DNA of 64,000 nucleotides from an uncultured Alphaproteobacteria bacterium. Its GTDB lineage: Bacteria > Pseudomonadota > Alphaproteobacteria > Rhizobiales > Xanthobacteraceae. Below, one piece after another: positions 1-64,000 of the stretch. The number at the start of each line of letters is the position of its first letter. Positions within the stretch are counted from its first letter, which is position 1. The stretch spans positions 1,247,680 to 1,311,679 of the forward strand of contig CAWJPD010000003.1 of NCBI GenBank assembly GCA_963844635.1. The letters run 5' to 3'. The position numbers and the translations under genes were made by a program. Below the pieces are notes generated by a model. That model was given only the letters and a program-made list of their open reading frames with translations. It was not told the DNA's origin and searched no databases.

Positions 1-780
1 CCCATCGTCCCAGGCCTGGTCTCTCGGCGCAAAGGGACGATTGGAAAGGAATTCATACGTAGTGTCATCCGGGGCGATCATGCCGGCCTTCGCCCCAGCC
101 TCGATCGACATGTTGCAAATCGTCATCCGTTCATTCATTGACATCCGCCTGACGGTGGAGCCGGCATATTCGATCACGTGACCGATAGCTCCGCCGACGC
201 CGATCTTGGCGATGATGGCGAGAATGATGTCCTTTGCGGTCACACCAAATCCCACAGGCCCATCAATCATAATTCGGAGTGTGCCAGGCCGGCGCTGCCA
301 GATCGTCTGAGTTGCTATGACATGGGTCGTTTCGGAGGCGCCGATCCCAAAGGACAGGTTACCGAAGGCTCCGTGCGTCGAGGTATGCGAGTCGGCGCCC
401 ACCAGAACGATCCCGGGCTGGCTGAGGCCAAGCTCGGGACCCGCGATGTGAAGAATGCCCTGCCGCTCGTCCCCCCAACCGAACCTCGCAATGCCGTACT
501 CCTCGGTGTTTTGAACTAGAAGCTTGACCATATTGCGGATGTCCGCGTCGGGAATCGCGTCAATGCCTCGTGCCCGGATTAGCGGATCGGTCGGCACGTA
601 GTGATCGGAAAAAGCGAAGACCTTGTCGGGGTGGGCGACCGAGAGGCCTTGCTCATGCAATGCATCGAAGGTATGTCGCGAGCCTTCGTGAATAAGGCAT
701 CGGTCGACATAGAGCAGCGTTTCGTCTTCCTCCTGAGCGACGACGTGATTGTCCCATACTTTTTCGAACATCGTTCTCAT
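1..780 (-). CDS. Aconitase-family dehydratase large subunit (LeuC-like), N-terminal part; 3' end runs off the window
   Basis: Reverse translation from ATG (778-780) gives MRTMFEKVWDNHVVAQEEDETLLYVDRCLIHEGSRHTFDAL, which matches a LeuC/aconitase N-terminus. The frame stays open to position 1. Absent from the ORF track because no stop lies inside the window. Confidence 0.65.
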   Translation of the reverse strand, partial: MRTMFEKVWDNHVVAQEEDETLLYVDRCLIHEGSRHTFDALHEQGLSVAHPDKVFAFSDHYVPTDPLIRARGIDAIPDADIRNMVKLLVQNTEEYGIARFGWGDERQGILHIAGPELGLSQPGIVLVGADSHTSTHGAFGNLSFGIGASETTHVIATQTIWQRRPGTLRIMIDGPVGFGVTAKDIILAIIAKIGVGGAIGHVIEYAGSTVRRMSMNERMTICNMSIEAGAKAGMIAPDDTTYEFLSNRPFAPRDQAWDDG

Positions 781-877
781 TCTTTTCTTTGCTCCGATAG
801 CGCGGCAGGGGGGGTGAAACATGGGCGGACGGCGACCGGCGCCATCAGGCCTGAATGTAAGAGTTCTCGATAAGCAA

Positions 878-1859
878 TCATTCCACCCTGATGCCAGCGA
901 ACTTCACCACTTTTCCCAGCTTCTCGGTGTCGACCGCGACCAGACTGCCGAACTCGGCAGGCGTCATCGGCATCGGAATGTCACCGAGCTGGGCGAACCG
1001 GGCGGCAAGTTTTGGATTGCTCAGACCGGTGTTGATCTCCCTGTTGAGCTTGTCGATGATCTCCGATGGCGTGCCCCTTGGCGCGCCAACTCCATACCAC
1101 GTACTGATTTCGTAGCCCGGGATGAACTCGCCCGCACTTGCGAAGATCCGGGATCGCGTCCGACCGCATCGCACTGGTGACGGCAAGCCCGCGCAATCTG
1201 CCGGCCCCGATATATTCGATCGCCGACGCGAGCGAGGGGAACAAAACATCCACTTCGCCGCTCAATAGCCCGGTCAGTGCCGGCCCATTGCCGCGATACG
1301 GCACGTGGACCAGTCTGATGCCTGCCATCATCTGGAACAACTCGCCCGAGAGATGCCCTATGCCTCCGGTGCCGGCCGACCCCATGTTGAGCTTGCCGGG
1401 ATTTGCCTTCGCATAGGCAACGAACTCCGGGATTGTCTTGGCCGGAACCGACGGATTGGTCACCATGACAAGGGTCGTGCGGGCAATCCCCGCGACCGGC
1501 GCGATATCCCGCATGAAATTGAAATTGAGATTGCGGTATAGCGCAGCGTTGCTTGCATTGTTCGAACTGGCGAGGAGGAGTGTATAGCCGTCGGGAGGTG
1601 CGTTCACCACGACCTCTGTCCCAATGTTGTTGCCGGCTCCGGGCCGGTTTTCGACAATAAATGGCTGGCCGAGGCGCTCCGACAGCCACTGTCCCATCAG
1701 ACGCGCAAAGACGTCGTTCCCTCCGCCCGGTGAAACCGCAACAATCCAGCGCACGGGCCGTGTCGGATAGGCTTGCGCCCGCGCGGCTGGCGAGGCGAAC
1801 GACACCGTCGCAACGCCCACAGAGCGCTGGAGGAATCTGCGGCGCGTGAGTCGCATCAC
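878..1859 (-). pseudogene. Bug/TctC-family tripartite tricarboxylate transporter substrate-binding protein, split by one frameshift near 1139-1146
   Basis: ORF 981-1859 supplies a Tat-like signal (RRRFLQ) and the body up to ...AVTSAMRSDAIPDL. ORF 878-1249, in another frame, continues with ...GEFIPGYEISTWYGVGAPRGTPSEIIDKLNREI...AEFGSLV, a typical Bug C-terminus. Removing one nucleotide joins them. Confidence 0.8.
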
Positions 1860-1951
1860 TTGCTCCGAATATTTGCGGTCGCTTGCGCGGGGGGTAGCAA
1901 GCGGCGAGCTAGGGCTTCCTGGAAAATAACTGCTTCGACACGCGGCAGAAA

Positions 1952-2338
1952 TCAGCAGCCTGTGCGCCGAACGGCCCCGCGACGGTTCCAGTTACTTTCG
2001 CGGGTACCCTTAGCATTGCATCGTGATCGAGTCGTCACTACGGCCGCCGACGCGAGGCGTGCCCTATTCTGGGACAGGCGGGGCCGTCCTCGCAAACGAG
2101 CAGTAGCCGCACCCCCGGCAGACGATGCGGGCGCAGCCCGGTGCGAGGGCTGTTTCCGGTGCGACCATTCTCGCTGCGCGGCAGGCGCGCCAATGCTTAC
2201 GGCATTGATCGTGGCGAGGCGTCGCCCAATCAGCTTCACTCGCGAACCGATGTCGCCCCCGAGCGCAAGCGCGACGATGCCCACGACCGGGACTACCAAC
2301 AGTAGCAGGATGCCGAGACCGATTGGCTGTTGCCACAT
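1952..2338 (-). CDS. Possible small membrane protein translationally coupled to kynU (TGATG overlap); true length uncertain
   Basis: MWQQPIGLGILLLLVVPVVGIVALALGGD contains a strong TM helix, and about the first 60 codons are GC3-rich. The Arg-rich tail looks non-coding. Confidence 0.25.
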   Translation of the reverse strand: MWQQPIGLGILLLLVVPVVGIVALALGGDIGSRVKLIGRRLATINAVSIGAPAAQREWSHRKQPSHRAAPASSAGGAATARLRGRPRLSQNRARLASAAVVTTRSRCNAKGTRESNWNRRGAVRRTGC

Positions 2339-3567
2339 CACAGTGAGGTCAGCACATCAGCGATGCGCCCGACCGCAGCGTCGACTTCGTCGAGCGTTAT
2401 CGCAAGGCCAAAGCCGAAACGCACGTGTTCACCGCGGTGATCGGCTTGGATATCGGCGCCTGCCAGCCGGCGTTCGATGTCCTCGGCATTGCGTGCGCGG
2501 AATGAAAGAAAGTTGCCGTGAGCTGCGCCGTTGCCGAACGGAGTGATGAGGTCGCGACGCGCCAGTCTTTTCACGCCCAACAGCTCCAGGCGCTCCAAAA
2601 AGTGCCCCATCAGACTGGTCGCGTGTTCATGCACCTGCGCGATGTTGATTCCGTTTGCCGCCATCCAGGCAAGCACTGCACGCATGCGATACATGCCAAC
2701 CGGATCAAAAGTCGCGCCTAAAAAGCGGGCGCCGTCCGCCGGATAGGCGACTGCCTCGTCGGGCGAGTCGGCGAGTGCGCCAAATTCCGCAAACCACCCG
2801 GTGTCGGCAGGGCGCGGGCCATAACCGGGTGGGCAATGAAGGAAACAGACGCCCTCACCGGCCATGGCGTATTTGTAGCCACCGGCGATGTAAAACACCC
2901 GCCTCGCAACACTTGAAAGATCAGTCGGGCGCGCCATGAATCCGTGATAGCCGTCGATGACGATGAACGTCTCGATGCCGGGGACTGCCGCGGCCAAAGC
3001 TTCGATTTCGCCGCTGGTGGCGCCGCTCGTAAAGAAAACCTGGGAAACGAATAGGAGGTCATACCCTCCTTTCGTCGCGATCTCCCTGAAGCGCGTCGGA
3101 AAGGTCGCACTTGGCTCCGTAGGTACGTAATTGCAGATCGCCAAGCGGTCTTCTTGAAGACGAGCCACCTGCCGCCGGAAGCTATGGAACTCTGCATCGC
3201 TCGTTAGAATTCGCACAGGACGATTTGGCGAGAAGCAGGACAGGATTCTTCGCACGAACTCATGAGTGTTGGGTGCGATGGCAATCGCAGAAGGATCAGG
3301 GAGCTTGAGAACTGTTGCGATATCGGCCTGCAGGGCAGGCATCAATTCCCCGAACACGTATACCCATTTGTCGCCGGCGAGCCGTGCGGCGTCGTCCCAG
3401 CAGCGCATCTGCGCCTCGAACGTGACGTCAGGCCACTCGTGATGGCTATGCGCCGCAAGGTTGATGCGCCGCGGATTGGCGTCCCGAAATCGGGAGAAGT
3501 GACTGCGCAGGTCGAGCGTCGGCATGGTCTCCGTGTCCGCAAAGCGGGGCGTGACGACAATGTTCAC
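2338..3567 (-). CDS. kynU: Kynureninase
   Basis: 409 aa with a class-V aminotransferase-like fold. Motifs include ...LLFVSQVFFTSGA..., ...VIDGYHGF..., ...GGYKYAMAGEGVCFL... The GTG start overlaps the kynA stop (GTGA). Confidence 0.85.
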   Translation of the reverse strand: MNIVVTPRFADTETMPTLDLRSHFSRFRDANPRRINLAAHSHHEWPDVTFEAQMRCWDDAARLAGDKWVYVFGELMPALQADIATVLKLPDPSAIAIAPNTHEFVRRILSCFSPNRPVRILTSDAEFHSFRRQVARLQEDRLAICNYVPTEPSATFPTRFREIATKGGYDLLFVSQVFFTSGATSGEIEALAAAVPGIETFIVIDGYHGFMARPTDLSSVARRVFYIAGGYKYAMAGEGVCFLHCPPGYGPRPADTGWFAEFGALADSPDEAVAYPADGARFLGATFDPVGMYRMRAVLAWMAANGINIAQVHEHATSLMGHFLERLELLGVKRLARRDLITPFGNGAAHGNFLSFRARNAEDIERRLAGADIQADHRGEHVRFGFGLAITLDEVDAAVGRIADVLTSL

Positions 3568-4643
3568 TCGGTCGCGTAAACGAAACCGAGGCGCCGCTTC
3601 ACCTCGGCCGGCAGCTCTGGTAGCGAGGAACGCGGGATGAGGAATGTCGAAAGCTGGAACAGATCGCCAAAAATGCGATGCCGCTCGGCCGTGTTCCGCA
3701 AATAGGAAGAACCGGATGAACCACCAGTCCCGATCTTGCGGCCGATCATCCGTTCCACCATCAAAGCATGACGGTAACGCCAGAATGTGAGCGTCTCATC
3801 GAGATCCATAAGCAAGGAGAGAAGACGGAACGGCTGCTGCACCGCCGGCATTTCGCGATAGACGGTGATGAAGAGTGCTGCCTGGATGGCCTGCGGAGAA
3901 AGTCGCCATGTCGCTGGACGAGTGTCGGGGTCAAAGATCGCTGCAAACGCCGTGATCGCGCGATCGATCCCGCTTTTGTCCTGCGCTCGGCGCTCGGCTG
4001 GGATCGCCTCATCGGCTTCAATCGTTTTCACATCCGCCGAAAGATGTTTGATCACCGCAGCCCGATAGGCGGCGCGAAACGACTCACCTCCCCAGTCCAG
4101 GAAAGGCGTGCGGGCAAGCCAGGTGTCGAGCAGCGTCAGCATCGTCGGATGCGCTCGCGCCGACGCCAGCGCATTGCGGTCGTTAACGGAAAGGCGCTTC
4201 TCGACAGCTTCGCCGTCAAACCGGATTCGGGTCGTTTCGGACAGTCCAAGCCGCGTCTCGATCATTCGAAACTGAAGCGACTGAAAGCCCGAAGCGGGAA
4301 AAAGATAATCGCGGAAATCCAAAAAGTCCGCGGGCGTCATCGTCTCCAGCACATCGAGTTGCACGACCAGTAGCCTGAGGATTTCATGAATGCGCGCGAG
4401 CGAGTGCACGATGCGCGCCATGGCCTCGTCGCCCACCGGATTGCCAGAAAAGTCCTCTTCGATGCGATCGAACTCGTGCAGCACCTGCTTGAACCATAAT
4501 TCGTAAGCCTGGTGAACAATGATGAAAAGCATTTCATCGTGGACCGGGGCTCCATGCTTCGCGCTTTCAGGCGTCTGCAGCGACAGCAGTCGATCGAGCC
4601 GGAGATAATCTCCGTAATATACGGCGGGCGGGGTCATGGACAC
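3564..4643 (-). CDS. kynA: Tryptophan 2,3-dioxygenase (long form)
   Basis: YGDYLRLDRLLSLQTP...HDEMLFIIVHQAYELWFKQVLHE...FRDYL.PASGFQS.QFR...GTGGSSG..YL are TDO signatures. Start is GTG 4643 or ATG 4637. Confidence 0.88.
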   Translation of the reverse strand: MSMTPPAVYYGDYLRLDRLLSLQTPESAKHGAPVHDEMLFIIVHQAYELWFKQVLHEFDRIEEDFSGNPVGDEAMARIVHSLARIHEILRLLVVQLDVLETMTPADFLDFRDYLFPASGFQSLQFRMIETRLGLSETTRIRFDGEAVEKRLSVNDRNALASARAHPTMLTLLDTWLARTPFLDWGGESFRAAYRAAVIKHLSADVKTIEADEAIPAERRAQDKSGIDRAITAFAAIFDPDTRPATWRLSPQAIQAALFITVYREMPAVQQPFRLLSLLMDLDETLTFWRYRHALMVERMIGRKIGTGGSSGSSYLRNTAERHRIFGDLFQLSTFLIPRSSLPELPAEVKRRLGFVYATE

Positions 4644-4788
4644 CTACGCTTATCGAGAAGCTCACACATTGGGGGAGTCGCGTCCCGCAACGGAATCGAG
4701 TGTTGTCGGAACTTTAGGCGCTGTCGAGAGAGGAGCGCCGCGCGGGCTGCGGCATTCCGGCCCGCCATCCGAAAGAAGAAGCTTTAAT

Positions 4789-4813
4789 CTTGAATATTCA
4801 AGCTTGAAATATT
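4789..4813. promoter_or_regulatory. Perfect 14-bp palindrome CTTGAATATTCAAG plus an adjacent third half-site CTTGAAATATT, in the kynA/abm divergent promoter region
   Basis: Read directly from the sequence. This is an AT-rich island in a GC-rich intergenic region, about 60 bp upstream of the 4861 ATG. A MarR regulator is encoded in the downstream operon. Confidence 0.45.
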
Positions 4814-4860
4814 ATTGAAGAATCCGAGGCGTCAGGTGTTCCTGGCAAGCGAGGCATCGC

Positions 4861-7152
<2,292 letters not shown>

Positions 7153-7158
7153 GCAGCG

Positions 7159-7923
7159 ATGAACTCGCTCGCCGCCAGACATGCGTTGGTCACCGGTGGC
7201 GGAACGGGAATCGGCGCCGCCATCGCAATTGCGCTTGCACATGCCGGCGCAGCAGTCACGATATGTGGTCGACGTTTGGCGCCACTGCAAGCTGTCGCAG
7301 CCGAAAGTGGCAATATCCGCGCCGCGACTGCAGATGTGACCGACGAAGCCGCGATGACAACGCTCTATGAAGCGGCCGCGACGACCGGCAGGCCCGTCGA
7401 TATCGTTGTTGCCAATGCCGGCATTGCCGAGAGCGCGCCCGCCCACGTCACATCGCTCGATCTTTGGAACCGGACCCTCAACGTAAACCTGACCGGTGCA
7501 TTCGTTTCGGTGAAGCCAGCGCTCGTTGCAATGCGCGCCCGCGGCTTCGGGCGAATCGTGTTTATTGCCTCGACAGCGGGGCTCCGAGGATACGCGTATG
7601 TAGCTCCCTATGTGGCCGCAAAGCATGGCGTCATCGGATTGACCCGAGCGCTCGCACTTGAAACGGCCTCAGCCGGCATCACCGTAAATGCTGTATGCCC
7701 AGGATTCACCGAAACGGAGATGTTGGCCAACTCGATTGATCGCATTGTCTCCGCGACAAAACGCGATGCCGGGGACGTTCGTAGCGTGCTCGCTGCGGTC
7801 AATCCGCAGCAGCAATTCATTGAGCCGAAGGAAGTGGCCAATGTGGTGCTTTGGCTGTGCGATGCCGCAAGCGCAGCAATTACCGGTCAGGCCATTTCTG
7901 TTTCCGGGGGTGAGACATGGTGA
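7159..7923 (+). CDS. SDR-family oxidoreductase (3-hydroxyacyl-CoA dehydrogenase-like)
   Basis: [14 protein letters not shown] (TGxxxGxG) and YVAAKHG (YxxxK). Confidence 0.85.
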
Positions 7924-8393
7924 GCGGCTTGCCTGTTTCAGCCCGCCGGGAGACCGAAAGCAAAGCGCGGCTGCGGCTGTGGATCAGGCTGTTGCGCGCC
8001 ACCCGGGTCGTCGAAAGCAAGACGCGCGAACGGTTTAAGGCGAAGTTCAACGTCACATTGCCGCGTTTCGACGTGATGGCAGCGCTCTCCCGCAGGCCCG
8101 ACGGCATGCTGATGAGCGAGATTTCCCGCTTTCTGCTGGTGTCGAATGGCAACGTCACCGGTATCGTCGATCGGCTGGCATCGGACGGGCTGGTGGTGCG
8201 TTCCCAGCGTAACGGTGACCGCCGCACCTCGTTCGTGAGCCTGACCGCCAAGGGCCACGCGGCGTTCGCGACCATGTCGGAAGCGCACGAAAGCTGGATC
8301 GATGCACTGTTCGGGAGCCTTAGGGAGCGCGAAGCACAGCAATTGTCGTCAAAGCTGAAGTCTTTCAGCAGTGAGTGGGAGGGCGAAACATGA
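7917..8393 (+). CDS. MarR-family transcriptional regulator
   Basis: 158 aa. [48 protein letters not shown] is a winged-HTH MarR pattern. Overlaps both neighbouring genes. Confidence 0.8.
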
Positions 8394-9202
8394 AGGTAAT
8401 GGCCACGCTCAAACCCACACATTTTCTGTGGCGGATCGAGGACAATATCGCTGTCATCCAATTGAGCAGGCCGGAGCGCAAGAACCCTCTGACGTTCGAG
8501 TCCTATGCCGAGCTGCGCGACACCTTCCAGGACCTGCGCGATGCCGGCGACGTCACCGTCGTCGTGTTCCTGCCCAATGGCGGGAATTTCTGTTCGGGCG
8601 GCGATGTCCGCGACATCATCGGCCCGCTTGTCGGCATGGACATCAAAGCGTTGCTTGCGTTCACCCGCATGACCGGCGACCTTGTCAGGGCCATGCTCGG
8701 TTGCGGCAAGCCGATCATCGCCGCCGTTGACGGCGTTGCCGTCGGGGCCGGCGCAATTATCGCGATGGCCGCCGACTTTCGCCTCGCGACTCCCGAAGCA
8801 AAGACCGCGTTTCTGTTCACACGGGTCGGTCTTGCTGGTTGCGACATGGGGGCTTGCGCCATCCTGCCCCGACTGATCGGACAAGGCCGCGCCGCCGAGC
8901 TTTTGTACACAGGTCGGACGATGACAGCCGACGAGGGCGAACGCTGGGGCTTTTTCAATAGGCTCGTAGCCGCAGAGAAGCTTGCCGGGGAAGCGCTGTC
9001 GCTTGCCCGCGAACTCGCGTCAGGTCCGACCTTCGCGCACGGCATCACCAAGACACAGCTGAACCAGGAATGGTCGATGAGCCTCGACCAGGCGATCGAG
9101 TCGGAAGCGCAGGCGCAGGCGATCTGCATGCGAACCGGGGATTTCGAGCGCGCCTATCATGCCTTCGTTGCGAGGCAACGTCCCGCGTTCGAGGGCAATT
9201 GA
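8390..9202 (+). CDS. Enoyl-CoA hydratase/isomerase (crotonase) family protein
   Basis: ATGA overlap with the MarR stop. ...[10 protein letters not shown]...[23 protein letters not shown] is the crotonase oxyanion-hole region. Confidence 0.85.
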
Positions 9203-10350
9203 TGTCGGATAAGAGCTTTCTCGCTTGGCCCTTCTTCGAGGAGCGGCATCGTATCCTCGCCACACAACTCGACACTTGGTGCCGATCCCACCTCCCGATC
9301 GATGAGGACGATGTAGACGCTGCCTGCCGTGCACTTACGGCAAAGCTTGGCGAGGACGGCTGGCTGATGCACTCCGCCGTCGATCCGGATGCACCGGACC
9401 CTCTCGATCTGCGTGCTCTCTGCCTGATAAGGGAGACGCTTGCAAACCGAGATGCGCTCGCGGACTTCACCTTTGCCATGCAGGGGCTCGGTGCCGGCCC
9501 CATCAGCCTGTTCGGCACCACTGCGCACCGGCAATGGCTGAAGCGGACGCGGGCAGGGACGGCAATCGCGGCATTTGCGCTGTCCGAGGCGTCATCTGGA
9601 TCGGATGTTGCCAACATTGCCATGACAGCTACCCGCGATGGCAGCGATTACCTTCTCAATGGGGAAAAGACCTGGATCTCGAATGCCGGCATAGCCGATT
9701 TTTATGTGATTTTTGCCCGGACCGGCGAGCGGCCGGGAGCCAAGGGGATTTCCGCCTTTGTCGTGCCGGCAAGCGTCCCCGGCCTCGCGATCGTCGAGCG
9801 AATTGCGGTGATTGCGCCACACCCGCTGGCGCGCATAAGATTCGACAACGTGCGCGTGCCGGGTGACGCAATGATCGGCGCGCCCGGCGACGGCTTTCGG
9901 ATTGCGATGGCGACGCTCGACGTTTTCCGGACGACGGTCGCCGCAGCAGCACTCGGCTTCTCCCGCCGCGCGCTTGATGAAACGATAGCACGCGCCCGCG
10001 AGCGCCGGCTGTTCGGAGCTCCGCTTTGTGACCTGCAAATGGTGCAGGCCTATATTGCCGAGATGGCGCTCGATGTCGATGCACCCGCGCTTCTTGTCTA
10101 CCGTGCGGCCTGGATCAAGGATACGGGCCACGGCCGCGTAAGCCGTGAAGCCGCGATGGCGAAGCTGTTTGCGACCGAGCGCGCGCAGAAGGTGATCGAC
10201 AAGGCGGTGCAGATCCATGGCGGCGATGGCGTCCGCAGTGGGCACATTGTTGAAAACCTGTACCGAAACATCCGGGCGCTCCGAATCTACGAGGGCGCGT
10301 CCGAAATCCAGAAGACCATCATCGCGCGCCACATGCTTTCCGGAGGCTGA
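9202..10350 (+). CDS. Acyl-CoA dehydrogenase family protein
   Basis: The internal ATG at 9202 overlaps the upstream stop (TGATG). ...GEKTWISNAG...QIHGGDG...YEGASEIQKTIIARHML. Confidence 0.85.
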   Translation: MSDKSFLAWPFFEERHRILATQLDTWCRSHLPIDEDDVDAACRALTAKLGEDGWLMHSAVDPDAPDPLDLRALCLIRETLANRDALADFTFAMQGLGAGPISLFGTTAHRQWLKRTRAGTAIAAFALSEASSGSDVANIAMTATRDGSDYLLNGEKTWISNAGIADFYVIFARTGERPGAKGISAFVVPASVPGLAIVERIAVIAPHPLARIRFDNVRVPGDAMIGAPGDGFRIAMATLDVFRTTVAAAALGFSRRALDETIARARERRLFGAPLCDLQMVQAYIAEMALDVDAPALLVYRAAWIKDTGHGRVSREAAMAKLFATERAQKVIDKAVQIHGGDGVRSGHIVENLYRNIRALRIYEGASEIQKTIIARHMLSGG

Positions 10351-10352
10351 TC

Positions 10353-11996
10353 ATGCTCGGCCCAACCGCCCACATCGACACCTTCGCACGCGATAATCTG
10401 CCGCCCTTCGACCAGTGGCCGCGACTTTTGCTTGACCGCTTCAACTATCCCGAGGAGCTCAATGTCGCGGTCGAATTGACGGACCGCATGGTGGAACGCG
10501 GTTTTGGCGACCATGTTGCCCTGATTGGAAACGGCCGCAGACGTACCTACAAGGAGCTCTCCGACTGGACCAACCGGCTCGCCCGGGCCCTTGTCGAGGA
10601 CTACGGCATCGAGCCGGGAAACCGGATCCTGATCCGCTCCGCCAACAATCCGGCCATGGTTGCGTGCTGGCTTGCAGCGACCAAGGCAGGTGCGGTGGTG
10701 GTCAATACGATGCCGATGTTGCGCGCGGGTGAGATCGCCAAGGTCGTTGACAAGGCCGAGATTGGGTTGGCCCTCTGCGACACGCGACTGATGGACGAGT
10801 TGATTGCCTGTGCAAAGAAGAGCCGTTTTCTGACCAAAGTGATCGGTTTCGACGGCACGGCAAACCACGACGCCGAGCTCGACCGTATCGCTCTCGACAA
10901 GCCGGTGCGTTTTGTGGCGGTGAGGACTGGCCCTGACGACGTAGCGCTTTTGAGCTTCACATCCGGCACAACCGGGGAGCCGAAGGCGACGATGCACTTC
11001 CATCGCGACCTGCTGATCATCGCGGACGGCTATGCCGCGGAGATCCTTCACGTTACATCCGACGATGTATTCGTGGGATCGCCGCCGCTTGCGTTCACAT
11101 TCGGCCTTGGCGGTCTTGCTGTCTTTCCGTTGCGCTTCGGAGCCACCGCGACGCTGTTGGAGAATGCATCGCCTGCAAACATGATCGAGATTATCGAAAC
11201 CTACGGGGCAACGATCTCGTTCACTGCGCCAACCGCCTACCGCGCCATGCTGGCTGCGATGGACAGCGGCGCCGACCTGTCGTCGCTTCGCGTCGCCGTG
11301 TCGGCCGGCGAGACCCTGCCAGTACCCGTGTACAACGAGTGGGTGAAGAAGACCGGCAAACCCATTCTCGACGGCATCGGCTCCACGGAGCTGTTGCACA
11401 TCTTCATCTCAAATCGCGTCGATGACTGCGCCCCGGGATGCACCGGAAAGCCGGTCGGCGGCTACCACGCGAAAGTCGTCGACGATGACATGAACGAAAA
11501 GCCGCGCGGAGAGGTCGGTCGGCTGGCAATTCGCGGGCCGACCGGCTGCCGCTATTTATCGGACGCCCGACAATCGACATATGTGCAAGATGGTTGGAAC
11601 CTGACCGGCAATTCCTTTGTCGAGGACGAGGACGGCTATTTCCATTTTGCCGCGCGCAGTGACGATATCATCGTTTCGGCCGGCTATAACATCGCGGGTC
11701 CGGAGGTAGAGGCAGCGCTCTTGTCCCATCCAAACGTGAAGGAATGCGCTGTCATCGGCATACCAGATGACGAGCGCGGACAAATCGTGCAGGCTCACGT
11801 GGTGTTGGAGAACGGTGTGGCCGGCGGCAGCGAGACCGCGCGAGAGTTGCAGAATCATGTGAAGGCGACGATTGCGCCTTACAAATATCCGCGATCGATC
11901 AAGTTCACCGACACGCTTCCAAAAACGGAGACCGGGAAAATCCAACGGTTCCGGCTCCGACCGCTGCCGCAGCAAATGCCGGGGCTCGGCAAGTGA
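10353..11996 (+). CDS. abmG: 2-aminobenzoate(anthranilate)/benzoate-CoA ligase family, AMP-forming
   Basis: 547 aa. FTSGTTGEPKA (AMP-binding P-loop), ...GYNIAGPEVE..., ...PKTETGKIQRF. Substrate is inferred from context. Confidence 0.75.
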   Translation: MLGPTAHIDTFARDNLPPFDQWPRLLLDRFNYPEELNVAVELTDRMVERGFGDHVALIGNGRRRTYKELSDWTNRLARALVEDYGIEPGNRILIRSANNPAMVACWLAATKAGAVVVNTMPMLRAGEIAKVVDKAEIGLALCDTRLMDELIACAKKSRFLTKVIGFDGTANHDAELDRIALDKPVRFVAVRTGPDDVALLSFTSGTTGEPKATMHFHRDLLIIADGYAAEILHVTSDDVFVGSPPLAFTFGLGGLAVFPLRFGATATLLENASPANMIEIIETYGATISFTAPTAYRAMLAAMDSGADLSSLRVAVSAGETLPVPVYNEWVKKTGKPILDGIGSTELLHIFISNRVDDCAPGCTGKPVGGYHAKVVDDDMNEKPRGEVGRLAIRGPTGCRYLSDARQSTYVQDGWNLTGNSFVEDEDGYFHFAARSDDIIVSAGYNIAGPEVEAALLSHPNVKECAVIGIPDDERGQIVQAHVVLENGVAGGSETARELQNHVKATIAPYKYPRSIKFTDTLPKTETGKIQRFRLRPLPQQMPGLGK

Positions 11997-12415
11997 CTAG
12001 GCCTCTGACTTCGCACAGGTTTGTAAATCCACCCGGCTGGAAACGCGGCAACGGCTATGCCAACGGCGTCGTCGCGGAAGGGAGAATGGTCTTCGTCGCA
12101 GGGCAGATTGGATGGAATGCCGACCAGCAGCTTGTCAGCCCGGACTTCGTGGCCCAGGCGCGTCAAGCGCTGGAGAATGTCGTCACGATTGTGCGGGAAG
12201 CTGGTGGCTCAGCCGAGGACATTACCCGGCTCACATGGTTTATTACCGACAAGGCGGAATATTTGGCGCGATCGGAAGAACTCGGTGAGGCCTATCGCAG
12301 CGTGATGGGCAGGCATTTCTCTGCCATGACCATGGTCCAGGTGATCGCTCTCATCGAAGATGGCGCCAAAGTTGAGATAGAGGCGTCGGCAATACTGCCC
12401 GCTTTTCGGGGATAA
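11993..12415 (+). CDS. RidA/YjgF-family (reactive enamine/imine deaminase-like) protein
   Basis: 140 aa. ...YANGVVAEGRMVFVAGQIGW...MTMVQVIALIEDGAKVEIEA. The GTG start overlaps the ligase stop. Confidence 0.8.
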   Translation: MTRPLTSHRFVNPPGWKRGNGYANGVVAEGRMVFVAGQIGWNADQQLVSPDFVAQARQALENVVTIVREAGGSAEDITRLTWFITDKAEYLARSEELGEAYRSVMGRHFSAMTMVQVIALIEDGAKVEIEASAILPAFRG

Positions 12416-12539
12416 GCGCCGATTGATCGGTCGGAAAAGAGCAATTCCGCTTCTCCTGTTGCGTGGCCATTTCTTTTCCACGGCAATGGGAATAAAGCGA
12501 TACCGACCTGACCATGTGAGTGACTTGGTGGCAGTTTGA

Positions 12540-12713
12540 GAATCTGTCGGCGAGCTCGCGGACTGTTATGGTCATCGCGGCCGGGCCTTCGCCCTTGTCC
12601 ACGGCCCTGAGGATTCCACGCGCGGCTCTGCGGGCGTGGTCACGGGTGATCTCGCCGACCCGCGCAATCCGTTGCCAGCGGTGGGGGTCCGAGTTCGTTC
12701 GGTCCCGCGTCAC
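12540..12713 (-). pseudogene. N-terminal stub (about 55 aa) of a tyrosine integrase (DUF4102-type arm-binding region)
   Basis: ...RIARVGEITRDHARRAARGILRAVDKGEGPAAMTITVRELADRF resembles P4-type integrase N-termini. No catalytic domain follows. Confidence 0.55.
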
Positions 12714-12849
12714 GAGGATGATTACGGTGCGAGGCTATCGACCTGCCGCTTCGTAATCTTCGCCATAGAGAAAACCGCCGGCGCCGAGACTCCGTAGGCG
12801 CAAAATGCTAACACGGCAGCAATTCGACATAATTTGTAATCACGGTCCG

Positions 12850-12875
12850 GGGTTCGAATCCCTCAGCCCGCACCA
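12850..12875 (+). other. tRNA 3'-end fragment (T-loop, acceptor 3' strand, CCA); probable att remnant
   Basis: GGGTTCGAATCCCTCAGCCCGCACCA. No matching 5' acceptor strand (GCGGGCT) or D/anticodon arms lie upstream, so this is not an intact tRNA. Confidence 0.6.
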
Positions 12876-12984
12876 AGCAAGATTGTTGTCATCAAAGCGC
12901 AATGTCTAAATGGGCTTGCTCAGCGGCCGGCGGCTGGATGCCGAGCGCGGCTGACGGGGTGTGGTGCCGGTGTACGATCGAGAG

Positions 12985-15018
12985 ATGAAATTTTGGCTTT
13001 GCCGGACTGTGGCAATAGTGGTTGTCGCAGGAGGAGCCGCCAAGGGCGCGGACCTTCCGGTCCTGCCTGTACCGGATGCCTCGGCGGCAGCCCTCGGCGG
13101 CTGGTCCGGCTTTTACGCCGGCGCGCATCTCGGCTTTGCCGGCGGTCGTTCTGACTGGCGTTCTACGGGACTCGCTGGGGCACCCGATCTCTCGGGCTCG
13201 CTGGACTTCTTCCACGGCTACGACCCATTCAACGGCGCCGGCGGCCAATTCGGCGGCCTCACGGGCGGATTCAATTACATGCTCGGTCCGAGGCTGCTCC
13301 TCGGCGGCGAGGCCGACCTGTCCTTCCCCAGTACGCTTGGCGCATCTCAAAGCCTCCCCTCATTTCCAAGCGGTGTTTCCGGTTACGGCGACAGCGTCCT
13401 GACATCCGGCACGGTACGGGGCCGCATCGGCTATGATGCGAGCCATTGGCTCTATTACGTGACGGGCGAACTCGCGTGGACTTACGACGCGTTTACCGGG
13501 GCGCCCGTGAATTTATATCCTCTGGGGGTGCAAACCGGCGTCGTGCCGAACGCCTTTCTGGGACGCCTGGGGTGGGCGGCAGGTACCGGCATCGAGGTGC
13601 CGGTCGCGGCCGGTTGGAGCGCCAAATTTGAATACTTGTACGAACAGTTCGACCGCAGCGCGGTCGCCTTGCCGGGCGAGACATTCGCGTCGAACCTTTC
13701 GCTGCAGGAGGTCCGAGTCGGACTGAACGCCAAGCTCGGCCCCGGATCGGATGGCAACGTTCCGGCCGCGTCTTATTTCGACAGCGGCGATTGGATGGTC
13801 CGCGGCCAAACCACGTTCGTCAGCCAATACACCTTGCCATTCCGCTCGCCCTATCAAGGTCAGAACAGCCTCGTTCCCAACGAAGGACGTGAAACCGGGG
13901 ATGCCACGCTCTATGTGGGCCGGCGGCTATGGGATGGGGCCGAGCTCTGGGTTGATCCGGAAATCGACCAGGGTTTTGGCCTGAGCAACACGCTCGGCGT
14001 GGCGGGCTTCACCAGTGGAGAAGCCTACAAGGTCGGCTTCAGCTATCCCTATCTGCGACTGCCTCGCATGTTCGTGAGGCAAACCATCGACCTTGGCGGA
14101 GACAGCGTCAAGGTCGAGCCCGACCTCAATCAGTTCGGGGGAACGCAGACCGCCAACCGGCTGGTCATCACGATTGGGAAATACAGCGTCTCCGACCTGT
14201 TCGACACGATCGCTTATGCGCACGACCCGCGCACCGATTTCCTGAACTGGACCCTCGTCGATGCAGGCACCTTCGATTATGCCGCCGATGCGTGGGGTTT
14301 CACCTACGGAGCGACGGCCGAATGGTATCAGGGCGATTGGACGTTGCGCACCGGCCTGTTCGATCTTTCGGCCATTCCCAACAGCGCTGATCTCGACCCG
14401 ACCTTCGACCAGTTCCAGTTTGTCTATGAACTCCAGCACCGCCACGAGCTGTGGGGACAGCCGGGCATGCTGGCCGTGGTCGGGTATTTGACCCGCGGCC
14501 GAATGGGCCGGTTCGATGACGCGATCGCTCTCGCCGTTGAGACCGGAACGACGCCCTCAACGGCGCTGGTGCGCCAATACGCCAGCCGGCCCGGCGTGAA
14601 CCTCAATTTCGCGCAGCAGCTGACGCCCGGCATCGGAATATTCGCGCGTGCCGGCTGGGCGGATGGCAATTACGAACCCTATGAGTTCACGGACGTCGAT
14701 CGAACGGTTTCCGGCGGCGTATCGATTTCGGGCCGCTTCTGGAACCGAGCCGACGACACCCTGGGCATCGCTGGCGTTGTCAACGGCATTTCCAAGGTCC
14801 ACGAAGCGTATCTGAACGATGGCGGCCTCGGCATTCTGGTCGGCGACGGGCAATTGCCTCATCCGGGTCTCGAGCAAATCATCGAGACCTACTATAGCAT
14901 TTCGCTGCCGGCTGCATGGCGAGCGAGCGCAGACTACCAATTCATAATGAACCCGGCCTACAACCGCGACCGCGGTCCTGCTTCGGTCATCGCAGCGCGT
15001 TTTCACCGCGCGTTCTGA
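12985..15018 (+). CDS. Outer-membrane protein: N-terminal small beta-barrel (Omp25/RopB-like) fused to a C-terminal OprB-type carbohydrate porin
   Basis: Signal peptide MKFWLCRTVAIVVVAGGAAKGA. Residues about 30-260 end in ...SLQEVRVGLNAKLG, a complete small-barrel pattern. The remainder, ...DPEIDQGFGLSNTLGVAGF...ADYQFIMNPAYNRDRGPASVIAARFHRAF, is OprB-like. Confidence 0.7.
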   Translation: MKFWLCRTVAIVVVAGGAAKGADLPVLPVPDASAAALGGWSGFYAGAHLGFAGGRSDWRSTGLAGAPDLSGSLDFFHGYDPFNGAGGQFGGLTGGFNYMLGPRLLLGGEADLSFPSTLGASQSLPSFPSGVSGYGDSVLTSGTVRGRIGYDASHWLYYVTGELAWTYDAFTGAPVNLYPLGVQTGVVPNAFLGRLGWAAGTGIEVPVAAGWSAKFEYLYEQFDRSAVALPGETFASNLSLQEVRVGLNAKLGPGSDGNVPAASYFDSGDWMVRGQTTFVSQYTLPFRSPYQGQNSLVPNEGRETGDATLYVGRRLWDGAELWVDPEIDQGFGLSNTLGVAGFTSGEAYKVGFSYPYLRLPRMFVRQTIDLGGDSVKVEPDLNQFGGTQTANRLVITIGKYSVSDLFDTIAYAHDPRTDFLNWTLVDAGTFDYAADAWGFTYGATAEWYQGDWTLRTGLFDLSAIPNSADLDPTFDQFQFVYELQHRHELWGQPGMLAVVGYLTRGRMGRFDDAIALAVETGTTPSTALVRQYASRPGVNLNFAQQLTPGIGIFARAGWADGNYEPYEFTDVDRTVSGGVSISGRFWNRADDTLGIAGVVNGISKVHEAYLNDGGLGILVGDGQLPHPGLEQIIETYYSISLPAAWRASADYQFIMNPAYNRDRGPASVIAARFHRAF

Positions 15019-15259
15019 GGTCCGGTTAAGGGCCAGCTTGCAGGACCGCCGCACCCGCTGTTTTGACCCACAAACAAGACTTTTCGTGAACGGGTCATCC
15101 CGTTTGGACGAACTGCGCCGACAGCCGGTGTTCCACGAAATCCTTTGCAGGGGCCACGCGGCCATTGTCGCATCGGGAGGAAGTGGGCTGCGGGTGGCGT
15201 TGCAATAGGCTACTGTCCTCGCTTGGACGGACTGCATGCATCCAAGATGGGAGATGAGC

Positions 15260-16180
15260 ATGAATATGCGGTGGCATGTCATTGTGCTCGCGGCATTGAC
15301 GGCATTAGCGACACCGGTATTCGGCCAGGTACCGGCCCCTGCCAGCGGCGGCGCGGAAGGCAACGCATCGATCCCCGATTTGACCGGTTTCTGGGTGCAT
15401 CCATATTTCCCCGGCATTGAGCCGCCCCCATCGGGCGCGGGGCCGGTGTACAACAAGCAACGCCGTGCGAATGGCTCAGGCAATAACGGCCGGTTCGTGG
15501 GCGATTATACCAATCCGATTCTGAAGCCTGCGACCGCTGCCGTGGTGAAAAAGCTCGGCGAAATCTCGCTGTCCGGCATGACTTATCCAACGCCCAGCAA
15601 TCGATGCTGGCCCTCCGGGGTGCCATACATTTTCTTCCAACCTGGCATGGTGATGCTGCAACAGACACATCAGATCGTTTTCCTCTATATGCGGGATCAT
15701 GAATTTCGTCATGTGCGTCTGAACGAGCCGCATCCGGCAAAGGTGACGCCGTCCTGGTACGGAGATTCCGTGGGGCACTACGAAGGCGACACGCTGGTGA
15801 TCGATACCATCGGGGTCAAGGCGGATCGGCCTCTCGCCATGGTCGATATGTACGGCGCCCCTTTCAGCGCAGCGCTTCACGTGGTGGAACGCTATCGGAT
15901 GGTCGATTATGACGAGGCGCAGGCGGCGGTCACGCGCAACCTCAGAGAGAATGCACGTGTTCCCGACACCGCTTCTGATCTCACCTACCAGGGCAAGCGG
16001 CTTCAACTTGTTTTCCGGGTTGAGGATCACGAAGCCTTTACGATGCCGTGGTCCGCGGCGATTACTTACGAGCGTCCGGGACAGGGCTGGATCGAGATCG
16101 CTTGTCCCGAAAACACCTTCGAGTTCTTCGCGGGCAAGAACGACGCCAACGTTCCCATTGCGAACCGACCTGATTTTTAA
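15260..16180 (+). CDS. Exported conserved hypothetical protein
   Basis: Signal peptide MNMRWHVIVLAALTALATPVFGQ. GC3-rich ORF with no recognisable motif. The start could also be 15254 or 15266. Confidence 0.6.
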   Translation: MNMRWHVIVLAALTALATPVFGQVPAPASGGAEGNASIPDLTGFWVHPYFPGIEPPPSGAGPVYNKQRRANGSGNNGRFVGDYTNPILKPATAAVVKKLGEISLSGMTYPTPSNRCWPSGVPYIFFQPGMVMLQQTHQIVFLYMRDHEFRHVRLNEPHPAKVTPSWYGDSVGHYEGDTLVIDTIGVKADRPLAMVDMYGAPFSAALHVVERYRMVDYDEAQAAVTRNLRENARVPDTASDLTYQGKRLQLVFRVEDHEAFTMPWSAAITYERPGQGWIEIACPENTFEFFAGKNDANVPIANRPDF

Positions 16181-16276
16181 TCATGCAACCCTGTCGTCCG
16201 TTACCTCAATCGAGGCAATATACGACAGGAGCGCCGTGCACCTCCGGACTTTCCGCGCGACCTGATAGCTCCGTGG

Positions 16277-16969
16277 TCATGACCTCGCGAAAAGTGCGCG
16301 CGGGTCAGCGGAAGCGGTCATAGGAAAGGTCCGGCCGGAAAGCGCCGAATGTTTGGTATTCGGCATAAACCTGGAGAGGCGGCACCAGGGCGACAGGCTT
16401 CGAGGCCGAGCGGCGACTGTGGGGCTGGCCGTCGAGGCGGAGCGTTTCTCGGCGGGAGAAGGGATAGAAGCGACTTGGCCGGATACTGCGCGCCTTGTCG
16501 GAGCGCTATGCGTGCCGGCGGCGGCGGCGAGCGAGGCGTCGCCGGTGAGCACCACCCGCGTATTGGCAAGTCCCTGTTCGCGGACCACAGCATACAGCTT
16601 TTCCGCGTTTTCCCGCGCGAGACGCACGCACCCATGCGACGCCGGAGTGCCGAGCTGCCGGACGCTCGCGGTACCATGAATGGCATGCCCGTTCTCGGTG
16701 AAAAAGATAGAATAAGGCATCGGCGCATTATCCCATTCCTTGGAGATATGCTCGGCGTCCGTCCAGATCGGCTTGAAGCTGCCGCTGGGGGTTTCGTGGC
16801 CGATGCGGCCGGTTGAAACCGGCCAGCTCCAGCGTGACACGCCATCGACCTCCACGGACATATGCTGGTTCGATTTATCGATGGTGATGAGAACGTCGGC
16901 GGCGGCGTGCGAGGCGGTCAGCAAGAACGACGTCGCGAAGGTCGCCGCGGTGATTGAAGCAGAGCGCAT
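16277..16969 (-). CDS. L,D-transpeptidase (YkuD domain)
   Basis: Signal peptide plus ...HAIHGTASVRQLGTPASHGCVRLARENAEKLY, the H-x(n)-SHGC catalytic motif. Confidence 0.85.
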   Translation of the reverse strand: MRSASITAATFATSFLLTASHAAADVLITIDKSNQHMSVEVDGVSRWSWPVSTGRIGHETPSGSFKPIWTDAEHISKEWDNAPMPYSIFFTENGHAIHGTASVRQLGTPASHGCVRLARENAEKLYAVVREQGLANTRVVLTGDASLAAAAGTHSAPTRRAVSGQVASIPSPAEKRSASTASPTVAARPRSLSPWCRLSRFMPNTKHSALSGRTFPMTASADPRALFARS

Positions 16970-17085
16970 GGGTTCTTTCCCTTTGCAGAAAGGCTCGCCC
17001 CATCAATTTCCCACGCCGGAAATCTTTCCATTCTCACGCGTTAGCTATTCTTTATGCTTAAGAAAGTGTTGCCGCCCACAATACG

Positions 17086-17107
17086 CCGGCAGATCGATGA
17101 CTGCCGG
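17086..17107 (-). terminator. 7-bp GC hairpin (CCGGCAG/CTGCCGG) 22 nt downstream of hypB
   Basis: Read directly from the sequence. No U-tract follows, so this is tentative. Confidence 0.35.
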
Positions 17108-17128
17108 TCAGATCACCTCCGCGTCAGG

Positions 17129-18147
<1,019 letters not shown>

Positions 18148-18148
<1 letters not shown>

Positions 18149-18487
18149 CAGACGTCCTCGTCAATTTCTATGCTTTTGAGGTTGAGCCTCTTCGCCCGCG
18201 AGACGTTCAAACCGCAGCGACCCGCAACCGCAAGTCGTCAGCATGTCAGGAGTGGCGAATTCCTGGCCGCAGGCTTCGCAGCGAGCCACTCCTTCAATCT
18301 CGGTAATTGCGAGGTCGGCCGTCTCGACGCTGGTGCCGCGGGCAACTTCGGGAAAGCAGAACGCGAGCGCCTCCAGCACGACGCCCGAGAGTTTCCCGAC
18401 TTCAAGGTTGACGCGCGCGACCCGATGTCCGCGCGAAGCTTCCGCGGCTAGCTCCACGATGCTGCTGGCGATGGCGAGTTCGTGCAT
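18148..18487 (-). pseudogene. hypA: Hydrogenase nickel chaperone HypA with a frameshift about 13 codons from the 3' end (near 18184-18190)
   Basis: MHELAIASSIVE...CEACG...CGCGS. As written the ORF ends ...AGEEAQPQKHRN at 18161. Removing one base gives ...GEELNLKSIEIDEDV with a stop overlapping the hypB ATG (TGATG), the canonical HypA end. Confidence 0.8.
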
Positions 18488-18495
18488 GGCGATGC

Positions 18496-19562
18496 TCAAC
18501 AAATCCGCGGCAATTGTTCCCCGACCAGCATGTCCACGATGCGGTTGCCGCCGAACACCGTGCGCATGGTGACGCGCCCAGGCTCACCCGAGGTGACCCG
18601 CCCAATTGCGCGGGCGTCTTGTCCGAGTGGATGGGACCGCATTGCCGCAAGCGCCCCGTCCGCCCTCCCGGCGGGTACGATGGCGACGATCTTTCCTTCG
18701 TTCGCGAGATACAACGGATCGAGCCCAAAATTTCGCAGAAGCCGCGAACGCCATCCCGGATCGGCGTCGCGGCCTCCTCGATCTCGATTGCGGTCGCTGA
18801 GGCGTCGGCGATTTCGTTCAGCACGGTCGCAATGCCGCCGCGCGTCGGATCGCGGATGAAGCGGGTGTCCGGCGCCACTGCCAGCAGTTCGGCGATCAAA
18901 TTATGCAATGGTGCGCAGTCGCTGACCACGGGCGTCTCCAGCAACATGTCGCCGCGGGCGCCGAGAATGGCGGCCCCGTGATCTCCCAGCACGCCATTGA
19001 CGAGGACGACATCGCCGGCCTCAACCTCATGCGCCCCGAGATCGATGCCGGTGCGAATGGTTCCGATGCCCGTCGTGGTGATGAACATCTTGTCGCAAGC
19101 GCCTTTGTTCACGATCTTGGTATCCCCTGTCACGATCTCCACACCCGCCTCCCGCGCGGTTTGTGCCATCGAACGCGCGATGTCGCGGAGCAGATCGACC
19201 GACATTCCTTCCTCGATGATCGCCGCGCAGGAGAGATAGAGAGGGATCGCGCCGCCAACGGCGAGATCGTTCACCGTGCCGCAGACCGCAAGCTTGCCGA
19301 TGTCGCCTCCCGGAAAGATCAGCGGATCGACGACGAAGGAGTCCGTGGTGAAGGCCAGCCGGTTGCCATGGCGCGACAGCGTTGCGAAATCGATCCGCGC
19401 CTGGTCATCGAGCGGTGCGAGCAGCGGGTTGTCGAAGGCCGTAACGAAGACATCGTCGATGAGGTCCTTCATCGCCTTGCCGCCGCCGCCATGGGCCAGC
19501 GTCACGGTCGGCACATGGAGCTTCCCGCGCTGGCGTTGCGGCACGAATGGAACGACATTCAT
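18496..19562 (-). pseudogene. hypE: Hydrogenase maturation protein HypE, interrupted by a 1-nt deletion near 18721-18726
   Basis: ORF 18402-19562 reads ...VRGFCEILG then leaves the frame. ORF 18496-18714 supplies (DP)LYLANEGKIVAIVPAGRADGALAAMRSHPLG...MLVGEQLPRIC, the canonical HypE C-terminus. Confidence 0.85.
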
Positions 19563-20710
19563 GCCGCGCCTGCCCGCAATTTTGCGTCATCGCTCTGCCG
19601 CTTGATGCCGCCATATTGATAGTAGGCCGAACAAGCGCCTTCGGACGACACCATCAGCGCGCCGAGCGGCATCTCCGGGGTGCAGGCGGTGCCGAACACC
19701 TTGCACTGCCATGGTTTGATCACCCCTTTGAGCACTTCGCCGCATTGGCAGGATTTCGGGTCGGCGATCCTGGCGTTCGGCACCTCAAATTTTCGCTCGG
19801 CATCGAAGGGCGCGTATTGCGCGCGCATTCGCACACCGGAATGGTCGATCGAGCCGAGGCCACGCCATTCGAAGAATTCGCGCAACTCGTAGACTTGTGC
19901 CACGGCTTTCAAGGCAGGAAAATTGCCGGACTCCGGTACGATGCGCGCATACTGGTTTTCGATTTCACAGCGTTTCTCGGCGATCTGCTTCAGCACCATC
20001 CACACCGATTGCAGGATGTCGAGCGGCTCGAATCCGGAAATCACCATCGGTTTGTTGTAATAGCGCGCCACGAACTCATAGGGCGCAGTGCCGGTCACCA
20101 TCGAGACGTGGCCGGGGCCCAGAAAGCCGTCGAGATGCAAGTCAGGGCTATCGAGGATCGCCTTGATGGTCGGAACGATGGTGATGTGATTGCAGAACAC
20201 CGAGAAGTTCGTGACCCCCTCGCGTTCCGCGGCAAGGATGGTGAGCGCCGTCGACGGCATTGTGGTTTCGAAGCCGATGCCGAAGAAAACCACTTCGCGT
20301 GTGGGATTACGCCGCGCCAGGGCGAGTGCATCCATCGGCGAGTACACCATGCGGATGTCGGCGCCGTCGGCCTTGGCCTGCAGCAGGCTCTTGCGCGAGC
20401 CGGGCACCCGCATCGCATCGCCGAAGGTGGTGAAAATCACCTCCTTGCGCTCGGCGATCGACACGCAGTCATCCACTCGACCCATTGGCAGCACGCAGAC
20501 CGGGCAACCCGGTCCGTGCACGAGCTCGATCGATTTGGGCAGCATACCTTCGATGCCGTAGCGGAAGATCGAATGGGTATGTCCGCCGCACACCTCCATG
20601 ATCTGGATCGGCCGCTGCTCGCCCCGCTTGAGGCCGGTGGCCAGGCGTTCGATCTCGTGCACGAGGACCATCGCCTTGTCCCGGTCGCGGTACTCGTCGA
20701 TGTATTTCAT
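19559..20710 (-). CDS. hypD: Hydrogenase maturation protein HypD
   Basis: MKYIDEYRD...MEVCGGHTHSI...HGPGCPVCV...FFGIGFETT...PGHVS. ATG 20710 overlaps the upstream stop (ATGA). Confidence 0.92.
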   Translation of the reverse strand: MKYIDEYRDRDKAMVLVHEIERLATGLKRGEQRPIQIMEVCGGHTHSIFRYGIEGMLPKSIELVHGPGCPVCVLPMGRVDDCVSIAERKEVIFTTFGDAMRVPGSRKSLLQAKADGADIRMVYSPMDALALARRNPTREVVFFGIGFETTMPSTALTILAAEREGVTNFSVFCNHITIVPTIKAILDSPDLHLDGFLGPGHVSMVTGTAPYEFVARYYNKPMVISGFEPLDILQSVWMVLKQIAEKRCEIENQYARIVPESGNFPALKAVAQVYELREFFEWRGLGSIDHSGVRMRAQYAPFDAERKFEVPNARIADPKSCQCGEVLKGVIKPWQCKVFGTACTPEMPLGALMVSSEGACSAYYQYGGIKRQSDDAKLRAGAA

Positions 20711-21402
20711 GGCGCGGACTCCCGGGCGACGGCCGCGCCCCTGTCGTCGGCAAGCAAGGTGTGCACAAGGTCCCAAAGAATGTGATAGGCGGCAACGTGG
20801 CACTCCTGGATGCGATGAATCGAGGTGGTCGGCACCACGAGACAATGGTCGCAGACGCCGCTCGATTTCATCCTGCCGCCATCGCCGCCCGATAGCCCGA
20901 TGGTGACGAGACCCATTTCCTTCGCTTTGGCGAATGCCGCCATCAGGTTGGAGGAGTTGCCGCTGGTCGAGATGCCGATCAGGCCGTCGCCCGCTTTGCC
21001 CTGGGCAATGATCTGGCGGACAAAGACGTGTTCGAAGCCGACATCGTTGCCCACCGCCGAAATCATCGCGAGGTCGGCAACGAGATTGATGGCCGCGAGC
21101 GCGGGCCGTCCGGCGGTGATCGGATGCACGAATTCGACGGCAACGTGGGAAGCATCACAACTCGAGCCGCCATTGCCCATCGAGAACATGCGGCCGCCGC
21201 GCCGGTACACTTCGGCGAGCGCCTTCGCAGCGGCAACCAGAATGCCAGCTTGATCGCCGAAGAAGCGCGCATTGGTCTCGCGCGAATCGCGCGCTTTTTC
21301 CTCGACAGAGTGAAGCAATGCCTTGCCCAGTGCCATCGGGTCCTGCGTTCGTCGGTGCAGGAACGGGTAAAGCTCGGCGAGGGGATTGTTGTCGCCATTC
21401 AT
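20707..21402 (-). CDS. SIS-domain protein (GmhA / phosphoheptose-isomerase-like) embedded in the hyp operon
   Basis: ...GGRMFSMGNGGSSCDASHVAVEF...GLIGISTSGNSSNLMAAFAKAKEMGLVTIGLSGGDGG... Four-nucleotide overlaps with hypC upstream and hypD downstream. Confidence 0.8.
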   Translation of the reverse strand: MNGDNNPLAELYPFLHRRTQDPMALGKALLHSVEEKARDSRETNARFFGDQAGILVAAAKALAEVYRRGGRMFSMGNGGSSCDASHVAVEFVHPITAGRPALAAINLVADLAMISAVGNDVGFEHVFVRQIIAQGKAGDGLIGISTSGNSSNLMAAFAKAKEMGLVTIGLSGGDGGRMKSSGVCDHCLVVPTTSIHRIQECHVAAYHILWDLVHTLLADDRGAAVARESAP

Positions 21403-21710
21403 GGCGATCGCTCCTCCTCGAACGCCAGATTCGGCAGGGCGCCCGAGCGCATGCTCTCGAGCTCGGCCTGCGCTTCGCCGAGTTCCTGCAGGATTTTCAA
21501 CGTTTCGGCCGCCTGCTCGGCATCGATCCGGCTCATCGCAAAGCCGACATGCACGAGAACCCAATCTCCAAGGCACTTTTCCGGCGGATGATCGTCGTCG
21601 ACGATGCAGCTGATGTTGATCTGGCGACGTACACCGCAGACGTCCACCATCGCCACCATGTTTTCCGCATCGTTTATTGCGATGATGCAGCCTGGAATGC
21701 CAAGGCACAT
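21399..21710 (-). CDS. hypC: Hydrogenase assembly chaperone HypC/HupF family
   Basis: N-terminal MCLGIPG signature; 103 aa. Confidence 0.9.
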   Translation of the reverse strand: MCLGIPGCIIAINDAENMVAMVDVCGVRRQINISCIVDDDHPPEKCLGDWVLVHVGFAMSRIDAEQAAETLKILQELGEAQAELESMRSGALPNLAFEEERSP

Positions 21711-24110
21711 GGCGGGCCCTTTCTGTTGATCGGATTTTCAGCCTGGATCAGTTGTGCCGCCGCGACGGCCGCCTGGCCTAACGAAAGCCCGCCATCATTG
21801 GCGGGAACCTCGCTGTGACTGAGCACAGCGAAACCGCCCTCCTGAAAGCGGCCGGCGACGCCCTCCAACAGCGTGCGATTCTGGAAACAGCCGCCGGTAA
21901 GGGCGACGGTGTCGAACAAGCGCACGCCCGGCGTCGCCTCGGTGAGGCGCTTGACAACCGCGACGATCGCCTCTGTTAACGCGGCATGAAAGGCTTGAGC
22001 CATGATGGGCGACGGCATGCCGCGGTCCAGATCGCTCAGCAGCGCCGGCCACATCGGTGTCGGATCGATTTCCCACCTTCGGTCGGGGCATTGCGCGACA
22101 TCCATGACGTAGGCGGCATCGCATGCTTCCGCGCCCCGCTCGGCGAGCGTCTCCAGGCGCGCCGCCGCCTCACCCTCGTAGCCCTGCCGATCAGGGCAAA
22201 GGGCGAGCGCCGCGGCAACGGCATCGAACAGGCGACCGCAGGACGAGGTCTGCGGTGAATTGAGCTGCCCTGCAAGCATCGCGTCGAGCGTGGCGATCGG
22301 CTTGGAACCCAAGTAGGCGTAAAGCTCCGACCCGCACGCTTGCAATGCAGTCGCGGAAGAGCCGAAAGCAGCAATGAGCTGGGCATAGAGATTGCGCCAA
22401 GGTTCGCGCATCGCCGCCGCTCCTCCCGGCAGCGCGACGGGCTTCAGATTGGCAACGCGGCGATAGCCGAAATAATCCGCGAGCAGAAACTCGCCGCCCC
22501 AGATCGTCCCATCGTCCCCGAGACCGGCGCCGTCGAGCACGATCCCGAGCACCGGACCGGCGTCGATCGGCCGGCCACTCTCGGCAAGGCAGGCGGCGAC
22601 GTGAGCGTGATGGTGTTGGACGGAAAGTATTGGGAGGTCACGGCGCTGCGCATCGGCACGGCCCCATTTCGTCGACAAATATTCGGGATGGCGATCGACA
22701 GCGATGGCCGTGGGCGCGTGGTCGAACATCTGCGCATAGAGTCTCAGGCTGCGGCGATACGCATCCAAGGTCGGTGTATTTTCGAGATCGCCCTGGTGCT
22801 GCGAAAGGATCGCGTTCCCATCCTTGATCAGGCAGAACGTGGCCTTCGAGCTCTCCGCCGGCGGCGACAATCTCTGGCGCGTTCTCAAAGCCGGCAGGGA
22901 GAGGGATCGGCACCGGCGCATAACCGCGCGCGCGCCGCAGTATCCGCGGCTTGCCGGCCATGACGCGCAGCACCGAATCGTCGAGCCGGTTGGCGATCTC
23001 GCGATCGTGTATCAGTGCATAAGCCGCAATCCCCGAGAGTTTGGCCCGCGCCTCGTCGTCGTCGATCAGGGGCGGCTCCTGCGAAATGTTGCCGCTCGTC
23101 ATGACGAGTGGTGCCTCGCTGTCCTCTGCCAAAAGCCGGTGCAGCGGGGTGGTTGGCAGCATGAAACCCAGCATATCGAGTCCCGGCGCGATGGCGGCGG
23201 GCAGCTGGCGCGGTCCGTTGGCGCGCATCAGAACGATCGGACCTTGCACGCCCGCGAGTTCGCGCTCCTCCGCCGAGGTCACGGTGCAATAGCGGCGGAT
23301 CATCGCGGTATCGCGGGCCATCAGCGCGAACGGCTTGGCATCGCGGCGTTTCAGGCGGCGCAAACGGCCAACCGTTTCTGCATTGGCCGCGTCACAGGCA
23401 AGGTGATAGCCGCCCAGCGCTTTGACGGCGACAATCTCGCCCACCGCAATCAGCGACGCCGCCAGCTTCACATCATCAAGGCCCGGCGCTCGCTTTAACT
23501 CCCGGCCGTCGAGAGGGACCAGCACCGCTGCGGGCCCGCAGGCCTGGCAGGCAATCGGCTCGGCGTGGAAACGCCGGTCGCGCGGATCGCGATACTCCGT
23601 TGCGCAAGCCTTGCAGCAGGGAAACCGTGCCATCGTCGTGCTGGACCGGTCATATGGCACTCCCGTCACGATGGTCAGGCGCGGGCCGCAGCGGGTGCAA
23701 TTGATAAAGGGGTAACGATAGCGCCGGTCGGCGGGATCGAGCAATTCGCGAGCGCAGGCCGCACAGATGGCCGCATCCGGGGCGATCTGGGTGTGGCTTG
23801 GGCCGGGCACGCTGTCGAGAATGCGGAATTCTGCGGGTAATGATCCGGAATAGGCCCGCCGCTCGATGCGCTCGATGTGGGCCAGCGGGGGCAGGGCGCT
23901 CCTGATGCGATCGAAAAAGGCGCCGACGCGCTCGCCATCGTCATCGACTCGCAGGAGCACGCCATCGCCGTCGTTCAAGACCTCGCCGCCGAGGCCAAGG
24001 TCGCGCGCAACACGCCACGCCGTCGGCCGGAAGCCGACGCCCTGCACCCGGCCGCGGATGCGAAACTCAAGCGCCTTTCTCCCGCTGGGAGCGGCGGCCA
24101 GCGTCTTCAT
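21674..24110 (-). pseudogene. hypF: Carbamoyltransferase HypF, interrupted by a 1-nt insertion near 22845-22848
   Basis: ORF 22638-24110 contains the acylphosphatase domain (RIRGRVQGVGFRP), zinc fingers (CAAC..., CTRCGPR, CKAC, CQACGP) and a YrdC-like domain, up to ...AAGGEL. ORF 21674-22921 continues KATFCLIKDGNAILSQHQGDLEN...VQHHHAH... Confidence 0.88.
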
Positions 24111-24124
24111 GCGCCCGCGGGCTC

Positions 24125-24307
24125 CTACATGCTGCTGATCTTGAGATAGCGATAGAGGTCCTTGGCATTCATGATGACCAGCGCCAGCGCCACAAGTCCG
24201 ATGATGGTGCCGAAGCCGGGCCCGGAACCGCCGCCGTGCCGACCATGACGCCTCAGGTCTCTCCTGTCGTCGGACCGAATCATGTCTCTGCTGTCAGAAT
24301 AGCTCAT
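24125..24307 (-). CDS. 60-aa protein with a single C-terminal TM helix, between the protease gene and hypF (possibly the DUF6893-type family; recalled, unverified)
   Basis: Strong RBS AAGGAAGGAG 6 nt upstream of ATG 24307. MSYSDSRDMIRSDDRRDLRRHGRHGGGSGPGFGTIIGLVALALVIMNAKDLYRYLKISSM. Confidence 0.5.
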   Translation of the reverse strand: MSYSDSRDMIRSDDRRDLRRHGRHGGGSGPGFGTIIGLVALALVIMNAKDLYRYLKISSM

Positions 24308-24851
24308 GTTGAACTCCTTCCTTGCGAGGGAAATTTGATGCAGAGCCAATATCTCTGTTGCCGTGTTTGTCTTCGTTGGAAAGTTCCCGTACCAACTGGT
24401 CGACCAGCTCGCAGGCAGGGTCGATCGCTGCTGCGACCGGTTCGCTCAAGCCCATGATCCCTTCATCGCCGCCGAGCGTTAACGGTTCGCAGGCGACCAG
24501 CAGAGCGCGTTGTTGCTTGCCACCGAGCGACGCGGCGAGGCGCAGCACCTTTGCGGGGTCGAGCGCGTGCGGTTCAAGCAGGTCCGGCGCGGTTTCCGCC
24601 ATGATCTCCGGCGCGGGGATTTCGATCAGCGATACGGTGCCGGGCGGCTCGCCGCGTTGCGCGGCATCGATCAGGATGACGTCCCCGGCATGATCGATCA
24701 GCGCATAGACGAGATCGATCCCGCGAATGCCGAAATCGACGATCTTGACTTGTTGAGGCCAGCGGCGCTGCAACAGCCGTCGCGCAGTCTCGACCCCGAA
24801 AGCGTCATCGCCATCGAAGATGTTGCCGATGCCAGCGACCAGAATGGTCAC
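24294..24851 (-). CDS. [NiFe]-hydrogenase maturation endopeptidase (HupD/HyaD family)
   Basis: MTILVAGIGNIFDGDDAFGVE...DFGIRGIDL...VILIDA... Confidence 0.88.
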   Translation of the reverse strand: MTILVAGIGNIFDGDDAFGVETARRLLQRRWPQQVKIVDFGIRGIDLVYALIDHAGDVILIDAAQRGEPPGTVSLIEIPAPEIMAETAPDLLEPHALDPAKVLRLAASLGGKQQRALLVACEPLTLGGDEGIMGLSEPVAAAIDPACELVDQLVRELSNEDKHGNRDIGSASNFPRKEGVQHELF

Positions 24852-26212
24852 GGCTCACCCCCGATTCCGAGCGGCTCGACTTCGTCCTGCGCAAAATAGA
24901 ACCGATGACCCGGGAAACCGGCCGCTCCCAGGTCCCGGCCGGGATCGTCCACCAGCGTGACGGCGACATGCAGGCGATCATCAAAATCGCGCTCGATTCG
25001 CTCGATCACGGCGATCTGATCTTTCAGCACAAGATCCATGATGTCGCCCCGCTCGCGCGGACGCAAGCGGACGCGGCGGCCCGGCGCCAATGCGGACGCC
25101 GTGTCGAGCAGTGTGGCAAGCGAACCTCGCTCGCGAGGGGCGAGATCACCATCGACTGTCTCAAGGCGAGAAGAAACGGACGTGCCCCGGAAGGCGCCGT
25201 GCAGATGGGCGAAATCCTCGGGGGTCATTGCCTGGGTGCGCTCCAGCAAGGCGCGTGCGCGGGCATCGACGCTCGCCATCTCGCGCTTCTCCGCATCGGT
25301 CATGGCGAGGATGCGAAGCGTCAAGATTTCGTCGATCTCCGTTCCATCGAACAGGTCACCGCGGCTTTCCGGCGCCACCGCCGGATAGTCGTAGAGGATG
25401 ATGGGGGACGACAACATCGTGTTGCGCTCGCCCGCCGCACCGACCAGCACCGGCCAGGTCCCGCGGTTTTCACATTGCGCCGCCGCCTCGCGACATCCTT
25501 CGGATGGTTCGAGCAGGGAGCAGAACGCGCCTTGCTGTACTCCCAGAATGGTGTGCGTGGACGCAAAGGCGCGACGTTGCGCCTTGTTGCGATCACCGCG
25601 CTCATCCGCCGATAGCCGAGAGACGTTTTCGATGATGACGCCGACCCGGTACAAATCACCGCCAAGATCGTCGGCGGTGACTGTGATCGCGCCCTCGATG
25701 GGCAGTGTCGCTCGGATGAAGGCTCCGACGACCCCCTGCCGCGCGTTGCGGATCGGATCGAACTGGCGTTGCCCATCGAAGCAGAACGCCACCGTCTCCG
25801 ATCCCCCCGCAAGCTGGCCCAAAGTGAGGGTGGCGATTGCCACTTCCCGTTCGATCGCTTCTTCCCAGGCGAGATATAGCTGCCCGTCAATTTCCAATCG
25901 CGGAGTTGCAACAAGCTTGGCCTCGTGCTGGGGGGAAAACGCCGCAACCGGTTGCGGCAGCTTCGCGACCTCGCGAATGCACAAATGCAGAAAACGCACG
26001 CGAAACTCGACTGTCGTCCCCGAACTTCCTTCGACAAGAACCTGGGTCTGCATCCTCGCGGCGTCGCCATAGGCCGTCCCGAAAGCCTCAGGGAAAACAT
26101 TGCCAAACGTCCAGCGCTGCCGGTTCTTGATCGAAGATGCGCGATAAGGATAGAGGATGTAGCCCTCGTAAAGCATGGCGTTCGCAATGTCGCGGATGCG
26201 ATCGAGGTTCAT
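24848..26212 (-). CDS. Conserved hydrogenase-cluster protein of unknown function (454 aa)
   Basis: GC3-rich ORF with 4-nt overlaps at both ends. No recognisable catalytic motif. Confidence 0.7.
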   Translation of the reverse strand: MNLDRIRDIANAMLYEGYILYPYRASSIKNRQRWTFGNVFPEAFGTAYGDAARMQTQVLVEGSSGTTVEFRVRFLHLCIREVAKLPQPVAAFSPQHEAKLVATPRLEIDGQLYLAWEEAIEREVAIATLTLGQLAGGSETVAFCFDGQRQFDPIRNARQGVVGAFIRATLPIEGAITVTADDLGGDLYRVGVIIENVSRLSADERGDRNKAQRRAFASTHTILGVQQGAFCSLLEPSEGCREAAAQCENRGTWPVLVGAAGERNTMLSSPIILYDYPAVAPESRGDLFDGTEIDEILTLRILAMTDAEKREMASVDARARALLERTQAMTPEDFAHLHGAFRGTSVSSRLETVDGDLAPRERGSLATLLDTASALAPGRRVRLRPRERGDIMDLVLKDQIAVIERIERDFDDRLHVAVTLVDDPGRDLGAAGFPGHRFYFAQDEVEPLGIGGEP

Positions 26213-26859
26213 GATTGGACACTCGTCAACTGCGATGCCAAGAGCTCGCTCAGGGCGCGCTCGAAGGTTGGCAGCCCCCGTTCGCGCTTGTAGCGATAGA
26301 GTTGGTCAAAGGCATCGCGCCGCAAGCACAACCACGCGCTCTGCGGATAATATTCATCCATCATGCGCCGCCACGTTGCCACGGGAAGGCGGAACGTGCT
26401 TTCCTTGCTCCAGGGAATCTGCACGATCTGCAAGGCGCCATCTTCATCGCGATAGAAGATCGAGCCGCTGAACAGGACGTTCAGAGGGACGTCGCCATCC
26501 TCGACGCCATGGAAAAATTTGGTTGCCGCGACATTGAAGTCGTACGTGCAGGGCACCATCAGGCCGACGGTCGTAGACTGATCGAAGGCCGGTACCAGCA
26601 CGCTGGCATGGGTCCAGAGAAAGCTGCGCAGCGTATCGCCCCAGCGCTGCGGCTCGCCGAACAACTCGCACAGCCGCTCCTGCTCCACGGCGACGTAACT
26701 GCGCCGGGTCGGCTCGATGCGGATCTGTGCATTGAGCATGACGTTCAAGATTGCGACCTCAGGGCTGCGGCTCACCACCCGCAGCGCGAACCGTAACAGC
26801 GGCGAAACCGCAAAGCGTTCGACCTCCACCGCCCCCACGCTGAAGTCGAGCTCAGGCAT
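26209..26859 (-). CDS. Conserved hydrogenase-cluster protein of unknown function (216 aa; DUF6084-like, recalled)
   Basis: Overlaps the upstream gene by 8 nt and the downstream gene by 4 nt. MPELDFSVGAVEVERFAVSPLLRF... Confidence 0.7.
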   Translation of the reverse strand: MPELDFSVGAVEVERFAVSPLLRFALRVVSRSPEVAILNVMLNAQIRIEPTRRSYVAVEQERLCELFGEPQRWGDTLRSFLWTHASVLVPAFDQSTTVGLMVPCTYDFNVAATKFFHGVEDGDVPLNVLFSGSIFYRDEDGALQIVQIPWSKESTFRLPVATWRRMMDEYYPQSAWLCLRRDAFDQLYRYKRERGLPTFERALSELLASQLTSVQS

Positions 26860-27478
26860 GCATCACGCCTCCGGTGACGCCCGCTTCGACATTCAAGGCT
26901 CGGAAGAACTCCGCGATCGCATTCCAGGCCTCGGTGCCGCCGGAAAGGCCGTGCCAATGGGTTCGGATAACGCCGATAAGCGCATAGCATCGATCGATGG
27001 AAACCCGATAATACTCGCGCGCACCGTGAGTTCGATTGACGAGCAGGGCTTCGACGTCCGGTGCAAGATCGGAAATCCCCGGATTCTCGGCGACGAGTTG
27101 CATCCAGAGTTCGGGATCGAGCTGCGATTCCGTCGCACCTGCGGGACTTGGATAAATCGCGACGGGCTGCTTTATGCGCGTGCTGGAATAAATGAAGGCA
27201 AGTCCGATCGGAATTTGCAAGGCGTTCCATTGCGGATCGGTCAGGTGAAAATCGGGCAGCAACTGCGTGCGCGGTTCCACCAGGCAAAAGCGTTCGGAAC
27301 TGCCAAGAGAAAACGCGCAGCCTTGGCAGGCGCAATGAAACTGAGCGGTTGCGCGCTCGAAAAGATGCGGGTGCTGTGAAGGAATTGTCGCCGAACAGAA
27401 ATCGCAGTATTCCTCTATCCGTCGCACGAGGAACCGCCGCAGCCGCGAAACCCAGTTACGTGGTGATGAGGCTTCCAT
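26852..27478 (-). CDS. Conserved hydrogenase-cluster protein with an N-terminal Cys cluster (208 aa; DUF5947-like, recalled)
   Basis: The internal ATG at 27478 gives MEASSPRNW...EEYCDFCSATIPSQHPHLFERATAQFHCACQGCAFS, a C-x2-C...C-x-C-x2-C pattern. Confidence 0.65.
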   Translation of the reverse strand: MEASSPRNWVSRLRRFLVRRIEEYCDFCSATIPSQHPHLFERATAQFHCACQGCAFSLGSSERFCLVEPRTQLLPDFHLTDPQWNALQIPIGLAFIYSSTRIKQPVAIYPSPAGATESQLDPELWMQLVAENPGISDLAPDVEALLVNRTHGAREYYRVSIDRCYALIGVIRTHWHGLSGGTEAWNAIAEFFRALNVEAGVTGGVMHA

Positions 27479-27509
27479 GACGCTGCCTTTCGGACCACCG
27501 GGGGGCGCG

Positions 27510-28061
27510 CTACGATGCGAGGGCCGTGTCGTCAACGCGATTGGCGCTTCCGATTCGCGCGGAACTGTTTTCAAACTCGACAATGATCTCGTCGAGATCA
27601 GGGGCCGCATCGAGCAGTGTTCGCTCAACCTCGGACCGAAGTTGCTCAGGCTCTTCGCCGGTGGCTGTGCACTGGACCTGCACCCGGACGGATGCATTGC
27701 CGGTGCTTATCACATTCACGGCAAGGCCGCGTGATTGCCATTGCGGCTCCCTCTTCGCGAGCGCCGAGTGAATCCGCGTCTTCGCGTCAACAGGATGAAG
27801 GCCGTGAAGCAAGAGCAGCGCGTTCACGTGCGGGTCGGCAACCATGCGTCCGCTGAGCGCGCCTCCTGTGTCGGTTGCCGCGACGATGGCAAAAACGCGC
27901 GCGAACGCGAGGCCGTGGAGGTCGAGAAGCAATTCGAACAACTCACGGGCACTCTCACGAGCCTTCGCGTCGGAAACGGTGTCCAGCGCGGTAATCAGCT
28001 TTTCCAGTCGGGCCAGCGACGAATCGAGTGCTGTCTTATCGTCGTGGCGGACACTGCTCAT
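27510..28061 (-). CDS. NifU-C-terminal-like protein lacking the CxxC motif, directly coupled to hhyL
   Basis: ATG 28061 overlaps the hhyL stop (ATGA). The C-terminal ...VRVQVQCTATGEEPEQLRSEVERTLLDAAPDLDEIIVEF parallels the Nfu fold. Only one Cys is present. Confidence 0.6.
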   Translation of the reverse strand: MSSVRHDDKTALDSSLARLEKLITALDTVSDAKARESARELFELLLDLHGLAFARVFAIVAATDTGGALSGRMVADPHVNALLLLHGLHPVDAKTRIHSALAKREPQWQSRGLAVNVISTGNASVRVQVQCTATGEEPEQLRSEVERTLLDAAPDLDEIIVEFENSSARIGSANRVDDTALAS

Positions 28062-29872
28062 TGTCCGCCCTGGTGCGCAACCCCGAACATCGGGGCATGT
28101 ACGGTCTTCAAGGTTCTCCCGCCGCCGACATACATATGGACGCCGCAGGGCAGGCACGGATCGAAGCTGCGCACGGCACGCATGATATCGATGCCCTTGA
28201 AATTATCGGGGCCATTCTCCTCGAAAATCGGTGTGTTCTGGATGGCGTCCTCGTAGGGACCGGGGGTGCCGTAAATGTCCCGGGGCGTCGCGTTCCATGG
28301 CGTCGGCGGATAAGGATGATAGTTGGCGATCTTGCCGTCCTCAATGACGAGATGGTGAGAGAGCACACCGCGCACGGCTTCGTGAAAGCCGCAGCCGATG
28401 GCATGATCGGGGACCTTGAATTCGGTCCAGGTCTTGGTCCGGCCGGCCTGCACCTCCTGCAACGCTTTTTCCACAAAGTAGTATGCAGCGGCCGCGCAAT
28501 AGGCCTGGAAATAGGTGCGCGCGCGATCCCGCTCGATCGCGTTGCTCCATTTCGGGATTTTCCACTCGAATTCGACTTCAGGTTTCAGAGCGGTTTTCGG
28601 CAGGTAGATTTTGACGCTGTGCCCCGTTGCCTTGACGTAACCGATATCGACAATACCCGCGAGGGCGGTGGACCACAGCCGCGCGATAGCGCCCCCCCCA
28701 GTGTCGAGCGCCAGGTGATCGCCGGTACCGCGGTCCAGCCACCGCGGACACATCACCCAGGAGTACTTGCCATTGAAGTCGCGTTTCTGCGGTCGCGGAA
28801 TGGTCGTTTGATTCCACGGATGCTTACGATCGATCGGGTTGCCGAGCGGATCGGTCTTTACGTAGAGGTCGCATTGATCCCAATCGTCGTAATAACATTG
28901 ACCGAGCAGGATGCGCATCTGCACGTTGATGTCGACGAGGTCGGTGGTGACCTGCTGGCCGTCGACAATGACGCTGGGAGTGACGTACATCGCGCGGCCC
29001 CAGTCCGTCATGTGCCGGTACTGGTAGTCGCATTTGTCGGGGTCCTGGAAGGCTCCCCAACAGCCGAGCAGAATTCGGCGCCGCCCCACTTCTTCGTAGC
29101 CGGGCAAGGCTTCATAGAAAAAGTCGAACAGGTCGTCGTGCAGCGGCACGCATTTTTTCATGAACTCGGCGTAGCGAACGAGCCGGGTCAAATATTCGGT
29201 AAACAGCTGCACCGAGGGCACGGTGCCGACGCCGCCGGGATACAGGGTAGAAGGATGGACATGGCGCCCTTCCATCAGGCTGAACATTTCGCGGGTATAG
29301 CGGCTGACCAGTAGGGTCTCGCGATAAAACTCTCCCGTGAACGGGTTGAGTGCGGTCATGATGTCGCCAATCGTGCGATAGCCGTGATCGGACGCATGCG
29401 GCGCCGGCGTGTTCTGAGCTTTCGCCCACACGCCGGGATTGGTCTCCTTGACCATCTTTTCGCAGAAATCGACCCCGACCAGATTGTCCTGGAAAATATT
29501 ATGATCGAACATGTATTCGGCGGCTTCGCCGAGATTGATGATCCATTCCGCAAGCGCCGGCGACCTGATTCCATAAGCCATGTTCTGGGCGTAGACCGAA
29601 CAGGTGGCGTGGTTATCTCCGCAAATGCCGCAGATGCGGCTGGTAATGAAATGTGAATCCCGCGGATCCTTGCCTTTCATGAAGATGCTGTAGCCGCGGA
29701 AAATCGAAGACGTGCTGTGGCACTCTGCCACCTGCTTGTTTTCGAAATCGATCTTGGTGAAGATTCCGAGGCTACCTACGATCCGCGTGATCGGGTCCCA
29801 GTTCATTTCAACGAGATTACCCGACGGCTTATTGGCCCGGCTGGCAGGCTTTCGTTCCAACACGTCGGCCAT
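28058..29872 (-). CDS. hhyL: [NiFe]-hydrogenase large subunit, group 1h (Hhy/actinobacterial type)
   Basis: 604 aa from ATG 29872. N-terminal motif TSRICGICGDNHATC. C-terminal motif SFDPCLPCGVHM followed by a cleavable extension. Confidence 0.9.
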   Translation of the reverse strand: MADVLERKPASRANKPSGNLVEMNWDPITRIVGSLGIFTKIDFENKQVAECHSTSSIFRGYSIFMKGKDPRDSHFITSRICGICGDNHATCSVYAQNMAYGIRSPALAEWIINLGEAAEYMFDHNIFQDNLVGVDFCEKMVKETNPGVWAKAQNTPAPHASDHGYRTIGDIMTALNPFTGEFYRETLLVSRYTREMFSLMEGRHVHPSTLYPGGVGTVPSVQLFTEYLTRLVRYAEFMKKCVPLHDDLFDFFYEALPGYEEVGRRRILLGCWGAFQDPDKCDYQYRHMTDWGRAMYVTPSVIVDGQQVTTDLVDINVQMRILLGQCYYDDWDQCDLYVKTDPLGNPIDRKHPWNQTTIPRPQKRDFNGKYSWVMCPRWLDRGTGDHLALDTGGGAIARLWSTALAGIVDIGYVKATGHSVKIYLPKTALKPEVEFEWKIPKWSNAIERDRARTYFQAYCAAAAYYFVEKALQEVQAGRTKTWTEFKVPDHAIGCGFHEAVRGVLSHHLVIEDGKIANYHPYPPTPWNATPRDIYGTPGPYEDAIQNTPIFEENGPDNFKGIDIMRAVRSFDPCLPCGVHMYVGGGRTLKTVHAPMFGVAHQGGQ

Positions 29873-29907
29873 GGGGTGTCCTTTGCGAAAAATGACTCTT
29901 CGACAGG

Positions 29908-30990
29908 CTAGAGAGGATGGGTCTTCTGCGGCTGGTGGGGATCGTATCCGGTCGTGTTTTCGGGCCGCGCATGGCGCCACTTCGGTTCTTGGTTGAGCGT
30001 ATGGTTCGTCAGCTTACGAAGGTTCCGGATCACGATGCCGTACGAGGTGACGAGCGTCGAGGAGATACGTGCGCCAGGCGGTTCATCCATGAATGGCATG
30101 ACCTTGTCGGGAAAGCCTGGCATGGTGCAGGCAATGCAGATGCCGCCGACGTTCGGACAGCCGCCGATGCCGGAAATCCAGCCGCGTTTTGGCACATTGC
30201 ATTGCACCACCGGCCCCCAGCAGCCGATTTTGACCAGGCATTTGCGCGAGCCGTATTCCTTGGCAAAATCCGCCTGCTCATAGTAGGCGGCGCGATCGCA
30301 ATTCTCGTGAACGGTGGGACCGAACAGCCATTTCGGCCGACCGTGATTATCAATGGGAATCATTGGCGCGAGCCCCGCAAGCTGGCGCAAGAGATACAGC
30401 AGGGTTTCCATGAAATTGTCTGGCTGAACTGGGCAGCCGGGAACGTTCACCACGGGCAAGCCGGCTTTCGATCTCCAGTGCGCGCCGAGAAAATCCTGTA
30501 ATCCCATGCAGCCGGTCGGATTGCCCTTCATTGCGTGAATGCCGCCATAGGTGGCGCAGGTGCCGGCTCCCACCACAGCGAGCGCTTTCGAGGACAAGCG
30601 CTGCACCCATTCCGTTGTCCTGATCGGCTGGCCGGTTCGCGAGCTCGTGCCGACGGCTGCCCAGTAGCCGTCGCCGCTCAGGTTTTCATTGGGGATCGAG
30701 CCTTCCACAACGAGCACGAAATTGTCCAATTCGCCCCGGGCGGCCCGATGAAAGGGCTCCATGAAGTCGTCGCCAACTTCATATGCGAGCACCGGATTGT
30801 GCAGGTGAACTTTTGGCAAGCCGGGAATGGCGCCGAGCAGAACATCTTCGATGCTCGGGTCGCTTGCTGCTGTGATGGAGACCGTATCTCCATCACATCC
30901 GAGACCGGCGGTGATCCAAAGAATATGGACCTCGGCAAGTCGAGGCTGATGTTGGGTTTTGCGTCCGTAAGGTACAGCAACCGCGTCCAT
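29908..30990 (-). CDS. hhyS: [NiFe]-hydrogenase small subunit, group 1h, no Tat signal
   Basis: ATG 30990 with RBS AAGGGGAAGG. MDAVAVPYGRKTQ...LWITAGLGCDGD...GTCATYGG...PGCP...CIACTMPGFPD. No RRxF motif. Confidence 0.9.
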   Translation of the reverse strand: MDAVAVPYGRKTQHQPRLAEVHILWITAGLGCDGDTVSITAASDPSIEDVLLGAIPGLPKVHLHNPVLAYEVGDDFMEPFHRAARGELDNFVLVVEGSIPNENLSGDGYWAAVGTSSRTGQPIRTTEWVQRLSSKALAVVGAGTCATYGGIHAMKGNPTGCMGLQDFLGAHWRSKAGLPVVNVPGCPVQPDNFMETLLYLLRQLAGLAPMIPIDNHGRPKWLFGPTVHENCDRAAYYEQADFAKEYGSRKCLVKIGCWGPVVQCNVPKRGWISGIGGCPNVGGICIACTMPGFPDKVMPFMDEPPGARISSTLVTSYGIVIRNLRKLTNHTLNQEPKWRHARPENTTGYDPHQPQKTHPL

Positions 30991-31287
30991 CGGCGCACCT
31001 TCCCCTTGGCTGAGCCCGCCGTTTTGTTGCTTGCAATTTTCAGTGTTGACCGGGAGCCCGGTGTTTACCGGAACCTCTGAGCACGTTCTTTGTTCCAAGA
31101 TCATTCCAAGGCGCGAAGTTGATTCAAAGGCAAGGCGTCGCGGCGACAAAGCGCATCTAGATCGCTCTCACAATCGCACTGTGGCGGGAGTACGACTCTT
31201 GTGAGGAGCGCGATCCCTGCAGATGGAAACAGGATTGAAGCGATTGCTTGCAGATCGATGCAACGGCCGGCGGCACTGGACTCCGAC

Positions 31288-31770
31288 TTAGAATGTGGCG
31301 CACACCGGGCGGGCGACGATGCCCACCGAATGCTGGCGAAACTGGCGCTTATAGGCTGCGGCGATATCCGCAGCGTCTTCATAGGTTTTCGCCACGTCGG
31401 GCGCTACGATGATCACGACCTGTCCCGGTTCTCGCGCTATCCCGCTAATTTCTCCACGTCGCCTGGTCTGACCGCGCCCTTCGCCCGCATCGCGCCAAGC
31501 ACCGACCGAGTCGAGCACGGTCAGCCCCTCCGGGAAGCGCGGCGTCACCTCCCGCGCCAGAAATCGCTGGAATGCAGATCGGCTGATACCGACGCGCATG
31601 CCGACATTGCGGCCGAACAGCAGTTCGAGTTGTTGCATGGCTTGTAACGGCGCCCGGCATTCGCCGGCGACACCATCAGGCGCTGCGCCGAAGCCTGCTG
31701 TTGCAGCGAATAGGGAGCACACCGCAAAGGTGCCGGCGGTCAGTGAGGGCCGGACGCGGCGACACGTCAT
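31288..31770 (-). CDS. DUF3574-like exported protein
   Basis: The internal ATG at 31770 gives MTCRRVRPSLTAGTFAVCSLFAATAG... then ELLFGRN...SAFQRFLAREVTPRFPEGLTVLDSVGAWRD... Confidence 0.6.
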   Translation of the reverse strand: MTCRRVRPSLTAGTFAVCSLFAATAGFGAAPDGVAGECRAPLQAMQQLELLFGRNVGMRVGISRSAFQRFLAREVTPRFPEGLTVLDSVGAWRDAGEGRGQTRRRGEISGIAREPGQVVIIVAPDVAKTYEDAADIAAAYKRQFRQHSVGIVARPVCATF

Positions 31771-31799
31771 CTGGTTAGGTGAACGCAATTGACCCCCGG

Positions 31800-32417
31800 C
31801 TATTCGCGCGTTTGGCGGTGATACTCGGCATTTGGACGCATGTCCGTCGCCGAGGCGACGCGGTTCGACATGTTGAAAAATCCAGCGACCGCTGCGATGT
31901 CCCAAATGTCGCGGCTCGAAAACCCCGCCCCGCGCAGCGTTTCCCGGTCATGCTCCTCGATTGCCCACGGCTCCGCGGTCAATTTCACGGCGAAATCCAG
32001 CATGGCGCGGTGACGGCGATCGAGGCGGGCGGCGCGATAATTCGTCACCATTAACTCGCCGAGCACGGGATTTTTTGCAAGGCTGCGGACCGCCGCGCCA
32101 TGCGCGACGAGACAATAAAAGCAATGGTTGTGGGATGAAACCGCGACCGCAATCATCTCGCGTTCGAGCTTGGACAGTCCAGAGGGCGCCAGCATCAAGT
32201 CGTTATACATCGCGACGAATGCTTCGAGCTTTGGCATGTCGAAGGCATAGGCCAAGAGCACATTGGGCACGAAGCCTAGTTTCTCGACGCACTTGTCGAA
32301 ATAGGCCTGCATGCCTGGCGTGAGCGGCGCCGGCGGCAGGTCAAGTGCGGTGACAGCGTCCTCTCGCGGGCTGACCGCGCGGGCGGATTTCCCCGCTGGG
32401 CTTGCTTGATGCGACAT
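31800..32417 (-). CDS. Carboxymuconolactone decarboxylase / AhpD-like peroxidase-related protein
   Basis: ...LSKLEREMIAVAVSSHNHCFYCLVAHGAAVR..., the CxxC of the AhpD core. Confidence 0.8.
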   Translation of the reverse strand: MSHQASPAGKSARAVSPREDAVTALDLPPAPLTPGMQAYFDKCVEKLGFVPNVLLAYAFDMPKLEAFVAMYNDLMLAPSGLSKLEREMIAVAVSSHNHCFYCLVAHGAAVRSLAKNPVLGELMVTNYRAARLDRRHRAMLDFAVKLTAEPWAIEEHDRETLRGAGFSSRDIWDIAAVAGFFNMSNRVASATDMRPNAEYHRQTRE

Positions 32418-32616
32418 GGCAATGGCCTCGTGGGTGTGGTCGAAAGCGAAGCCATTTCACCGCAATTTCGGAACGAGGCAAGAGTTCCCGCGCCGCTCGT
32501 TCGGCGGCTCCGCTCTGCCGCACGTCGCATGACGGAGCGCTGCTTTCCTGATAAGGTGAACGCTACGCAACGGGGCCAGGCGTTTTGCTGCCGGGCCGAG
32601 ACAGGGAGGACTGCCC

Positions 32617-34397
32617 GTGACCGCGAAATTCGTCGCCGGAATGCTGTCGGGATCGCTGCTTGCGGCAACCGCGCTGACACCGGCCGGCGCCGCCGACATG
32701 ACGACCGACCGCGCGCTCAATCCGCAACGCGAGCCGCAGAACTGGATTCTGCACCATGGCAATTATCAGGGTCACCGATTTTCGCTACTGAATGAGATCA
32801 ACACCGGCACGGCGAAGAACTTGAGGCTCGCCTTCACGGTCGGTCTCGGCGGATTGCAGAGTGGCGGGCGCTACGCCCATGGCAACCTCGAAGCTACCCC
32901 GCTCGTCGAGGACGGCATCATGTACGTGCCGGATGGCTGGGGCGCGGTGTACGCGATCGATCTCACATCCGGCAAGAAGGGCGTGATCAAGTGGAAGGTG
33001 GATCCCGCCATAGACCGCGCTTGGGCCGGCGATGTTGCATGCTGCGGCGTGAACAATCGCGGCGTCGCGCTGTGGAAAGACAAGGTGATCTCGATCTCGC
33101 TCGACGGACGCATGTTCGCGATCAACAAAGCGACCGGTGAGGTCGCCTGGGAGCGCAAGATCGCCGATCCGGCGCTCGGCGAAACTTTGACGATGGCGCC
33201 GTTGATCGTCCGCGACCTCGCGATCGTGGGCCCCGCCGGCGGCGAGTTCGGCATCCGCGGCTTCATCGAGGCGACCGATCTCAATACCGGCAAACAGGCC
33301 TGGCGCACCTACACCATTCCGGGCGCCGGCGAGCCGGGCAATGAAACCTGGAAGGGCGGTCACGAACAGTGGCAGCATGGCGGCGGCTCGACCTGGGAGA
33401 CCGCGACCTACGATGCCGAGATCCGACACGATCTACCAGGGTATCGGCAATGCCGGTCCGGACTTCGACCCCGAATATCGACCGGGCGACAACAAATGGG
33501 CCGCGAGCGTCCTCGCCCTCAACCCGAACAATGGCGAGATCAAATGGGGCTTCCAGTACACCCCGAACGACCCTTATGATTTCGACGAGATTTCCGAGCA
33601 CCCGATCATCAACGCCAAGGTCAATGGCGAAGACCGCAAGCTCGTCGTGCATGCGGCGCGCAACGGCTTTTTCTATGCACTCGATCGCATCAACGGTTCG
33701 TTCGTTGCAGGTAAGCAGTATGTCGACGAACTGAACTGGACGCCGGGCCTCGATCCGAAGACGGGCAAGCCGATAAACTATGATCCCAATCGCGATGTGC
33801 AGGTCTACAATCCGGGCAGCCACGGCTCGCGCGGTCGGCCACTGAGCGACCGGCTGTGCCCGTCGATCACCGGGGGCAAGAACTGGCAGCCGAGCGCCTA
33901 CAATCCGCGGCTCGGGCTGATCTACATCCCCTCGATCGAGGGCTGTGGCCGGATCGAGACCAACGAGCAGGTCGACTTTTTCGACCAGGGCGGCACTTTG
34001 AAGCCGCGCGAACGCTACACTGGTGGCCCGTTCAAAGCGCCTGAGCGCCGCCTTTACGGGGCGCTGAAGGCTGTGGACCCGACTACCGGCGACACCAAGG
34101 CCAACCTGAAGCTCGACTATCCGAACTATGCGGGTGCGCTTGCGACCGCCGGCGACCTCGTTTTCCTCGGTCAAGTCGATGGCACGTTCGCCGCTTATGA
34201 TGCGCGAACGCTGCAGGAGCTGTGGAGCTTCAATGCCGGCACCGGCATCAATGCCCCGCCGGTCGCGTATTGCGGTGAACGGCAAGGAGTATGTCGCGGT
34301 GTTGGTTGGATCGCGACAGCCGAACAACGTGATCCCGTTCGCGCCGGAGCTTAAGAACACATCGCCCGCCTCCATGCTCTACGTGTTCAGCCTTTGA
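32617..34397 (+). pseudogene. PQQ-dependent dehydrogenase, methanol/ethanol family, tandem copy 1; two 1-nt insertions (about 33421 and about 34272)
   Basis: GTG 32617 with RBS AGGGAGGA. Three ORF-track pieces (32617-33579, 33341-34354, 34128-34397) join into a full-length homolog of copy 3. Vicinal VACCGV and PYDFDE motifs are present. Confidence 0.85.
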
Positions 34398-34483
34398 GCC
34401 TACGCCCGGCACCGAGGAACGGCGCCGGTCTACGTCATTCACGAATCGGGCCGAGCGCAAAAGTGCAGAAAGGGAGAAGCATC

Positions 34484-36289
34484 ATGATTGCTCGACGTGT
34501 TGTCGGCGTCGTCGGATTGCTACTGGGCGCGACCGCGCTCACGCCCACCCTTGCTGCCGACATGACCATCGAGCGCGCGCTCAATCCGCAGCGCGAGCCG
34601 CAGAACTGGATCCTGCACCACGGCAATTACCAGGGCCACCGCTTCTCGCTGCTGAAGGAGATCAACACCGAGACTATCGGCAAGAACCTCAAGCCGGCGT
34701 TCACGGTCGCGCTGGGCGGGTTCCAGAGCGGCGGCCGCTGCGCTCAGCGGCAATCTCGAAGCAACGCCGCTGGTCGAGGACGGCATCATGTACGTGCCGG
34801 ACGGCTGGGGCTCGGTCTATGCGATCGATCTCACGGCCGGCAAGAAAGGCATTATCAAATGGAAGATGGATCCCGCGCATCGACCGCGCCTGGGCCGGGC
34901 GACGTCGCCTGCTGCGGCGTCAACAATCGCGGCGTCGCGCTGTGGAAGGACAAGGTGATCTCGATCGCGCTCGACGGCCGCATGTTCGCGATCAACAAGG
35001 CGACCGGCGAAGTGGTGTGGGAGCGCAAGGTCGCCGATCCGGCGCTCGGCGAAACATTGACCATGGCGCCGCTGGTCGTTCGCGATCTCGCCATCGTCGG
35101 CGCCGCCGGCGGCGAGTTCGGCATCCGCGGCTATATCGAGGCGACCGACCTCAACACCGGCAAGGCGGCCTGGCGCACCTACACCATTCCGGGCGCGGGC
35201 GAGCCGGGCAACGAGACCTGGAAGGACGGCAAGGAGCGCTGGAAGCATGGCGGCGGCTCGGTGTGGGAGACCGCGACCTATGACCCGAGAGCCGACACGA
35301 TCTACCAGGGCATCGGCAATGCCGGGCCGGACTGGGACACCGAGTACCGGCCCGGCGACAACAAATGGGCGGCGAGCGTGCTCGCGCTCAGCCCGAACAA
35401 CGGCAAGATCAAATGGGGCTTCCAGTACACGCCGAACGACCCCTACGATTTCGATGAGATCTCCGAGCATCCGATCATCAACGCCAAGGTCAACGGCGAG
35501 GACCGCAAGCTTGTCGTGCACGCGGCGCGCAACGGCTTTTTCTATGCGCTCGACCGCACCAACGGCTCGTTCGTCGCCGGCAAGCAGTATGTCGACCAGT
35601 TGAACTGGACGCCGGGCCTCGATCCCAAGACCGGCAAGCCGCTCAACTACGATCCTAATGCGGACGTCCAGATCTACACCGCCGGCATGCCACGGCATGC
35701 GCGCAAACCCGCAGGGCGGCGAAACTGTGCCCGTCGCATTTCGGCGGCAAGAACTGGGAACCGACCGCCTACAATCCGGAACTCGGCCTGCTCTACATTC
35801 CGACGATCGAGGGCTGCAACACGGTCAACACCGTGGAGCAGAAGGATTTCGCCGACCAGGGCGGCCCGTGAAACCGCGCGAGTATCTTGTGCCGGGCGCG
35901 GGCGGCAACTTCGCCGGCGGCGGTTTCAGACTGTCGGAGCGGCTTTACGGCGGCCTCAAGGCGCGTCGATCCGACGACCGGCGAGATCAAGGCCGGCATT
36001 CGGCTGCCCTACTCCAACTACTCGGGCGCGCTTGCCACCGCCGGCAACCTCGTCTTCCTCGGCCAGGTCGACGGCACGTTCGCTGCCTATGATGCCCGCA
36101 CCTTGCAGGAGCTGTGGTCCTTCAATGTCGGCACCGGCATCAACGCGCCGCCGGTCAGCTATCGCGATGAATGGCAAACAGTACATTGCGGTGCTGGCGG
36201 GTTCGAAACAGTCTCCATTCGTCATTCAGAACGCGCCGGAGCTCAAGAACACCTCGACGGCATCGATGCTGTACGTGTTCAGCCTCTAA
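34484..36289 (+). pseudogene. PQQ-dependent dehydrogenase, tandem copy 2; at least 8 single-nt indels
   Basis: ATG 34484 with RBS AAGGGAGAAG. Homology to copy 3 hops between all three frames at about 34747, 34879, 34898, 35688, 35721, 35868 (creating TGA), 35964 and 36164. Confidence 0.85.
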
Positions 36290-36375
36290 AAGCTCGCCTT
36301 GACGCCGAGCACCGCGCCGTTGCACCTCATTTGCGATGCCGGGCCGCGCGCCGGCACAGAAAGGGAGAAAACGAC

Positions 36376-38151
36376 ATGACTGCGAAACGTTTTGCCGGCC
36401 TCTTCGTCGGATCGCTGCTGGCCGCGACCGCGCTGACCCCCGCGCTGGCCGCCGACATGACCAACGACCGCGAGCTCAATCCGCAACGCGAGCCGCAGAA
36501 CTGGATTCTCCACCACGGTAATTACCAGGGTCACCGCTTTTCGCTGCTGAAGGATATCAACTCCGAGACCGTCAAGAACCTGAAGCCGGTGTTCACGGTG
36601 GCATTGGGCGGCTTCCAGAGCGGGGGTCGTTACGCCTTTGGCAATCTCGAAGCCACTCCGCTCGTCGAGGACGGCATCATGTACGTGCCGGACGGCTGGG
36701 GCTCGGTCTATGCGATCGATCTCACGTCCGGCAGGAAAGGCCTGATCAAGTGGAAGATGGATCCGCAGACTGATCGCGCCTGGGCCGGCGATGTCGCTTG
36801 CTGCGGAGTGAATAATCGCGGCGTCGCGCTGTGGAAGGACAAGGTCATTTCGATTTCGCTCGATGGACGCATGTTCGCGATCAACAAGGCGACGGGCGAG
36901 GTCGCCTGGGAACGTCGTATTGCCGACCCTGCTCTGGCCGAGGTACTGACGATGGCGCCTCTGGTGGTCCGCGACATCGCCATTGTCGGCACCGCGGGTG
37001 GCGAATACGGCATTCGCGGCTTCATCGAAGGCACCGATCTCAACACCGGCAAGCAGGCGTGGCGGACCTACACGATTCCCGGCGCTGGCGAACCCGGCAA
37101 CGAGACCTGGAAGGACGGCAAGGAGCATTGGCGGCATGGCGGCGCCTCCGTGTGGGAGACCGCGACCTACGATCCGCAGTCCGACACGATCTATCAGGGG
37201 ATCGGCAACGCCGGGCCGGACTGGGACACCGAGTACCGGCCGGGCGATAACAAGTGGGCGGCAAGTGTCCTTGCCATCAATCCGAACAACGGCGAGATCA
37301 AATGGGGCTACCAGTACACGCCGAACGACCCTTATGATTTCGATGAAATCTCCGAGCACCCGATCATCGACGCCAAGGTCAATGGCGAGGACCGCAAGCT
37401 CGTCGTGCACGCCGCGCGCAACGGCTTCTTCTATGCGCTCGATCGCATCAATGGGTCATTCGTTGCTGGCAAGCAGTATGTCGACCAGTTGAATTGGACC
37501 CCGGGCCTCGATCCCAAGACCGGCAAGCCACTGAATTACGATCCGGCCGGCGGCGTGCAACTTTACAGTGTCGGCTCGCATGGCACTCGCGCCAATCCGC
37601 AGGGCGGCAAGCTCTGCCCGGCGCATTTCGGCGGCAAGAACTGGGAACCCAGCGCCTACAATCCCCAGCTTGGGCTGCTGTTCATCCCGTCAATTGAGGG
37701 CTGCAATTACGTAGAAACGGTCGAGCAGAAGGACTTCGCCGACCAGGGCGGCGCGCTCAAGCCGCGCGACCGCTTCGCGGGCGGCGGAATCAAAACCCCC
37801 GATCGCCTTTATGGCAGCCTCAAAGCGGTCGATCCGACGACGGGTGAAATCAAGGCATCGCTGAAGCTGACGTACCCGAACTACTCCGGCGCGCTCGCGA
37901 CCGCCGGCAATCTCGTCTTCCTCGGCCACCCGGACGGCGCGTTCACGGCCTACGACGCACGAACGCTGCAGGAATTGTGGAGCTTCAGTGTCGGCACCGG
38001 CATCAACGCGCCGGCGATCACCTATTCCGTCAATGGCAAGCAATACATCGCCGTGCTGGCCGGCTCCAAGCAGCCCAACAACGTGATCCCGCTGTCGCCC
38101 GAACTGAAGAATACTTCCACGGCATCCATGCTTTACGTGTTCGCGCTGTGA
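36376..38151 (+). CDS. PQQ-dependent dehydrogenase, methanol/ethanol family (XoxF/PedH-like, D-x-D type), tandem copy 3, intact
   Basis: ATG 36376 with RBS AAGGGAGA. Signal peptide ...ATALTPALAADM. VACCGVNNRG (vicinal Cys), NDPYDFDEISE, and propeller W-motifs. 591 aa. Confidence 0.88.
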   Translation: MTAKRFAGLFVGSLLAATALTPALAADMTNDRELNPQREPQNWILHHGNYQGHRFSLLKDINSETVKNLKPVFTVALGGFQSGGRYAFGNLEATPLVEDGIMYVPDGWGSVYAIDLTSGRKGLIKWKMDPQTDRAWAGDVACCGVNNRGVALWKDKVISISLDGRMFAINKATGEVAWERRIADPALAEVLTMAPLVVRDIAIVGTAGGEYGIRGFIEGTDLNTGKQAWRTYTIPGAGEPGNETWKDGKEHWRHGGASVWETATYDPQSDTIYQGIGNAGPDWDTEYRPGDNKWAASVLAINPNNGEIKWGYQYTPNDPYDFDEISEHPIIDAKVNGEDRKLVVHAARNGFFYALDRINGSFVAGKQYVDQLNWTPGLDPKTGKPLNYDPAGGVQLYSVGSHGTRANPQGGKLCPAHFGGKNWEPSAYNPQLGLLFIPSIEGCNYVETVEQKDFADQGGALKPRDRFAGGGIKTPDRLYGSLKAVDPTTGEIKASLKLTYPNYSGALATAGNLVFLGHPDGAFTAYDARTLQELWSFSVGTGINAPAITYSVNGKQYIAVLAGSKQPNNVIPLSPELKNTSTASMLYVFAL

Positions 38152-38195
38152 GTTGGCGCAACAACTTCATCGCTTGTGGCAGGCGGATTTAATCG

Positions 38196-38224
38196 TCCTC
38201 CCCGGCGCTTTTTTGCGGGGAGGA
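38196..38224 (+). terminator. 9-bp hairpin TCCTCCCCG/CGGGGAGGA 45 nt after PQQ copy 3
   Basis: Read directly from the sequence. The T-run lies in the loop rather than after the stem, so this is tentative. Confidence 0.4.
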
Positions 38225-38324
38225 AACAGCGCGAAGCGCGGTGGGAATTTCGCTCCTTCGCCTCGCGGCGCTCTCGTGGTGCCGTGCATCGGCAGTCCCG
38301 CTCCCGGCTCGCTACGTTCGCCGA

Positions 38325-38346
38325 CCTCCCCCGTATGCGGGGGAGG
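38325..38346 (-). terminator. 9-bp hairpin CCTCCCCCG-TATG-CGGGGGAGG 14 nt downstream of the GlcG-like gene
   Basis: Read directly from the sequence. Shares the CCTCCCC/GGGGAGG arms with the hairpin at 38196. Confidence 0.4.
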
Positions 38347-38359
38347 AAGTTGGAAGCGA

Positions 38360-38968
38360 TTACGGTGCTGGCGAACGCTCATTGGCGGCGCGCTGCGGGA
38401 GGTCGGGCAGCAGCGCCGGCTGCGGGCCAATGACCTTGGTCAGCGCGCGCCATGCGCAGATTTCGTCGCTCCAGGTCGGCGGATTGGGAGCTGACCCGCC
38501 CACACCAATGGCGCCGATGAACTGGTTGCCTTCCTGGGTGGCAATGACGATTGGCAGCCCGCCCGAGTTCGCGAAATTGCCGAATGAATATTGCCGCAAC
38601 TCTGAGGCACGGCCGGACTGCACCTGGTTCATCGTCGCCTTGCTGGGCTGACGCGTGTTGAGGACCGTGCGGGCCTTCATCATCGCGGTCTCGATGTTGA
38701 TCTTGCCCTGACCGTCCATGCGATAGAAATACACCGGCTCGCCGAACTGGTCGTAAATGGCGATGCTGACGCGAACGCCCTGTTTCTGGGCCTCATCGAC
38801 GCAAGCCTTGCTGATGGCTTCGGCGGTTGCGATGTTGATCTGGTTCTGCTCCATCATCCCCTTGGTGGCGTCGCCGCGAATGAGAAACTTGTCACTGTCG
38901 GCGGCACGACCGGTGCCGACAAACGCGGTTGCGGCAACCGCCGCCAGCAAACCAACATAGATTTTCAT
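38360..38968 (-). CDS. GlcG/HbpS-like (DUF336) heme-binding family protein, exported
   Basis: ATG 38968 with RBS GGAGGAAC. MKIYVGLLAAVAATAFVGTGRA...GGLPIV...IGAIGVGGS... Confidence 0.75.
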   Translation of the reverse strand: MKIYVGLLAAVAATAFVGTGRAADSDKFLIRGDATKGMMEQNQINIATAEAISKACVDEAQKQGVRVSIAIYDQFGEPVYFYRMDGQGKINIETAMMKARTVLNTRQPSKATMNQVQSGRASELRQYSFGNFANSGGLPIVIATQEGNQFIGAIGVGGSAPNPPTWSDEICAWRALTKVIGPQPALLPDLPQRAANERSPAP

Positions 38969-39637
38969 GGGTTCCTCCAAAGCATTATTGCTTGGGCACC
39001 CGTATTTGCCCGATCCCGGCCGGAGATACAATATGGTCCTAGGCGTGGCGCGTGCTGACCGTTCGGAGAGCGGCAAGATGCCGAATTTCGCAAGTCCGAA
39101 CGGGTCTATCAGTCGCGGCTCGCAACATCAGAAAAGCTGACGCAATCCTCGGTAGCGGCGCTTTTAACACATTGCTTAACAAAAGCCGATGATGCGCAGA
39201 TGCAGAACCCTTGGCACCTGTTCGATTATGGCGTTCATGCTTTCGCGGCGATGACAAGCCCGGGTGAGGCCGAGGCGACGATTTCCGCGCATCCCTCGCC
39301 GGCGAAAAGCGGCTTCAAGCTGGAACATTTCAATTCTGGGAATTCTCGAATTGCGTCCAACCTTTCGAGCGGACCAAGTTCGCGGGCAAGCCCCTATGCT
39401 TGGTTGATACGGTGCTGCATCCTTTGAGTTAAGGCGCCGCCGAGCACTCGAGGGCCGGCCCGGCCTCGCCACAATCGCACCCAGTTATCGTCGCAAAGCT
39501 TTCGACATATGGACCTTGGTGGAGGATGCCACGGCAGAACCGCAGAGCGCTGGGGGTCGGGCAACATTGGGGAAGCGTTCGCTGGCCGCTACGGCAACCT
39601 CCACCACTCTTTCCGCACGAGAACTGAAAGAGAAGGC

Positions 39638-40906
39638 TCACGCCGCCTTGAGCGCAAGGCTTTCGGCAATGGCGGCGGCGCGGTCAATGCCGGAGGGACC
39701 GAGTGCTGCTACTGCCGGACGCGCCCTTGCGATCAAAGCGCGGCCTGCCGCGCGCGTGCTTTCGACCGTTACCGCATCGACTTTGGCGACGATCTCTTCC
39801 ATCGGCATTGGCCGGCCGTGCACGATGATTTGCCGGGCCACCTGCTCGGCTCGTGCGCTCGAGTTTTCGAGAGCCATCAATAGTCCGGCTTTCATCTGCG
39901 CCTTGGCGCGCGCGATCTCGCTCTCGGTGATGGAATGGGCCGCGGCCATGATCTCATCAACCACGACCTGCATCAGCTCGGGCGCATCGATTGCGTCGGT
40001 GCCGGCATAGAGGCCGAACATTCCGGTGTCGGCGTAAGCGGCGTGGAACGCATAGATCGAGTAACACAGCCCGCGCAGCTCGCGCACTTCCTGGAAGAGC
40101 CGTGACGACATGCCTCCGCCAAGCACGTTCGTGAACACCTGCAAGCTGTAGATCGACGGGTCACGTTGCGCCACGCCATGGAGGGCAAGCGCGATATGGA
40201 CCTGCTCGAGATCGCGCTTCTCGACGAAGGCACCGCCAGCGAAGCGCGCCGGCTCCGGCGCGCCGGCGACCGGGCCGACGAAGCCGGTGAATCGGCTTGC
40301 CGCCTCGTGCACCACCTGATCATGACGGACGGCGCCAGCGGCGGCCACGACCATGCCCGGAGCGCGATAGTTGCGCGAGAGATAAGCGCGCAGACGCTTG
40401 GCATCGAATGACTTTACCGTTGCCCGTGTGCCGAGAATGGAGCGGCCCACCGGCTGGCCGGCAAAGGCGGTCGCTTGGAGGTGCTCGAAGACAAGGTCGT
40501 CCGGGGCATCTTCGACGGCGCCGATCTCCTGAATGATCACGTTCTTTTCACGCGCGATTTCGTCGGGATCGAAGGTCGGATGGGACAGGATGTCGGACAA
40601 CACATCGAGGCCGAGCGCAATGTCCGCTTTGAGGACCCGCGCGTAATAAGCGGTCATCTCGACACCGGTGCCGGCATTGAGATCACCGCCGACCGCCTCG
40701 ATCTCTTCGGCGATTTGGCGCGCGGTGCGCCGCGCCGTCCCTTTGAAAGCCATGTGCTCCAGAAAGTGCGAGATGCCGTGTTCGTCGGAAGCCTCGCAGC
40801 GGCTACCGCAGGTCACCCACACGCCGAGCGCCGCCGTTTCGAGGTGCGGCATGGCGTCCGTGATCACGACGAGACCGGAGGGGAGACGGGTGACTTCGAC
40901 GCTCAT
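39638..40906 (-). CDS. M16-family (pitrilysin-like) zinc peptidase
   Basis: ...GISHFLEHMAFKGT, the inverted HxxEH zinc motif. 422 aa. Confidence 0.88.
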   Translation of the reverse strand: MSVEVTRLPSGLVVITDAMPHLETAALGVWVTCGSRCEASDEHGISHFLEHMAFKGTARRTARQIAEEIEAVGGDLNAGTGVEMTAYYARVLKADIALGLDVLSDILSHPTFDPDEIAREKNVIIQEIGAVEDAPDDLVFEHLQATAFAGQPVGRSILGTRATVKSFDAKRLRAYLSRNYRAPGMVVAAAGAVRHDQVVHEAASRFTGFVGPVAGAPEPARFAGGAFVEKRDLEQVHIALALHGVAQRDPSIYSLQVFTNVLGGGMSSRLFQEVRELRGLCYSIYAFHAAYADTGMFGLYAGTDAIDAPELMQVVVDEIMAAAHSITESEIARAKAQMKAGLLMALENSSARAEQVARQIIVHGRPMPMEEIVAKVDAVTVESTRAAGRALIARARPAVAALGPSGIDRAAAIAESLALKAA

Positions 40907-42319
40907 GCAGGGACTCCTTCGCGCGCGGCGCGACTGTGCGAGAGAATATGGTGTTCGACCGCGCTCTGGTCCGGCGGCAAAACGGCGTAGCTCTCAGGCC
41001 TCGTCATCAGCGGGCCGAGCCAGTCCGGAAGCGCTGGCCGCACGCGGCAGGCCGCTTCGACGGCATCGGGAAACTTGGCCGGATGCGCAGTTGAAAGCAC
41101 GATCATCGGCGTCGCCGGGTCGCGGCTTTCCTTTTCGGCGACCGCCATCGCGACCGCGGTATGCGGGTCGATCAGATATCCCGAATTCGCGCAGCGTCGT
41201 CCGCATCGCCGCGGCCACTTCCTCTTCCTGTGCGCGATCGGCAGTGAACAGAGCACGAATGTTGCCGAGCGGGCGCTCGGCAAGCGCGAAGCGGCGTGAT
41301 TGCGTGAGCCCCGCCATGGCGGCGCGCACTGGCTGTGGGTCCCGTCCATAGGCCTCGAACATCAGCCGCTCGAAATTGGATGATACCTCGATATCCATGG
41401 ACGGCGAGATCGTCGCCTTTACGCTGCGCAATTCGTAGGTGCCGCTCGACATCAGGCGGACCAGAACGTCATTCACGTTGGTTGCAATCGTGAAGCGCTC
41501 CACCGGGAGGCCCATGCGCGCGGCGGCATAACCGGCAAAAATATTGCCGAAATTGCCGGTCGGCACCGTGAACGCCACCGCGCGATGCGGCGCGCCGAGC
41601 GCGACGGCGGCCACGAAGTAATAGACGAGTTGCGCGGCGATGCGGGCAAAGTTGATCGAATTGACGCCGGACATCCGTACCCGGTCACGGAAAGCCTGGT
41701 GATTGAACATCGTCTTCACCAAGGCCTGGCAATCGTCAAAAGTCCCTTCGATCGCGATGGCGTGGACATTGTCGGCGCCGGACGTGGTCATCATCCGGCG
41801 CTGCACGTCGGAAACGCGCCCTTGCGGGAAAAGCACGATGACATCGACCTGCGCGCGCTCGGCGAATGCCGCGACGGCGGCGCCGCCAGTGTCGCCCGAA
41901 GTTGCGACCACCACGGTCGATCGCTCGCCGCGGCGGCGGAGCGCATGATCGATGAGGCGGGCGAGGAACTGCATCGCCACGTCCTTGAAGGCAAGGGTCG
42001 GCCCGTGAAACAGTTCGAGCACGAATGTGCCGGGGCCAAGCTGGACCAACGGTGCCACCGCGGAATGGCGAAACGTATCACAGGCCTCGCGGCTCATGCG
42101 CGCGAGCTCGGCGGCCTCGATCTCATCACCAGCGAACAGGGAGATAAGTTCACACGCGACTTCGGAGTAGGGCCGGCCGGCGAAACGGACAATCTGCGCT
42201 GCATCGAGCCGCGGCCAGTGCCGCGGCATATAGAGGCCGCCATCGCGCGCGAGACCGGTGAGCGTCGCGTCGACGAAGCCAAGCTCCGGAGCTTCTCCCC
42301 GTGTAGAAATGTAACGCAC
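40903..42319 (-). pseudogene. thrC: Threonine synthase, interrupted by a 1-nt insertion at about 41183-41188
   Basis: GTG 42319 with RBS GAAGGAAGG. (M)RYISTRG...HGPTLAFKD... up to ...AAAMRTTLRE. ORF 40903-41349 then continues ...SGYLIDPHTAVAMAVAEKES...MIVLSTAHPAKFPDAV. Confidence 0.85.
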
Positions 42320-42956
42320 GCCTTCCTTCACCTTCACCCGCAGACATCGGTGCGCCACCGTCCTGCCGCGCCCGGGCCTCAAAGGACAGGCGCTGGCGCA
42401 AGCTCTCGATTTCCGGGGAGTGCCGGTGGCGGGCGGTGCAGGGGAAACCTCACCGCCTTTGAGCAAAGTAGTCGCAAGCACGCCCGGGTACAAGGAAGGC
42501 TATCCACAACTTTAGTTGGCGCGACAGGCGGGGCGCCGGCGGGGTGGGCGAAGAGGTGGTAATCGCAATCCTCCGATCCCAGTTCCGCCGGTCGCGTTGG
42601 TGCGGCATGCCCGAGCGCACGGGAGTTGGTTTCGCGCTGTCGGCCATTGCGCGGAAGGCCATTTGTCACCTGTAACGCAGTATTTCGGTGCACGATTGCG
42701 CTCGTCGCACGACGATCAAATCATGTCCGTACGCCGGCTGCATGCATAGGCGACTTTCGCGGATGAGAGCCTCGACGGTCGCACGGCCCGTCCAAAAATT
42801 CGGGGTGCGGCCTCTGAGCGAAGTGCCGGTAGGATTATACGGATTGTGGCAGCAATATAGGTAAATCCTCCGAATCAGATATACCATTAAGAAATCAAAA
42901 AAAACCTCTCGTGCGTCAGGGGCGGACACGGTGGACGCAGGGGTAGGGGCAACAAG

Positions 42957-43478
42957 ATGAATTGGCTCAGGGAACACATGCGAGACCACATGGCTCCGAC
43001 GGATTCTGCACGCAACCTTCTGAACTTCGGACATGAGTTACCAAGGTCCTCTCTGGCGAGCGATGCTTCGGCGGCGCTCGACCTTGTTGCCGAGGCTGCC
43101 GATGTCATCAAAAACATCGAGCGTCGCGCGACGGAATCGGAGGCTTTCGCGAAAAGCCTCGCGGAAAGCGCGATCGAGAAGCTTCGCCTAGCGGATTCGC
43201 GCATCCAGTCGGCTGAAGAAGGTCGCCGCGCCGCCGAGCAGAGCCTCGTCAGGCTGCGCACGCGGCTTCAGGAGACTGAAAAGGACTTGCAGCAGCTCAA
43301 ATCATCGCTCGCCAGCGCCAATGCGCAGCTTGAAAATGCGGAACAACGAATGAAATCCGCGGAAGCACGCGCGACCCATGCTGAAAAAGCAATGAAGGAG
43401 GTCGAGCACGCGATCCGCACGCAGCTTGTTGGGCGGACAAGGGAATTGTCGAAGGGGCCGACGGCGGCAGTCGCCTGA
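42957..43478 (+). CDS. Coiled-coil protein of unknown function
   Basis: 173 aa with heptad-like Ala/Glu/Leu-rich repeats (...LQETEKDLQQLKSSLASANAQLENAEQRMKSAEARATHAEKAMKEVE). Confidence 0.55.
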   Translation: MNWLREHMRDHMAPTDSARNLLNFGHELPRSSLASDASAALDLVAEAADVIKNIERRATESEAFAKSLAESAIEKLRLADSRIQSAEEGRRAAEQSLVRLRTRLQETEKDLQQLKSSLASANAQLENAEQRMKSAEARATHAEKAMKEVEHAIRTQLVGRTRELSKGPTAAVA

Positions 43479-43559
43479 GACTTGACTCTTCCCGAGTGGA
43501 GCGAAGCGAGATGTTATTCACCGAAAAATTCGCCGTTCAGGTTGCAGACAGGTTCGCAA

Positions 43560-43684
43560 TTTTTGCTTGTCACCTGTTGCAATTTTGCAACCACAACTGG
43601 GGGCGAATCGGGCATGTTTGATGCGTCCCTTGTGGACGGATTCCTCCCTCCTTGCCCCGCATACTCGCGGGGCAATTTCTTTTT
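43560..43684 (+). ncRNA. Candidate small RNA or 3'-UTR element ending in an intrinsic terminator, with a CCUCCCUCC motif
   Basis: The TTGCA-N4-TGCAA palindrome (43577-43590) lies upstream. CCTCCCTCC (43643-43651) sits immediately 5' of the terminator stem. Confidence 0.3.
43652..43684 (+). terminator. Rho-independent terminator
   Basis: TTGCCCCGC-ATACTC-GCGGGGCAA followed by TTTCTTTT. Confidence 0.8.
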
Positions 43685-43899
43685 GTGCCGACGACGAGCA
43701 ACGCTGATTGTGGTAAGTCGATGCGCCGTGCCGCCCGCTCGTGACGAGCCGATACGGTGAGAAGGCCGCCGAAATCAGCGCTTCCGTGCCCCCCAATGGG
43801 GCCCTTGATCAATGCCACCTGAAGGCAATATCCTTTGTTCCGTCTGCAAGATGGTCGAAGGAAAACGGATTCCACCACCGCCCTGCAACGGAGGGTTCG

Positions 43900-45627
43900 A
43901 TGAAAGCCGCCACGCGAATTGGAATTGGTGCTACGAGATTATCCTTCGGCGCGATAACGAGCGCGGGCCTGTTGGCTTTGCCGCTCCTGGGCGGCCACCC
44001 GGCGATGGCTCAGAACCACGGCTCGGCGGCGCTGACCGGCACCGTATCCTCCCCGGAAGAAGGAAACATGGAAGGCGTTGTCGTCAGCGCGAAGCGCCCT
44101 GGCTCAACCATCATGGTTTCGGTCAGCACCAATGCGCAAGGACAGTACAGTTTTCCTCAGGATCGGCTCGCCCCGGGCGCTTACGACATCACCATCCGTG
44201 CCGTCGGGTACATACTCAAGCCGACCGCGGCAACGGTAGACTCCGGCGGTCCCACCAAACTCGACATTCGGCTTGCGAAAGCCGCGTCGGACGATCTCGC
44301 CCTTCAACTGTCCAATAGCGAGTGGATGCTGAGCGCACCGGGCACGCCGAGGCAGAAAATTGCGTTGCTGAGATGTCTCGATTGTCACGGCCTGCAGCGC
44401 CCGATGTTTTCCAAGGACAACGCATCGGAAATGACGTTCACGGTGCAACGGATGGGGGCGCATAGTGCCAATGCGTCTCCCAATTTTCCTTTCTTCCATC
44501 AGATTGCGTCCGAGGAAATGAGCCGTCCGCCGACCAAGGGGCAGGCGGATCTGGCGGCCTACATCGCTTCGATCAATCTCAGTTCCGGCGAGACGTGGCC
44601 GTATAAACTGAAGACTCAGCCGCGGCCGACCGGCAAATCAACCCAGGCCATCGTCACGACTTATGATCTTCCTGAGTTGGCCGCGCCGCATGACACGCTG
44701 CGGGACAAAACGGGCAACGTTTGGTTCTCCGATTTCCAGCACCATGTCATCTCGAAACTGGACCCCAAGACGGGCAAGGTCACGCGCTATCCAGTCCCCT
44801 TGTCGAAGCCCGGCTTCCCGACCGGGGGCCTGATGATCACGATGGATAAGGATGGAAACGTCTGGGAAGCCATGATGGGGCAGGCGCAAATCGCCAAACT
44901 CGACCCGAAGACGGAAGAGGTCTCGATCTATCTGGCGCCCGATTGGAACAAAGAGGACACGCGGTTCACGATGATGGACGCCCTTCATTCGGACGTCGAC
45001 GGGAAATTGTGGGCCAAGACCAGCGGCGGCCCCGATCCGGGCCACGCCAACAAACTCTATCAGTTCGACCTCGCCACCAAGACATTCCACGAAGTCCTGC
45101 CGCCGGCCGGAAAGCGCGACATTGCCGCTTATGGACTGGTCACCGATCTCGACAACAATGTCTACGGCCTCGACAACAATCCGGACCAGAAACAGATCTG
45201 GCGCACGAGCGCCAAGACCGGAGAAACAACCTATATCGATCTTCCCCTGGGCGTGGGCGGCGCGAGGCGGGGGCATATCGACTCACAGAATCGCCTGTGG
45301 TTCTCGCAATTCCATGCCAATCGTTACGCGATGTTTGATCCCAAGTCCGGCAAGGTCACGCAATGGGAAGTGCCGGTTGATTATGCAGGCGCCTACGACG
45401 TTCAGTCGGACGATGCCGGATATGCTTGGGGCGCCGATATGAGCACCGACCTCGTTCAGCGGCTCAATGTGGAAACTGGCGAATGGAGCTCGTATCTGCT
45501 GCCGCTTTCCATAAATACGCGGCATATCGACGTACAGAAGAGTTCGAATCCCGGCGTCCTCTCCAGCATGTGGACCGAAGGCCAGCAGAATGGCAAGATC
45601 GTCCACATTGAGCCGCTGACGCCGTAA
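43900..45627 (+). CDS. Secreted protein: carboxypeptidase-regulatory-like domain, single CxxCH heme c motif, beta-propeller (paralog of 61063-62712)
   Basis: ATG 43900 with RBS GGAGGG and a signal peptide. ...GTVSSPEEGNMEGVVVSAKR...NAQGQYSFP... CLDCH at 44374-44388. Repeated propeller-like ...GNVWFSD.../...GNVWEA.../...RLWFSQ... blades. Confidence 0.7.
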   Translation: MKAATRIGIGATRLSFGAITSAGLLALPLLGGHPAMAQNHGSAALTGTVSSPEEGNMEGVVVSAKRPGSTIMVSVSTNAQGQYSFPQDRLAPGAYDITIRAVGYILKPTAATVDSGGPTKLDIRLAKAASDDLALQLSNSEWMLSAPGTPRQKIALLRCLDCHGLQRPMFSKDNASEMTFTVQRMGAHSANASPNFPFFHQIASEEMSRPPTKGQADLAAYIASINLSSGETWPYKLKTQPRPTGKSTQAIVTTYDLPELAAPHDTLRDKTGNVWFSDFQHHVISKLDPKTGKVTRYPVPLSKPGFPTGGLMITMDKDGNVWEAMMGQAQIAKLDPKTEEVSIYLAPDWNKEDTRFTMMDALHSDVDGKLWAKTSGGPDPGHANKLYQFDLATKTFHEVLPPAGKRDIAAYGLVTDLDNNVYGLDNNPDQKQIWRTSAKTGETTYIDLPLGVGGARRGHIDSQNRLWFSQFHANRYAMFDPKSGKVTQWEVPVDYAGAYDVQSDDAGYAWGADMSTDLVQRLNVETGEWSSYLLPLSINTRHIDVQKSSNPGVLSSMWTEGQQNGKIVHIEPLTP

Positions 45628-45651
45628 ATAGGTTTTTCGTACCTGCACATG

Positions 45652-45675
45652 GAGGGTGGGTTAGCGCCCGCCCTC
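45652..45675 (+). terminator. 9-bp hairpin GAGGGTGGG/CCCGCCCTC 25 nt after the stop
   Basis: Read directly from the sequence. No U-tract follows. Confidence 0.35.
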
Positions 45676-45863
45676 GGCCACTCGACGAGATGCTGCCACA
45701 CCGGGTCCGTATCCCACCGTCTGATGTCGCTCACGCTGTCGGCCAATTTCACAGCTCCGACAGCGTGGCCAACGCCACATCCTACGGCGCTGCGCTTCGA
45801 TACGGCCGGAATCCGCGTTAGTTGGCGCATGATCCGATCAGATGGAATCAAATCAATCGTAGG

Positions 45864-45921
45864 GTGGGCAACGCGCTGACACCACCATGCCGTTGTACAA
45901 ACAAATAGGCGCGTTGCCCAC
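45864..45921. repeat. REP-like palindrome (13-bp arms GTGGGCAACGCGC/GCGCGTTGCCCAC, 32-nt spacer)
   Basis: Read directly from the sequence. The flanking CGTAGGGTGGGCAA matches the arm of the 57962-58142 element. Confidence 0.7.
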
Positions 45922-46014
45922 GCTGTCGGAGCTATGAAAAATCGGCCGACCGCGTGGGCAAAATCGCGGTCACACCATGTCAAGTTGCGGCGCCTTGCAG
46001 GGCGATTTTGCACA

Positions 46015-46775
46015 GTGTGCCCCGAAGGGGCGTGTTGCTGGTGGAGGAAGGCTCCACCTCGATAGTAGCCGGTTTGGTCGAGTAGCTGACAGGCAGCTTG
46101 TCCGAGTAATTGGCGGGTTGAAGCCTTGTGACAAAGGTCGCCTTGGGCGGCTGAGCGAGTCAGCGGGCCGTAACGCGAGTGAAGCCCGAGCAAGCCTCGA
46201 AAGTAGCGATGTGGATGCCGACCCGCCTGTGTAACGGGGAAGGCTGCACGGAACGGGGAAGGAAACCGGACATATGCACCCGTTCCGATCGGCCGGGGTA
46301 GTGGGCACGGCACGTTGATAAGGCAATGCGACTCATCGGGGGAGACCCGAGCGCGCGGGGGTTGCCACCTCAAACGCCACCATTTGGGCGGCGGCGCGAT
46401 CGGGAGTTGGACAGGCTCGTACGACCGATGAAGCCGGGTAATGCCGGTGGAGGAAAGGGGCCTGACTTCAGGCGCGCTTCGGAGGAAGGCGAGGAGAGCA
46501 GATGGTGATTGGCGATGAGCCTTAAAACGCCGGACAACATCCGGAACCTTCAGAAGAAGCTCTATCTCAAGGCGAAGACGGAACCGGACTCCGCTTCTAC
46601 TTGCTCTACGACAAGGTCTGGTGCGACGACATTCTCCGACACGCCTATCGGCTGGCGAAAGCCAACCTCGGGGCACCGGGAGTGGACGGGGTTGCTTTCG
46701 CACAGGTCGAGGCCGCGGGGCTGGACGAGTGGTTATCCGGGATCGGGAAGCAACTGCGTGAGAGGACCTATCGGC
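46015..46775 (+). mobile_element. 5' fragment of a group II intron (ribozyme domains I-IV plus the first ~90 codons of the RT/maturase, with a 1-nt deletion about 46590), truncated at about 46775
   Basis: Begins with GTGTG (GUGYG consensus). RT N-terminus SLKTPDNIRNLQKKLYLKAKTEPD / (F)RFYLLYDKVWCDDILRHAYRLAKANLGAPGVDGVAFAQVEAAGLDEWL...RERTYR. No RT motifs 1-7, domain V or domain VI follow. Confidence 0.65.
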
Positions 46776-46945
46776 TCGAAAATGCGTATCCCCTTCGAAT
46801 AAAGAATGTGGGTCATGCCTCCCGCAAAGCATGCGCCTGGAAGCGTTCCGGTGATCAAGATACGATCGTAGCAGGACAGCACACCCGCGATATGCTCGCC
46901 ATAACGTTCCGTCAGCGCCCGCGTCACGCTGCCCTCCCAAACCAT
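46776..46945 (-). pseudogene. N-terminal stub (about 56 aa) of an unidentified conserved protein, abutting the intron fragment
   Basis: MVWEGSVTRALTERYGEHIAGVLSCYDRILITGTLPGACFAGGMTHILYSKGIRIFE looks like a real N-terminus. Similarity ends at the junction with the RT fragment. The family is not recognised with confidence. Confidence 0.3.
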
Positions 46946-47105
46946 CGGCCTCTCGCTATGATAATCCTGTTTGGTTCCGGCTCCGCCGGCTTCGGGTATG
47001 TAAAATCGCCCTGCGAGGCGATCATCCTCGGTACAGGGTCCAGGGCGATTTTGCGCACGCGGGGGTCTCTCGGACCGATCGACTCTCCCTCATCCGCTCC
47101 GCAGC

Positions 47106-48821
47106 CTACAGCAGCGCGCCGGGATTCTTCTTGTAGCGGTTCACGATCGCGTCGGCGCTCATATAGGTGAGCGCCTCGATGGTCAGCGTCGGGTTGAAGC
47201 CGCTCATTGAGGGAAAGGTCGAGCTGCCGATCACGAACAGGTTCGGGATGTCCCAAGTCTGGCCAAACTTGTTCACCACCGACGTACTCGGATCATTGCC
47301 CATTCGCGTGCCGCCTTCGTGATGGGCGCCCGGCCGGCCAGGGCTCAGCGGCCCCCGCCAAACCAGATTCCCACCCATCGCGTGGCCGAGCTCTTCCATC
47401 TTGTTCAGCATGAACTGGACGCGGGCCATTTCATTGGGACGCCGCCAGTCATAAGTGACGCGCGGCGCCGGCATGCCGTATTCGTCGCGCACATTGGGGT
47501 CGAGGTCGATGGTCTGGTCGGGGTAGGGCAAATTCTCGGTCTGCGCCACCATCGCGGCATGCCGGCTGAAATATTTCGCCAGGAAATCGCGATAGGCGGC
47601 GCCCCATCGCGGCACGCCTGGCGGCGGTGCCATGGTGCTCGCGCTGATCGGCCCGCCTTCCAGGTTGCCGGTGCCGATCGAGATCTGGGCGCCGCGGATG
47701 AAACCGAGGCCGCCATGATCGAAATTATCGGCATTGAAGTCGTCGAGCGTGTGCTTCTGCGCGCTCGGCCCCATGTAGACGTTCACGTGGCGGTCGTCAT
47801 AGCCGACGACGACGCCGGCCATGATGTGCGCCATGATGTGCTTGCCGAGCTGGCCACTGGAATTGGCGAGGCCATTCGGGAATTTCTCCGTCTTCGACAG
47901 CATCAGCAGCCGCGTGTTGTCGTAGATGAAGGTGCAAACGACCACGATTTCGGCTTCGATCGTATTGTCCGAGCCGTCCGGCCCGTAGTACGACACGCCG
48001 GTCACGCGTCCGCTGTTGTCACTGTTGATCCGGTGGCACATGGCGCCGGTCTTCAGCGTGAAGTTGCCGCTCGCGTCCGCCTCCGGCAGCTTGGTGACGA
48101 GCGTGCTCGACTTCGCTGCAACGAAGCAGCCGAATGATTGGCAGAAGGTGCAGTAAACGCAGGCGGAACGGCCTTTGTAGGGCTGCGAGATGATCGCTCG
48201 CGGTGTCGAGAACGGGTGATAACCGAGCTTCTTCGCCCCACCCTCGAACAACACGGCGGCCTGGTCCATTTGCAACGGCGGCAGCGGGTAATCGCGCTGA
48301 CGCGGCGCTTCGAACACATTGCCGCCCTCGATCTTGGCGCCGCGCAGGTTCCCCGCCTTGCCGGAGACGCCGATGTCGTATTCGGCCCGGTCGTAAAACG
48401 GCTCGAGCTCGGCGTAGCTCAGCGGCCAGTCGGCAAGCGAAGAATCGGTGGGGATGGCAGCCGCGCCATAGCGCTCGACCGTCTGCGAATGGGCGCGGAA
48501 ATCATCCTCGTGCAGGCGCCAGGAGACGGCGCCGTAATGGACAGTGCCGCCACCCGCCTGGTTGCCGTTGTTCTGCGGCGACATCGGGACAGCGCGCGTA
48601 TTTGCGTTCGGCCGCCACGTCACCGGCTGCCGCTTGGTGTCCGGGCGCAACTCCTGCCGCTGAAAATAGCGTAGCTCGTCGAGCTGAAAGTCCGCGGTCT
48701 TAAGACGCGGACCACGTTCCAGGCCGATGATCTTCATGCCGGCCTTGCCGAGCTCGGCAGCAAGGATGGCGCCGACGGCGCCCATGCCGACGATGACGAC
48801 ATCCGTTTTTTCGGTGGCCAT
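47106..48821 (-). CDS. GMC-family FAD oxidoreductase (gluconate 2-dehydrogenase flavoprotein-subunit-like)
   Basis: MATEKTDVVIVGMGAVGAILAAELGKAGMKIIGLERG (GxGxxG). C-terminal ...HHEGGTRMG.... Confidence 0.85.
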   Translation of the reverse strand: MATEKTDVVIVGMGAVGAILAAELGKAGMKIIGLERGPRLKTADFQLDELRYFQRQELRPDTKRQPVTWRPNANTRAVPMSPQNNGNQAGGGTVHYGAVSWRLHEDDFRAHSQTVERYGAAAIPTDSSLADWPLSYAELEPFYDRAEYDIGVSGKAGNLRGAKIEGGNVFEAPRQRDYPLPPLQMDQAAVLFEGGAKKLGYHPFSTPRAIISQPYKGRSACVYCTFCQSFGCFVAAKSSTLVTKLPEADASGNFTLKTGAMCHRINSDNSGRVTGVSYYGPDGSDNTIEAEIVVVCTFIYDNTRLLMLSKTEKFPNGLANSSGQLGKHIMAHIMAGVVVGYDDRHVNVYMGPSAQKHTLDDFNADNFDHGGLGFIRGAQISIGTGNLEGGPISASTMAPPPGVPRWGAAYRDFLAKYFSRHAAMVAQTENLPYPDQTIDLDPNVRDEYGMPAPRVTYDWRRPNEMARVQFMLNKMEELGHAMGGNLVWRGPLSPGRPGAHHEGGTRMGNDPSTSVVNKFGQTWDIPNLFVIGSSTFPSMSGFNPTLTIEALTYMSADAIVNRYKKNPGALL

Positions 48822-48824
48822 GGG

Positions 48825-49517
48825 TCACGCCCTCCGGTTGGTGCCGCGGGCAGCGCCGCGCGCCTGGCCCTGGAGGCCGGTGACGGGCGCCCGGTTGAAC
48901 GCCTGCTTGCTGGCAAGGTCGCTCGGCGTGTAGCCCTGCTGCGCACCGGGAAATCCAACGAGCCGCCAGCCGGCAAAGTCCTTGTTGCCGCCATAGATGG
49001 GGTCAGCGAACATCCCCTCCATCGTGTGGGTCCGCAGTGTGTTGAAAAAGGCCTGCGCCGTCGGATAGGAGAACTCGGTCGCCTTGCCGGTTTCGATGGC
49101 GCCGATCACCTCGTCCTGCTGCGCTGCCGGCAGCTTTGCAAACGGCTGGCCATGGGTCTTATGCGAATAGGCGTCGAGCGCGGCGAGGCCTCGCCGATAA
49201 AAATCCTGCTGATCCGCATAGGCGCCGGACAGCGCGAGGTCGATATAGTTGAGGACGCCGGCATCGCGCGCACCCGGCTTGCCGGGCGCTCCGGGCATCA
49301 GCCGCTCGGAGAAGGCGGTAATGGTCGCGGCCTCCTCGTCGTTGAAGAAAGCCCCATGCCATTCGCCGGCCTCGATTGCATGCGCCGCATCAGAGGTTTC
49401 AGCGGTACGGGAATGGTCGTGGCTTTTTGCGAATGCCGCGGGCGCCAGGGCCGTGCCGGCGACAGCGCCGGCTCCGCCCACCAGAAAAGCACGCCGGCCT
49501 TTGTCGTGTTCGCTCAT
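48825..49517 (-). CDS. Gluconate 2-dehydrogenase subunit 3 family protein with Tat signal
   Basis: ATG 49517 with RBS GGGAGGGAG. MSEHDKGRRAFLVGGAGAVAGTALAPAAFA is a twin-arginine signal. Confidence 0.75.
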   Translation of the reverse strand: MSEHDKGRRAFLVGGAGAVAGTALAPAAFAKSHDHSRTAETSDAAHAIEAGEWHGAFFNDEEAATITAFSERLMPGAPGKPGARDAGVLNYIDLALSGAYADQQDFYRRGLAALDAYSHKTHGQPFAKLPAAQQDEVIGAIETGKATEFSYPTAQAFFNTLRTHTMEGMFADPIYGGNKDFAGWRLVGFPGAQQGYTPSDLASKQAFNRAPVTGLQGQARGAARGTNRRA

Positions 49518-49725
49518 CGTCTCCCTCCCTCCTGTTTGCGGTCGTGCGCAGGACACGCTTTCCGTGTCCCTGGCCTGATGCCGTGCGGTCGATGCTGGGC
49601 CGACGCGCCCTCGCGCAAGCGCGCCCATATGCCGATGGGTCGTGCGCGTGCGAAGCCAGCGTGAGACTGCGCCGCCAAACCGGGCGAGGCAAGTCACGAT
49701 TAGAGTAGATGAAAAGACCCGACAG

Positions 49726-50199
49726 CTATTCGCCGATCGAGGCGCGCAACTGTGCTTTCTCTTCCGGCGTGATGTCACGACGGGGAGGTGCCGCGGTCAC
49801 TTCGGGTCTTCCGTTATGGCGCGTGAAATCGCAATAAGCGAAGGGCAGACCCGAGATGGCACCGCGGAAGCTGCGGGAGTCGATCTGATTGACGGTGAAG
49901 CACGGCTGGAACATGAGGCCGTTCACCGACGCACAGATCGAGTCGGGCTGCACCCGGATTGACCCAACCGGCAAGCTGATGAGACGCACCGGCCCCGAAC
50001 CACGAACCTGGATGGTGCCGATGACGGAGCCATCCGCGTTGATGCGGCCGGCGCCCGTGGTGCCATCGAAACAGGTGTAAGCGAAATGCTTCCCGGCAAC
50101 GAAATGCCGCGCCTCTTCGGGCCTGAGTTCACCAGCAGTAGCAGGAATCGCAGCGACTAGCCCAGCAACCGTCAACATCCAACGCGCCCACATGACCAA
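49726..50199 (-). CDS. Exported hypothetical protein
   Basis: Signal-like MVMWARWMLTVAGLVAAIPATAG. GC3-rich with no recognisable motif. Confidence 0.5.
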   Translation of the reverse strand: MVMWARWMLTVAGLVAAIPATAGELRPEEARHFVAGKHFAYTCFDGTTGAGRINADGSVIGTIQVRGSGPVRLISLPVGSIRVQPDSICASVNGLMFQPCFTVNQIDSRSFRGAISGLPFAYCDFTRHNGRPEVTAAPPRRDITPEEKAQLRASIGE

Positions 50200-50426
50200 C
50201 TCCCAGCCCGGGTCGATTCGCGTTAACCGTTTTCGTTAAGTCGAACCTTACCATGCTTACAAATAGGACCATGCCCCGATTTGGTGGATAAATCCTGAAT
50301 GCGCGGGCGCCGTCAAGTCCGCAACCGGCATTGACAATGATGTGACCGGCCGCGGGTGAAGGAATACGTCTGGAAGATATCGTTCAGGCCGAATGATACC
50401 TCCGTTCCCATCGTCGGCGTTCGCGA

Positions 50427-51413
50427 TCAGGCAATCTTCACGACCAGGCGGCCACGCACCTTCCCCTCGATGATCCTGCATCCCGCATCGATGATCTCGT
50501 CAAGCTCGATTTGGCCGATCATGGCACGGAGCTTGCCTAGGTCGAGGTCGCGGGCGAGCCGTGCCCACGCCGTCCGGCGCACCGGCAGGGGCGACATCAC
50601 CGAGTCGATGCCGATCAGGGAGACAGCACGCAGGATGAACGGCGCGACGGTTGCCGGCAAATCCATGCCTCCCGCGAGCCCACAAGCGGCGACCGCTCCA
50701 CCATATCTGACCATGGACAGTACATTGGCAAGCGTGGTCGAGCCAACCGAATCGATGCCGCCGGCGAAACGCTCCTTGGCGAGCGGGCGCACGGGCCCAG
50801 CGAGTTCGGCGCGGGGGATGACGTCCCGCGCACCCAGCGCCTTGAGGTAGGCGGCCTCGCCGATACGGCCCGTCGCTGCGATGACCTCGTAGCCGAGGCT
50901 TGCCAGCAATGCGATGGCGACAGAGCCTACCCCGCCGGCTGCACCGGTGACGAGCACCGGGCCCGCTGCCGGCGATAGCCCGCTGCGTTCGAGCGCGATG
51001 ACGGCAAGCATCGCCGTGTAGCCGGCAGTGCCGATCGCCATCGCGTCGTGGGGCGATAGGCCCGCTGGAAGCGGCACCAGCCATTCGCCTTTGACCCGCG
51101 CTTTTTCTGCATAGCAACCGAGGTGGGTTTCGCCACAGCCCCACCCGGTCAGGATCACGCGATCGCCGGCCTTCCAGGCGGGATCGGCGGAGGACTCCAC
51201 GACCGCGGCGGCATCGATGCCGGCAATCATCGGAAATCGCCTTGCGACGGGCGCCTTGCCGGTGAGGGCGAGGCCGTCCTTGTAATTCAGGCTCGACCAT
51301 TCGGGACGCAGCGTAACGTTGCCGTCCATCAACTGATCGTCGTCGAAATCCGTCAGCGCTGCCGCAGTCCCGCCGTCCGTCTTGGTCACGACGATTGCTT
51401 TGAACCTCGCCAC
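50427..51413 (-). CDS. YhdH/AcuI-type zinc-independent MDR quinone oxidoreductase (acryloyl-CoA reductase-like)
   Basis: GTG 51413 with RBS AGGAGA. (M)ARFKAIVVTKTDGG...SSLNYKDGLALTGKAPVARRFPMIAGID...VTGAAGGVGS... Confidence 0.75.
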   Translation of the reverse strand: MARFKAIVVTKTDGGTAAALTDFDDDQLMDGNVTLRPEWSSLNYKDGLALTGKAPVARRFPMIAGIDAAAVVESSADPAWKAGDRVILTGWGCGETHLGCYAEKARVKGEWLVPLPAGLSPHDAMAIGTAGYTAMLAVIALERSGLSPAAGPVLVTGAAGGVGSVAIALLASLGYEVIAATGRIGEAAYLKALGARDVIPRAELAGPVRPLAKERFAGGIDSVGSTTLANVLSMVRYGGAVAACGLAGGMDLPATVAPFILRAVSLIGIDSVMSPLPVRRTAWARLARDLDLGKLRAMIGQIELDEIIDAGCRIIEGKVRGRLVVKIA

Positions 51414-51623
51414 TGCCGCTCTCCTGTGATCGGTGCCGCCCGAGCGCCGCAGCGGGCAGGGACAGATCGGCACCCGCGCCGCGAGATCGGTACAAACTAC
51501 CGGGCAGGGCTTCGCGAGTTCAAGGTGTTCGCGATGGTGTCGGGAGTGCGGACAATCTCGCCGCGGGATCGCCGGTCGTCGCGGCCCAGGTGGGGACGGC
51601 GCGCCCAAGCCGGACCCCTGCGT

Positions 51624-52571
51624 TCAGCGCCAGTCTTCCGGAGGGCTGGCAAGCTTCGCCAAGGCTCGGCCGTTCGACATTGTCCGACGATAGCGGCGCA
51701 CGTCGCGATGGTCGCGGATGAGGCGCAGTACGTTGCGATCGATGATGCCCGCGGTGCGGAACGCGACGAGATCGCGCCACAGGGCTCGCCACAGACCCAT
51801 CCGCAGGTCGGCGACCAGCACCTTGGTGGCCAGGTAGGAGCCGAGCCTGCGATAGCGGTCGCGATATTCGGGCCGCTCACAAACATAGGCGAGAAGACCC
51901 CGGCCCGCATTTGCCCAGTCATTGGAGAGATTGTCGCTGCCCCAGTATTTTTCCCACAGCGGCTCGGGAAGGAGCTCGGCGGTGCCATGGCGGCCGAGCC
52001 GGATCAGGAATTCGCGATCTTCCGCGAGCCGCAGCCGCTCGCAAAATCCGCCGGCCGCGAGCGCGGCGCTCCGTCGCAGCGTGATGCTCGTCGTCTCCAC
52101 CGGGACGAGATCGCAGGTCATGGCCCATTCGAAAGCCTCGCGGGAAAGCCTCACCTGCGGAATGCGGGTCTCGCGCCTGCCGTCGCGATCGTGCCGAATA
52201 GATGAACTCAATGCACAAACGAGCTCGGGATCGGCGGCGAATGCAGAGAGCGGGGCGGCGAGCCGTCGCGCCAGGTAGGCATCGTCGCTGTCGAGGAACG
52301 CGACGATCTCCGCCCGCGCCGCTCTGATCCCGATGTTGCGCGCAGCGCTCGGGCCGCCATTGCGGTCGGCGCGGATGATTCGAATCCGCGGATCGGAAAG
52401 TGTCGCCAGATAGTCGCCGGTGCCGTCCTGCGACGCGTCGTCGACGATGATCACCTCGAACGAACAACCCTCTTGCGCGAGCACGCTCGCGATCGCACGC
52501 GGCAGGCACGAAACCCGATCATACGTCGCGAGCACAACAGTGATGTCGGGGATGTCAGCCGGGAAATTCAT
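51624..52571 (-). CDS. Family 2 glycosyltransferase
   Basis: ...ITVVLATYDR...VIIVDDASQDGT...NGGPSAARN...FLDSDD... Confidence 0.85.
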   Translation of the reverse strand: MNFPADIPDITVVLATYDRVSCLPRAIASVLAQEGCSFEVIIVDDASQDGTGDYLATLSDPRIRIIRADRNGGPSAARNIGIRAARAEIVAFLDSDDAYLARRLAAPLSAFAADPELVCALSSSIRHDRDGRRETRIPQVRLSREAFEWAMTCDLVPVETTSITLRRSAALAAGGFCERLRLAEDREFLIRLGRHGTAELLPEPLWEKYWGSDNLSNDWANAGRGLLAYVCERPEYRDRYRRLGSYLATKVLVADLRMGLWRALWRDLVAFRTAGIIDRNVLRLIRDHRDVRRYRRTMSNGRALAKLASPPEDWR

Positions 52572-53032
52572 TTTCCCAGCAGCTTGCGGAAATATACGAC
52601 GCGCTCCGTTTCAGAAAAGCCCCAAGCTTGGTGCGCTGCCTGCAATTCGAGATTGTCGATCTGTGTATCCGATCCGAGTTCGTGAAAGCCGCGCTCCTGC
52701 ACGAACGCTTCGACAAATCGGATCAATTGTGCGCCAACGCCGCGTCGCCGGAATCGCGGCGCGACCCAAATGCCTTCCAGGAACGGGACAGGCATGCTGT
52801 CGCAGCCATTGGCGTATTTCCTGATCGCCACCTCGGCGAAGCCCAATGCGGCCCCGTCTTCGTCTTGGGCAACAAATCCCCAGGCCTCTCCCGCTTGAAG
52901 CATGACCTCGATGGCGGCTGAATGCTGTTGCGCCGTTTCCTCAGGCCAGAGCGCCGCTCGCATCTCGCTCCACAGCGTACGGTCGCCCCCACTCATTTGT
53001 GTGACGTTCAATTGTCCGACCTTCATCTTCAT
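52568..53032 (-). CDS. GNAT acetyltransferase of the aminoglycoside 6'-N-acetyltransferase AAC(6')-I type
   Basis: ...LWPEE...GFAEVAIRKYANGCDS.PVPFLEGIWVAPRFRRRGVGAQL...ELGSDTQIDN..LQAAHQAWGFSETERVVYFRK. This closely parallels the chromosomal AAC(6')-Iz/Iy pattern (from memory). The stop overlaps the GT2 start. Confidence 0.7.
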   Translation of the reverse strand: MKMKVGQLNVTQMSGGDRTLWSEMRAALWPEETAQQHSAAIEVMLQAGEAWGFVAQDEDGAALGFAEVAIRKYANGCDSMPVPFLEGIWVAPRFRRRGVGAQLIRFVEAFVQERGFHELGSDTQIDNLELQAAHQAWGFSETERVVYFRKLLGK

Positions 53033-53142
53033 GCCGTGATTTATCTCACCTCGTGGCGAAGAGCGGTCGTGAACCTCCAAGTCCCCCTCCGCTACCAACC
53101 AGTGACGCGCAGATGCGTCATGCCTGAAAAGAGGAGTCTCAC

Positions 53143-53349
53143 ATGATCCGTAACCTGATCGGTCTGCTCTCCGTTTCCGCGGCTGCTGCGATGCTGCTCT
53201 CCACTTCGGCCGAGGCATGGGACAGTTGCGGTCACGGCGCGCACCGGAACGGTGCCGGCTATTGCGTGTCGAATTATGGCCCGACCTCCAGCTGTCCCCC
53301 CGGATATCACCTCGGTTGGAACGTGCGTGCCTGCATGCCCAATCGGTGA
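53143..53349 (+). CDS. Small secreted Cys-rich protein (GCG_CRPN-type repeats; recalled)
   Basis: RBS AGAGGAG. Signal peptide MIRNLIGLLSVSAAAAMLLSTSAEA, then CGHGAHRNGAGYCVSN and CPPGYHLGWNVRACMPN. Confidence 0.6.
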   Translation: MIRNLIGLLSVSAAAAMLLSTSAEAWDSCGHGAHRNGAGYCVSNYGPTSSCPPGYHLGWNVRACMPNR

Positions 53350-53500
53350 GAACGAAGGGTAAATCGGGCGCCGCGGCCCGGTTGCATCGGTGCGTCGGTC
53401 GCAGTGAAAGCGAAAGCCGCGCACCTCCCAAAAAAACGCACCGCCGCCCGCGCTCGGCCCTACACCGTTCGCAGACTTCACACAAAAGGCGCACGCAAGT

Positions 53501-53529
53501 CCCAGCGTTCACTCGGCTGGGGCTTTTTT
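53501..53529 (+). terminator. Rho-independent terminator overlapping the RND stop codon
   Basis: CCCAGC-GTTCACTCG-GCTGGG followed by GCTTTTTT. Confidence 0.6.
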
Positions 53530-56500
53530 CGCCGGCAGCTTCCTGCGGGCCGCGCCCCAGTCGGCGATGCGATGGACTACGACGAAAAAAGACGGAACGA
53601 ACAAGATCGCGAGACAGGTCGAAGCCAGCATGCCGGAAAACACGGTGATCCCGATCGACTTGCGGGCGCTGGCGCCGGCGCCGGTGGCAACGACGAGCGG
53701 CGCGACGCCGAGAATGAACGCGAATGAGGTCATCAGGATAGGACGGAACCGGGCCTGAGCGCCGGCAACCGCGGCATCGACCAGCGGCATGCCTTCGGCG
53801 AGGCGTTCGCGCGCCACCTCGACGATCAAAATCGCGTTCTTCGCCGAGAGGGCAATCAAGAGCACGAGGCCGATCTGGACGTAAAGGTTGTTGTCGATCC
53901 GCAGCGTGTTCAGCACGGCAACCGGGCCGATGAGAGCAAGCGGAACGGCAAGGATCACCGCGATCGGCGTGTACCAACTTTCATATTGGCCGGCAAGCAC
54001 GAGATAAGCCAAGAGCAGCGCCAACGCAAAGACGAGATACATCTGGTTGCCGACGATCTTCTCCTGGTAAGACATCGCGGTCCACTCGAAGCCCATGCCC
54101 GGCGGCAGCGTACGCGCCGCGACCTCCTCCATCAGCTTGATCACGTCGCCGGTCGAAACGCCTGCCGCGGGCAGCCCGATCACCGTCGCGGAAGGATAAA
54201 GATTGTAAAGGCTAATCAAGGAGGGGCCGACAGTCGGCGTGATCGTCAGCAGAGTGCCGAGCGGAATCATGCTGCCGGCGCTATTGCGCACCCAGAGGTT
54301 CGCGATGTCCTCAACCCGAAGTCGGAAATCGGAGATCCGCCTGCACATAAATTTGGAAAGTGCGTCCAAACTTATTGAATTGATCCACATAGCTGGACCC
54401 GAGGTAGGCTGCCAGCGCAGAGAATACCTGGTCGGTGGTCAGGTGAAGCGTTTCCGTTTTCACCCGGTCGACGGAAACGGTAAATTGCGGCACGCTCGAT
54501 CGGAACGTCGCCTGCACGCGCTGCAGGTTCGACTGCGTCGAGGCGTTGGCGACAAAAGCGTCGACGGTCGCCTGGAGCTTGGCAAGGTCAAAGCTGCTGT
54601 CGCGCAATTCGATCTGCAACGTGCCGCCGGCCGCATTGCCGACGCCTTGGATCGGTGGCGGTGGCAACACGATGGTGTTCGCTTCTTCAATGGCAGCCAT
54701 CGATGCATTGAGATCGAGGAACAGCGAACGAAGATCCTCGCCTGCACCGCGCTCGCTCCACGGTTTCAGGATCAGGTAGGCCACTCCAGAATTGGCGAGC
54801 GTCGAACTGTTGTCGAGTACAGACAAGCCGGCGATGGTTATCACTTGCGCCACGCCCGCGTTCTTGTGTGCGATCTCGGAGACCCGGTCGAGCACCCGCT
54901 GGGTGCGATCGAGCGCGGCACCGTCCGGCAGTTGGACGCTCGCGATCAGGTAACCCTGGTCTTCGATTGGAAGGAACCCGGTGGCGACGCGCGAAAATCC
55001 GTAGCCGCCCATGGCAATGATTGCGAGCGCGATCACAGCCATGACGCCGCTCCACGCCACCATGCGCCTCATCAGGGCGACGTAGCTGCGTTCGGCGCGG
55101 TCATACAAAGCATTGAACCCGCGATAGAACCTGTTGCGCTGCTCCAGCGGGACCGGCGCGCGCAGCCACAACGCGCTCTGCGTCGGCTTGAGCGTCACCG
55201 CGTTGATGGCGCTGAGCATCGCCGTCGCGGCGATAACGAGCGCGAACTGTGCGTACATGCGCCCCGTCAATCCGGGCAGGAATGCGGCTGGCAGGAACAC
55301 CGACATCAGCACCAGCGTGATGCCGATGATCGGGCCGAAAAGTTCGTCCATGGCGCGGATGGCGGCATCGTGCCCGCTCATCCCCTTCTCGATATTGTGG
55401 GTCGCGCCTTCGACAACAACGATGGCGTCGTCAACGACAATGCCGATCGACAGCACGATCGCGAACAGTGTCGACAGGTTCACGGAAAAGCCAAGCGCTG
55501 CCATCATCGCGAAAGCGCCGATGATCGTCACCGGAACAGTAGTGGCAGGCACGAGCATCGCCCGCCAGTCCTGGAGGAACAGGAGAATGACGACGAGGAC
55601 CAGGATCGCCGCTTCAAATAGGGTCTTGTAAACTTCGTTAACGGATTCGTTCACGAAGGTCGTGGTGTCGAACGGAATGTCGTGGACGAGGCCTTCCGGA
55701 AACTCTCGGGAAAGCTCCTTCATCTTGTCGCGGACTTCGCCAGCGACATTGAGCGCGTTGGCCCCCGGCGTTTGAAACACGGCGAGGCCTGCCGCCGGCC
55801 GACCGTCGAGGGTGAAGATTTGCCCGTAGGTCTGTGCGCCGAGCTCCACGCGGCCAACGTCGCGGATCCGCGTAATGTCGCCGACGCTGCCGGTCTTGAC
55901 GATGATGTCGGCGAATTCCGCGGCGTCGTTGAACCGTCCCAGCACATTCAGGGTGTATTGGAACGGCTGCCCCGGAGGCGCTGGGGGTATGCCGATCTGA
56001 CCGGCGGTGACCTCTTCGCTCTGCTGCTGCACGGCCTGAATTACGTCCTGAGGGGTGAGGCCGCGCGATTGCATCAGGCTCGGATCGAGCCAGATTCGCA
56101 TCGAATACTGTCCGGCGCCGAACACAGTGACATTGCCGACGCCCGGCAGCCGCGCGATCTCATCCTTCAGGCGGATGGTCGCGTAGTTTGCGAGATAGAG
56201 GCTGTCGTAGCGCGACTGTGGCGAGGTCAATGTCACGATCTGGAGAATGGCCGTCGATTTTTTCTGAACCGTGACACCCTGCACCTGCACGGCCTGAGGC
56301 AGCGAAGACAAGGCGATGGCGACGCGATTCTGCACCAAAACTTGCGCGAAATTGAGCTCGGTGCCGATCGCGAACGTAACCGTCAGCGTATAGCTGCCGT
56401 CGCTGCCGGCGTAGGATTGCATGTAAAGCATGCCGTCCACGCCGTTCACCTGCTGCTCGATCGGCAATGCGATGGTGTCGATGACGGTGCGCGCGCTCGC

Positions 56501-56656
56501 CCCGGGATAGCGGGTGGTCACCTGCACCGTCGGCGGTACCACGTCGGGATACTGCGACACAGGCAGCCGGTAGAGCGACACGGCGCCGATGACGACCATC
56601 AGGATGGCGATGACGTTCGCGAGGACCGGGCGCTCGATGAAGAACTTCGAGAGCAT
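53509..56656 (-). pseudogene. RND (HAE1/AcrB-type) efflux permease, interrupted by a 1-nt indel near 54331-54334
   Basis: ORF 54311-56656 starts MLSKFFIERPVLANVIAILM... and runs to ...FGRTFQIYVQAD. ORF 53509-54390 continues ...DFRLRVEDIANLWVRN...ESWYTPIAVILAVPLAL... Confidence 0.88.
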
Positions 56657-56668
56657 CGCCGACAGCCG

Positions 56669-57889
56669 CTATTTGTTGGCAGAGGCGGCGGCCGGCGTCG
56701 CGGGCGTTGGCGCGTCCGGTGCTGCCGCGGCCGGAGCGCTTGGGGCGGCCGGCGCAGGCTCAATCTGCGGGTCCACCTTCTGCCCGGGTATGGCCCGCAG
56801 CACCCCCGCGATCACGACGCGCTCATCGGCCTTGAGGCCGCTGTCGATCACCCGTAGATTTTGGTCGAGTTGACCGACCGTCACGTTACGATGCTCGACC
56901 GTGTTGTCCGCGTTCACGATGAGCAGATAGCGCCCGCCCTGGTCGCTGCCGAGCGCGGTGTCGGGGACGAGCAGGGCATCGTTCTGCTGCTCGACAGGGA
57001 TGCGCACGCGCGCGAAATAGCCGGGGAGCAGAGAACGGTCGGCATTCGCAAACACACCTCGTGCCGGCAGTGTGCCGGTCTGCGAATTCACGGTGGGCGA
57101 AGCGTAGTCGAAGGTTCCGGCGTGCGGGTATCCGGTTTCAGTCTGCAATCCGATTTCAACCGGCACCTTGTTGATGTCCTCGCGCGTGAGGCCACGGCGG
57201 GCGATCTCGGCACGAAGCTGCAGCACATCCTGCTCGCTGATATTGAAGGTAACGTAGATGGGTTGGACCTGCACGATGTTGGCAAGCAATGTCGGGGTCG
57301 CCGAACCGCCGACATACTCTCCGACGGACACCTGTCGGGCAGTGACGACGCCGTCGAACGGCGCCGTTACGTGAGCATAGTCATTGTTGAGCTTGGCCAG
57401 CTGGGTATTCGCCTGTGCCTGCTGGTAACTGGATTGCGCCTGGTCACGCGTTGCAAGCGACTGGTCATAGGCTTGGCGGCTTGCCGCCTGTGTTCTCACC
57501 AGCGTGGCGTTGCGCTCGAAGTCGGCCTGTGCCTGCGTCAACGTCGCCTTGGCGCCCACCTCTGCGGCTTGCGCCTGTTGAAGCTTCACCTCGTAGGGTT
57601 CAGGCTCGATGGTGAACAGCAGCGCGCCCTTCTTCACGAGCGCACCATCGCTGTAATTTATTTCCTGGACGAAGCCCGGCACGCGCGCGACGAGGTCGGC
57701 TGAATTGACGGCCGCGGTGTTGCCGGTGACTTCGAGGTAACGAATGACCGCACGTTGGACCGGGAGCGCGACGGTGACCTTGGGCGGAGGGGGGGCGACG
57801 TAGCGGTTTTCCTGACTGCACGCCGCCAAAAGGCTTGCGAGACCCGCGATCGTTGGGAAAAGCCTTCTTCGTCGGCCCGCCATGACCAC
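56669..57889 (-). CDS. RND efflux periplasmic adaptor (membrane fusion protein), lipoprotein
   Basis: Lipobox LLAAC. ...VTGNTAAVNSADLVARVPGFVQEINYSDGALVKKGALLFTIEP... Confidence 0.88.
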   Translation of the reverse strand: MVMAGRRRRLFPTIAGLASLLAACSQENRYVAPPPPKVTVALPVQRAVIRYLEVTGNTAAVNSADLVARVPGFVQEINYSDGALVKKGALLFTIEPEPYEVKLQQAQAAEVGAKATLTQAQADFERNATLVRTQAASRQAYDQSLATRDQAQSSYQQAQANTQLAKLNNDYAHVTAPFDGVVTARQVSVGEYVGGSATPTLLANIVQVQPIYVTFNISEQDVLQLRAEIARRGLTREDINKVPVEIGLQTETGYPHAGTFDYASPTVNSQTGTLPARGVFANADRSLLPGYFARVRIPVEQQNDALLVPDTALGSDQGGRYLLIVNADNTVEHRNVTVGQLDQNLRVIDSGLKADERVVIAGVLRAIPGQKVDPQIEPAPAAPSAPAAAAPDAPTPATPAAASANK

Positions 57890-57961
57890 CTCTGCGCTGC
57901 TCGCGGTCGTGCCAGTCTGAGCTCATCGGAGGTTTGAGCATATTCCTAACGAGTTCACTCG

Positions 57962-58142
57962 CCCGTAGGGTGGGCAAAGGCGGCCACAAAAGCGTCGGTC
58001 GATGCACGGCGTCGTTTCCGCCATGCCCACCGAAAAAGAATTTCACCGGAGCCATGCGCGTCACAACGGACCGCGTGGGCACGGCGGAACGCGCGCTCAG
58101 TCGAAATTGTGAGACCTCGACCGCCTTTGCCCACCCTACGGG
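57962..58142. repeat. REP/MITE-like element: perfect 22-bp terminal inverted repeats CCCGTAGGGTGGGCAAAGGCGG, 137-bp spacer with a nested inner palindrome
   Basis: Arms at 57962-57983 and 58121-58142 verified base by base. An inner TGCCCAC/GTGGGCA pair is also present. Confidence 0.8.
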
Positions 58143-58392
58143 ATGCTCCAAGTTGACCGGAACATGCTCTAGCTACCACGAATTGCTTGGCCATCACAGC
58201 CTCGCCGCCGTTCGCCCATTGCGCCTCATTTCGCCGACGCGCTTGAACTGGCTCGGCCCTCCGTTATGCTACATCGCTGGAGTTTGCGCGCGATGGGGCA
58301 CGCGATTTTTGCCGCACGGCCCGCAGCGGAGCGCCTGCTCAGGCGCCAAGGCATGCCGGCGGCTGGCGGCTGCGCCTGCGCGAGGGCCACGA

Positions 58393-59139
58393 TTGCATCG
58401 TTTGATCCGCGCCTTCTGCCTCGCTCCGTTTCTTGTCGCCGCGCGAAGCGGCTGGGCCCAACAGGGCCTGCCGCCCGGATTCGCCAAGCTTTCTGCTGTT
58501 GCGCCTTCGATCCGCCAGGATATTCGTTATGCAACCGCATTCAATTTCACCGGGCAGCCCGTCCCCGGCTACGCGCGCGGCGAGTGCCTCCTGCGTGAGG
58601 AGGCGGCGCGGGCGCTCGCGCGTGCGCAGGCGCGGCTTCTGCTCGAAGGGCTCGGGTTGAAGGCCTATGACTGCTACCGCCCCTTGCGTGCGGTGCGCTT
58701 CTTCGTTGATTGGGCCATGAGGCGCGATGCGGATGCGATGAAACCGATTTTTTATCCTAACCTGGAAAAATCCAGGCTGTTCGATCTCGGCTATATCGCT
58801 TTGCACTCAAAACACACGCAGGGGACCACGATCGATGTGGGGCTGATCCGCGCAGGCGGCCCCGATATCGCTCATCCTGTTTCTGCCGGACGTTGTGACG
58901 GTCCGTTGGAGCAGCGAGCCAAGGAATTGAGCCTCGATCTCGGGACGGCCTATGACTGTTTTTCGCCGCGCAGCGCGACGGCTGCCCCGGCGATCTCCGC
59001 TGCCGCCCGAACCAATCGCGAGACGCTACGCCGCGCGCTCGAAAGTGAGGGCTTCCGCAACTATTCGCGGGAGTGGTGGCATTACGATCTTATCGACCCG
59101 GCGATGCCGGCGCAGGTTTATGATTTCCCGGTCCGGTAG
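58393..59139 (+). CDS. D-alanyl-D-alanine dipeptidase (VanX/DdpX, M15D), exported; start uncertain (TTG 58393 proposed)
   Basis: ...IRQDIRYATAFNFTG...LKAYDCYRP...HSKHTQGTTIDV...REWWHYDL. The signal-like LHRLIRAFCLAPFLVAARSGWA precedes it, and there is no in-frame ATG nearby. Confidence 0.7.
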   Translation: MHRLIRAFCLAPFLVAARSGWAQQGLPPGFAKLSAVAPSIRQDIRYATAFNFTGQPVPGYARGECLLREEAARALARAQARLLLEGLGLKAYDCYRPLRAVRFFVDWAMRRDADAMKPIFYPNLEKSRLFDLGYIALHSKHTQGTTIDVGLIRAGGPDIAHPVSAGRCDGPLEQRAKELSLDLGTAYDCFSPRSATAAPAISAAARTNRETLRRALESEGFRNYSREWWHYDLIDPAMPAQVYDFPVR

Positions 59140-59185
59140 GTGTGCGGTGTTACGGCAACGACACGCAAGGCACGGAGGCTCACGG

Positions 59186-60097
59186 ATGAAGGACCGCTCA
59201 ATCGTGACGATTTCCGCGGTGATGATGAGCCTCGCGGTGTTTGTAGCTGCGCCCGGCCCGGCATGGACCGCGAGTTCGGACAAGACGCACAAGAAGCAGG
59301 TCGCCGCCGCTCCGAAATGCGATCGCGGTCAATTCCACCTGGTCGTCGATGTCGGGCACTCCGAGGAATCTCACGGCGCAATGAGCGCACGCAACGTGCC
59401 CGAATATGAATTCAACCTCCGGCTCGCCACCGAAATCGAGCAGAGCCTCATTCAAGACGGCTTCGCCAAGACCGCCTTGCTGGTCACGCACGGCCCCAAG
59501 ATCGCGAGCCTGCACCAGCGCGTCGGAGCAGCCAACCACATGCAGGCCGATTTCTTTCTTTCCATCCACCACGATTCGGTGCCGGACTGGTTCCTCGAAA
59601 ATTGGGACTATGAAGGAACGCCCAGCCATTTCAGCGACAGGTTCAGCGGGCACTCGCTGTTCGTTTCCTACGAAAATCCCGACTTCAAGGACAGCATGCT
59701 GTTCGCGCGGCTGCTCGGCAAGCAGCTGAAGGACCGCAATTTCAAATACGCTTCACATTATACGGAAGCCTTTATGGGGTGGCACCGGCGCGAACTGATC
59801 GATGCGGAAACGGGAGTCTACAGGTACGATCAGTTGCAGGTCCTGCGGTCGACACAGATGCCTGCGGTGCTGCTGGAGGCGGGATCGATCATCAATCGCG
59901 ATGAGGAGGTGGTGTTGAACACGCCCGCGCACCGGGCGCTGATCACCGCCGCGGTCACCGCTGCAGTCGAGTCATACTGCGACGCGCAGGTGGCACGGCC
60001 CGACACCGCTCAGCCGGCGACCGATCCGACGCCCGCCAAGGCGTCTGCCCCGGGCGGCTGGCCCGCGTTTTTGGGAAAGTTGTTCGAGCGAAATTGA
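59186..60097 (+). CDS. N-acetylmuramoyl-L-alanine amidase (Amidase_3 family), exported
   Basis: ATG 59186 with RBS GGAGG. ...LVVDVGHS...FFLSIHHDS...PAVLLEAGSIINRDEE... Confidence 0.8.
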   Translation: MKDRSIVTISAVMMSLAVFVAAPGPAWTASSDKTHKKQVAAAPKCDRGQFHLVVDVGHSEESHGAMSARNVPEYEFNLRLATEIEQSLIQDGFAKTALLVTHGPKIASLHQRVGAANHMQADFFLSIHHDSVPDWFLENWDYEGTPSHFSDRFSGHSLFVSYENPDFKDSMLFARLLGKQLKDRNFKYASHYTEAFMGWHRRELIDAETGVYRYDQLQVLRSTQMPAVLLEAGSIINRDEEVVLNTPAHRALITAAVTAAVESYCDAQVARPDTAQPATDPTPAKASAPGGWPAFLGKLFERN

Positions 60098-60153
60098 ACC
60101 GGCCGACCACATTCCCGCTTGGTCATGGATCGCAGCGGGCAAGGCTGGAGCGT

Positions 60154-61023
60154 TCACACGTCGATATCCATGCCGACATCGAGATTGGGCGCCGAATGGG
60201 TGATCGCCCCTGACGACAGGTAATCGACACCGGTCGCGGCGATCGCTGCCGCGCTCGCATGCGTGATGCCGCCCGACGCTTCCGTGATCATGCGACCGGC
60301 GACCATGTCGACTGCCTTTTTGAGGGCGCCCACATCCATGTTGTCGAGCACCACCGCGTCAGCCCCTCCGCTGTCGAGCACCTCGCGAAGCTGGTCGAGG
60401 GTGTCGACCTCGATCTCGATCTTGACCAGATGGCCGATGACGGCGCGGGCGCGGGCCAACACGGCGCCGATGCCTCCGGCTACGGCAATGTGGTTGTCCT
60501 TGATGAGGACGGCATCATCAAGGCCGAAGCGGTGATTGAAGCCGCCGCCGCAACGCACCGCATATTTCTCCAGCGCACGCAGCCCGGGCGTGGTCTTGCG
60601 CGTACAGCATACGCGCGCGTGGGTGCCGGCTATGAGGCGCACAAATTCCGCCGTCGCGGTCGCGATCCCCGACAGGTGGCCGAGAAAATTGAGCGCCACG
60701 CGCTCGGCGCCGAGCAGCGCGCGCGCATCGCCTTCGACCGCGAGCAAAACCGTACCGGGCGCGACGGCCGCCCCATCGCGCAGCTTGGCGGAAACCCTTG
60801 CGGCGGAATCGAGACGACGCAGCGCCGCTGCGACCAGCGGCAAGCCGGCAATCACTCCGGGTCGGCGGGCGGCAATGACCGCGCGGGCGGCCATGCCTGC
60901 CGGGATCGTCGCGACCGAGGTCACGTCGCCGGCGCGGCCAAAGTCTTCGGCGAGCGCACGATCGACCGCCTCTTCGATCGCGAATGGCGACAGAAAGGCG
61001 TCAGAGCACAGTGTGTCTGTCAT
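60154..61023 (-). CDS. nadC: Nicotinate-nucleotide diphosphorylase (carboxylating) / quinolinate phosphoribosyltransferase
   Basis: ...[16 protein letters not shown]...[39 protein letters not shown]... Confidence 0.9.
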
Positions 61024-61062
61024 TGCCCACGACAGGTCCGCCGCGATAATCGAGGCGATCGA

Positions 61063-62712
61063 TCAATCCAGCGGCTCGATGCGCACCAAAAATCCCTCGT
61101 GGTCGACATACCAGATGGTGACCGGGTCGGTTGAATTGTCGATCCAGGACTCGCGGTCGTGACCGTAGGGCTCCGGCAGCACATATTCGGTCCACTGCAC
61201 GGTTTTTGGATTGAAGCGCAGATAGCGACCGCCCTGCAATTCGCCGGCCCAGACCTCGCCATTTTTGTCGGCCTTGGCTGTATAGAGCGCCACATAGGGT
61301 GTCGGCACGCGAAATTCGTGAATGCGCTTTTCCGTCGTGTTGAACTCGACAAGATAGCCGCCACGGCCGCCGGACCAATAATTGTCGAAGGGGTCGAACT
61401 CGCCGCGTGCCGGCAGCGTGCCCGGGCTCGTATCCGGCTCGAACACTTCGGCAGTTTCGGTATCGACGACAACGAGACCGTCCCGCGGCCAGGCGCCGCC
61501 GCCGAAATAACGACCGTCATGGCTCATGGCGCTCCCATAGGTGCCCGGGAATTTCTTGAGTTCGTATCCCGTCACTAGCGCCCCTGTGAGGGAATTGATC
61601 TTGGCGACCCTCCTGTCGCGCGCGCGCCACAAGAAGCCATCAGGATCGAACGCGACATTGCCGACCGCGGGCGAGTTCACCGGCTCGAAAACTTTCCACG
61701 GGATGCGCCTGAAATCATCGGAATTGGGATCGAGCCGGTAAATATTATGGGCCCAGTTTTCCGTACCCCAGATGAACCCCTTCGAATCCACATTTATCCA
61801 ATGCGTGCCGGGGAGAACGCCCGGACCTTGCAGCGGAACATGAAACTCCTTGACGACGCCGGTCCTCGGGTCGAGGCGGCCAATATAGGAGCTTCGATGG
61901 GTGCTGTAATAGACGTAGCCCTTTCCGTCGCCCGTAACGTCGTGGGTCGCGACTTCAAGGCGCGGTAACTGGTACTCCGTGACGACCACCCGCGTCTGGC
62001 GTCCCTGCGGCCGCGGCAACGTGACGAAGGGCGGGTCTTTCGAGTCCGGGCCACGCACGGTGGCCAGCCATTTGACGAGCTTCGCTTCGTCGGCGGGCGG
62101 AATTCGGCCCGGCTCGCGGACGTTGATCAGCGGCGAGCCGGCGCCGTGGGTCATGCGGAAAATGATCTTGGCCCAACTCTGCTCATCGTAGCGGTTGCGA
62201 AAAATCTGCTGATAGGAATGGCAGTAATTGCAATTGGTGGTCAGAAGCTTCTTTTCCTCGCCGGTGCCGGACAGGCTTTGCAACCATTCCGACCCGGTCA
62301 GCTGCGCTGCGACCTCCGGCGATGGCGGCAACAGCTCGGAGTTTGACAGGCGCTGCAACACGATATCGTCAAGGTGGGTTGCACCGTCGATCGCAAGGTT
62401 ATCACGGACATAGGCGATGAACTCGAGCGGCCGAGCGATACGCAACAGGTACGACCCCGGATCAAGCCGAGGGAATTCGTAGTGGCCATTGGCATCGCTG
62501 TAGACCGTGGTGCGGATCGCGTTCTTGTGCGAGATCAACTGCACCATGATGCCTTCCAGCAATTCCCCCTTGCTCGATTTGACGATGCCAACGGGGCCGC
62601 CGACCAGCCGTTGAGGCGCCGCGCCAGCCGGCACGCCCGCCAACGTGGCCAGCAACACCAGGGTGGAGATCACGCTCGCAGCACGCAGAATGGGTTTAAA
62701 CAGGCGTATCAT
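61063..62712 (-). CDS. Secreted protein: carboxypeptidase-regulatory-like domain, single CxxCH heme c motif, beta-propeller (paralog of 43900-45627)
   Basis: Signal peptide. ...GIVKSSKGELLEGIMVQL...DANGHYEFP... CNYCH encoded at 62218-62232. Propeller-like repeats. Confidence 0.7.
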   Translation of the reverse strand: MIRLFKPILRAASVISTLVLLATLAGVPAGAAPQRLVGGPVGIVKSSKGELLEGIMVQLISHKNAIRTTVYSDANGHYEFPRLDPGSYLLRIARPLEFIAYVRDNLAIDGATHLDDIVLQRLSNSELLPPSPEVAAQLTGSEWLQSLSGTGEEKKLLTTNCNYCHSYQQIFRNRYDEQSWAKIIFRMTHGAGSPLINVREPGRIPPADEAKLVKWLATVRGPDSKDPPFVTLPRPQGRQTRVVVTEYQLPRLEVATHDVTGDGKGYVYYSTHRSSYIGRLDPRTGVVKEFHVPLQGPGVLPGTHWINVDSKGFIWGTENWAHNIYRLDPNSDDFRRIPWKVFEPVNSPAVGNVAFDPDGFLWRARDRRVAKINSLTGALVTGYELKKFPGTYGSAMSHDGRYFGGGAWPRDGLVVVDTETAEVFEPDTSPGTLPARGEFDPFDNYWSGGRGGYLVEFNTTEKRIHEFRVPTPYVALYTAKADKNGEVWAGELQGGRYLRFNPKTVQWTEYVLPEPYGHDRESWIDNSTDPVTIWYVDHEGFLVRIEPLD

Positions 62713-62724
62713 TCTTCCCTCCTG

Positions 62725-63195
62725 TCAGTGCGCGATGTAGGCGGGATTCGACGGCGGAGTATCCGAATTCCAGCAGCACCGGTCCCGCAGATATCCGATC
62801 AGGTCGTTGAGGTCCGCGTCCGACAATGAATATTTGTACGACGCCATGTTGGCGCTGCCATTGCGAATCTGATTTTTGACCGCTTCTTCGGTCACCGGCT
62901 GTCCGTCCAGCAACGTCGCGTGCTGAAAAAGTCCGGTCAGCTTCGGAACGTCCTTGGTGAATTCGTTATGGCAGAACCAGCATTTGTAATAGAAAATCTC
63001 CTGGCCTCGCGCCGGGCCGTCTTTCGCCGCCTTGCGAAACTCGTATATTTGCAACGATCGCTGGTCATAGTCCTTCGCCGGCGCCGCCGGCGGGGCGCTG
63101 ACGGCCGGCTGGGCGAGAGCCGCACCGCGCATCGAACCAGCGGCGGCCAGCCCGGCGCACACCAGGACGGCGGCTGCGATCCGCTTTCTTACCAT
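62725..63195 (-). CDS. Mono-heme c-type cytochrome, exported
   Basis: ATG 63195 with RBS GGGAGGGG. Signal peptide MVRKRIAAAVLVCAGLAAAGSMRGAALA. CWFCH encoded at 62968-62982. Confidence 0.75.
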   Translation of the reverse strand: MVRKRIAAAVLVCAGLAAAGSMRGAALAQPAVSAPPAAPAKDYDQRSLQIYEFRKAAKDGPARGQEIFYYKCWFCHNEFTKDVPKLTGLFQHATLLDGQPVTEEAVKNQIRNGSANMASYKYSLSDADLNDLIGYLRDRCCWNSDTPPSNPAYIAH

Positions 63196-63433
63196 CAAAC
63201 CCCTCCCTGAACTGGTGCCGCCCCGGGCGCGAGTGTTGGCCGTCGGGGTTGCGCGGTGCGTATTTTGGTGACGATTGTACAGCCGCTTCCAGTCTCGGCA
63301 AGAGCACGCTCGCAATCGATCCAGGAAAAGTTCGCTCTGACGTTTCGCTGAAGCCGGGCAACGGGCGGGTAGAACTTTCTCGTCTTGCGCGTTGCCGCCG
63401 AGGGGGATGGTTGAGGAAGGCCTCGCGCGTGGC

Positions 63434-64000
63434 TCACCCTTTGTTGCGACGCATGCCGGAGAAAATCGTCCCCTGGTCGAGTCCGAGTCTGGCGAGCCGA
63501 AAGCTCAAGCTGGTGCGCAACACGCCCAGTCCGTACACGATGCTACGGGTGAAATTGATCGACGAGGCTTCAGGGAAATACCGGGCCGGACAAGAGATTT
63601 CGCCAATTGCAAAACCCTTGTAGACCGCCTGCGCCAGAATTTGATTATCGAAAATGAAATCATCGGAGTTGTTTTCGAGCGGCAGCGCTTCGATGACTTG
63701 CCGGGTAAATCCCCGGAAACCGGTGTGGTATTCCGAGAGCTTGTGGGCGAGAAGAAGATTTTCGACAAAGGTGAGTGCGCGGTTGGAGACATACTTGTAC
63801 AGCGGCATGCCTCCGGACAGCGCGCCGATGCCGAGGATGCGAGAGCCGAGTACGATATCGAACAACCCTGAGGACAACATTGCTGCCATGGGCAGCAGCA
63901 ATTTCGGAGTGTATTGGTAATCGGGGTGCAGCATGATGATGATGTCGGCTCCGCGTTCGAGCGCGAGCCGATAACAGGTTTTCTGGTTGCCGCCATAGCC
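63434..64000 (-). CDS. Family 2 glycosyltransferase, C-terminal part (5' end beyond the window)
   Basis: ...YGGNQKTCYRLALERGADIIIMLHPDYQYTPKLL...GSRILG...YKYVSNRALT... The frame is open to the window edge. Confidence 0.7.
   Translation of the reverse strand, partial: GYGGNQKTCYRLALERGADIIIMLHPDYQYTPKLLLPMAAMLSSGLFDIVLGSRILGIGALSGGMPLYKYVSNRALTFVENLLLAHKLSEYHTGFRGFTRQVIEALPLENNSDDFIFDNQILAQAVYKGFAIGEISCPARYFPEASSINFTRSIVYGLGVLRTSLSFRLARLGLDQGTIFSGMRRNKG

Follow-up and report, generated by a model that had tools for sequence, protein, structure and literature searches.

We analysed a window of 64,000 nucleotides from the genome (94% complete) of a soil alphaproteobacterium. The nine genes that a preliminary description had placed here are all present by profile matches, with the positions and families listed in Table 1. 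Two lie on the minus strand and seven on the plus strand, with 217 bp between them, as expected from the claim that tryptophan genes diverge from a seven-gene operon.

Table 1. Genes and control region of the divergent locus (positions within the window)
Feature	Positions	Strand	Basis
Kynureninase-like class-V PLP enzyme ('kynU')	2338-3567	-	Aminotran_5 weak; 1qz9-like profile and fold
Tryptophan 2,3-dioxygenase (kynA), long animal-type	3564-4643	-	PF03301, 321.9 bits
Divergent control region, 217 bp	4644-4860		AT-rich 14-bp palindrome
Fused FAD monooxygenase/OYE FMN reductase, AbmA/SdgC type	4861-7152	+	NF006101, PF01494 and PF00724
SDR, 3-hydroxybutyrate-DH/FabG-like	7159-7923	+	adh_short, 182.6 bits
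MarR-family regulator	7917-8393	+	PF12802 and PF01047
Crotonase-superfamily protein, PaaG-like	8390-9202	+	NF006107, 464.5 bits (cut-off 330)
Acyl-CoA dehydrogenase	9202-10350	+	PF02770 and PF00441
Aryl-CoA ligase, benzoate-CoA ligase family	10353-11996	+	TIGR02262, 367.6 bits (cut-off 375.25)
RidA-family protein without the archetypal arginine	11993-12415	+	PF01042, 81.2 bits

The operon had been described as overlapping at every junction, which holds for four of the six: the SDR and MarR genes share ATGGTGA, the MarR and crotonase genes ATGA, the crotonase and dehydrogenase genes one nucleotide within TGATG, and the ligase and RidA genes GTGA, whereas gaps of 6 and 2 nt separate the monooxygenase/reductase from the SDR gene and the dehydrogenase from the ligase gene. 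The crotonase ATG at 8390, which overlaps the MarR stop, is preceded by GGGAGG, and the dehydrogenase starts at ATG 9202. On the minus strand, the PLP enzyme comprises 409 residues from GTG 3567 or 395 from ATG 3525. The reported GTGA overlap with kynA exists only if the GTG is the start; the ATG, which is preceded by GGAG and agrees with the start of 395-residue homologs, leaves a 38-nt spacer. With either start, the two genes are close and co-directional. An integrase remnant adjoins the operon.

The kynA product is a long, animal-type tryptophan 2,3-dioxygenase (TDO), which refines the earlier assignment: its best PDB matches are the Drosophila (304 bits) and human (278 bits) enzymes, with short bacterial TDOs at about 125 bits. 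The gene is single-copy in the genome. No kynB lies in the window, as first reported, and a search of the whole genome found nothing that reaches the TIGR03035 cut-off (best score 52 bits, cut-off 223); six paralogs of the PF04199 cyclase family are encoded elsewhere. The weight initially placed on this absence does not hold, since canonical kynB occurs in only 5 of 150 sampled genomes of the order, where canonical kynU occurs in 33. Because kynB is rare across the order even alongside canonical kynU, a formamidase that is unlinked or not orthologous is what one would normally expect.

The PLP enzyme was originally taken for kynureninase, but it is not a canonical one. TIGR01814, the model for canonical kynureninase, has no match anywhere in the genome, this protein included; Aminotran_5 matches weakly (27.9 bits), KYNU_C remains below threshold, and phmmer finds no match for the sequence in the PDB. 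It resembles kynureninase solely in profile matches, fold and catalytic residues. A profile of 56 sequences finds Pseudomonas fluorescens kynureninase (1qz9) as its best PDB match (E 1.4e-22), and 1qz9 is also the top Foldseek match of the AF2 model (pLDDT 94.5, TM 0.81), although identity to kynureninase is only about 20%. In the profile alignment, Asp201, Lys227, Trp256 and Arg375 correspond to D205, K232, W258 and R383 of 1qz9; retained are the PLP lysine and the aspartate, together with the tryptophan that binds phosphate and the arginine that binds carboxylate. Outside the region covered by this match, the family has a near-invariant N-terminal HSHHxWPD motif. A TDO gene immediately precedes the PLP gene in 64 of the 82 homologous loci. 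The protein is a member of a large, uncharacterised family of class-V PLP enzymes that, among solved structures, is closest to kynureninase; we know of no assayed member. In our sample the PLP family occurs in six genomes, three of which also have a canonical kynureninase, so that the PLP enzyme simply replaces the latter is not proven. A desulfurase identity was ruled out, since no cysteine is conserved.

The first gene of the operon encodes a fused flavoenzyme, single-copy in the genome, with an N-terminal FAD monooxygenase domain and a C-terminal Old-Yellow-Enzyme FMN reductase domain, and its halves match VioD and OYE/XenA, respectively, in the PDB. Residues 1-760 match NF006101 with 1282.9 bits (cut-off 1078). 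We propose that it is a 2-aminobenzoyl-CoA monooxygenase/reductase; a point against this is the name of NF006101, an NCBI equivalog model called 'bifunctional salicylyl-CoA 5-hydroxylase/oxidoreductase'. The enzyme is 71-77% identical to proteins from other families and only 54-55% identical to those within the same family, which, together with the integrase remnant, suggests that the operon was acquired by transfer. The ligase is proposed to be an AbmG-like anthranilate-CoA ligase. It is 52.8% identical to Ralstonia proteins deposited as 2-aminobenzoate-CoA ligase, and plasmid homologs split into an abm-context type with at least 42% identity and other benzoate-CoA ligases with at most 35%; its score slightly under the benzoate-CoA ligase cut-off counts against the assignment, and anthranilate is a putative substrate.

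For the SDR, the best NCBIfam models all score below their cut-offs. Phyllobacterium, Ruegeria and Ralstonia have it at the same position in their operons, and we propose that it acts as a ketone/alcohol oxidoreductase on a ring or ring-opened CoA ester. The crotonase is closest in the PDB to the uncharacterised 3g64 and then to PaaG (4fzw_C, 137 bits); in the alignment it lacks the hydratase Glu pair and has an Asp at the P-D-x-G position of PaaG, and we propose that it works as an isomerase/tautomerase or as a hydrolase that opens the ring, and not as a simple hydratase. The acyl-CoA dehydrogenase best matches the uncharacterised dehydrogenases 5jsc and 5idu (470 bits), followed by short-chain ACADs. 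The RidA-family protein scores 61.3 bits against TIGR00004, below the cut-off of 106.25. Where solved RidA proteins have the motif P-A-R-S, the alignment shows S-A-M-T in this one, with Met112 in place of the arginine, and 14 of the 16 operon-linked homologs, from three phyla, likewise have methionine there. This change is consistent with a substrate without a free alpha-carboxylate, and the conserved RidA-like gene itself fits a nitrogen-bearing one; we propose a hydrolase that acts on the ring CoA ester in its enamine/imine form and releases ammonia. Given the resemblance of the crotonase to PaaG and the missing arginine of the RidA-family protein, the likely chemistry of the two proteins is neither plain hydration nor 2-aminoacrylate deamination.

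The order monooxygenase/reductase, SDR, MarR, crotonase, dehydrogenase, ligase and RidA is identical on a Phyllobacterium plasmid and on the megaplasmids of Ruegeria pomeroyi and Ralstonia solanacearum. The operon, first described as of the 2-aminobenzoyl-CoA type, is indeed a conserved abm-type cluster, with its order kept in three other genera. The SDR, crotonase and dehydrogenase had been put forward as candidates for the later steps of that pathway; the set is present, but it is conserved in Alpha- and Betaproteobacteria and not specific to this locus. The long TDO and PLP genes diverge from the operon here and converge with it in Phreatobacter; a short TDO and an alpha/beta hydrolase diverge from it in R. 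pomeroyi; and in four genomes of three genera (G003, G028, G035 and G063) TDO is co-directional with it, within 5-6 kb. In about 12 loci from Acidimicrobiia and Acidobacteria, homologs of the crotonase, dehydrogenase and RidA genes are adjacent to TDO-PLP, and abm genes are absent within 10 kb of about 69 of the 82 TDO-PLP loci. Among the 150 genomes, which are related and give counts that are not independent, the monooxygenase/reductase occurs in 29 of 33 with TDO versus 17 of 117 without, and all five other PLP-family genomes carry it. Of the link first drawn between kynurenine and anthraniloyl-CoA, the tie of the operon to TDO stands, in several independent layouts; the kynU is non-canonical.

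We consider it quite probable that the locus forms a regulon of two parts for the catabolism of tryptophan, which would be degraded via anthranilate as its CoA thioester. The direct basis is gene families, operon structure, synteny and co-occurrence, from which we infer all substrate assignments and, above all, in what sequence RidA, crotonase, SDR and dehydrogenase act and what each contributes. The long-form TDO would open the indole ring to give N-formylkynurenine, an unlinked formamidase would take off the formyl group, and the kynureninase-like PLP enzyme would convert kynurenine to anthranilate and alanine. 2-Aminobenzoyl-CoA would be produced by the ligase. The RidA-like protein and the PaaG-like crotonase may convert the enamine, by tautomerisation and hydrolysis, into a cyclohexanedione-carboxyl-CoA, with release of ammonia and opening of the ring, and the SDR and acyl-CoA dehydrogenase may carry out beta-oxidation-like steps. 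MarR, probably sensing anthranilate or its CoA ester, would govern the divergent promoter region. We found no anthranilate 1,2-dioxygenase equivalog in the genome. Aromatics derived from tryptophan may also be routed elsewhere, because the genome encodes a bona fide 3-hydroxyanthranilate 3,4-dioxygenase on another contig and a gentisate 1,2-dioxygenase equivalog (467.8 bits) about 190 kb from the operon.

The latter enzyme and the salicylyl-CoA name of NF006101, matched above its cut-off, would both suit a salicylate route in which the ligase forms salicylyl-CoA, the flavoenzyme is a 5-hydroxylase leading to gentisate, as in the Streptomyces sdg system, and TDO/PLP is an unrelated neighbor. 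We regard this as very unlikely: the gentisate dioxygenase lies outside the operon, beta-oxidation-type genes and a RidA-like protein are superfluous for converting salicylate to gentisate, the operon repeatedly adjoins and co-occurs with TDO, and the orthologous Ralstonia ligase is deposited as a 2-aminobenzoate-CoA ligase.

It also seems very unlikely that the two arms are neighbors without a common pathway, the abm operon taking anthranilate from other sources. The PLP enzyme could then use 3-hydroxykynurenine, and so supply the 3-hydroxyanthranilate dioxygenase, or use a different amino acid, in line with its failure against TIGR01814, its low identity to kynureninase, the many TDO-PLP loci without nearby abm genes and the signs of operon transfer. 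However, every other PLP-family genome sampled has the monooxygenase/reductase, TDO-PLP adjoins abm genes in Phreatobacter and Acidimicrobiia too, and cleavage of hydroxykynurenine would itself be a kynureninase reaction. Direct cleavage of N-formylkynurenine by the PLP enzyme, with no need for a formamidase and with the formyl group removed later or lost spontaneously, is similarly improbable. In its favor, the surroundings of the 82 TDO-PLP loci show no recurrent formamidase-type gene, canonical kynB is absent from the genome, and the HSHHxWPD motif is the family's own; against this stand the rarity of kynB in the order even with canonical kynU and the alpha/beta hydrolase that accompanies TDO in R. 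pomeroyi.

The tryptophan regulon proposed here is a variant of the abm system of Azoarcus; its operon is widely conserved and its route known in outline, with the non-standard kynureninase-like enzyme as its one unusual part. The 2-aminobenzoyl-CoA pathway is outlined in PMC4539516. As the work of Schuhle et al. (2001) is summarised there, Azoarcus (Aromatoleum) evansii likewise combines, in a single cluster for aerobic 2-aminobenzoate metabolism, an aryl-CoA ligase of the AMP-forming kind and a fused 2-aminobenzoyl-CoA monooxygenase/reductase with beta-oxidation-type enzymes and a regulator of the MarR type. The SDR, crotonase and dehydrogenase set has been known next to the Azoarcus genes since 2001. 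Metabolite hints come solely from Arthrobacter grown on anthranilate, in which C7H8O4-CoA and hydroxyanthraniloyl-CoA were found (PMC3534580), and GapMind (2022) does not cover the breakdown of tryptophan by way of anthraniloyl-CoA monooxygenase/reductase, an omission explained as 'due to a lack of knowledge' (PMC9007349). Unlike the Azoarcus cluster, the one described here stands head-to-head with tryptophan-opening genes; we infer gene-by-gene orthology via Ralstonia and other annotated operons. The Azoarcus cluster also includes a transporter component, which this locus lacks.

The monooxygenase/reductases of R. solanacearum, R. pomeroyi DSS-3 and Phyllobacterium are 61-75% identical to the one here, and the ligases of Ralstonia and R. 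pomeroyi 53% and 77%, respectively. The Ralstonia operon has an extra thioesterase; that of R. pomeroyi has an extra small cupin and is accompanied by the short bacterial TDO and hydrolase, not by a long TDO and PLP enzyme; and that of Phyllobacterium is paired with an ABC transporter, a 3-hydroxyacyl-CoA dehydrogenase and another hydratase, its second. Canonical kynA-kynB-kynU follows the same logic from tryptophan to anthranilate, with TDO directly upstream of a kynureninase-fold PLP enzyme, but here the TDO is of the long animal type, the genome has no KynB equivalog, and the PLP enzyme is not matched by the kynureninase model, with which family it has just the fold and catalytic residues in common. 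The sdg system of Streptomyces sp. WA46, source of the NCBIfam name, shares the NF006101 flavoenzyme, which acts on an ortho-substituted benzoyl-CoA from an aryl-CoA ligase. The sdg route ends in gentisate, whose ring is cleaved by gentisate 1,2-dioxygenase, whereas our locus has no linked dioxygenase and carries beta-oxidation-type and RidA-like genes instead. The hybrid aerobic pathways for phenylacetyl-CoA (paa) and benzoyl-CoA (box) have CoA activation, oxygen-dependent dearomatisation and crotonase-superfamily ring chemistry in common with it, and PaaG is the closest characterised structure to the crotonase; however, the dearomatising enzyme here is a fused flavoprotein rather than a di-iron epoxidase, and an amino substituent must go.

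A sigma-70 promoter search of the divergent region (4644-4860) gave no convincing match. The region contains a perfect AT-rich palindrome of 14 bp, CTTGAATATTCAAG, at 4789-4802, whose 12-nt core occurs once in the window; the chance expectation is 0.83 at up to 2 mismatches, so the palindrome is not significant on its own. It is a candidate operator for the operon-encoded MarR, whose gene has the same position in the Phyllobacterium, Ruegeria and Ralstonia operons. At the equivalent place in Phreatobacter lies an AT-rich inverted repeat of different sequence.

All nine genes that the preliminary description had listed from the sequence are borne out by ORF calling and by searches with two profile libraries, in a window of 60–62% G+C. 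Seven genes on one strand, overlapping by up to 7 nt or separated by up to 6 nt, form an abm-type operon in which the ligase, the fused flavoenzyme, β-oxidation-type enzymes and a MarR regulator lie in one transcription unit. Read directly from 5′ to 3′, the junctions are a 6-nt gap, ATGGTGA, ATGA, TGATG, a 2-nt gap and GTGA. Packing is tight, but only four of the six junctions overlap, against all in the earlier description, and the other two are gaps. The longest ORFs of the crotonase and the acyl-CoA dehydrogenase begin too far upstream, and likely starts are given in the table. The GTGA coupling described for kynA and kynU, the genes of tryptophan 2,3-dioxygenase (TDO) and of a PLP enzyme, holds with the GTG start at 3567 for the PLP gene, but an alternative ATG is available at 3525. 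The latter is preceded by GGAG and matches the start of 395-aa homologues, and the first 14 residues of the longer protein show neither conservation nor a confident fold.

Features of the window; bit scores are followed by the model cut-off in brackets
Feature	Position	Strand	Remarks
LeuC-type isopropylmalate dehydratase large subunit, 5′ part	1–822	-	runs off the window end
TctC-family solute receptor	981–1859	-	downstream of the PLP gene
ORF of 129 aa, probably not a gene	1952–2341	-	overlaps the PLP stop (TGATG)
PLP enzyme, 409 aa	2338–3567	-	downstream of TDO
Tryptophan 2,3-dioxygenase (TDO)	3564–4643	-	PF03301, 321.9 bits (34.9)
Palindrome, 14 bp	4789–4802		candidate MarR operator
FAD monooxygenase/Old-Yellow-Enzyme reductase fusion, 763 aa	4861–7152	+	first gene after a 217-bp gap; NF006101, 1282.9 bits (1078)
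SDR		+	second gene of the abm operon
MarR regulator		+	third gene of the abm operon
Crotonase	likely start 8390	+	start after GGGAGG; NF006107, 464.5 bits (330)
Acyl-CoA dehydrogenase	likely start 9202	+	fifth gene of the abm operon
Aryl-CoA ligase		+	TIGR02262, full length, 367.6 bits (375.25)
RidA-family protein		+	last gene of the abm operon; TIGR00004, 61.3 bits (106.25)
Integrase remnant	12540–12862	-	just 3′ of the operon
Outer-membrane protein, 685 aa	12961–15018	+	

A Phyllobacterium plasmid has the same gene order, flavoenzyme–SDR–MarR–crotonase–dehydrogenase–ligase–RidA, and a flavoenzyme of 75% identity; the seven genes also keep the window's order on the megaplasmids of Ruegeria pomeroyi DSS-3 (72%) and Ralstonia solanacearum (61%), the latter with a ligase deposited as 2-aminobenzoate-CoA ligase. 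The operon is a fixed unit in Alpha- and Betaproteobacteria. Clusters named abm have already been listed in Cupriavidus and Bordetella genome papers (PMC8879955; PMC2572626), and the outline of the pathway and its origin in Azoarcus evansii have been reviewed (PMC4539516). What the locus offers is not a new pathway but a variant of a system already known; it is of value for its kynureninase-like family, which is uncharacterised, and for narrowing down which proteins may perform the missing steps. The observation made in the preliminary description is confirmed and its interpretation largely supported, with corrections needed.

Genes that open tryptophan recur near this operon. A long TDO and the PLP enzyme are convergent with the abm genes in Phreatobacter stygius; in R. 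pomeroyi the operon diverges from genes for a TDO of the short form and an alpha/beta hydrolase. TDO lies 5–6 kb downstream, on the same strand, in four sampled genomes of three genera (G003, G028, G035 and G063; G003 and G063 share one), and homologues of the crotonase, dehydrogenase and RidA sit beside TDO–PLP pairs in about 12 loci of Acidimicrobiia and Acidobacteria. In a 150-genome sample of the order, the flavoenzyme is present in 29 of 33 TDO-bearing genomes versus 17 of 117 without TDO, a contrast among kin genomes that is indicative and carries no statistical test. Conserved operon, recurrent pairing and co-occurrence together largely bear out the proposed tie between the kynurenine genes and CoA-dependent dearomatisation of anthranilate. 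A gentisate 1,2-dioxygenase is encoded 190 kb from the locus, however, and another contig encodes a 3-hydroxyanthranilate dioxygenase; other routes for tryptophan-derived aromatics may therefore exist in this genome, in which no anthranilate 1,2-dioxygenase equivalog was found. A literature search for links between anthraniloyl-CoA and kynureninase or TDO returned almost nothing.

Further genes were noted at other loci. Upstream of TDO–PLP, the P. stygius locus (L008, 1944–8879) encodes a branched-chain-type ABC transporter, a second MarR, a D-serine-dehydratase-like PLP protein (PF01168 and PF14031) and a second YjgF-family protein, a regulon larger than that of the window. An aromatic amino acid ammonia-lyase (L046, 15582–17150) is encoded near the TDO–PLP–crotonase–dehydrogenase group in several loci of Acidimicrobiia. 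At locus L093 (G000:C5:207000-224000; ORFs 6399–7925, 8029–8598 and 8763–9809, minus strand), a bona fide 3-hydroxyanthranilate 3,4-dioxygenase (NbaC equivalog) adjoins a Rieske-ferredoxin/ferredoxin-reductase fusion like AndAb/AndAa and a weak TrpX-like binding protein; this group may represent a second route for anthranilate-type compounds.

Residues 1–760 of the flavoenzyme align to positions 1–763 of model NF006101, above its curated cut-off, with a class-A FAD monooxygenase domain (PF01494) at 3–319 and an OYE-type FMN reductase domain (PF00724) at 395–730; the two halves match VioD and OYE/XenA structures. We therefore assign it, as a predicted member, to the 2-aminobenzoyl-CoA monooxygenase/reductase / salicylyl-CoA 5-hydroxylase family. 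Salicylyl-CoA is suggested by the NCBI name of the flavoenzyme. The ligase scores slightly under the cut-off of TIGR02262, the model of a benzoate-CoA ligase family to which 2-aminobenzoate-CoA ligase belongs, and shares 52.8% identity with Ralstonia proteins whose deposited name is 2-aminobenzoate-CoA ligase. It is the genomic context, namely the TDO linkage and the RidA-like gene, that favours anthranilate and 2-aminobenzoyl-CoA over salicylate and salicylyl-CoA despite the NCBI name, since the operon is recurrently paired with tryptophan-opening genes. The public label salicylyl-CoA 5-hydroxylase would then be a mislabelling, which merits checking.

The TDO is of the long form, scoring about 300 and 280 bits with Drosophila and human TDO, respectively, versus about 125 bits with the short Xanthomonas/Cupriavidus type. 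Its residues 9–352 match Drosophila TDO 4hka (E 1.5e-89), and both the family model and full-length structural relatives predict a tryptophan 2,3-dioxygenase, the single one in the genome. The absence of kynB reported for the window extends to the genome, where the best TIGR03035 score is 52.4 bits against 223.05. This absence is unremarkable, because kynB occurs in only 5 of the 150 genomes sampled from the order, compared with 33 each for TDO and canonical kynureninase. Among genome paralogues and the neighbours of 82 loci with a relative of the PLP enzyme, no linked formamidase candidate was found, and no formamidase-type gene recurs among those neighbours. Six cyclase-family paralogues are all unlinked to the locus, none of the three creatininase-family genes lies near it, and the relatives that the alpha/beta hydrolase of R. 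pomeroyi has in this genome are all generic (26–29% identity). On the R. pomeroyi megaplasmid (L091, 7250–8867) that hydrolase is co-transcribed with the short TDO, divergent from the abm operon, and is a candidate non-orthologous kynurenine formamidase.

The PLP enzyme, previously taken as kynureninase (EC 3.7.1.3), does not match the kynureninase model TIGR01814 at E ≤ 1, nor does any other protein of the 94%-complete genome. A phmmer search of solved structures (PDB) returned no match, and Pfam gives a weak class-V aminotransferase match with KYNU_C below threshold (14.6 bits versus 27). The enzyme belongs to a family of 289 clusters at 50% identity (E ≤ 1e-30), spread over Alphaproteobacteria, Acidimicrobiia, Acidobacteriota, Myxococcota and others, whose members are labelled kynureninase or cysteine desulfurase by JGI pipelines and generically by NCBI; Atlas clusters are equally mixed. 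With a profile of 56 members, the best solved relative is Pseudomonas fluorescens kynureninase 1qz9 (E 1.4e-22), which leads cystine lyase and human kynureninase by ten orders of magnitude. Asp201, Lys227, Trp256 and Arg375 of 1qz9, which we take to have catalytic or cofactor-binding roles, align with D205, K232, W258 and R383, each invariant or at least 90% conserved in the 56 members. The AF2 model (pLDDT 94.5) likewise has 1qz9 as its best Foldseek match (TM 0.81/0.82 over 405 columns), followed by SufS-type desulfurases (TM ~0.75). A desulfurase, as some of the labels have it, is ruled out because no cysteine is conserved in the 56-member alignment. Since the enzyme falls outside the kynureninase family by model but agrees with it in fold and catalytic residues, we name it kynureninase-like; the earlier assignment is supported by the latter two but not by TIGR01814.

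A TDO gene lies directly upstream of the PLP relative, on the same strand, in 64 of the 82 loci, which come from several phyla. Within the 150-genome sample the family occurs in five other genomes, beside TDO in all five, and all five also carry the fused flavoenzyme somewhere in the genome. Adjacency and co-presence therefore support a kynureninase-type job beside TDO. A clean replacement of canonical kynureninase does not follow: three of the six genomes with the PLP family, including that of the window, have no canonical enzyme, and three do. The kynureninase step is probably carried out in many bacteria by this sister family, which standard models miss, and current annotation would therefore under-call tryptophan catabolism in soil bacteria.

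In archetypal RidA proteins, the arginine of the P-A-R motif holds the substrate carboxylate and is required for imino acids. The RidA-like protein of the operon has Met112 at the position that this arginine occupies in solved RidA proteins, and methionine stands in the same column in 14 of 16 operon-linked homologues (Alpha- and Betaproteobacteria, Acidimicrobiia). Judged by its score and the missing arginine, it is unlikely to be an archetypal RidA (2-iminopropanoate/2-aminoacrylate deaminase), and this loss would suit a substrate carrying its carboxyl group as a thioester. The closest structure to the crotonase is the uncharacterised Streptomyces protein 3g64, followed by PaaG. Aligned with both, the crotonase shows G-A-G-A-I-I-A and F-T-R-V-G-L at the hydratase glutamate positions, which we presume from rat ECH, and an Asp at the P-D-x-G position of PaaG. 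The two glutamates of an enoyl-CoA hydratase proper appear to be absent, and in its predicted active site the protein is built like the PaaG isomerase and unlike a hydratase.

Aerobic degradation of anthranilate through CoA esters has been on record since about 1990; to our knowledge, what follows its first non-aromatic intermediate has never been elucidated, and tools for pathway annotation continue to omit this way of degrading tryptophan. The gap in the later steps had also been stated in the preliminary description and stands as far as it can be checked, as the authors of GapMind, citing insufficient knowledge, omitted tryptophan degradation by the anthraniloyl-CoA route in 2022 (PMC9007349). 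A C7H8O4-CoA detected in Arthrobacter grown on anthranilate would fit cyclohexanedione-carboxyl-CoA (PMC3534580). Together with the RidA-like protein and the crotonase, this compound prompts us to propose an order in which the enamine product would be tautomerised and hydrolysed with loss of ammonia, the ring would then be opened, and SDR- and dehydrogenase-driven steps resembling β-oxidation would follow.

A broader reading joins both ends of the locus: the PLP family would be an uncharacterised kynureninase sister family, TDO's working partner in most loci and perhaps chemically different, e.g., in accepting N-formylkynurenine, and the arginine-less RidA and the PaaG-like crotonase would be the enzymes for deamination and ring opening long missing from the 2-aminobenzoyl-CoA pathway. 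As a whole we regard this as improbable. An enzyme that accepts N-formylkynurenine would account for the fact that no formamidase gene travels with the PLP family. The comparison sharpens the targets for testing, which are the RidA-like protein, the PaaG-like crotonase, the PLP family and the fixed operon.

A perfect AT-rich palindrome lies between the divergent genes, 58 bp before the start of the flavoenzyme; it is reasonably taken as a putative MarR operator, although a window-wide test does not distinguish it from chance. Promoter and terminator scans gave no more matches than shuffled sequence. The sequencing runs listed for the stretch are soil-metagenome DNA, each with a small share, and none is RNA. 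The flavoenzyme shares 71–77% identity with its counterparts in other families of the order versus 54–55% for its own family (genomes compared include G041 and G093). The integrase remnant beside the operon is a frameshifted N-terminal arm-binding domain that reads MAKITKRQVDSL and then continues in another frame; it may be an island-end scar, and ARAGORN found no tRNA genes in the window. Because of the identity pattern and the adjacent remnant, horizontal acquisition of the operon is suggested.

The 129-aa ORF has neither a Pfam match nor a homologue in any of 82 related loci; its GC3 falls and its tail is rich in arginine. Several neighbour ORF clusters that recur but match nothing in Pfam are most likely antisense artefacts of high-GC genes; L064_270, for instance, maps antisense to the crotonase gene. 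The TctC receptor matches Pfam model positions 2–191 of 274 only and may be truncated; TctC genes also lie downstream of the PLP homologue in two compared loci (L009 and L068), and the genome has at least 11 TctC paralogues. The outer-membrane protein combines an N-terminal OMP beta-barrel (PF13505, just below cut-off) with a full OprB porin domain.

Follow-up and report, generated by a model that had tools for sequence, protein, structure and literature searches.

Genes of a shared module beside group 1h [NiFe] hydrogenase genes have been described as 'four ORFs of unknown function, PHG066-69' (PMC4377017), as HhyE (PMC6883350) and as hhaABC (PMC6776052). In M. smegmatis, five genes lie between hhyL and the peptidase gene (PMC5445863). 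The group 1h enzyme of C. necator is of low affinity (PMC10017518), and M. fumariolicum (Methylacidiphilum) has an active, high-affinity 1h enzyme without the module genes, two membrane proteins being present instead (PMC7174314; PMC6688271). In the literature searched, we found no mechanistic characterisation of HhaA-C-type proteins, as an earlier note on this DNA had supposed.

Here, we characterized such a module, g1 to g4, in a 64,000-nt stretch of alphaproteobacterial DNA (the window). The ORFs lie on the minus strand where the earlier note had placed them, in the order hhyS-hhyL, g1-g4 and then the HupD protease gene (Table 1). By homology, the module is one already described: its orthologues are PHG066-069 on C. 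necator pHG1 and, in M. smegmatis, MSMEG_2718-2714, which encode HhyE and conserved hypotheticals. Thousands of full-length homologues of all four proteins and their conserved synteny indicate that g1-g4 are real genes rather than chance ORFs. None of the four proteins matches a Hyp family, and HMM searches bore out the earlier DUF5947 and DUF6084 assignments, for g2 and g3 respectively.

Table 1. Features of the hydrogenase locus, in window coordinates
Feature	Coordinates	Strand	Basis
hhyS, group 1h [NiFe] hydrogenase small subunit, 360 aa	29908-30990	-	Pfam Oxidored_q6 + NiFe_hyd_SSU_C
hhyL, group 1h large subunit, 604 aa	28058-29872	-	Pfam NiFeSe_Hases; L1 + L2 signature motifs
g1, HhyE-family protein without Fe-S ligands, 183 aa, ATG	27510-28061	-	38% identity to orthologue PHG066
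g1 N-terminal helical domain, residues 1-92	27786-28061	-	LLDLHG + LLLLHGLHP motifs
g1 degenerate Nfu (NifU C-terminal) domain, residues 93-160	27582-27785	-	Family-profile match 2z51_A
g2, DUF5947 protein, 208 aa, PHG067 orthologue	26852-27478	-	PF19372, E=2.7e-62
g2 Cys/His cluster, residues 25-54 (C25, C28, H36, H38, C49, C51, C54)	27317-27406	-	Residue conservation
g3, DUF6084 protein, 216 aa, PHG068 orthologue	26209-26859	-	PF19562, E=8e-85
g4, multidomain protein, 454 aa, PHG069 orthologue	24848-26212	-	42% identity to PHG069
g4 beta-rich core, residues 56-281	25370-26047	-	Homology to DISARM helicase DrmA N-terminal 'chassis'
g4 disordered linker, residues 343-372	25097-25186	-	pLDDT 31-34
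g4 C-terminal SH3-like beta-barrel, residues 378-447	24872-25081	-	Foldseek matches
hupD, [NiFe] hydrogenase maturation endopeptidase, 185 aa, GTG start within GTGA	24294-24851	-	PF01750 E=4.8e-14; TIGR00072 E=7.6e-29
Downstream maturation genes, whole block	17129-24110	-	Pfam matches, translations
hypF, frameshifted	21674-24110	-	
hypC	21399-21710	-	
SIS-domain gene	20707-21396	-	
hypD	19559-20845	-	
hypE, frameshifted	18496-19562	-	
hypA	18161-18487	-	
hypB	17129-18148	-	

The locus and its group 1h context

Both motifs that mark group 1h, TSRICGICGDNH and SFDPCLPCGVH, as defined previously (PMC5364354), are present in HhyL of the window. The protein shares 81% identity with C. necator HofG and falls in the same 90% cluster as HhyL of Methylocystis bryophila. 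A C-terminal extension of 25 aa follows its DPCLPCGVH motif. HhyS is 78-82% identical to the C. necator and Methylocystis small subunits, and its start was refined to an ATG with AAGGGGAAGG just before it. The order on C. necator pHG1 is likewise hofK-hofG-NifU-like-DUF5947-DUF6084-hypothetical-protease-hypF-hypC-SIS-hypD-hypE-hypA-hypB, and PHG066-PHG069 are 38, 45, 53 and 42% identical to g1-g4, respectively. PHG066 also lacks a CxxC, and PHG069 also carries a fused SH3-like domain. However, PHG066 matches Pfam NifU (E=7e-12) whereas g1 does not, and all C. necator junctions overlap or abut whereas g1 and g2 are 31 nt apart. The same block is carried by an M. intracellulare plasmid.

The 31-nt gap between g1 and g2 corrects the picture of a fully overlapping block. 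The remaining junctions are an ATGA at 28058-28061, an 8-nt overlap at 26852-26859 and an ATGA at 26209-26212, as first read, and a GTGA with a GTG start, not an ATGA, at 24848-24851. In a survey of 107 loci, overlaps were kept between g2 and g3 (95/99) and between g3 and g4 (76/85), but only 17/69 loci had one between hhyL and g1 and 17/64 between g4 and hupD, indicating that coupling is conserved inside the module and not between module and enzyme. The proposed stoichiometric co-expression with the enzyme does not follow, since stop/start overlaps denote coupling rather than stoichiometry and the hhyL/g1 overlap is not conserved.

Co-occurrence with group 1h large subunits proved near-absolute in plasmids and metagenomic loci. 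Among 72,556 plasmids, the 13 with a group 1h HhyL record are the same 13 that carry g2 and g4, and in the metagenomic loci (n=80) each neighbour gene was found in 43/45 to 69/69 of the testable cases. The module had been called specific to high-affinity hydrogenases. It is specific to group 1h operons, but the tie is to the 1h lineage and not to affinity, because the C. necator cluster with its low-affinity enzyme carries the module and the high-affinity M. fumariolicum enzyme does without it. The latter case also implies that the module is not indispensable for 1h maturation; its exchange for membrane proteins in Methylacidiphilum could hint at a coupling role. Variant operons occur as well: in three loci (L108, L110 and L111) a bona fide 1h hydrogenase is encoded in the order hhyS-hhyL-(HhyE N-domain::DUF6084)-g4-HycI-HypA, with neither an Nfu domain nor DUF5947. 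Predicted g2::g3 and g1N::g3 fusions were also found.

Domains and conserved residues of the four proteins

The earlier description of g1 as a NifU-C-like fold that has lost its CxxC holds: the protein has exactly one Cys (C131), and its family profile finds Nfu domains of known structure (2z51_A, E=1.7e-15, positions 91-161), while the g1 sequence itself has no Pfam match. The CxxC position reads QCTATGEE, aligned against GSCHGCPSS of Chloroflexota HhyE. None of the 120 nearest g1 homologues has a CxxC, and 69 of them have no Cys at all; the motif is also missing from the C. necator and Methylocystis proteins. As judged from these alignments, the Fe-S ligands are lost from HhyE throughout the proteobacterial clade, g1 included. 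M. smegmatis HhyE (MSMEG_2718), which also follows hhyL, is homologous to g1 in both its helical N-domain and its Nfu domain. In contrast to g1, actinobacterial and Chloroflexota HhyE are ~300 aa long and possess both the Nfu CxxC and a Rieske-like C-terminal domain with two CxxC. The helical N-domain is the best-conserved part of the family, with H89, P90 and R96 invariant in 74 sequences, and it had no match in the PDB.

In g2, the N-terminal C25-x2-C28 ... C49-x-C51-x2-C54 cluster is present as described, and H36, H38 and C164 are conserved in addition. The seven cluster residues are conserved in 105/105 sequences and the distal C164 in 104/105, so that the alignment gives eight conserved Cys/His in all. 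The AF2 model (pLDDT 85, pTM 0.81) had no fold match in the PDB or BFVD; its predicted knuckle-hairpin-helix layout fits a treble-clef finger, and the sequence resemblance to L24e/FCS-type fingers is sub-threshold. The g3 family numbers 1487 representatives at E<=1e-3, and C104 is invariant in 85 sequences.

At least 7993 homologues of g4 were found. Its AF2 model has a pLDDT of 77 overall, above 90 in the core and 31-34 in the linker. [quoted passage not shown] This half of DrmA has been described as the structural chassis of the protein and as its interface with partners (PMC9142583). RecA helicase domains, a DrmB/DUF1998 partner and a defence-island context are all missing in the case of g4; the global TM-score between g4 and DrmA is low (0.21), and solved Serratia DrmA was not found by the g4 sequence profile. 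In Foldseek, the C-terminal barrel aligned with barrels of the PetP, Tudor and KOW types at TMt 0.7-0.76. Of 67 loci, 31 have this domain as a separate gene, 19 have it joined to the g4 core and 15 to the N-terminus of HupD; the SH3-like::HupD fusion ORFs of Acidobacteriota are clean. In many other genomes the g4 gene is split at the linker, with HSPs in two frames on either side; the five-gene arrangement of M. smegmatis would be consistent with such a split g4.

A candidate role in maturation and competing readings

With middling confidence, we take the module to be a group 1h lineage-specific assembly and maturation scaffold that works with HupD and lies outside the electron path. A soluble cytoplasmic complex of g3, g4 and the helical N-domain of g1 would hold either the large subunit before its processing or the newly made HhySL pair, and the SH3-like domain of g4 would recruit or position HupD for removal of the 25-residue HhyL extension. 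The g2 protein would be an accessory metal-binding partner, probably with one structural Cys4 zinc site and one His2Cys2 site; its task may be to supply a metal or cluster or to check one.

Among the roles offered earlier, assembly is the best supported. The SH3-like domain sits alternately on g4 or HupD, a classic domain-fusion link that ties g4 to the protease step. The universally kept parts of the module have no redox-cofactor motif, and the g4 core is homologous to the protein-protein scaffold region of DrmA. Median identities to the window are 34-53% for g1-g4 and 50% for HupD, far below the 74-80% of HhyS/HhyL, which suggests that the module evolves like a maturation factor and not like a subunit. 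The module is followed immediately by hupD and the hyp genes; this position, the overlaps kept within g2-g3-g4 and the lack of membrane features also favour assembly. M. smegmatis deleted for hhyE shows no Hhy activity, not even when zymograms offer NBT as an artificial acceptor (PMC6883350). Purified Huc has three subunits only, without HucE, and reduces menaquinone analogues itself (PMC10017518), so the HhyE homologue HucE is not needed for the electron-transfer step.

Some evidence counts against assembly and bears on a possible but doubtful alternative, in which the physiological electron acceptor is DUF5947 (g2), alone or together with HhyE; electrons would reach it from the distal HhyS cluster and move on towards the quinone pool, g3 and g4 being adaptors. 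The eight strictly conserved Cys/His of g2, in a confident fold without PDB match, could equally form a redox centre; PHG067 has been proposed as the C. necator electron acceptor, as cited by Islam et al. 2019 (PMC6883350); and HhyE co-migrates with HhySL on native gels (PMC6883350). The module occupies the cytochrome b slot of classical group 1 operons, group 1h operons having no cytochrome b (PMC6883350), and the redox motifs are kept in actinobacterial and Chloroflexota HhyE. Nevertheless, the loss of Cys ligands excludes a relay through g1 in this lineage, and bona fide 1h operons without DUF5947 weaken one through g2, whose four-Cys part fits a structural treble-clef zinc finger. The unrescued hhyE deletion, menaquinone reduction by Huc without HucE and the much faster evolution of the module than of the enzyme also argue against a relay.

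We think it unlikely that g1-g4 are lasting subunits of the holoenzyme that organise the HhySL oligomer or give it a peripheral attachment to the membrane, in the manner of HucM in Huc. A scaffold-type core with an SH3-like adaptor domain in g4 would suit such a role, overlapping genes favour co-production, and Hhy is membrane-associated without an anchor in M. smegmatis and M. fumariolicum (PMC7174314; bioRxiv 10.1101/769216). However, the M. fumariolicum enzyme is so even without the module, an SH3-like domain fused to HupD, a protease that acts transiently, is hard to square with a permanent subunit, and no convincing transmembrane segment or obvious amphipathic anchor was found in g1-g4, which leaves the membrane tethering suggested earlier unsupported. 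It is very improbable that the module, unneeded for first assembly, protects the enzyme or its cofactors against air, for instance through re-insertion or re-reduction of clusters that have been damaged. In favour of this reading, cells produce and use group 1h enzymes in the presence of air, the membrane-bound hydrogenase (MBH) of R. eutropha depends on additional factors, among them a rubredoxin-like protein, to mature aerobically (as related in PMC6883350), and the g2 metal site and Nfu ancestry of g1 fit cluster handling. Against it, the Nfu CxxC is dispensable in a whole clade, hhyE deletion causes a total and not a conditional loss of activity, and the aerobic M. fumariolicum enzyme works without the module.

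Comparison with other hydrogenase accessory systems

In canonical operons, cytochrome b (HoxZ/HyaC) is encoded between the large subunit and the protease, in the same slot as the module. Unlike HoxZ/HyaC or HucM, which are established partners of uptake hydrogenases in electron transfer or tethering, g1-g4 have no transmembrane helices, no haem or quinone motifs and no match to these families. In M. smegmatis the module genes belong to the structural and not the maturation operon. This arrangement, the canonical cytochrome b position and the active Methylacidiphilum enzyme all count against an assembly role. The accessory maturation proteins HoxL, O, Q, R, T and V of the R. eutropha MBH and HyaE/HyaF of E. 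coli have no sequence or family relation to g1-g4. Since the small subunits of group 1h are not known to carry a Tat signal peptide, chaperoning of the Tat-related kind would not apply to the module. Like g1-g4, however, the Hox and Hya proteins are enzyme-specific, non-Hyp helpers encoded beside structural and endopeptidase genes, and several of them are required for assembly in air; we propose that the module may be their functional analogue in the group 1h lineage.

Accessory block and its linkage to group 1h hydrogenases

The accessory block formed by the four genes between hhyL and hupD (g1 to g4) is already known. On plasmid pHG1 of C. necator, four corresponding ORFs (PHG066-069) lie between hofG and the protease and are annotated as NifU family, DUF5947, DUF6084 and hypothetical; they are orthologous to g1-g4, with 38, 45, 53, and 42% identity over nearly the full length (tblastn). 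The block also occurs in Methylocystis parvus and on a plasmid of Mycobacterium intracellulare. In M. smegmatis, MSMEG_2718 (HhyE) to MSMEG_2714 lie between hhyL and an M52 peptidase (PMC5445863), and the 'hhaABC' genes of Thermomicrobium have been described as 'conserved hypothetical proteins' of the structural operon (PMC6776052). Study of the block proteins has been limited to HhyE, whose deletion abolished Hhy activity, in M. smegmatis only (PMC6883350). The earlier note's description of g1-g4 as uncharacterized is fair; HhyE alone has been touched genetically.

The large subunit of the window carries the group 1h signature motifs listed in PMC5364354 (TSRICGICGDNH and SFDPCLPCGVH), extends 25 residues beyond the latter at its C-terminus, shares 81% identity with C. 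necator HofG and 86% with M. parvus HhyL, and falls in one 90% cluster with HhyL of Methylocystis bryophila. The reading frames of hhySL and g1-g4 are all intact, and hupD is followed by hypF, hypC, a SIS-domain gene, hypD, hypE, hypA, and hypB. Of the gene junctions claimed to be ATGA or 8-nt overlaps, those of hhyL/g1 (ATGA), g2/g3 (8 nt), and g3/g4 (ATGA) stood, whereas g4/hupD is GTGA and g1 and g2 are separated by 31 nt. The family assignments given in the earlier note proved right, g2 being DUF5947 (E=2.7e-62; 210 bits against PF19372, gathering cut-off 25, profile positions 2-174 of 177) and g3 DUF6084 (E=8e-85; 284 bits against PF19562, gathering cut-off 25, profile positions 1-209 of 213); g1 and g4 matched nothing in Pfam or NCBIfam. 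As had also been proposed, the block lies outside the standard Hyp functions, for none of the four proteins matches the NCBIfam/Pfam models of HypA-F or HupD, and the true hyp genes and HupD are found downstream. Promoter and terminator scans inside the block gave no signal above chance.

Coordinates of genes, domains, and related loci (nucleotides of the window unless residues or another locus are named)
Feature	Position	Strand	Length and remarks
hhyS	29908-30990	minus	360 aa
hhyL	28058-29872	minus	604 aa
g1	27510-28061	minus	183 aa
g1 helical N-domain	27786-28061	minus	
g2	26852-27478	minus	208 aa
g3	26209-26859	minus	216 aa
g4	24848-26212	minus	454 aa
g4 N-terminal helix			AF2 model; with invariant motif LYEGYxLYPYR
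g4 beta-rich core	residues ~50-280		AF2 model; pLDDT above 90
g4 four helices			AF2 model
g4 disordered linker	residues 343-372		AF2 model
g4 small C-terminal barrel	residues 378-447		AF2 model
hupD	24294-24851	minus	185 aa, GTG start
hypF	21674-24110	minus	1-nt frameshift at ~22,838-22,853; two overlapping ORFs, 490 and 415 aa
SIS-domain gene	20707-21396		also L001 (C. necator) 15202-15891; L002 2195-2884
hypE	18496-19562	minus	frameshift at ~18,722-18,737
hypB	17129-18148	minus	His-rich
ORF antisense to hypB	17054-18451	plus	465 aa; rejected as gene
PQQ dehydrogenase-like ORF	33341-34354	plus	337 aa
SH3-like::HupD fusion	L003 11703-12542; L004 10553-11455; L070, L101, and 11 more loci		~280 aa, HycI residues 132-263
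Minimal module	L110 3240-8921; L111; L108		fusion 314-334 aa; all genes overlap 4 nt
S. cattleyicolor NC_016113.1	g4 homologue 567284-568615; hhyL 563800-565572; DUF5947 562687-563196		
M. intracellulare plasmid (L027)	13133-18525		group 1h cluster, then nuoA-G

Co-occurrence with group 1h enzymes had been set as a test, and the block proved not to occur mostly apart from hydrogenase genes, as judged by its linkage on plasmids, in genome loci and in metagenomes. Among 72,556 plasmid records, 13 encode HhyL at a minimum of 70% identity, and g2 and g4 occur in exactly these 13, a few kb from hhyL; a single distant [NiFe] large subunit (25% identity) is found without g2 and g4. Wherever the contig extends far enough, the 23 loci found via g3 in Alphaproteobacteria, Acidobacteriota, and Chloroflexota preserve the order hhyS-hhyL-g1-g2-g3-g4-hupD, and the gene order of the window was matched in L001-L025 and in 80 metagenomic loci. 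The latter were found with the DUF5947 profile, and a neighbor was testable only where the contig had room for it; DUF5947 was accompanied by g3 in 69/69 testable loci, g4 in 52/52, HupD in 35/35, HhyS in 31/31, and HhyL in 43/45, the exceptions to linkage including rearrangements within the cluster (e.g., L059 and L091). In Streptantibioticus cattleyicolor, hhyL separates the g4 homologue from DUF5947; therefore, the gene order of the block is not universal, though co-location is. The proposal that the block is specific to high-affinity hydrogenases has to be abandoned in favor of a link with the 1h lineage, since the low-affinity enzyme of C. necator has the block (PMC10017518). Methylacidiphilum has a high-affinity enzyme and none of the block genes (PMC7174314; PMC6688271).

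Several other features of these clusters were observed. On the M. intracellulare plasmid, a nuoA-G operon (NADH-quinone oxidoreductase) comes immediately after the group 1h cluster. A SIS-domain (GmhA-like) gene lies within the group 1h hyp clusters of the window, C. necator, Methylocystis, and M. smegmatis, adjoining hypF in the last as gmhA (PMC5445863). In the window, hypF is split, with acylphosphatase, Zn-finger, and YrdC domains in one frame and Kae1-like domains in another; a 1-nt shift gives the corrected reading ...AAGGELKATFCLIKDG..., and the split reflects an assembly indel or else marks a pseudogene. In hypE, one G is apparently missing from a G-run (TTTTGGGCTCG) between EILG and LDPLY, and the true C-terminus (...EQLPRIC, then stop) lies in another frame, ending at 18496-18498. 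Both frameshifts look like assembly indels, and the occurrence of two in hyp genes within 5 kb suggests long-read homopolymer errors. The match of the 337-aa plus-strand ORF to the PQQ dehydrogenase propeller model (595 positions) is confined to positions 240-335; the ORF is apparently part of a larger gene, possibly cut by another assembly frameshift. The 465-aa ORF, which has no family match and an odd composition (MGMGMRVGMLVGMRV...), was rejected as a gene, being the antisense reading of hypB.

Domain make-up of the block proteins

Aligned with 23 orthologues, g1 consists of a helical N-domain (motifs LLDLHG and LLLLHGLHP) and an Nfu-type domain. Against the PDB, the family profile matched solved Nfu domains (2z51_A, E=1.7e-15, positions 91-161) and no natural protein over the N-domain; the Nfu domain is degenerate, as g1 alone gives no Pfam match. 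Unlike g1, HhyE of Chloroflexota and some Acidobacteriota keeps GSCxGCPSS, and some members from these phyla carry in addition, at the C-terminus, a Rieske-like domain with two CxxC (Pfam NifU 4e-23, Rieske 2e-5). The C-terminal two-CxxC domain is present in L009, L013, L020, and L021 and absent from g1, which stops after the Nfu domain. The CxxC of the Nfu domain is likewise absent from g1 (aligned segment VQVQCTATGEEP), as from all proteobacterial members, including PHG066 and the Methylocystis protein; among the 120 nearest homologues it occurs in 0/120, and 69/120 have no Cys whatever. Across 74 sequences, only D31, H89, P90, R96, E146, A153, and P154 are invariant and the single Cys of the window's g1 is not conserved. 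Judged from these alignments, g1 in the window's lineage cannot ligate an Fe-S cluster at the canonical site, because the CxxC has been lost in the lineage and the remaining Cys is not conserved. It must be mainly the helical domain that carries the conserved function of g1. The protein contains two helix-loop units, LLxLHGL(x)P, that resemble TALE repeats; homology of the N-domain with TAL effectors was rejected, as the summed E-value fell to 3e-12 (phmmer, PDB) with each repeat non-significant, and the likeness is probably a convergence of helical repeats.

The 208-aa reading of g2 (start 27478) is backed by homologues of ~209 aa, whereas the public record of the source genome calls it as 142 aa (P0122; 99% identical, 68% coverage) and thereby loses the invariant N-terminal Cys/His cluster. 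Residues C25, C28, H36, H38, C49, C51, and C54 are present in 105/105 sequences and C164 in 104/105. The AF2 model of g2 is confident (pLDDT 85, pTM 0.81), and Foldseek searches with it against PDB and BFVD gave no match better than E=0.09; family and profile searches gave no match to Fe-S families. In the model, the layout of C25, C28, C51, and C54 fits a treble-clef finger (CxxC knuckle, beta-hairpin, and helix-start CxxC). The N-terminus may accordingly be a treble-clef or L24e/FCS finger, a reading drawn from secondary-structure layout and consistent with agreeing, sub-threshold matches to RLP24/L24e and FCS-type fingers. This would leave H36, H38, C49, and C164 for a predicted second, His2Cys2 site.

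Neither the single sequences of g2, g3, and g4 nor their family profiles gave a significant match in the PDB, and profile-profile comparisons among the three led us to reject paralogy. In a library of 1.8 billion proteins, 1487 representatives of DUF6084 were found at E<=1e-3, mostly stand-alone and of ~215 aa; C104 of g3 is invariant in 85 aligned sequences, and profile searches found no PDB relative of g3. The AF2 model of g4 (pLDDT 77) is multidomain. Its C-terminal barrel superposes on the SH3-like domains of PetP, Tudor, and eS4 KOW (TMt ~0.7), and a structure search of the PDB with its core gave as sole significant match DrmA, the helicase of DISARM phage defense (7s9v_A, E=9.3e-6). The core independently matches the PADLOC DrmA model (positions 81-296 of 1018, E=3e-8), as do 58/62 members of the g4 family (best E=8.9e-11).

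The disordered linker is the exact point at which g4 is split in many genomes, the SH3-like domain then lying in another frame. Of 67 loci, 31 encode this domain as a gene of its own, 19 have it joined to the g4 core (the window type), and 15 have it joined to the N-terminus of HupD. In Acidobacteriota, the SH3-like::HupD fusions form clean ORFs in which the RILVAGIGNIF start of the protease is intact and the Pfam HycI domain is present. Since the SH3-like domain is also fused to HupD, its shuffling probably explains the JGI label 'hydrogenase maturation protease' on some g4 homologues. In two DUF6084 representatives (P0391 and P0507), DUF6084 is joined to the helical N-domain of HhyE, and operons of this type from several samples read hhyS-hhyL-fusion-g4-HycI-HypA, with 1h motifs in HhyL; DUF5947 and the Nfu domain are absent from the contigs of three such minimal operons (L108, L110, and L111). 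A g2::g3 fusion was also seen (P0474/L109). Two further fusions, P0078 (g4::HycI in one ORF) and L005 (g3::g4), could be frameshift artifacts of overlapping genes and were left out of the argument, and the degraded-looking 'fusion' of Dictyobacter kobayashii (L024) was excluded from the clean evidence. Gene overlap is conserved within the module (g2/g3 in 95/99 loci, g3/g4 in 76/85) and not at its edges (hhyL in 17/69, hupD in 17/64).

Proposed assembly scaffold or electron relay

We give roughly even chances to the view that g1-g4 constitute an assembly scaffold dedicated to the enzyme and working together with HupD. Four parts are always kept, namely DUF6084, the core of g4, the SH3-like domain, and the N-domain of HhyE; none of them has a cofactor motif, and together they would act as the scaffold. 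The parts able to carry redox centers, namely the Nfu CxxC and DUF5947, are missing in whole lineages. An assembly scaffold is favored because of this pattern of retention and loss, the alternation of the SH3-like domain between g4 and the protease, published experiments, and an evolutionary pace like that of HupD. Deletion of hhyE in M. smegmatis left no activity even with NBT, and the authors themselves point out that this is compatible with a role in maturation or as a scaffold (PMC6883350). Moreover, purified Huc, another hydrogenase, consists of three subunits and itself reduces menaquinone analogues directly (PMC10017518), so its HhyE homologue, HucE, is not an obligatory relay. Relative to the window, median identity amounts to 34-53% for g1-g4, 50% for HupD, and 74-80% for HhyS/HhyL; by this measure, the module evolves at the pace of HupD and not at that of the enzyme.

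The main rival explanation is electron transfer through DUF5947, which would give a role to the eight invariant Cys/His ligands of g2, otherwise unaccounted for. A coupling role of the module may also be considered in view of Methylacidiphilum, where it is missing and membrane proteins are present instead. A relay of this kind is weakened by the dispensability of DUF5947, and of the Nfu CxxC, across entire lineages. For g1-g4, no family match was found to membrane anchors or to electron-transfer subunits of the cytochrome b or HucM-like kind, nor were transmembrane or membrane-binding helices or the cofactor motifs of such subunits; hydropathy over 19 residues peaks at 1.84 in g1, within a conserved and charged helix, and does not exceed 1.36 in g2-g4. 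[quoted passage not shown]

Group 1h hydrogenases account for a large share of the soil sink for atmospheric H2, and g1-g4 are the evident missing pieces in the questions of their assembly in air and of the fate of their electrons. The comparisons made here narrow the options for the role of the block, turn 'conserved hypotheticals' into a specific, testable assembly model, and counsel caution where HhySL is expressed heterologously without g1-g4. While the genes themselves will not surprise a specialist, four points are new as far as the searchable literature goes: the loss of the HhyE ligands throughout a clade, the likeness of the g4 core to DrmA, the occurrence of the SH3-like domain in three genomic states, and the operons without DUF5947. 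They are offered as leads rather than proofs.

[quoted passage not shown] Unlike DrmA, g4 has no SF2 helicase (RecA1/RecA2) domains and no DrmB/DUF1998 partner, and its neighbors are hydrogenase genes. Other uptake hydrogenases have Hox/Hya accessory proteins, which are unrelated to g1-g4 but would be functionally analogous to the scaffold proposed here.

What the first reader, a model, noticed from the sequence alone, without database searches (positions are those of the whole stretch)
43900..45627. Uncharacterised periplasmic redox-protein family: Ig-like domain, one heme c site and a beta-propeller
This protein and its paralog at 61063-62712 share the same architecture and colinear conserved blocks:
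- G.V.S..G...EG..V...(N/D)A.G.Y.FP...PG.Y
- L..SEW..S..GT...K.LL..C..CH
- ...T.Y.LP......HD......G.V......
A covalent heme next to a propeller suggests a catalytic oxidoreductase rather than a lyase-type propeller. I do not recognise a characterised member. This copy stands alone, after a candidate regulated sRNA/terminator region.
Basis: partly seen in the sequence, partly recalled or inferred. Interest (0 to 1): 0.62.

Follow-up and report, generated by a model that had tools for sequence, protein, structure and literature searches.

The report
Uncharacterised haem-c propeller protein family
The gene encodes an exported protein that joins a covalent-haem module to a seven-bladed propeller. 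It belongs to a large, unstudied family, automatically labelled "virginiamycin B lyase", that this soil-bacterial genus carries in about 20 copies per genome and that most likely passes electrons to small cytochromes c.

Summary
Window 43900-45627 (+) encodes a 575-aa protein and 61063-62712 (-) a colinear 549-aa paralogue (27% identity, E 1e-43).

**Architecture.** Both have a Sec-type signal, a CarboxypepD_reg beta-sandwich, a short helical module with one CxxCH (their only two cysteines), and a seven-bladed propeller.

**Conservation.**
- CxxCH and a Met 22 residues later are invariant in 35 diverse homologues.
- 105 of 112 cluster representatives that span the site keep the motif.

**Closest known.** The propeller's nearest solved fold is Vgb lyase (TM 0.87-0.89). 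Vgb's blade 6/7 catalytic positions are replaced, and a different pocket (His-Asp, Tyr, Arg, Tyr, Arg) is conserved instead. No database or paper assigns a function. "Virginiamycin B lyase" is an automatic label.

**New here.**
- The genome has 22 family loci, and all 15 other sampled species of the genus have 14-35 matches.
- No full-length copy turned up in 150 other genomes of the order.
- Two small cytochrome c types occur in this genome only beside family genes (one precedes the paralogue by 12 nt) or fused to them.
- pqqB and pqqC are absent, so PQQ is not supported.
- Close orthologues are under purifying selection and appear in soil metatranscriptomes.

**Best reading (0.5).** A periplasmic redox enzyme wired through its own haem to cytochromes c. 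Substrate and any second cofactor are unknown.

The parts
43652..43684 (+). Intrinsic-terminator-like hairpin plus T-run. It closes the upstream unit, so the gene at 43900 starts its own transcript.
   Evidence: Scan (9-bp stem, 7 GC pairs, tail TTTCTTTTTG); sequence.
43890..43895 (+). Shine-Dalgarno GGAGGG, 4 nt before the ATG at 43900.
   Evidence: Sequence read.
43900..45627 (+). Gene for the 575-aa haem-c/propeller protein (P0001).
   Evidence: dN/dS is 0.14-0.24 against 7 orthologues.
43900..44010 (+). Sec-type signal peptide (residues 1-37, ending AMA; no twin-arginine motif).
   Evidence: Read from the translation. This stretch has low pLDDT. No signal-peptide predictor was available.
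44026..44274 (+). CarboxypepD_reg (transthyretin-like) beta-sandwich, residues 43-125.
   Evidence: Pfam PF13620, E 3.8e-12, 46.8 bits against a cut-off of 32.3. Strands in the model.
44287..44574 (+). Helical cytochrome-c-like module, residues 130-225.
   Evidence: Seven helices at pLDDT about 91. A profile of the module weakly matches the haem modules of the quinohaemoprotein amine dehydrogenase alpha subunit (1jju E 5.7e-4, 1jmx E 1e-3) and cytochrome c 3a9f (E 0.01).
44374..44388 (+). CLDCH haem-c attachment motif (C159, C162, H163).
   Evidence: Invariant in alignment A1. These are the only cysteines in the protein. 105 of 112 representatives carry the motif.
44452..44454 (+). Met185, the probable sixth haem ligand.
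   Evidence: Invariant in 35/35 homologues and 15/15 paralogues. It aligns with the ..RM.. of the amine-dehydrogenase haem modules and of 3a9f. The ligand role is inferred.
44647..45615 (+). Seven-bladed Vgb-fold beta-propeller, residues 250-572. The conserved pocket residues at the starts of inner strands are H264-D265 (44689-44694), Y411 (45130-45132), R456-R457 (45265-45270), Y499 (45394-45396) and R541 (45520-45522).
   Evidence: Foldseek top hits are 2z2n/2z2o/2qc5: E 8e-20, TM 0.87-0.89 on the target, 16-17% identity. Strand map, conservation, coordinates.
61063..62712 (-). Paralogue P0002 (549 aa) with the same architecture. Its CNYCH motif is at 62218-62232.
62725..63195 (-). Small class I cytochrome c gene (156 aa from ATG 63195; the open frame runs up to 63315; CWFCH at 62968-62982). 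Its stop lies 12 nt before the P0002 start, which has its own GGAGGG. It is the probable electron-transfer partner.
   Evidence: Pfam Cytochrome_CBB3 1.1e-8 and Cytochrom_C 4.6e-6. NCBIfam cytochrome c6-like. Spacing. This cytochrome type occurs in the genome only at family loci and is fused to a P0002-like protein elsewhere.

Best explanation
P0001 is an exported (periplasmic) c-type haemoprotein.

**Shown from sequence and model**
- The protein has a beta-sandwich, a compact helical module whose single CxxCH binds haem c, and a seven-bladed propeller descended from the Vgb-lyase fold.
- The propeller's conserved central-face pocket (His264-Asp265, Tyr411, Arg457, Tyr499, Arg541) differs from the Vgb active site.

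**Inferred**
- His163 is the proximal haem ligand and the invariant Met185 the distal one.
- The pocket binds and converts a small, probably anionic, substrate.
- The six-coordinate His/Met haem acts as a built-in one-electron relay, not as the catalytic centre.
- Electrons pass between this haem and soluble class I cytochromes c, and so to the aerobic respiratory chain. Some paralogues encode their own cytochrome c just upstream or fused; the stand-alone copy at 43900 would use a general one.
- The likelier direction is substrate oxidation (a dehydrogenase), as in quinohaemoproteins.
- About 20 divergent paralogues per genome suggest many different substrates.

**Unknown**
- The substrate.
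- Whether the pocket holds an extra cofactor loaded in the periplasm.
For: **Haem site**
- CxxCH and Met185 are invariant.
- The motif cysteines are the only cysteines in the protein.
- The signal peptide is Sec-type.
- CcmE of the haem-attachment system is present in the genome.
- The haem module resembles electron-transfer haem modules over the CxxCH...RM stretch.

**Structure**
- The three-domain model is confident, with pTM 0.89.

**Pocket**
- Tyr411, Arg457, Tyr499 and Arg541 are invariant, and His264/Asp265 are kept in 13 of 15 paralogues of this genome, down to about 25% identity.
- These residues sit at the starts of the inner strands of blades 1 and 4-7. That is the usual active-site face of propeller enzymes.

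**Cytochrome partners**
- A small cytochrome c lies 12 nt upstream of P0002.
- The same cytochrome type is fused to a P0002-like paralogue at C1:366871-368976 and in four loci from three other species of the genus.
- A second cytochrome type sits upstream of two more paralogues.
- All 4 strong hits to these two cytochrome types in the 6.6-Mb genome are at family loci.
- Adjacent small cytochromes also occur at foreign loci L045, L051 and L068.

**The gene is functional**
- dN/dS is 0.14-0.24.
- Contigs from soil metatranscriptome runs cover the gene or close orthologues.
Against: - No redox centre other than the haem is identified. Nothing shows how a one-electron haem would be coupled to substrate chemistry.
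- Only 4 of 22 loci here, and about 3 of 81 foreign loci, have a dedicated cytochrome c.
- There is no conserved operon that hints at a pathway.
- Foldseek found no known cytochrome fold for the haem module on its own.
- The propeller's ancestry is that of a non-redox lyase.
- The metatranscriptome evidence rests on assembled contigs and may include DNA carry-over.
Confidence: 0.5

Rival explanations
1. A non-catalytic cytochrome. The propeller is only a docking or binding module for a protein, polymer or mineral surface, and the haem shuttles electrons without any chemistry happening in the propeller.
For: - No second redox cofactor site is recognisable.
- The haem has the invariant Met expected of a pure electron carrier.
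- Some copies have dedicated cytochrome partners, as in electron-transfer chains.
- Beta-sandwich plus propeller is a common build for binding proteins (Pfam hits).
Against: The ring of His-Asp, Tyr, Arg, Tyr, Arg stays invariant on the canonical active-site face across paralogues that share only about 25% identity. That fits a small-molecule site better than a docking surface, which should vary between 22 paralogues.
Confidence: 0.2
2. A true Vgb-like C-O lyase or lactonase acting on a periplasmic substrate, with the haem being structural or regulatory. This is the automatic annotation 'virginiamycin B / streptogramin lyase'.
For: - Pfam Vgb_lyase scores above its cut-off for P0001 (59.9 against 50).
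- Vgb is the best fold match.
- JGI names homologues this way.
- Haem-less propeller-only relatives annotated 'lyase' exist on Ralstonia megaplasmids.
Against: - NCBIfam Vgb(A)/Vgb(B) models score 26-42 bits against a cut-off of 600.
- Vgb's catalytic site lies in blades 6 and 7 (PMC8916777; the H270A variant is inactive, per the entry title). In blade register, His228 corresponds to the invariant Tyr499, the His270 position is variable, and the Glu268 position is not acidic.
- The protein is exported, has three domains and carries an invariant haem site.
- A genome would have little use for 22 paralogues of an antibiotic lyase.
Confidence: 0.08
3. A non-redox haem protein in which the haem acts as a sensor or chaperone for the propeller. 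The precedent is the non-canonical cytochrome c TfcP, which stimulates calcium binding by the propeller protein PilY1 (PMC8833165).
For: There is a literature precedent for a cytochrome c serving a propeller protein without a respiratory role (title and abstract seen).
Against: - No output or signalling domain is present.
- There is no pilus or regulator context.
- The dedicated and fused class I cytochromes point to electron transfer.
Confidence: 0.05

Closest known systems
Virginiamycin B (streptogramin B) lyase Vgb (PDB 2z2n, 2z2o, 2z2p, 2qc5; Pfam PF24684)
   Same: Both have a seven-bladed propeller with the same blade motif (..P-x-x-I-T..D-G..W-F..). Vgb is the best fold match (E 8e-20, TM 0.87-0.89 on the target). 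Pfam scores above its cut-off for P0001.
   Different: - Vgb is a cytoplasmic, single-domain protein of about 300 aa, is Mg2+-dependent and has no haem.
- Only 16-17% identity.
- Vgb's blade 6/7 catalytic positions are not kept.
- Here the propeller is the C-terminal part of an exported three-domain haemoprotein.
Haem-binding modules of the quinohaemoprotein amine dehydrogenase alpha subunit (PDB 1jju, 1jmx; Pfam PF09098) and the 92-aa cytochrome c of PDB 3a9f
   Same: They share a short module with CxxCH followed about 20 residues later by ..W...(I/V).RM... The profile E-values are 5.7e-4, 1e-3 and 0.01. Five of 20 family members hit PF09098 weakly.
   Different: - The similarity covers only about 30-40 residues and is below any curated threshold (TIGR03908: 15.6 bits against 274).
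- The amine dehydrogenase alpha subunit has two haems and no propeller.
- Foldseek with the isolated module found no significant PDB match.
Cytochrome cd1 nitrite reductase NirS (haem-c domain plus eight-bladed propeller holding haem d1)
   Same: The design principle is the same: a periplasmic enzyme with an N-terminal c-haem relay attached to a propeller that carries the active site, fed by small cytochromes c (established knowledge; abstracts seen).
   Different: - NirS has eight blades and a haem d1 cofactor.
- There is no sequence or Pfam relationship.
- Here the propeller has seven Vgb-type blades and no known cofactor.
Quinohaemoprotein alcohol dehydrogenases and cytochrome-linked six-bladed PQQ dehydrogenases
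   Same: A propeller dehydrogenase carries its own cytochrome c domain or an adjacent one and passes electrons to the respiratory chain (10.64898/2026.07.10.737718).
   Different: - Those are PQQ-dependent 8- or 6-bladed folds.
- The family here shows no PQQ-repeat hits.
- pqqC is absent from this genome and from about 23 of 29 family-bearing genomes, and pqqB is also absent here.

Membership tests
Vgb / streptogramin B lyase (functional family) | Seven-bladed beta-propeller of the Vgb type | tested here: met
   Foldseek E 8e-20, TM 0.87-0.89 on the target. PF24684 scores 59.9 bits against a cut-off of 50 for P0001, but only 37.5 for P0002.
Vgb / streptogramin B lyase (functional family) | Score over the curated NCBIfam Vgb(A)/Vgb(B) cut-off | tested here: not met
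   25.7-42.4 bits against a cut-off of 600.
Vgb / streptogramin B lyase (functional family) | Conserved polar catalytic and Mg2+-site residues in blades 6 and 7 (His228, Glu268, His270 of S. aureus Vgb; the residue numbers are from my memory of Korczynska 2007, the blade location from PMC8916777) | tested here: not met
   This is a blade-register mapping against pieces of the 2qc5 sequence printed. The His228 position is the invariant Tyr499. The His270 position (residue 542) varies as H/R/S/E/D/N. No acidic residue sits at the Glu268 position. The mapping is approximate because no residue-level structural alignment was available.
Vgb / streptogramin B lyase (functional family) | Single-domain cytoplasmic enzyme | tested here: not met
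   The protein has a signal peptide, a beta-sandwich and a haem module ahead of the propeller.
c-type cytochrome (covalent haem protein) | CxxCH motif conserved among homologues | tested here: met
   Invariant in 35/35. Present in 105 of 112 representatives. A fused subfamily has a conserved CX3CH variant instead.
c-type cytochrome (covalent haem protein) | Export to the periplasm and presence of a haem-attachment system | tested here: met
   The N-terminal signal is Sec-like by inspection. CcmE is present at C3:808926-809216, 122 bits.
c-type cytochrome (covalent haem protein) | Haem actually attached, with a His/Met-ligated spectrum | not testable with these tools
   This needs expression, haem staining and spectroscopy. 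Only the invariant Met185 supports it.
c-type cytochrome (covalent haem protein) | Recognisable cytochrome c fold or family model | tested here: inconclusive
   No Pfam cytochrome model passes its threshold. There are weak profile hits to the amine-dehydrogenase haem modules and 3a9f. Foldseek with the isolated module finds nothing.
Quinohaemoprotein amine dehydrogenase alpha subunit (QhpA) | Di-haem N-terminal domain and a score over the TIGR03908 cut-off | tested here: not met
   There is a single CxxCH, and the score is 15.6 bits against 274.35.
PQQ-dependent quinohaemoprotein dehydrogenases | PQQ-type propeller and co-occurrence with PQQ supply | tested here: not met
   No PQQ Pfam hits. 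pqqC is absent from the window's genome and from about 23 of 29 family-bearing genomes. pqqB is absent here. PQQ scavenging cannot be excluded.
SMP30 / gluconolactonase / LRE (PF08450) | Score over the Pfam cut-off and a six-bladed metal-dependent lactonase propeller | tested here: inconclusive
   P0001 scores 39.2 bits against a cut-off of 26.3, but P0002 only 17.4. The model has seven blades, and SMP30 structures align worse than Vgb (TM 0.59-0.60 on the target against 0.87-0.89).

The most novel reading that the evidence does not exclude
The invariant His-Asp / Tyr / Arg / Tyr / Arg ring on the propeller holds a redox centre that has not been described before and is loaded in the periplasm. 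It could be a mononuclear metal-tyrosinate site with an Arg-anchored anion, or a second non-covalent tetrapyrrole as in cd1 nitrite reductase. The family would then be a new class of respiratory dehydrogenases or reductases wired through its own haem c to cytochromes c. The 14-35 copies per genome in this soil genus would reflect diversification over many trace substrates of soil.
Probability: 0.2. Interest if true: 0.85.

Novelty: new variant of a known kind. Interest (0 to 1): 0.58.

Why it matters
**Scale of the family**
- 7,568 clusters at 50% identity match at E<=1e-3, and 295 at E<=1e-30.
- 564 of the 599 candidate stretches that a capped scan of species-representative genomes turned up encode a relative.
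- The 80 best are all from uncultured-genome assemblies (MAGs), mainly Xanthobacteraceae, Acidobacteriota and Burkholderiales, most from soil and some from groundwater, lake or marine samples.

**Why the annotation matters**
- Public annotation calls these proteins antibiotic-resistance lyases. That label is almost certainly wrong and would inflate resistance-gene counts in soil surveys.

**What it could mean biologically**
- If the proteins are cytochrome-c-linked redox enzymes, a genus that devotes about 20 genes to them, alongside a high-affinity hydrogenase and lanthanide-type alcohol dehydrogenases in the same window, may be using them to harvest electrons from an unrecognised set of soil compounds.

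**Where to start experimentally**
- The natural operon (cytochrome c plus P0002) and the natural fusion give a direct, testable entry point for biochemistry.

Tried and rejected
1. **PQQ as the propeller cofactor: not supported.** pqqC is missing from the window's genome and from about 23 of 29 family-bearing genomes, and pqqB is missing here. Scavenged PQQ cannot be excluded.
2. **A conserved operon partner: none found.**
   - Clustering the neighbours of 81 foreign loci gave no partner.
   - The commonest neighbours were TctC receptors (16 loci), an unknown 312-aa secreted family 'c2' (11 loci) and DUF6152 (7 loci).
   - In the window's genome, c2 has about 196 ORF hits. Nine lie within 6 kb of family loci, against 9.0 expected by chance. 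The adjacency is therefore chance.
3. **Fold of the haem module alone.** The model is good (pLDDT 91), but Foldseek against PDB found nothing significant.
4. **Whole-architecture match in PDB: none.** The best query coverage is TM 0.47, which is the propeller only.
5. **Plasmid collection.** It holds only haem-less propeller 'lyase' genes on Ralstonia and Paraburkholderia megaplasmids. No annotated full-length relative was found there.
6. **Literature.** Three full-text searches found no paper on this architecture. The primary Vgb structure paper (PMC1965523) is not held, so the residue numbers come from memory and the blade location from PMC8916777.
7. **Failed tool call.** Alignment A1 was too diverse for the search for related loci. 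A narrower alignment, A2, was used instead.
8. **Haem-to-pocket distance: not obtained.** Model coordinates are not exposed by the tools.
Full report
**What is in the sequence**

The frame at 43741-45627 (+) is open. The start at ATG 43900 is supported in two ways:
- A GGAGGG Shine-Dalgarno lies at 43890-43895.
- More than 100 homologue clusters have exactly 575 residues.

The product (P0001) begins with a Sec-type signal ending AMA and has no twin-arginine motif.

Pfam finds two domains:
- CarboxypepD_reg at residues 45-125.
- A Vgb_lyase/SGL-type propeller in the C-terminal part (matches between residues 250 and 495 of a propeller that runs to about 570).

The second gene, at 61063-62712 (-) (P0002), has the same hits. 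It aligns with P0001 from end to end at 27% identity, E 1e-43. Each protein has exactly two cysteines, and both belong to the CxxCH.

**Is the haem site real?**

Several lines say yes:
- In 35 full-length homologues of 26-45% identity, C159, C162, H163 and M185 are invariant.
- Of 112 50%-identity cluster representatives whose match spans the region, 105 carry CxxCH. The seven exceptions are short, probably partial, sequences.
- 13 of 15 intact paralogues in the window's own genome carry the motif.
- The genome encodes CcmE of the System I haem-attachment machinery.

The invariant Met lies 22 residues after the His, in a conserved ..RM.. context. It aligns with the same feature in the haem modules of the quinohaemoprotein amine dehydrogenase alpha subunit (1jju E 5.7e-4, 1jmx E 1e-3) and in the 92-aa cytochrome c of 3a9f (E 0.01). 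I read this as a six-coordinate His/Met haem, which is the signature of an electron-transfer haem rather than a catalytic one. This is an inference.

The module has no Pfam family of its own. Modelled alone at pLDDT 91, it has no significant Foldseek match in PDB.

**Structure**

AlphaFold2 on the 35-sequence alignment gave pLDDT 90.5 and pTM 0.89. The model has three parts:
- A beta-sandwich at residues 43-125.
- A seven-helix module at 130-225.
- A conserved linker (..PRPxGxAT..) leading into a seven-bladed propeller at 250-572.

Foldseek against PDB puts virginiamycin B lyase first (2z2n, 2z2o, 2qc5; E 8e-20, TM 0.87-0.89 on the target, 16-17% identity). These matches cover only the propeller (TM about 0.47 on the query), so no solved structure has the whole architecture.

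**Is it a Vgb lyase?**

By descent of the propeller, yes. By function, almost certainly not:
- The curated NCBIfam Vgb models score 26-42 bits against a cut-off of 600.
- Vgb binds substrate and Mg2+ at polar residues of blades 6 and 7 (PMC8916777), and H270A is catalytically inactive (PDB title).
- In blade register, the Vgb His228 position is the family's invariant Tyr499. The His270 position is variable (H/R/S/E/D/N). The Glu268 position is not acidic.

The family instead conserves its own set. Tyr411, Arg457, Tyr499 and Arg541 are invariant, and His264-Asp265 are present in 13 of 15 paralogues, even in copies that share only about 25% identity. These residues sit at the starts of the inner strands of blades 4, 5, 6, 7 and 1. 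That places them around the mouth of the central channel, where propeller enzymes usually have their active sites.

Two arginines in the ring argue for an anionic ligand rather than a bare metal cation. Sec export, with no Tat motif in any aligned N-terminus, argues against cofactors assembled in the cytoplasm. Both points are inferences.

**Evidence for electron transfer**

P0002 is preceded by a 156-aa class I cytochrome c gene at 62725-63195 (Pfam Cytochrome_CBB3 and Cytochrom_C; cytochrome c6-like in NCBIfam). The gap is 12 nt and P0002 has its own Shine-Dalgarno.

Elsewhere in the genome the same association recurs:
- At C1:366871-368976 the same cytochrome type (45% identity) is fused in frame to a P0002-like protein (52% identity).
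- The fusion recurs at four loci in three other species of the genus.
- A second small cytochrome type (CGVCH...GTPRMP) lies directly upstream of two more paralogues.
- HMMs of the two cytochrome types find four strong hits in the whole 6.6-Mb genome, and all four are at family loci.
- Among 81 foreign loci, small cytochromes c directly abut the family gene in L045, L051 and L068.

This gene-fusion and neighbourhood evidence is the strongest pointer that the built-in haem exchanges electrons with soluble cytochromes c. It is still a minority pattern: 4 of 22 loci here. The copy under review has no cytochrome of its own.

**Distribution**

The family is very large:
- 7,568 clusters at 50% identity match at E<=1e-3, and 295 at E<=1e-30.
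- 564 of the 599 candidate stretches that a capped scan of species-representative genomes turned up encode a relative. The 80 best are all from MAGs of Xanthobacteraceae, Acidobacteriota (Terriglobia, Vicinamibacterales), Burkholderiales and other Proteobacteria.

The window's genome holds 22 loci. About eight are split by frameshifts, which fits the indel-prone assembly noted by earlier readers.

The expansion is specific to the genus:
- All 15 other species of the genus have 14-35 matches, and a sister genus has 5.
- In 150 other genomes of the order, no full-length copy was found. Nine of them had propeller-only matches.

A quick tree places P0001 with Xanthobacteraceae orthologues, inside a well-supported clade that also holds seven Acidobacteriota sequences. 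These are closer to P0001 than its own-genome paralogues are. P0002 and the fused copy form a separate deep branch. The paralogues are therefore old, and the family has moved between phyla.

Two further observations show the gene is functional:
- P0001 orthologues at 69-85% identity give dN/dS of 0.14-0.24.
- Contigs of three soil or environmental metatranscriptome runs cover the gene. One run has pieces that are 99-100% identical, and another has a 1,221-nt contig at 94%.

**What did not work out**
- No conserved operon partner exists beyond the occasional cytochrome. The apparent link to an unknown 312-aa secreted family is chance, because that family has about 196 ORF hits in this genome.
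- PQQ is not supported.
- Literature searches found no study of this architecture.
- Earlier agents of this scan met the same family in other genomes and reached the same 'uncharacterised haem-c propeller' reading. I treat those notes as leads, not as independent support.

**Verdict**

However, the propeller is of the lyase lineage, and catalysis remains to be shown.

The most likely mechanism (confidence about 0.5) has three steps:
- A substrate is bound at the conserved His-Asp/Tyr/Arg pocket.
- The His/Met haem acts as a relay.
- Soluble class I cytochromes c are the redox partners, probably in the dehydrogenase direction.

My confidence by step:
- About 0.9 for a covalent-haem exported protein.
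- About 0.55 for a cytochrome-c-linked redox enzyme.
- About 0.35 for the direction of electron flow.

The substrate and any additional cofactor are unknown.

Noticed in passing
window 15236-16180 (+); about 196 ORF hits across the own genome: An unknown secreted family of about 310-330 aa is hugely expanded in this genome: about 196 stop-to-stop ORFs hit its HMM at E<1e-10. It has no Pfam, NCBIfam or PDB sequence match. It looks like another lineage-specific extracytoplasmic family on the scale of the TctC receptors, which have 77 hits.
   Followed up: partly
own genome C1:366871-368976 (outside the window); L094, L095, L096, L097: In the subfamily where a class I cytochrome c is fused to the haem-propeller protein, the internal haem motif is CG(E/N/S)GCH. 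This is a CX3CH variant, conserved in 5 of 5 loci from four species. It is therefore not an assembly error.
   Followed up: partly
window 32617-38151, and the whole genome: The genome (94% complete) has no pqqC and no pqqB, although the window encodes three PQQ-type alcohol dehydrogenases. The organism may depend on PQQ made by others.
   Followed up: partly
own genome, e.g. C4:190523-192845, C3:1425846-1427568, C13:50816-52922, C14:228547-230335: About 8 of the 22 family loci are split over two or three frames or contain in-frame TGA codons. These are either pseudogenes or the same indel errors that earlier readers suspected in thrC and the PQQ genes of this window.
   Followed up: no
L085:2590-4950: A 786-aa protein lies next to a family gene in a Xanthobacteraceae MAG. 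It also begins with a CarboxypepD_reg-like sandwich and a single CIGCH, but continues with a different and longer C-terminal region. It may be a sister architecture.
   Followed up: no
plasmid records H2-H25 (Ralstonia and Paraburkholderia megaplasmids): Propeller-only relatives without the haem module (matching residues 254-561, about 27% identity) occur on Ralstonia solanacearum-group megaplasmids, annotated 'lyase' where they are annotated at all.
   Followed up: no
window 43643-43684: CCTCCCTCC lies directly before the terminator hairpin upstream of the gene. I confirmed only the hairpin and T-run.
   Followed up: partly
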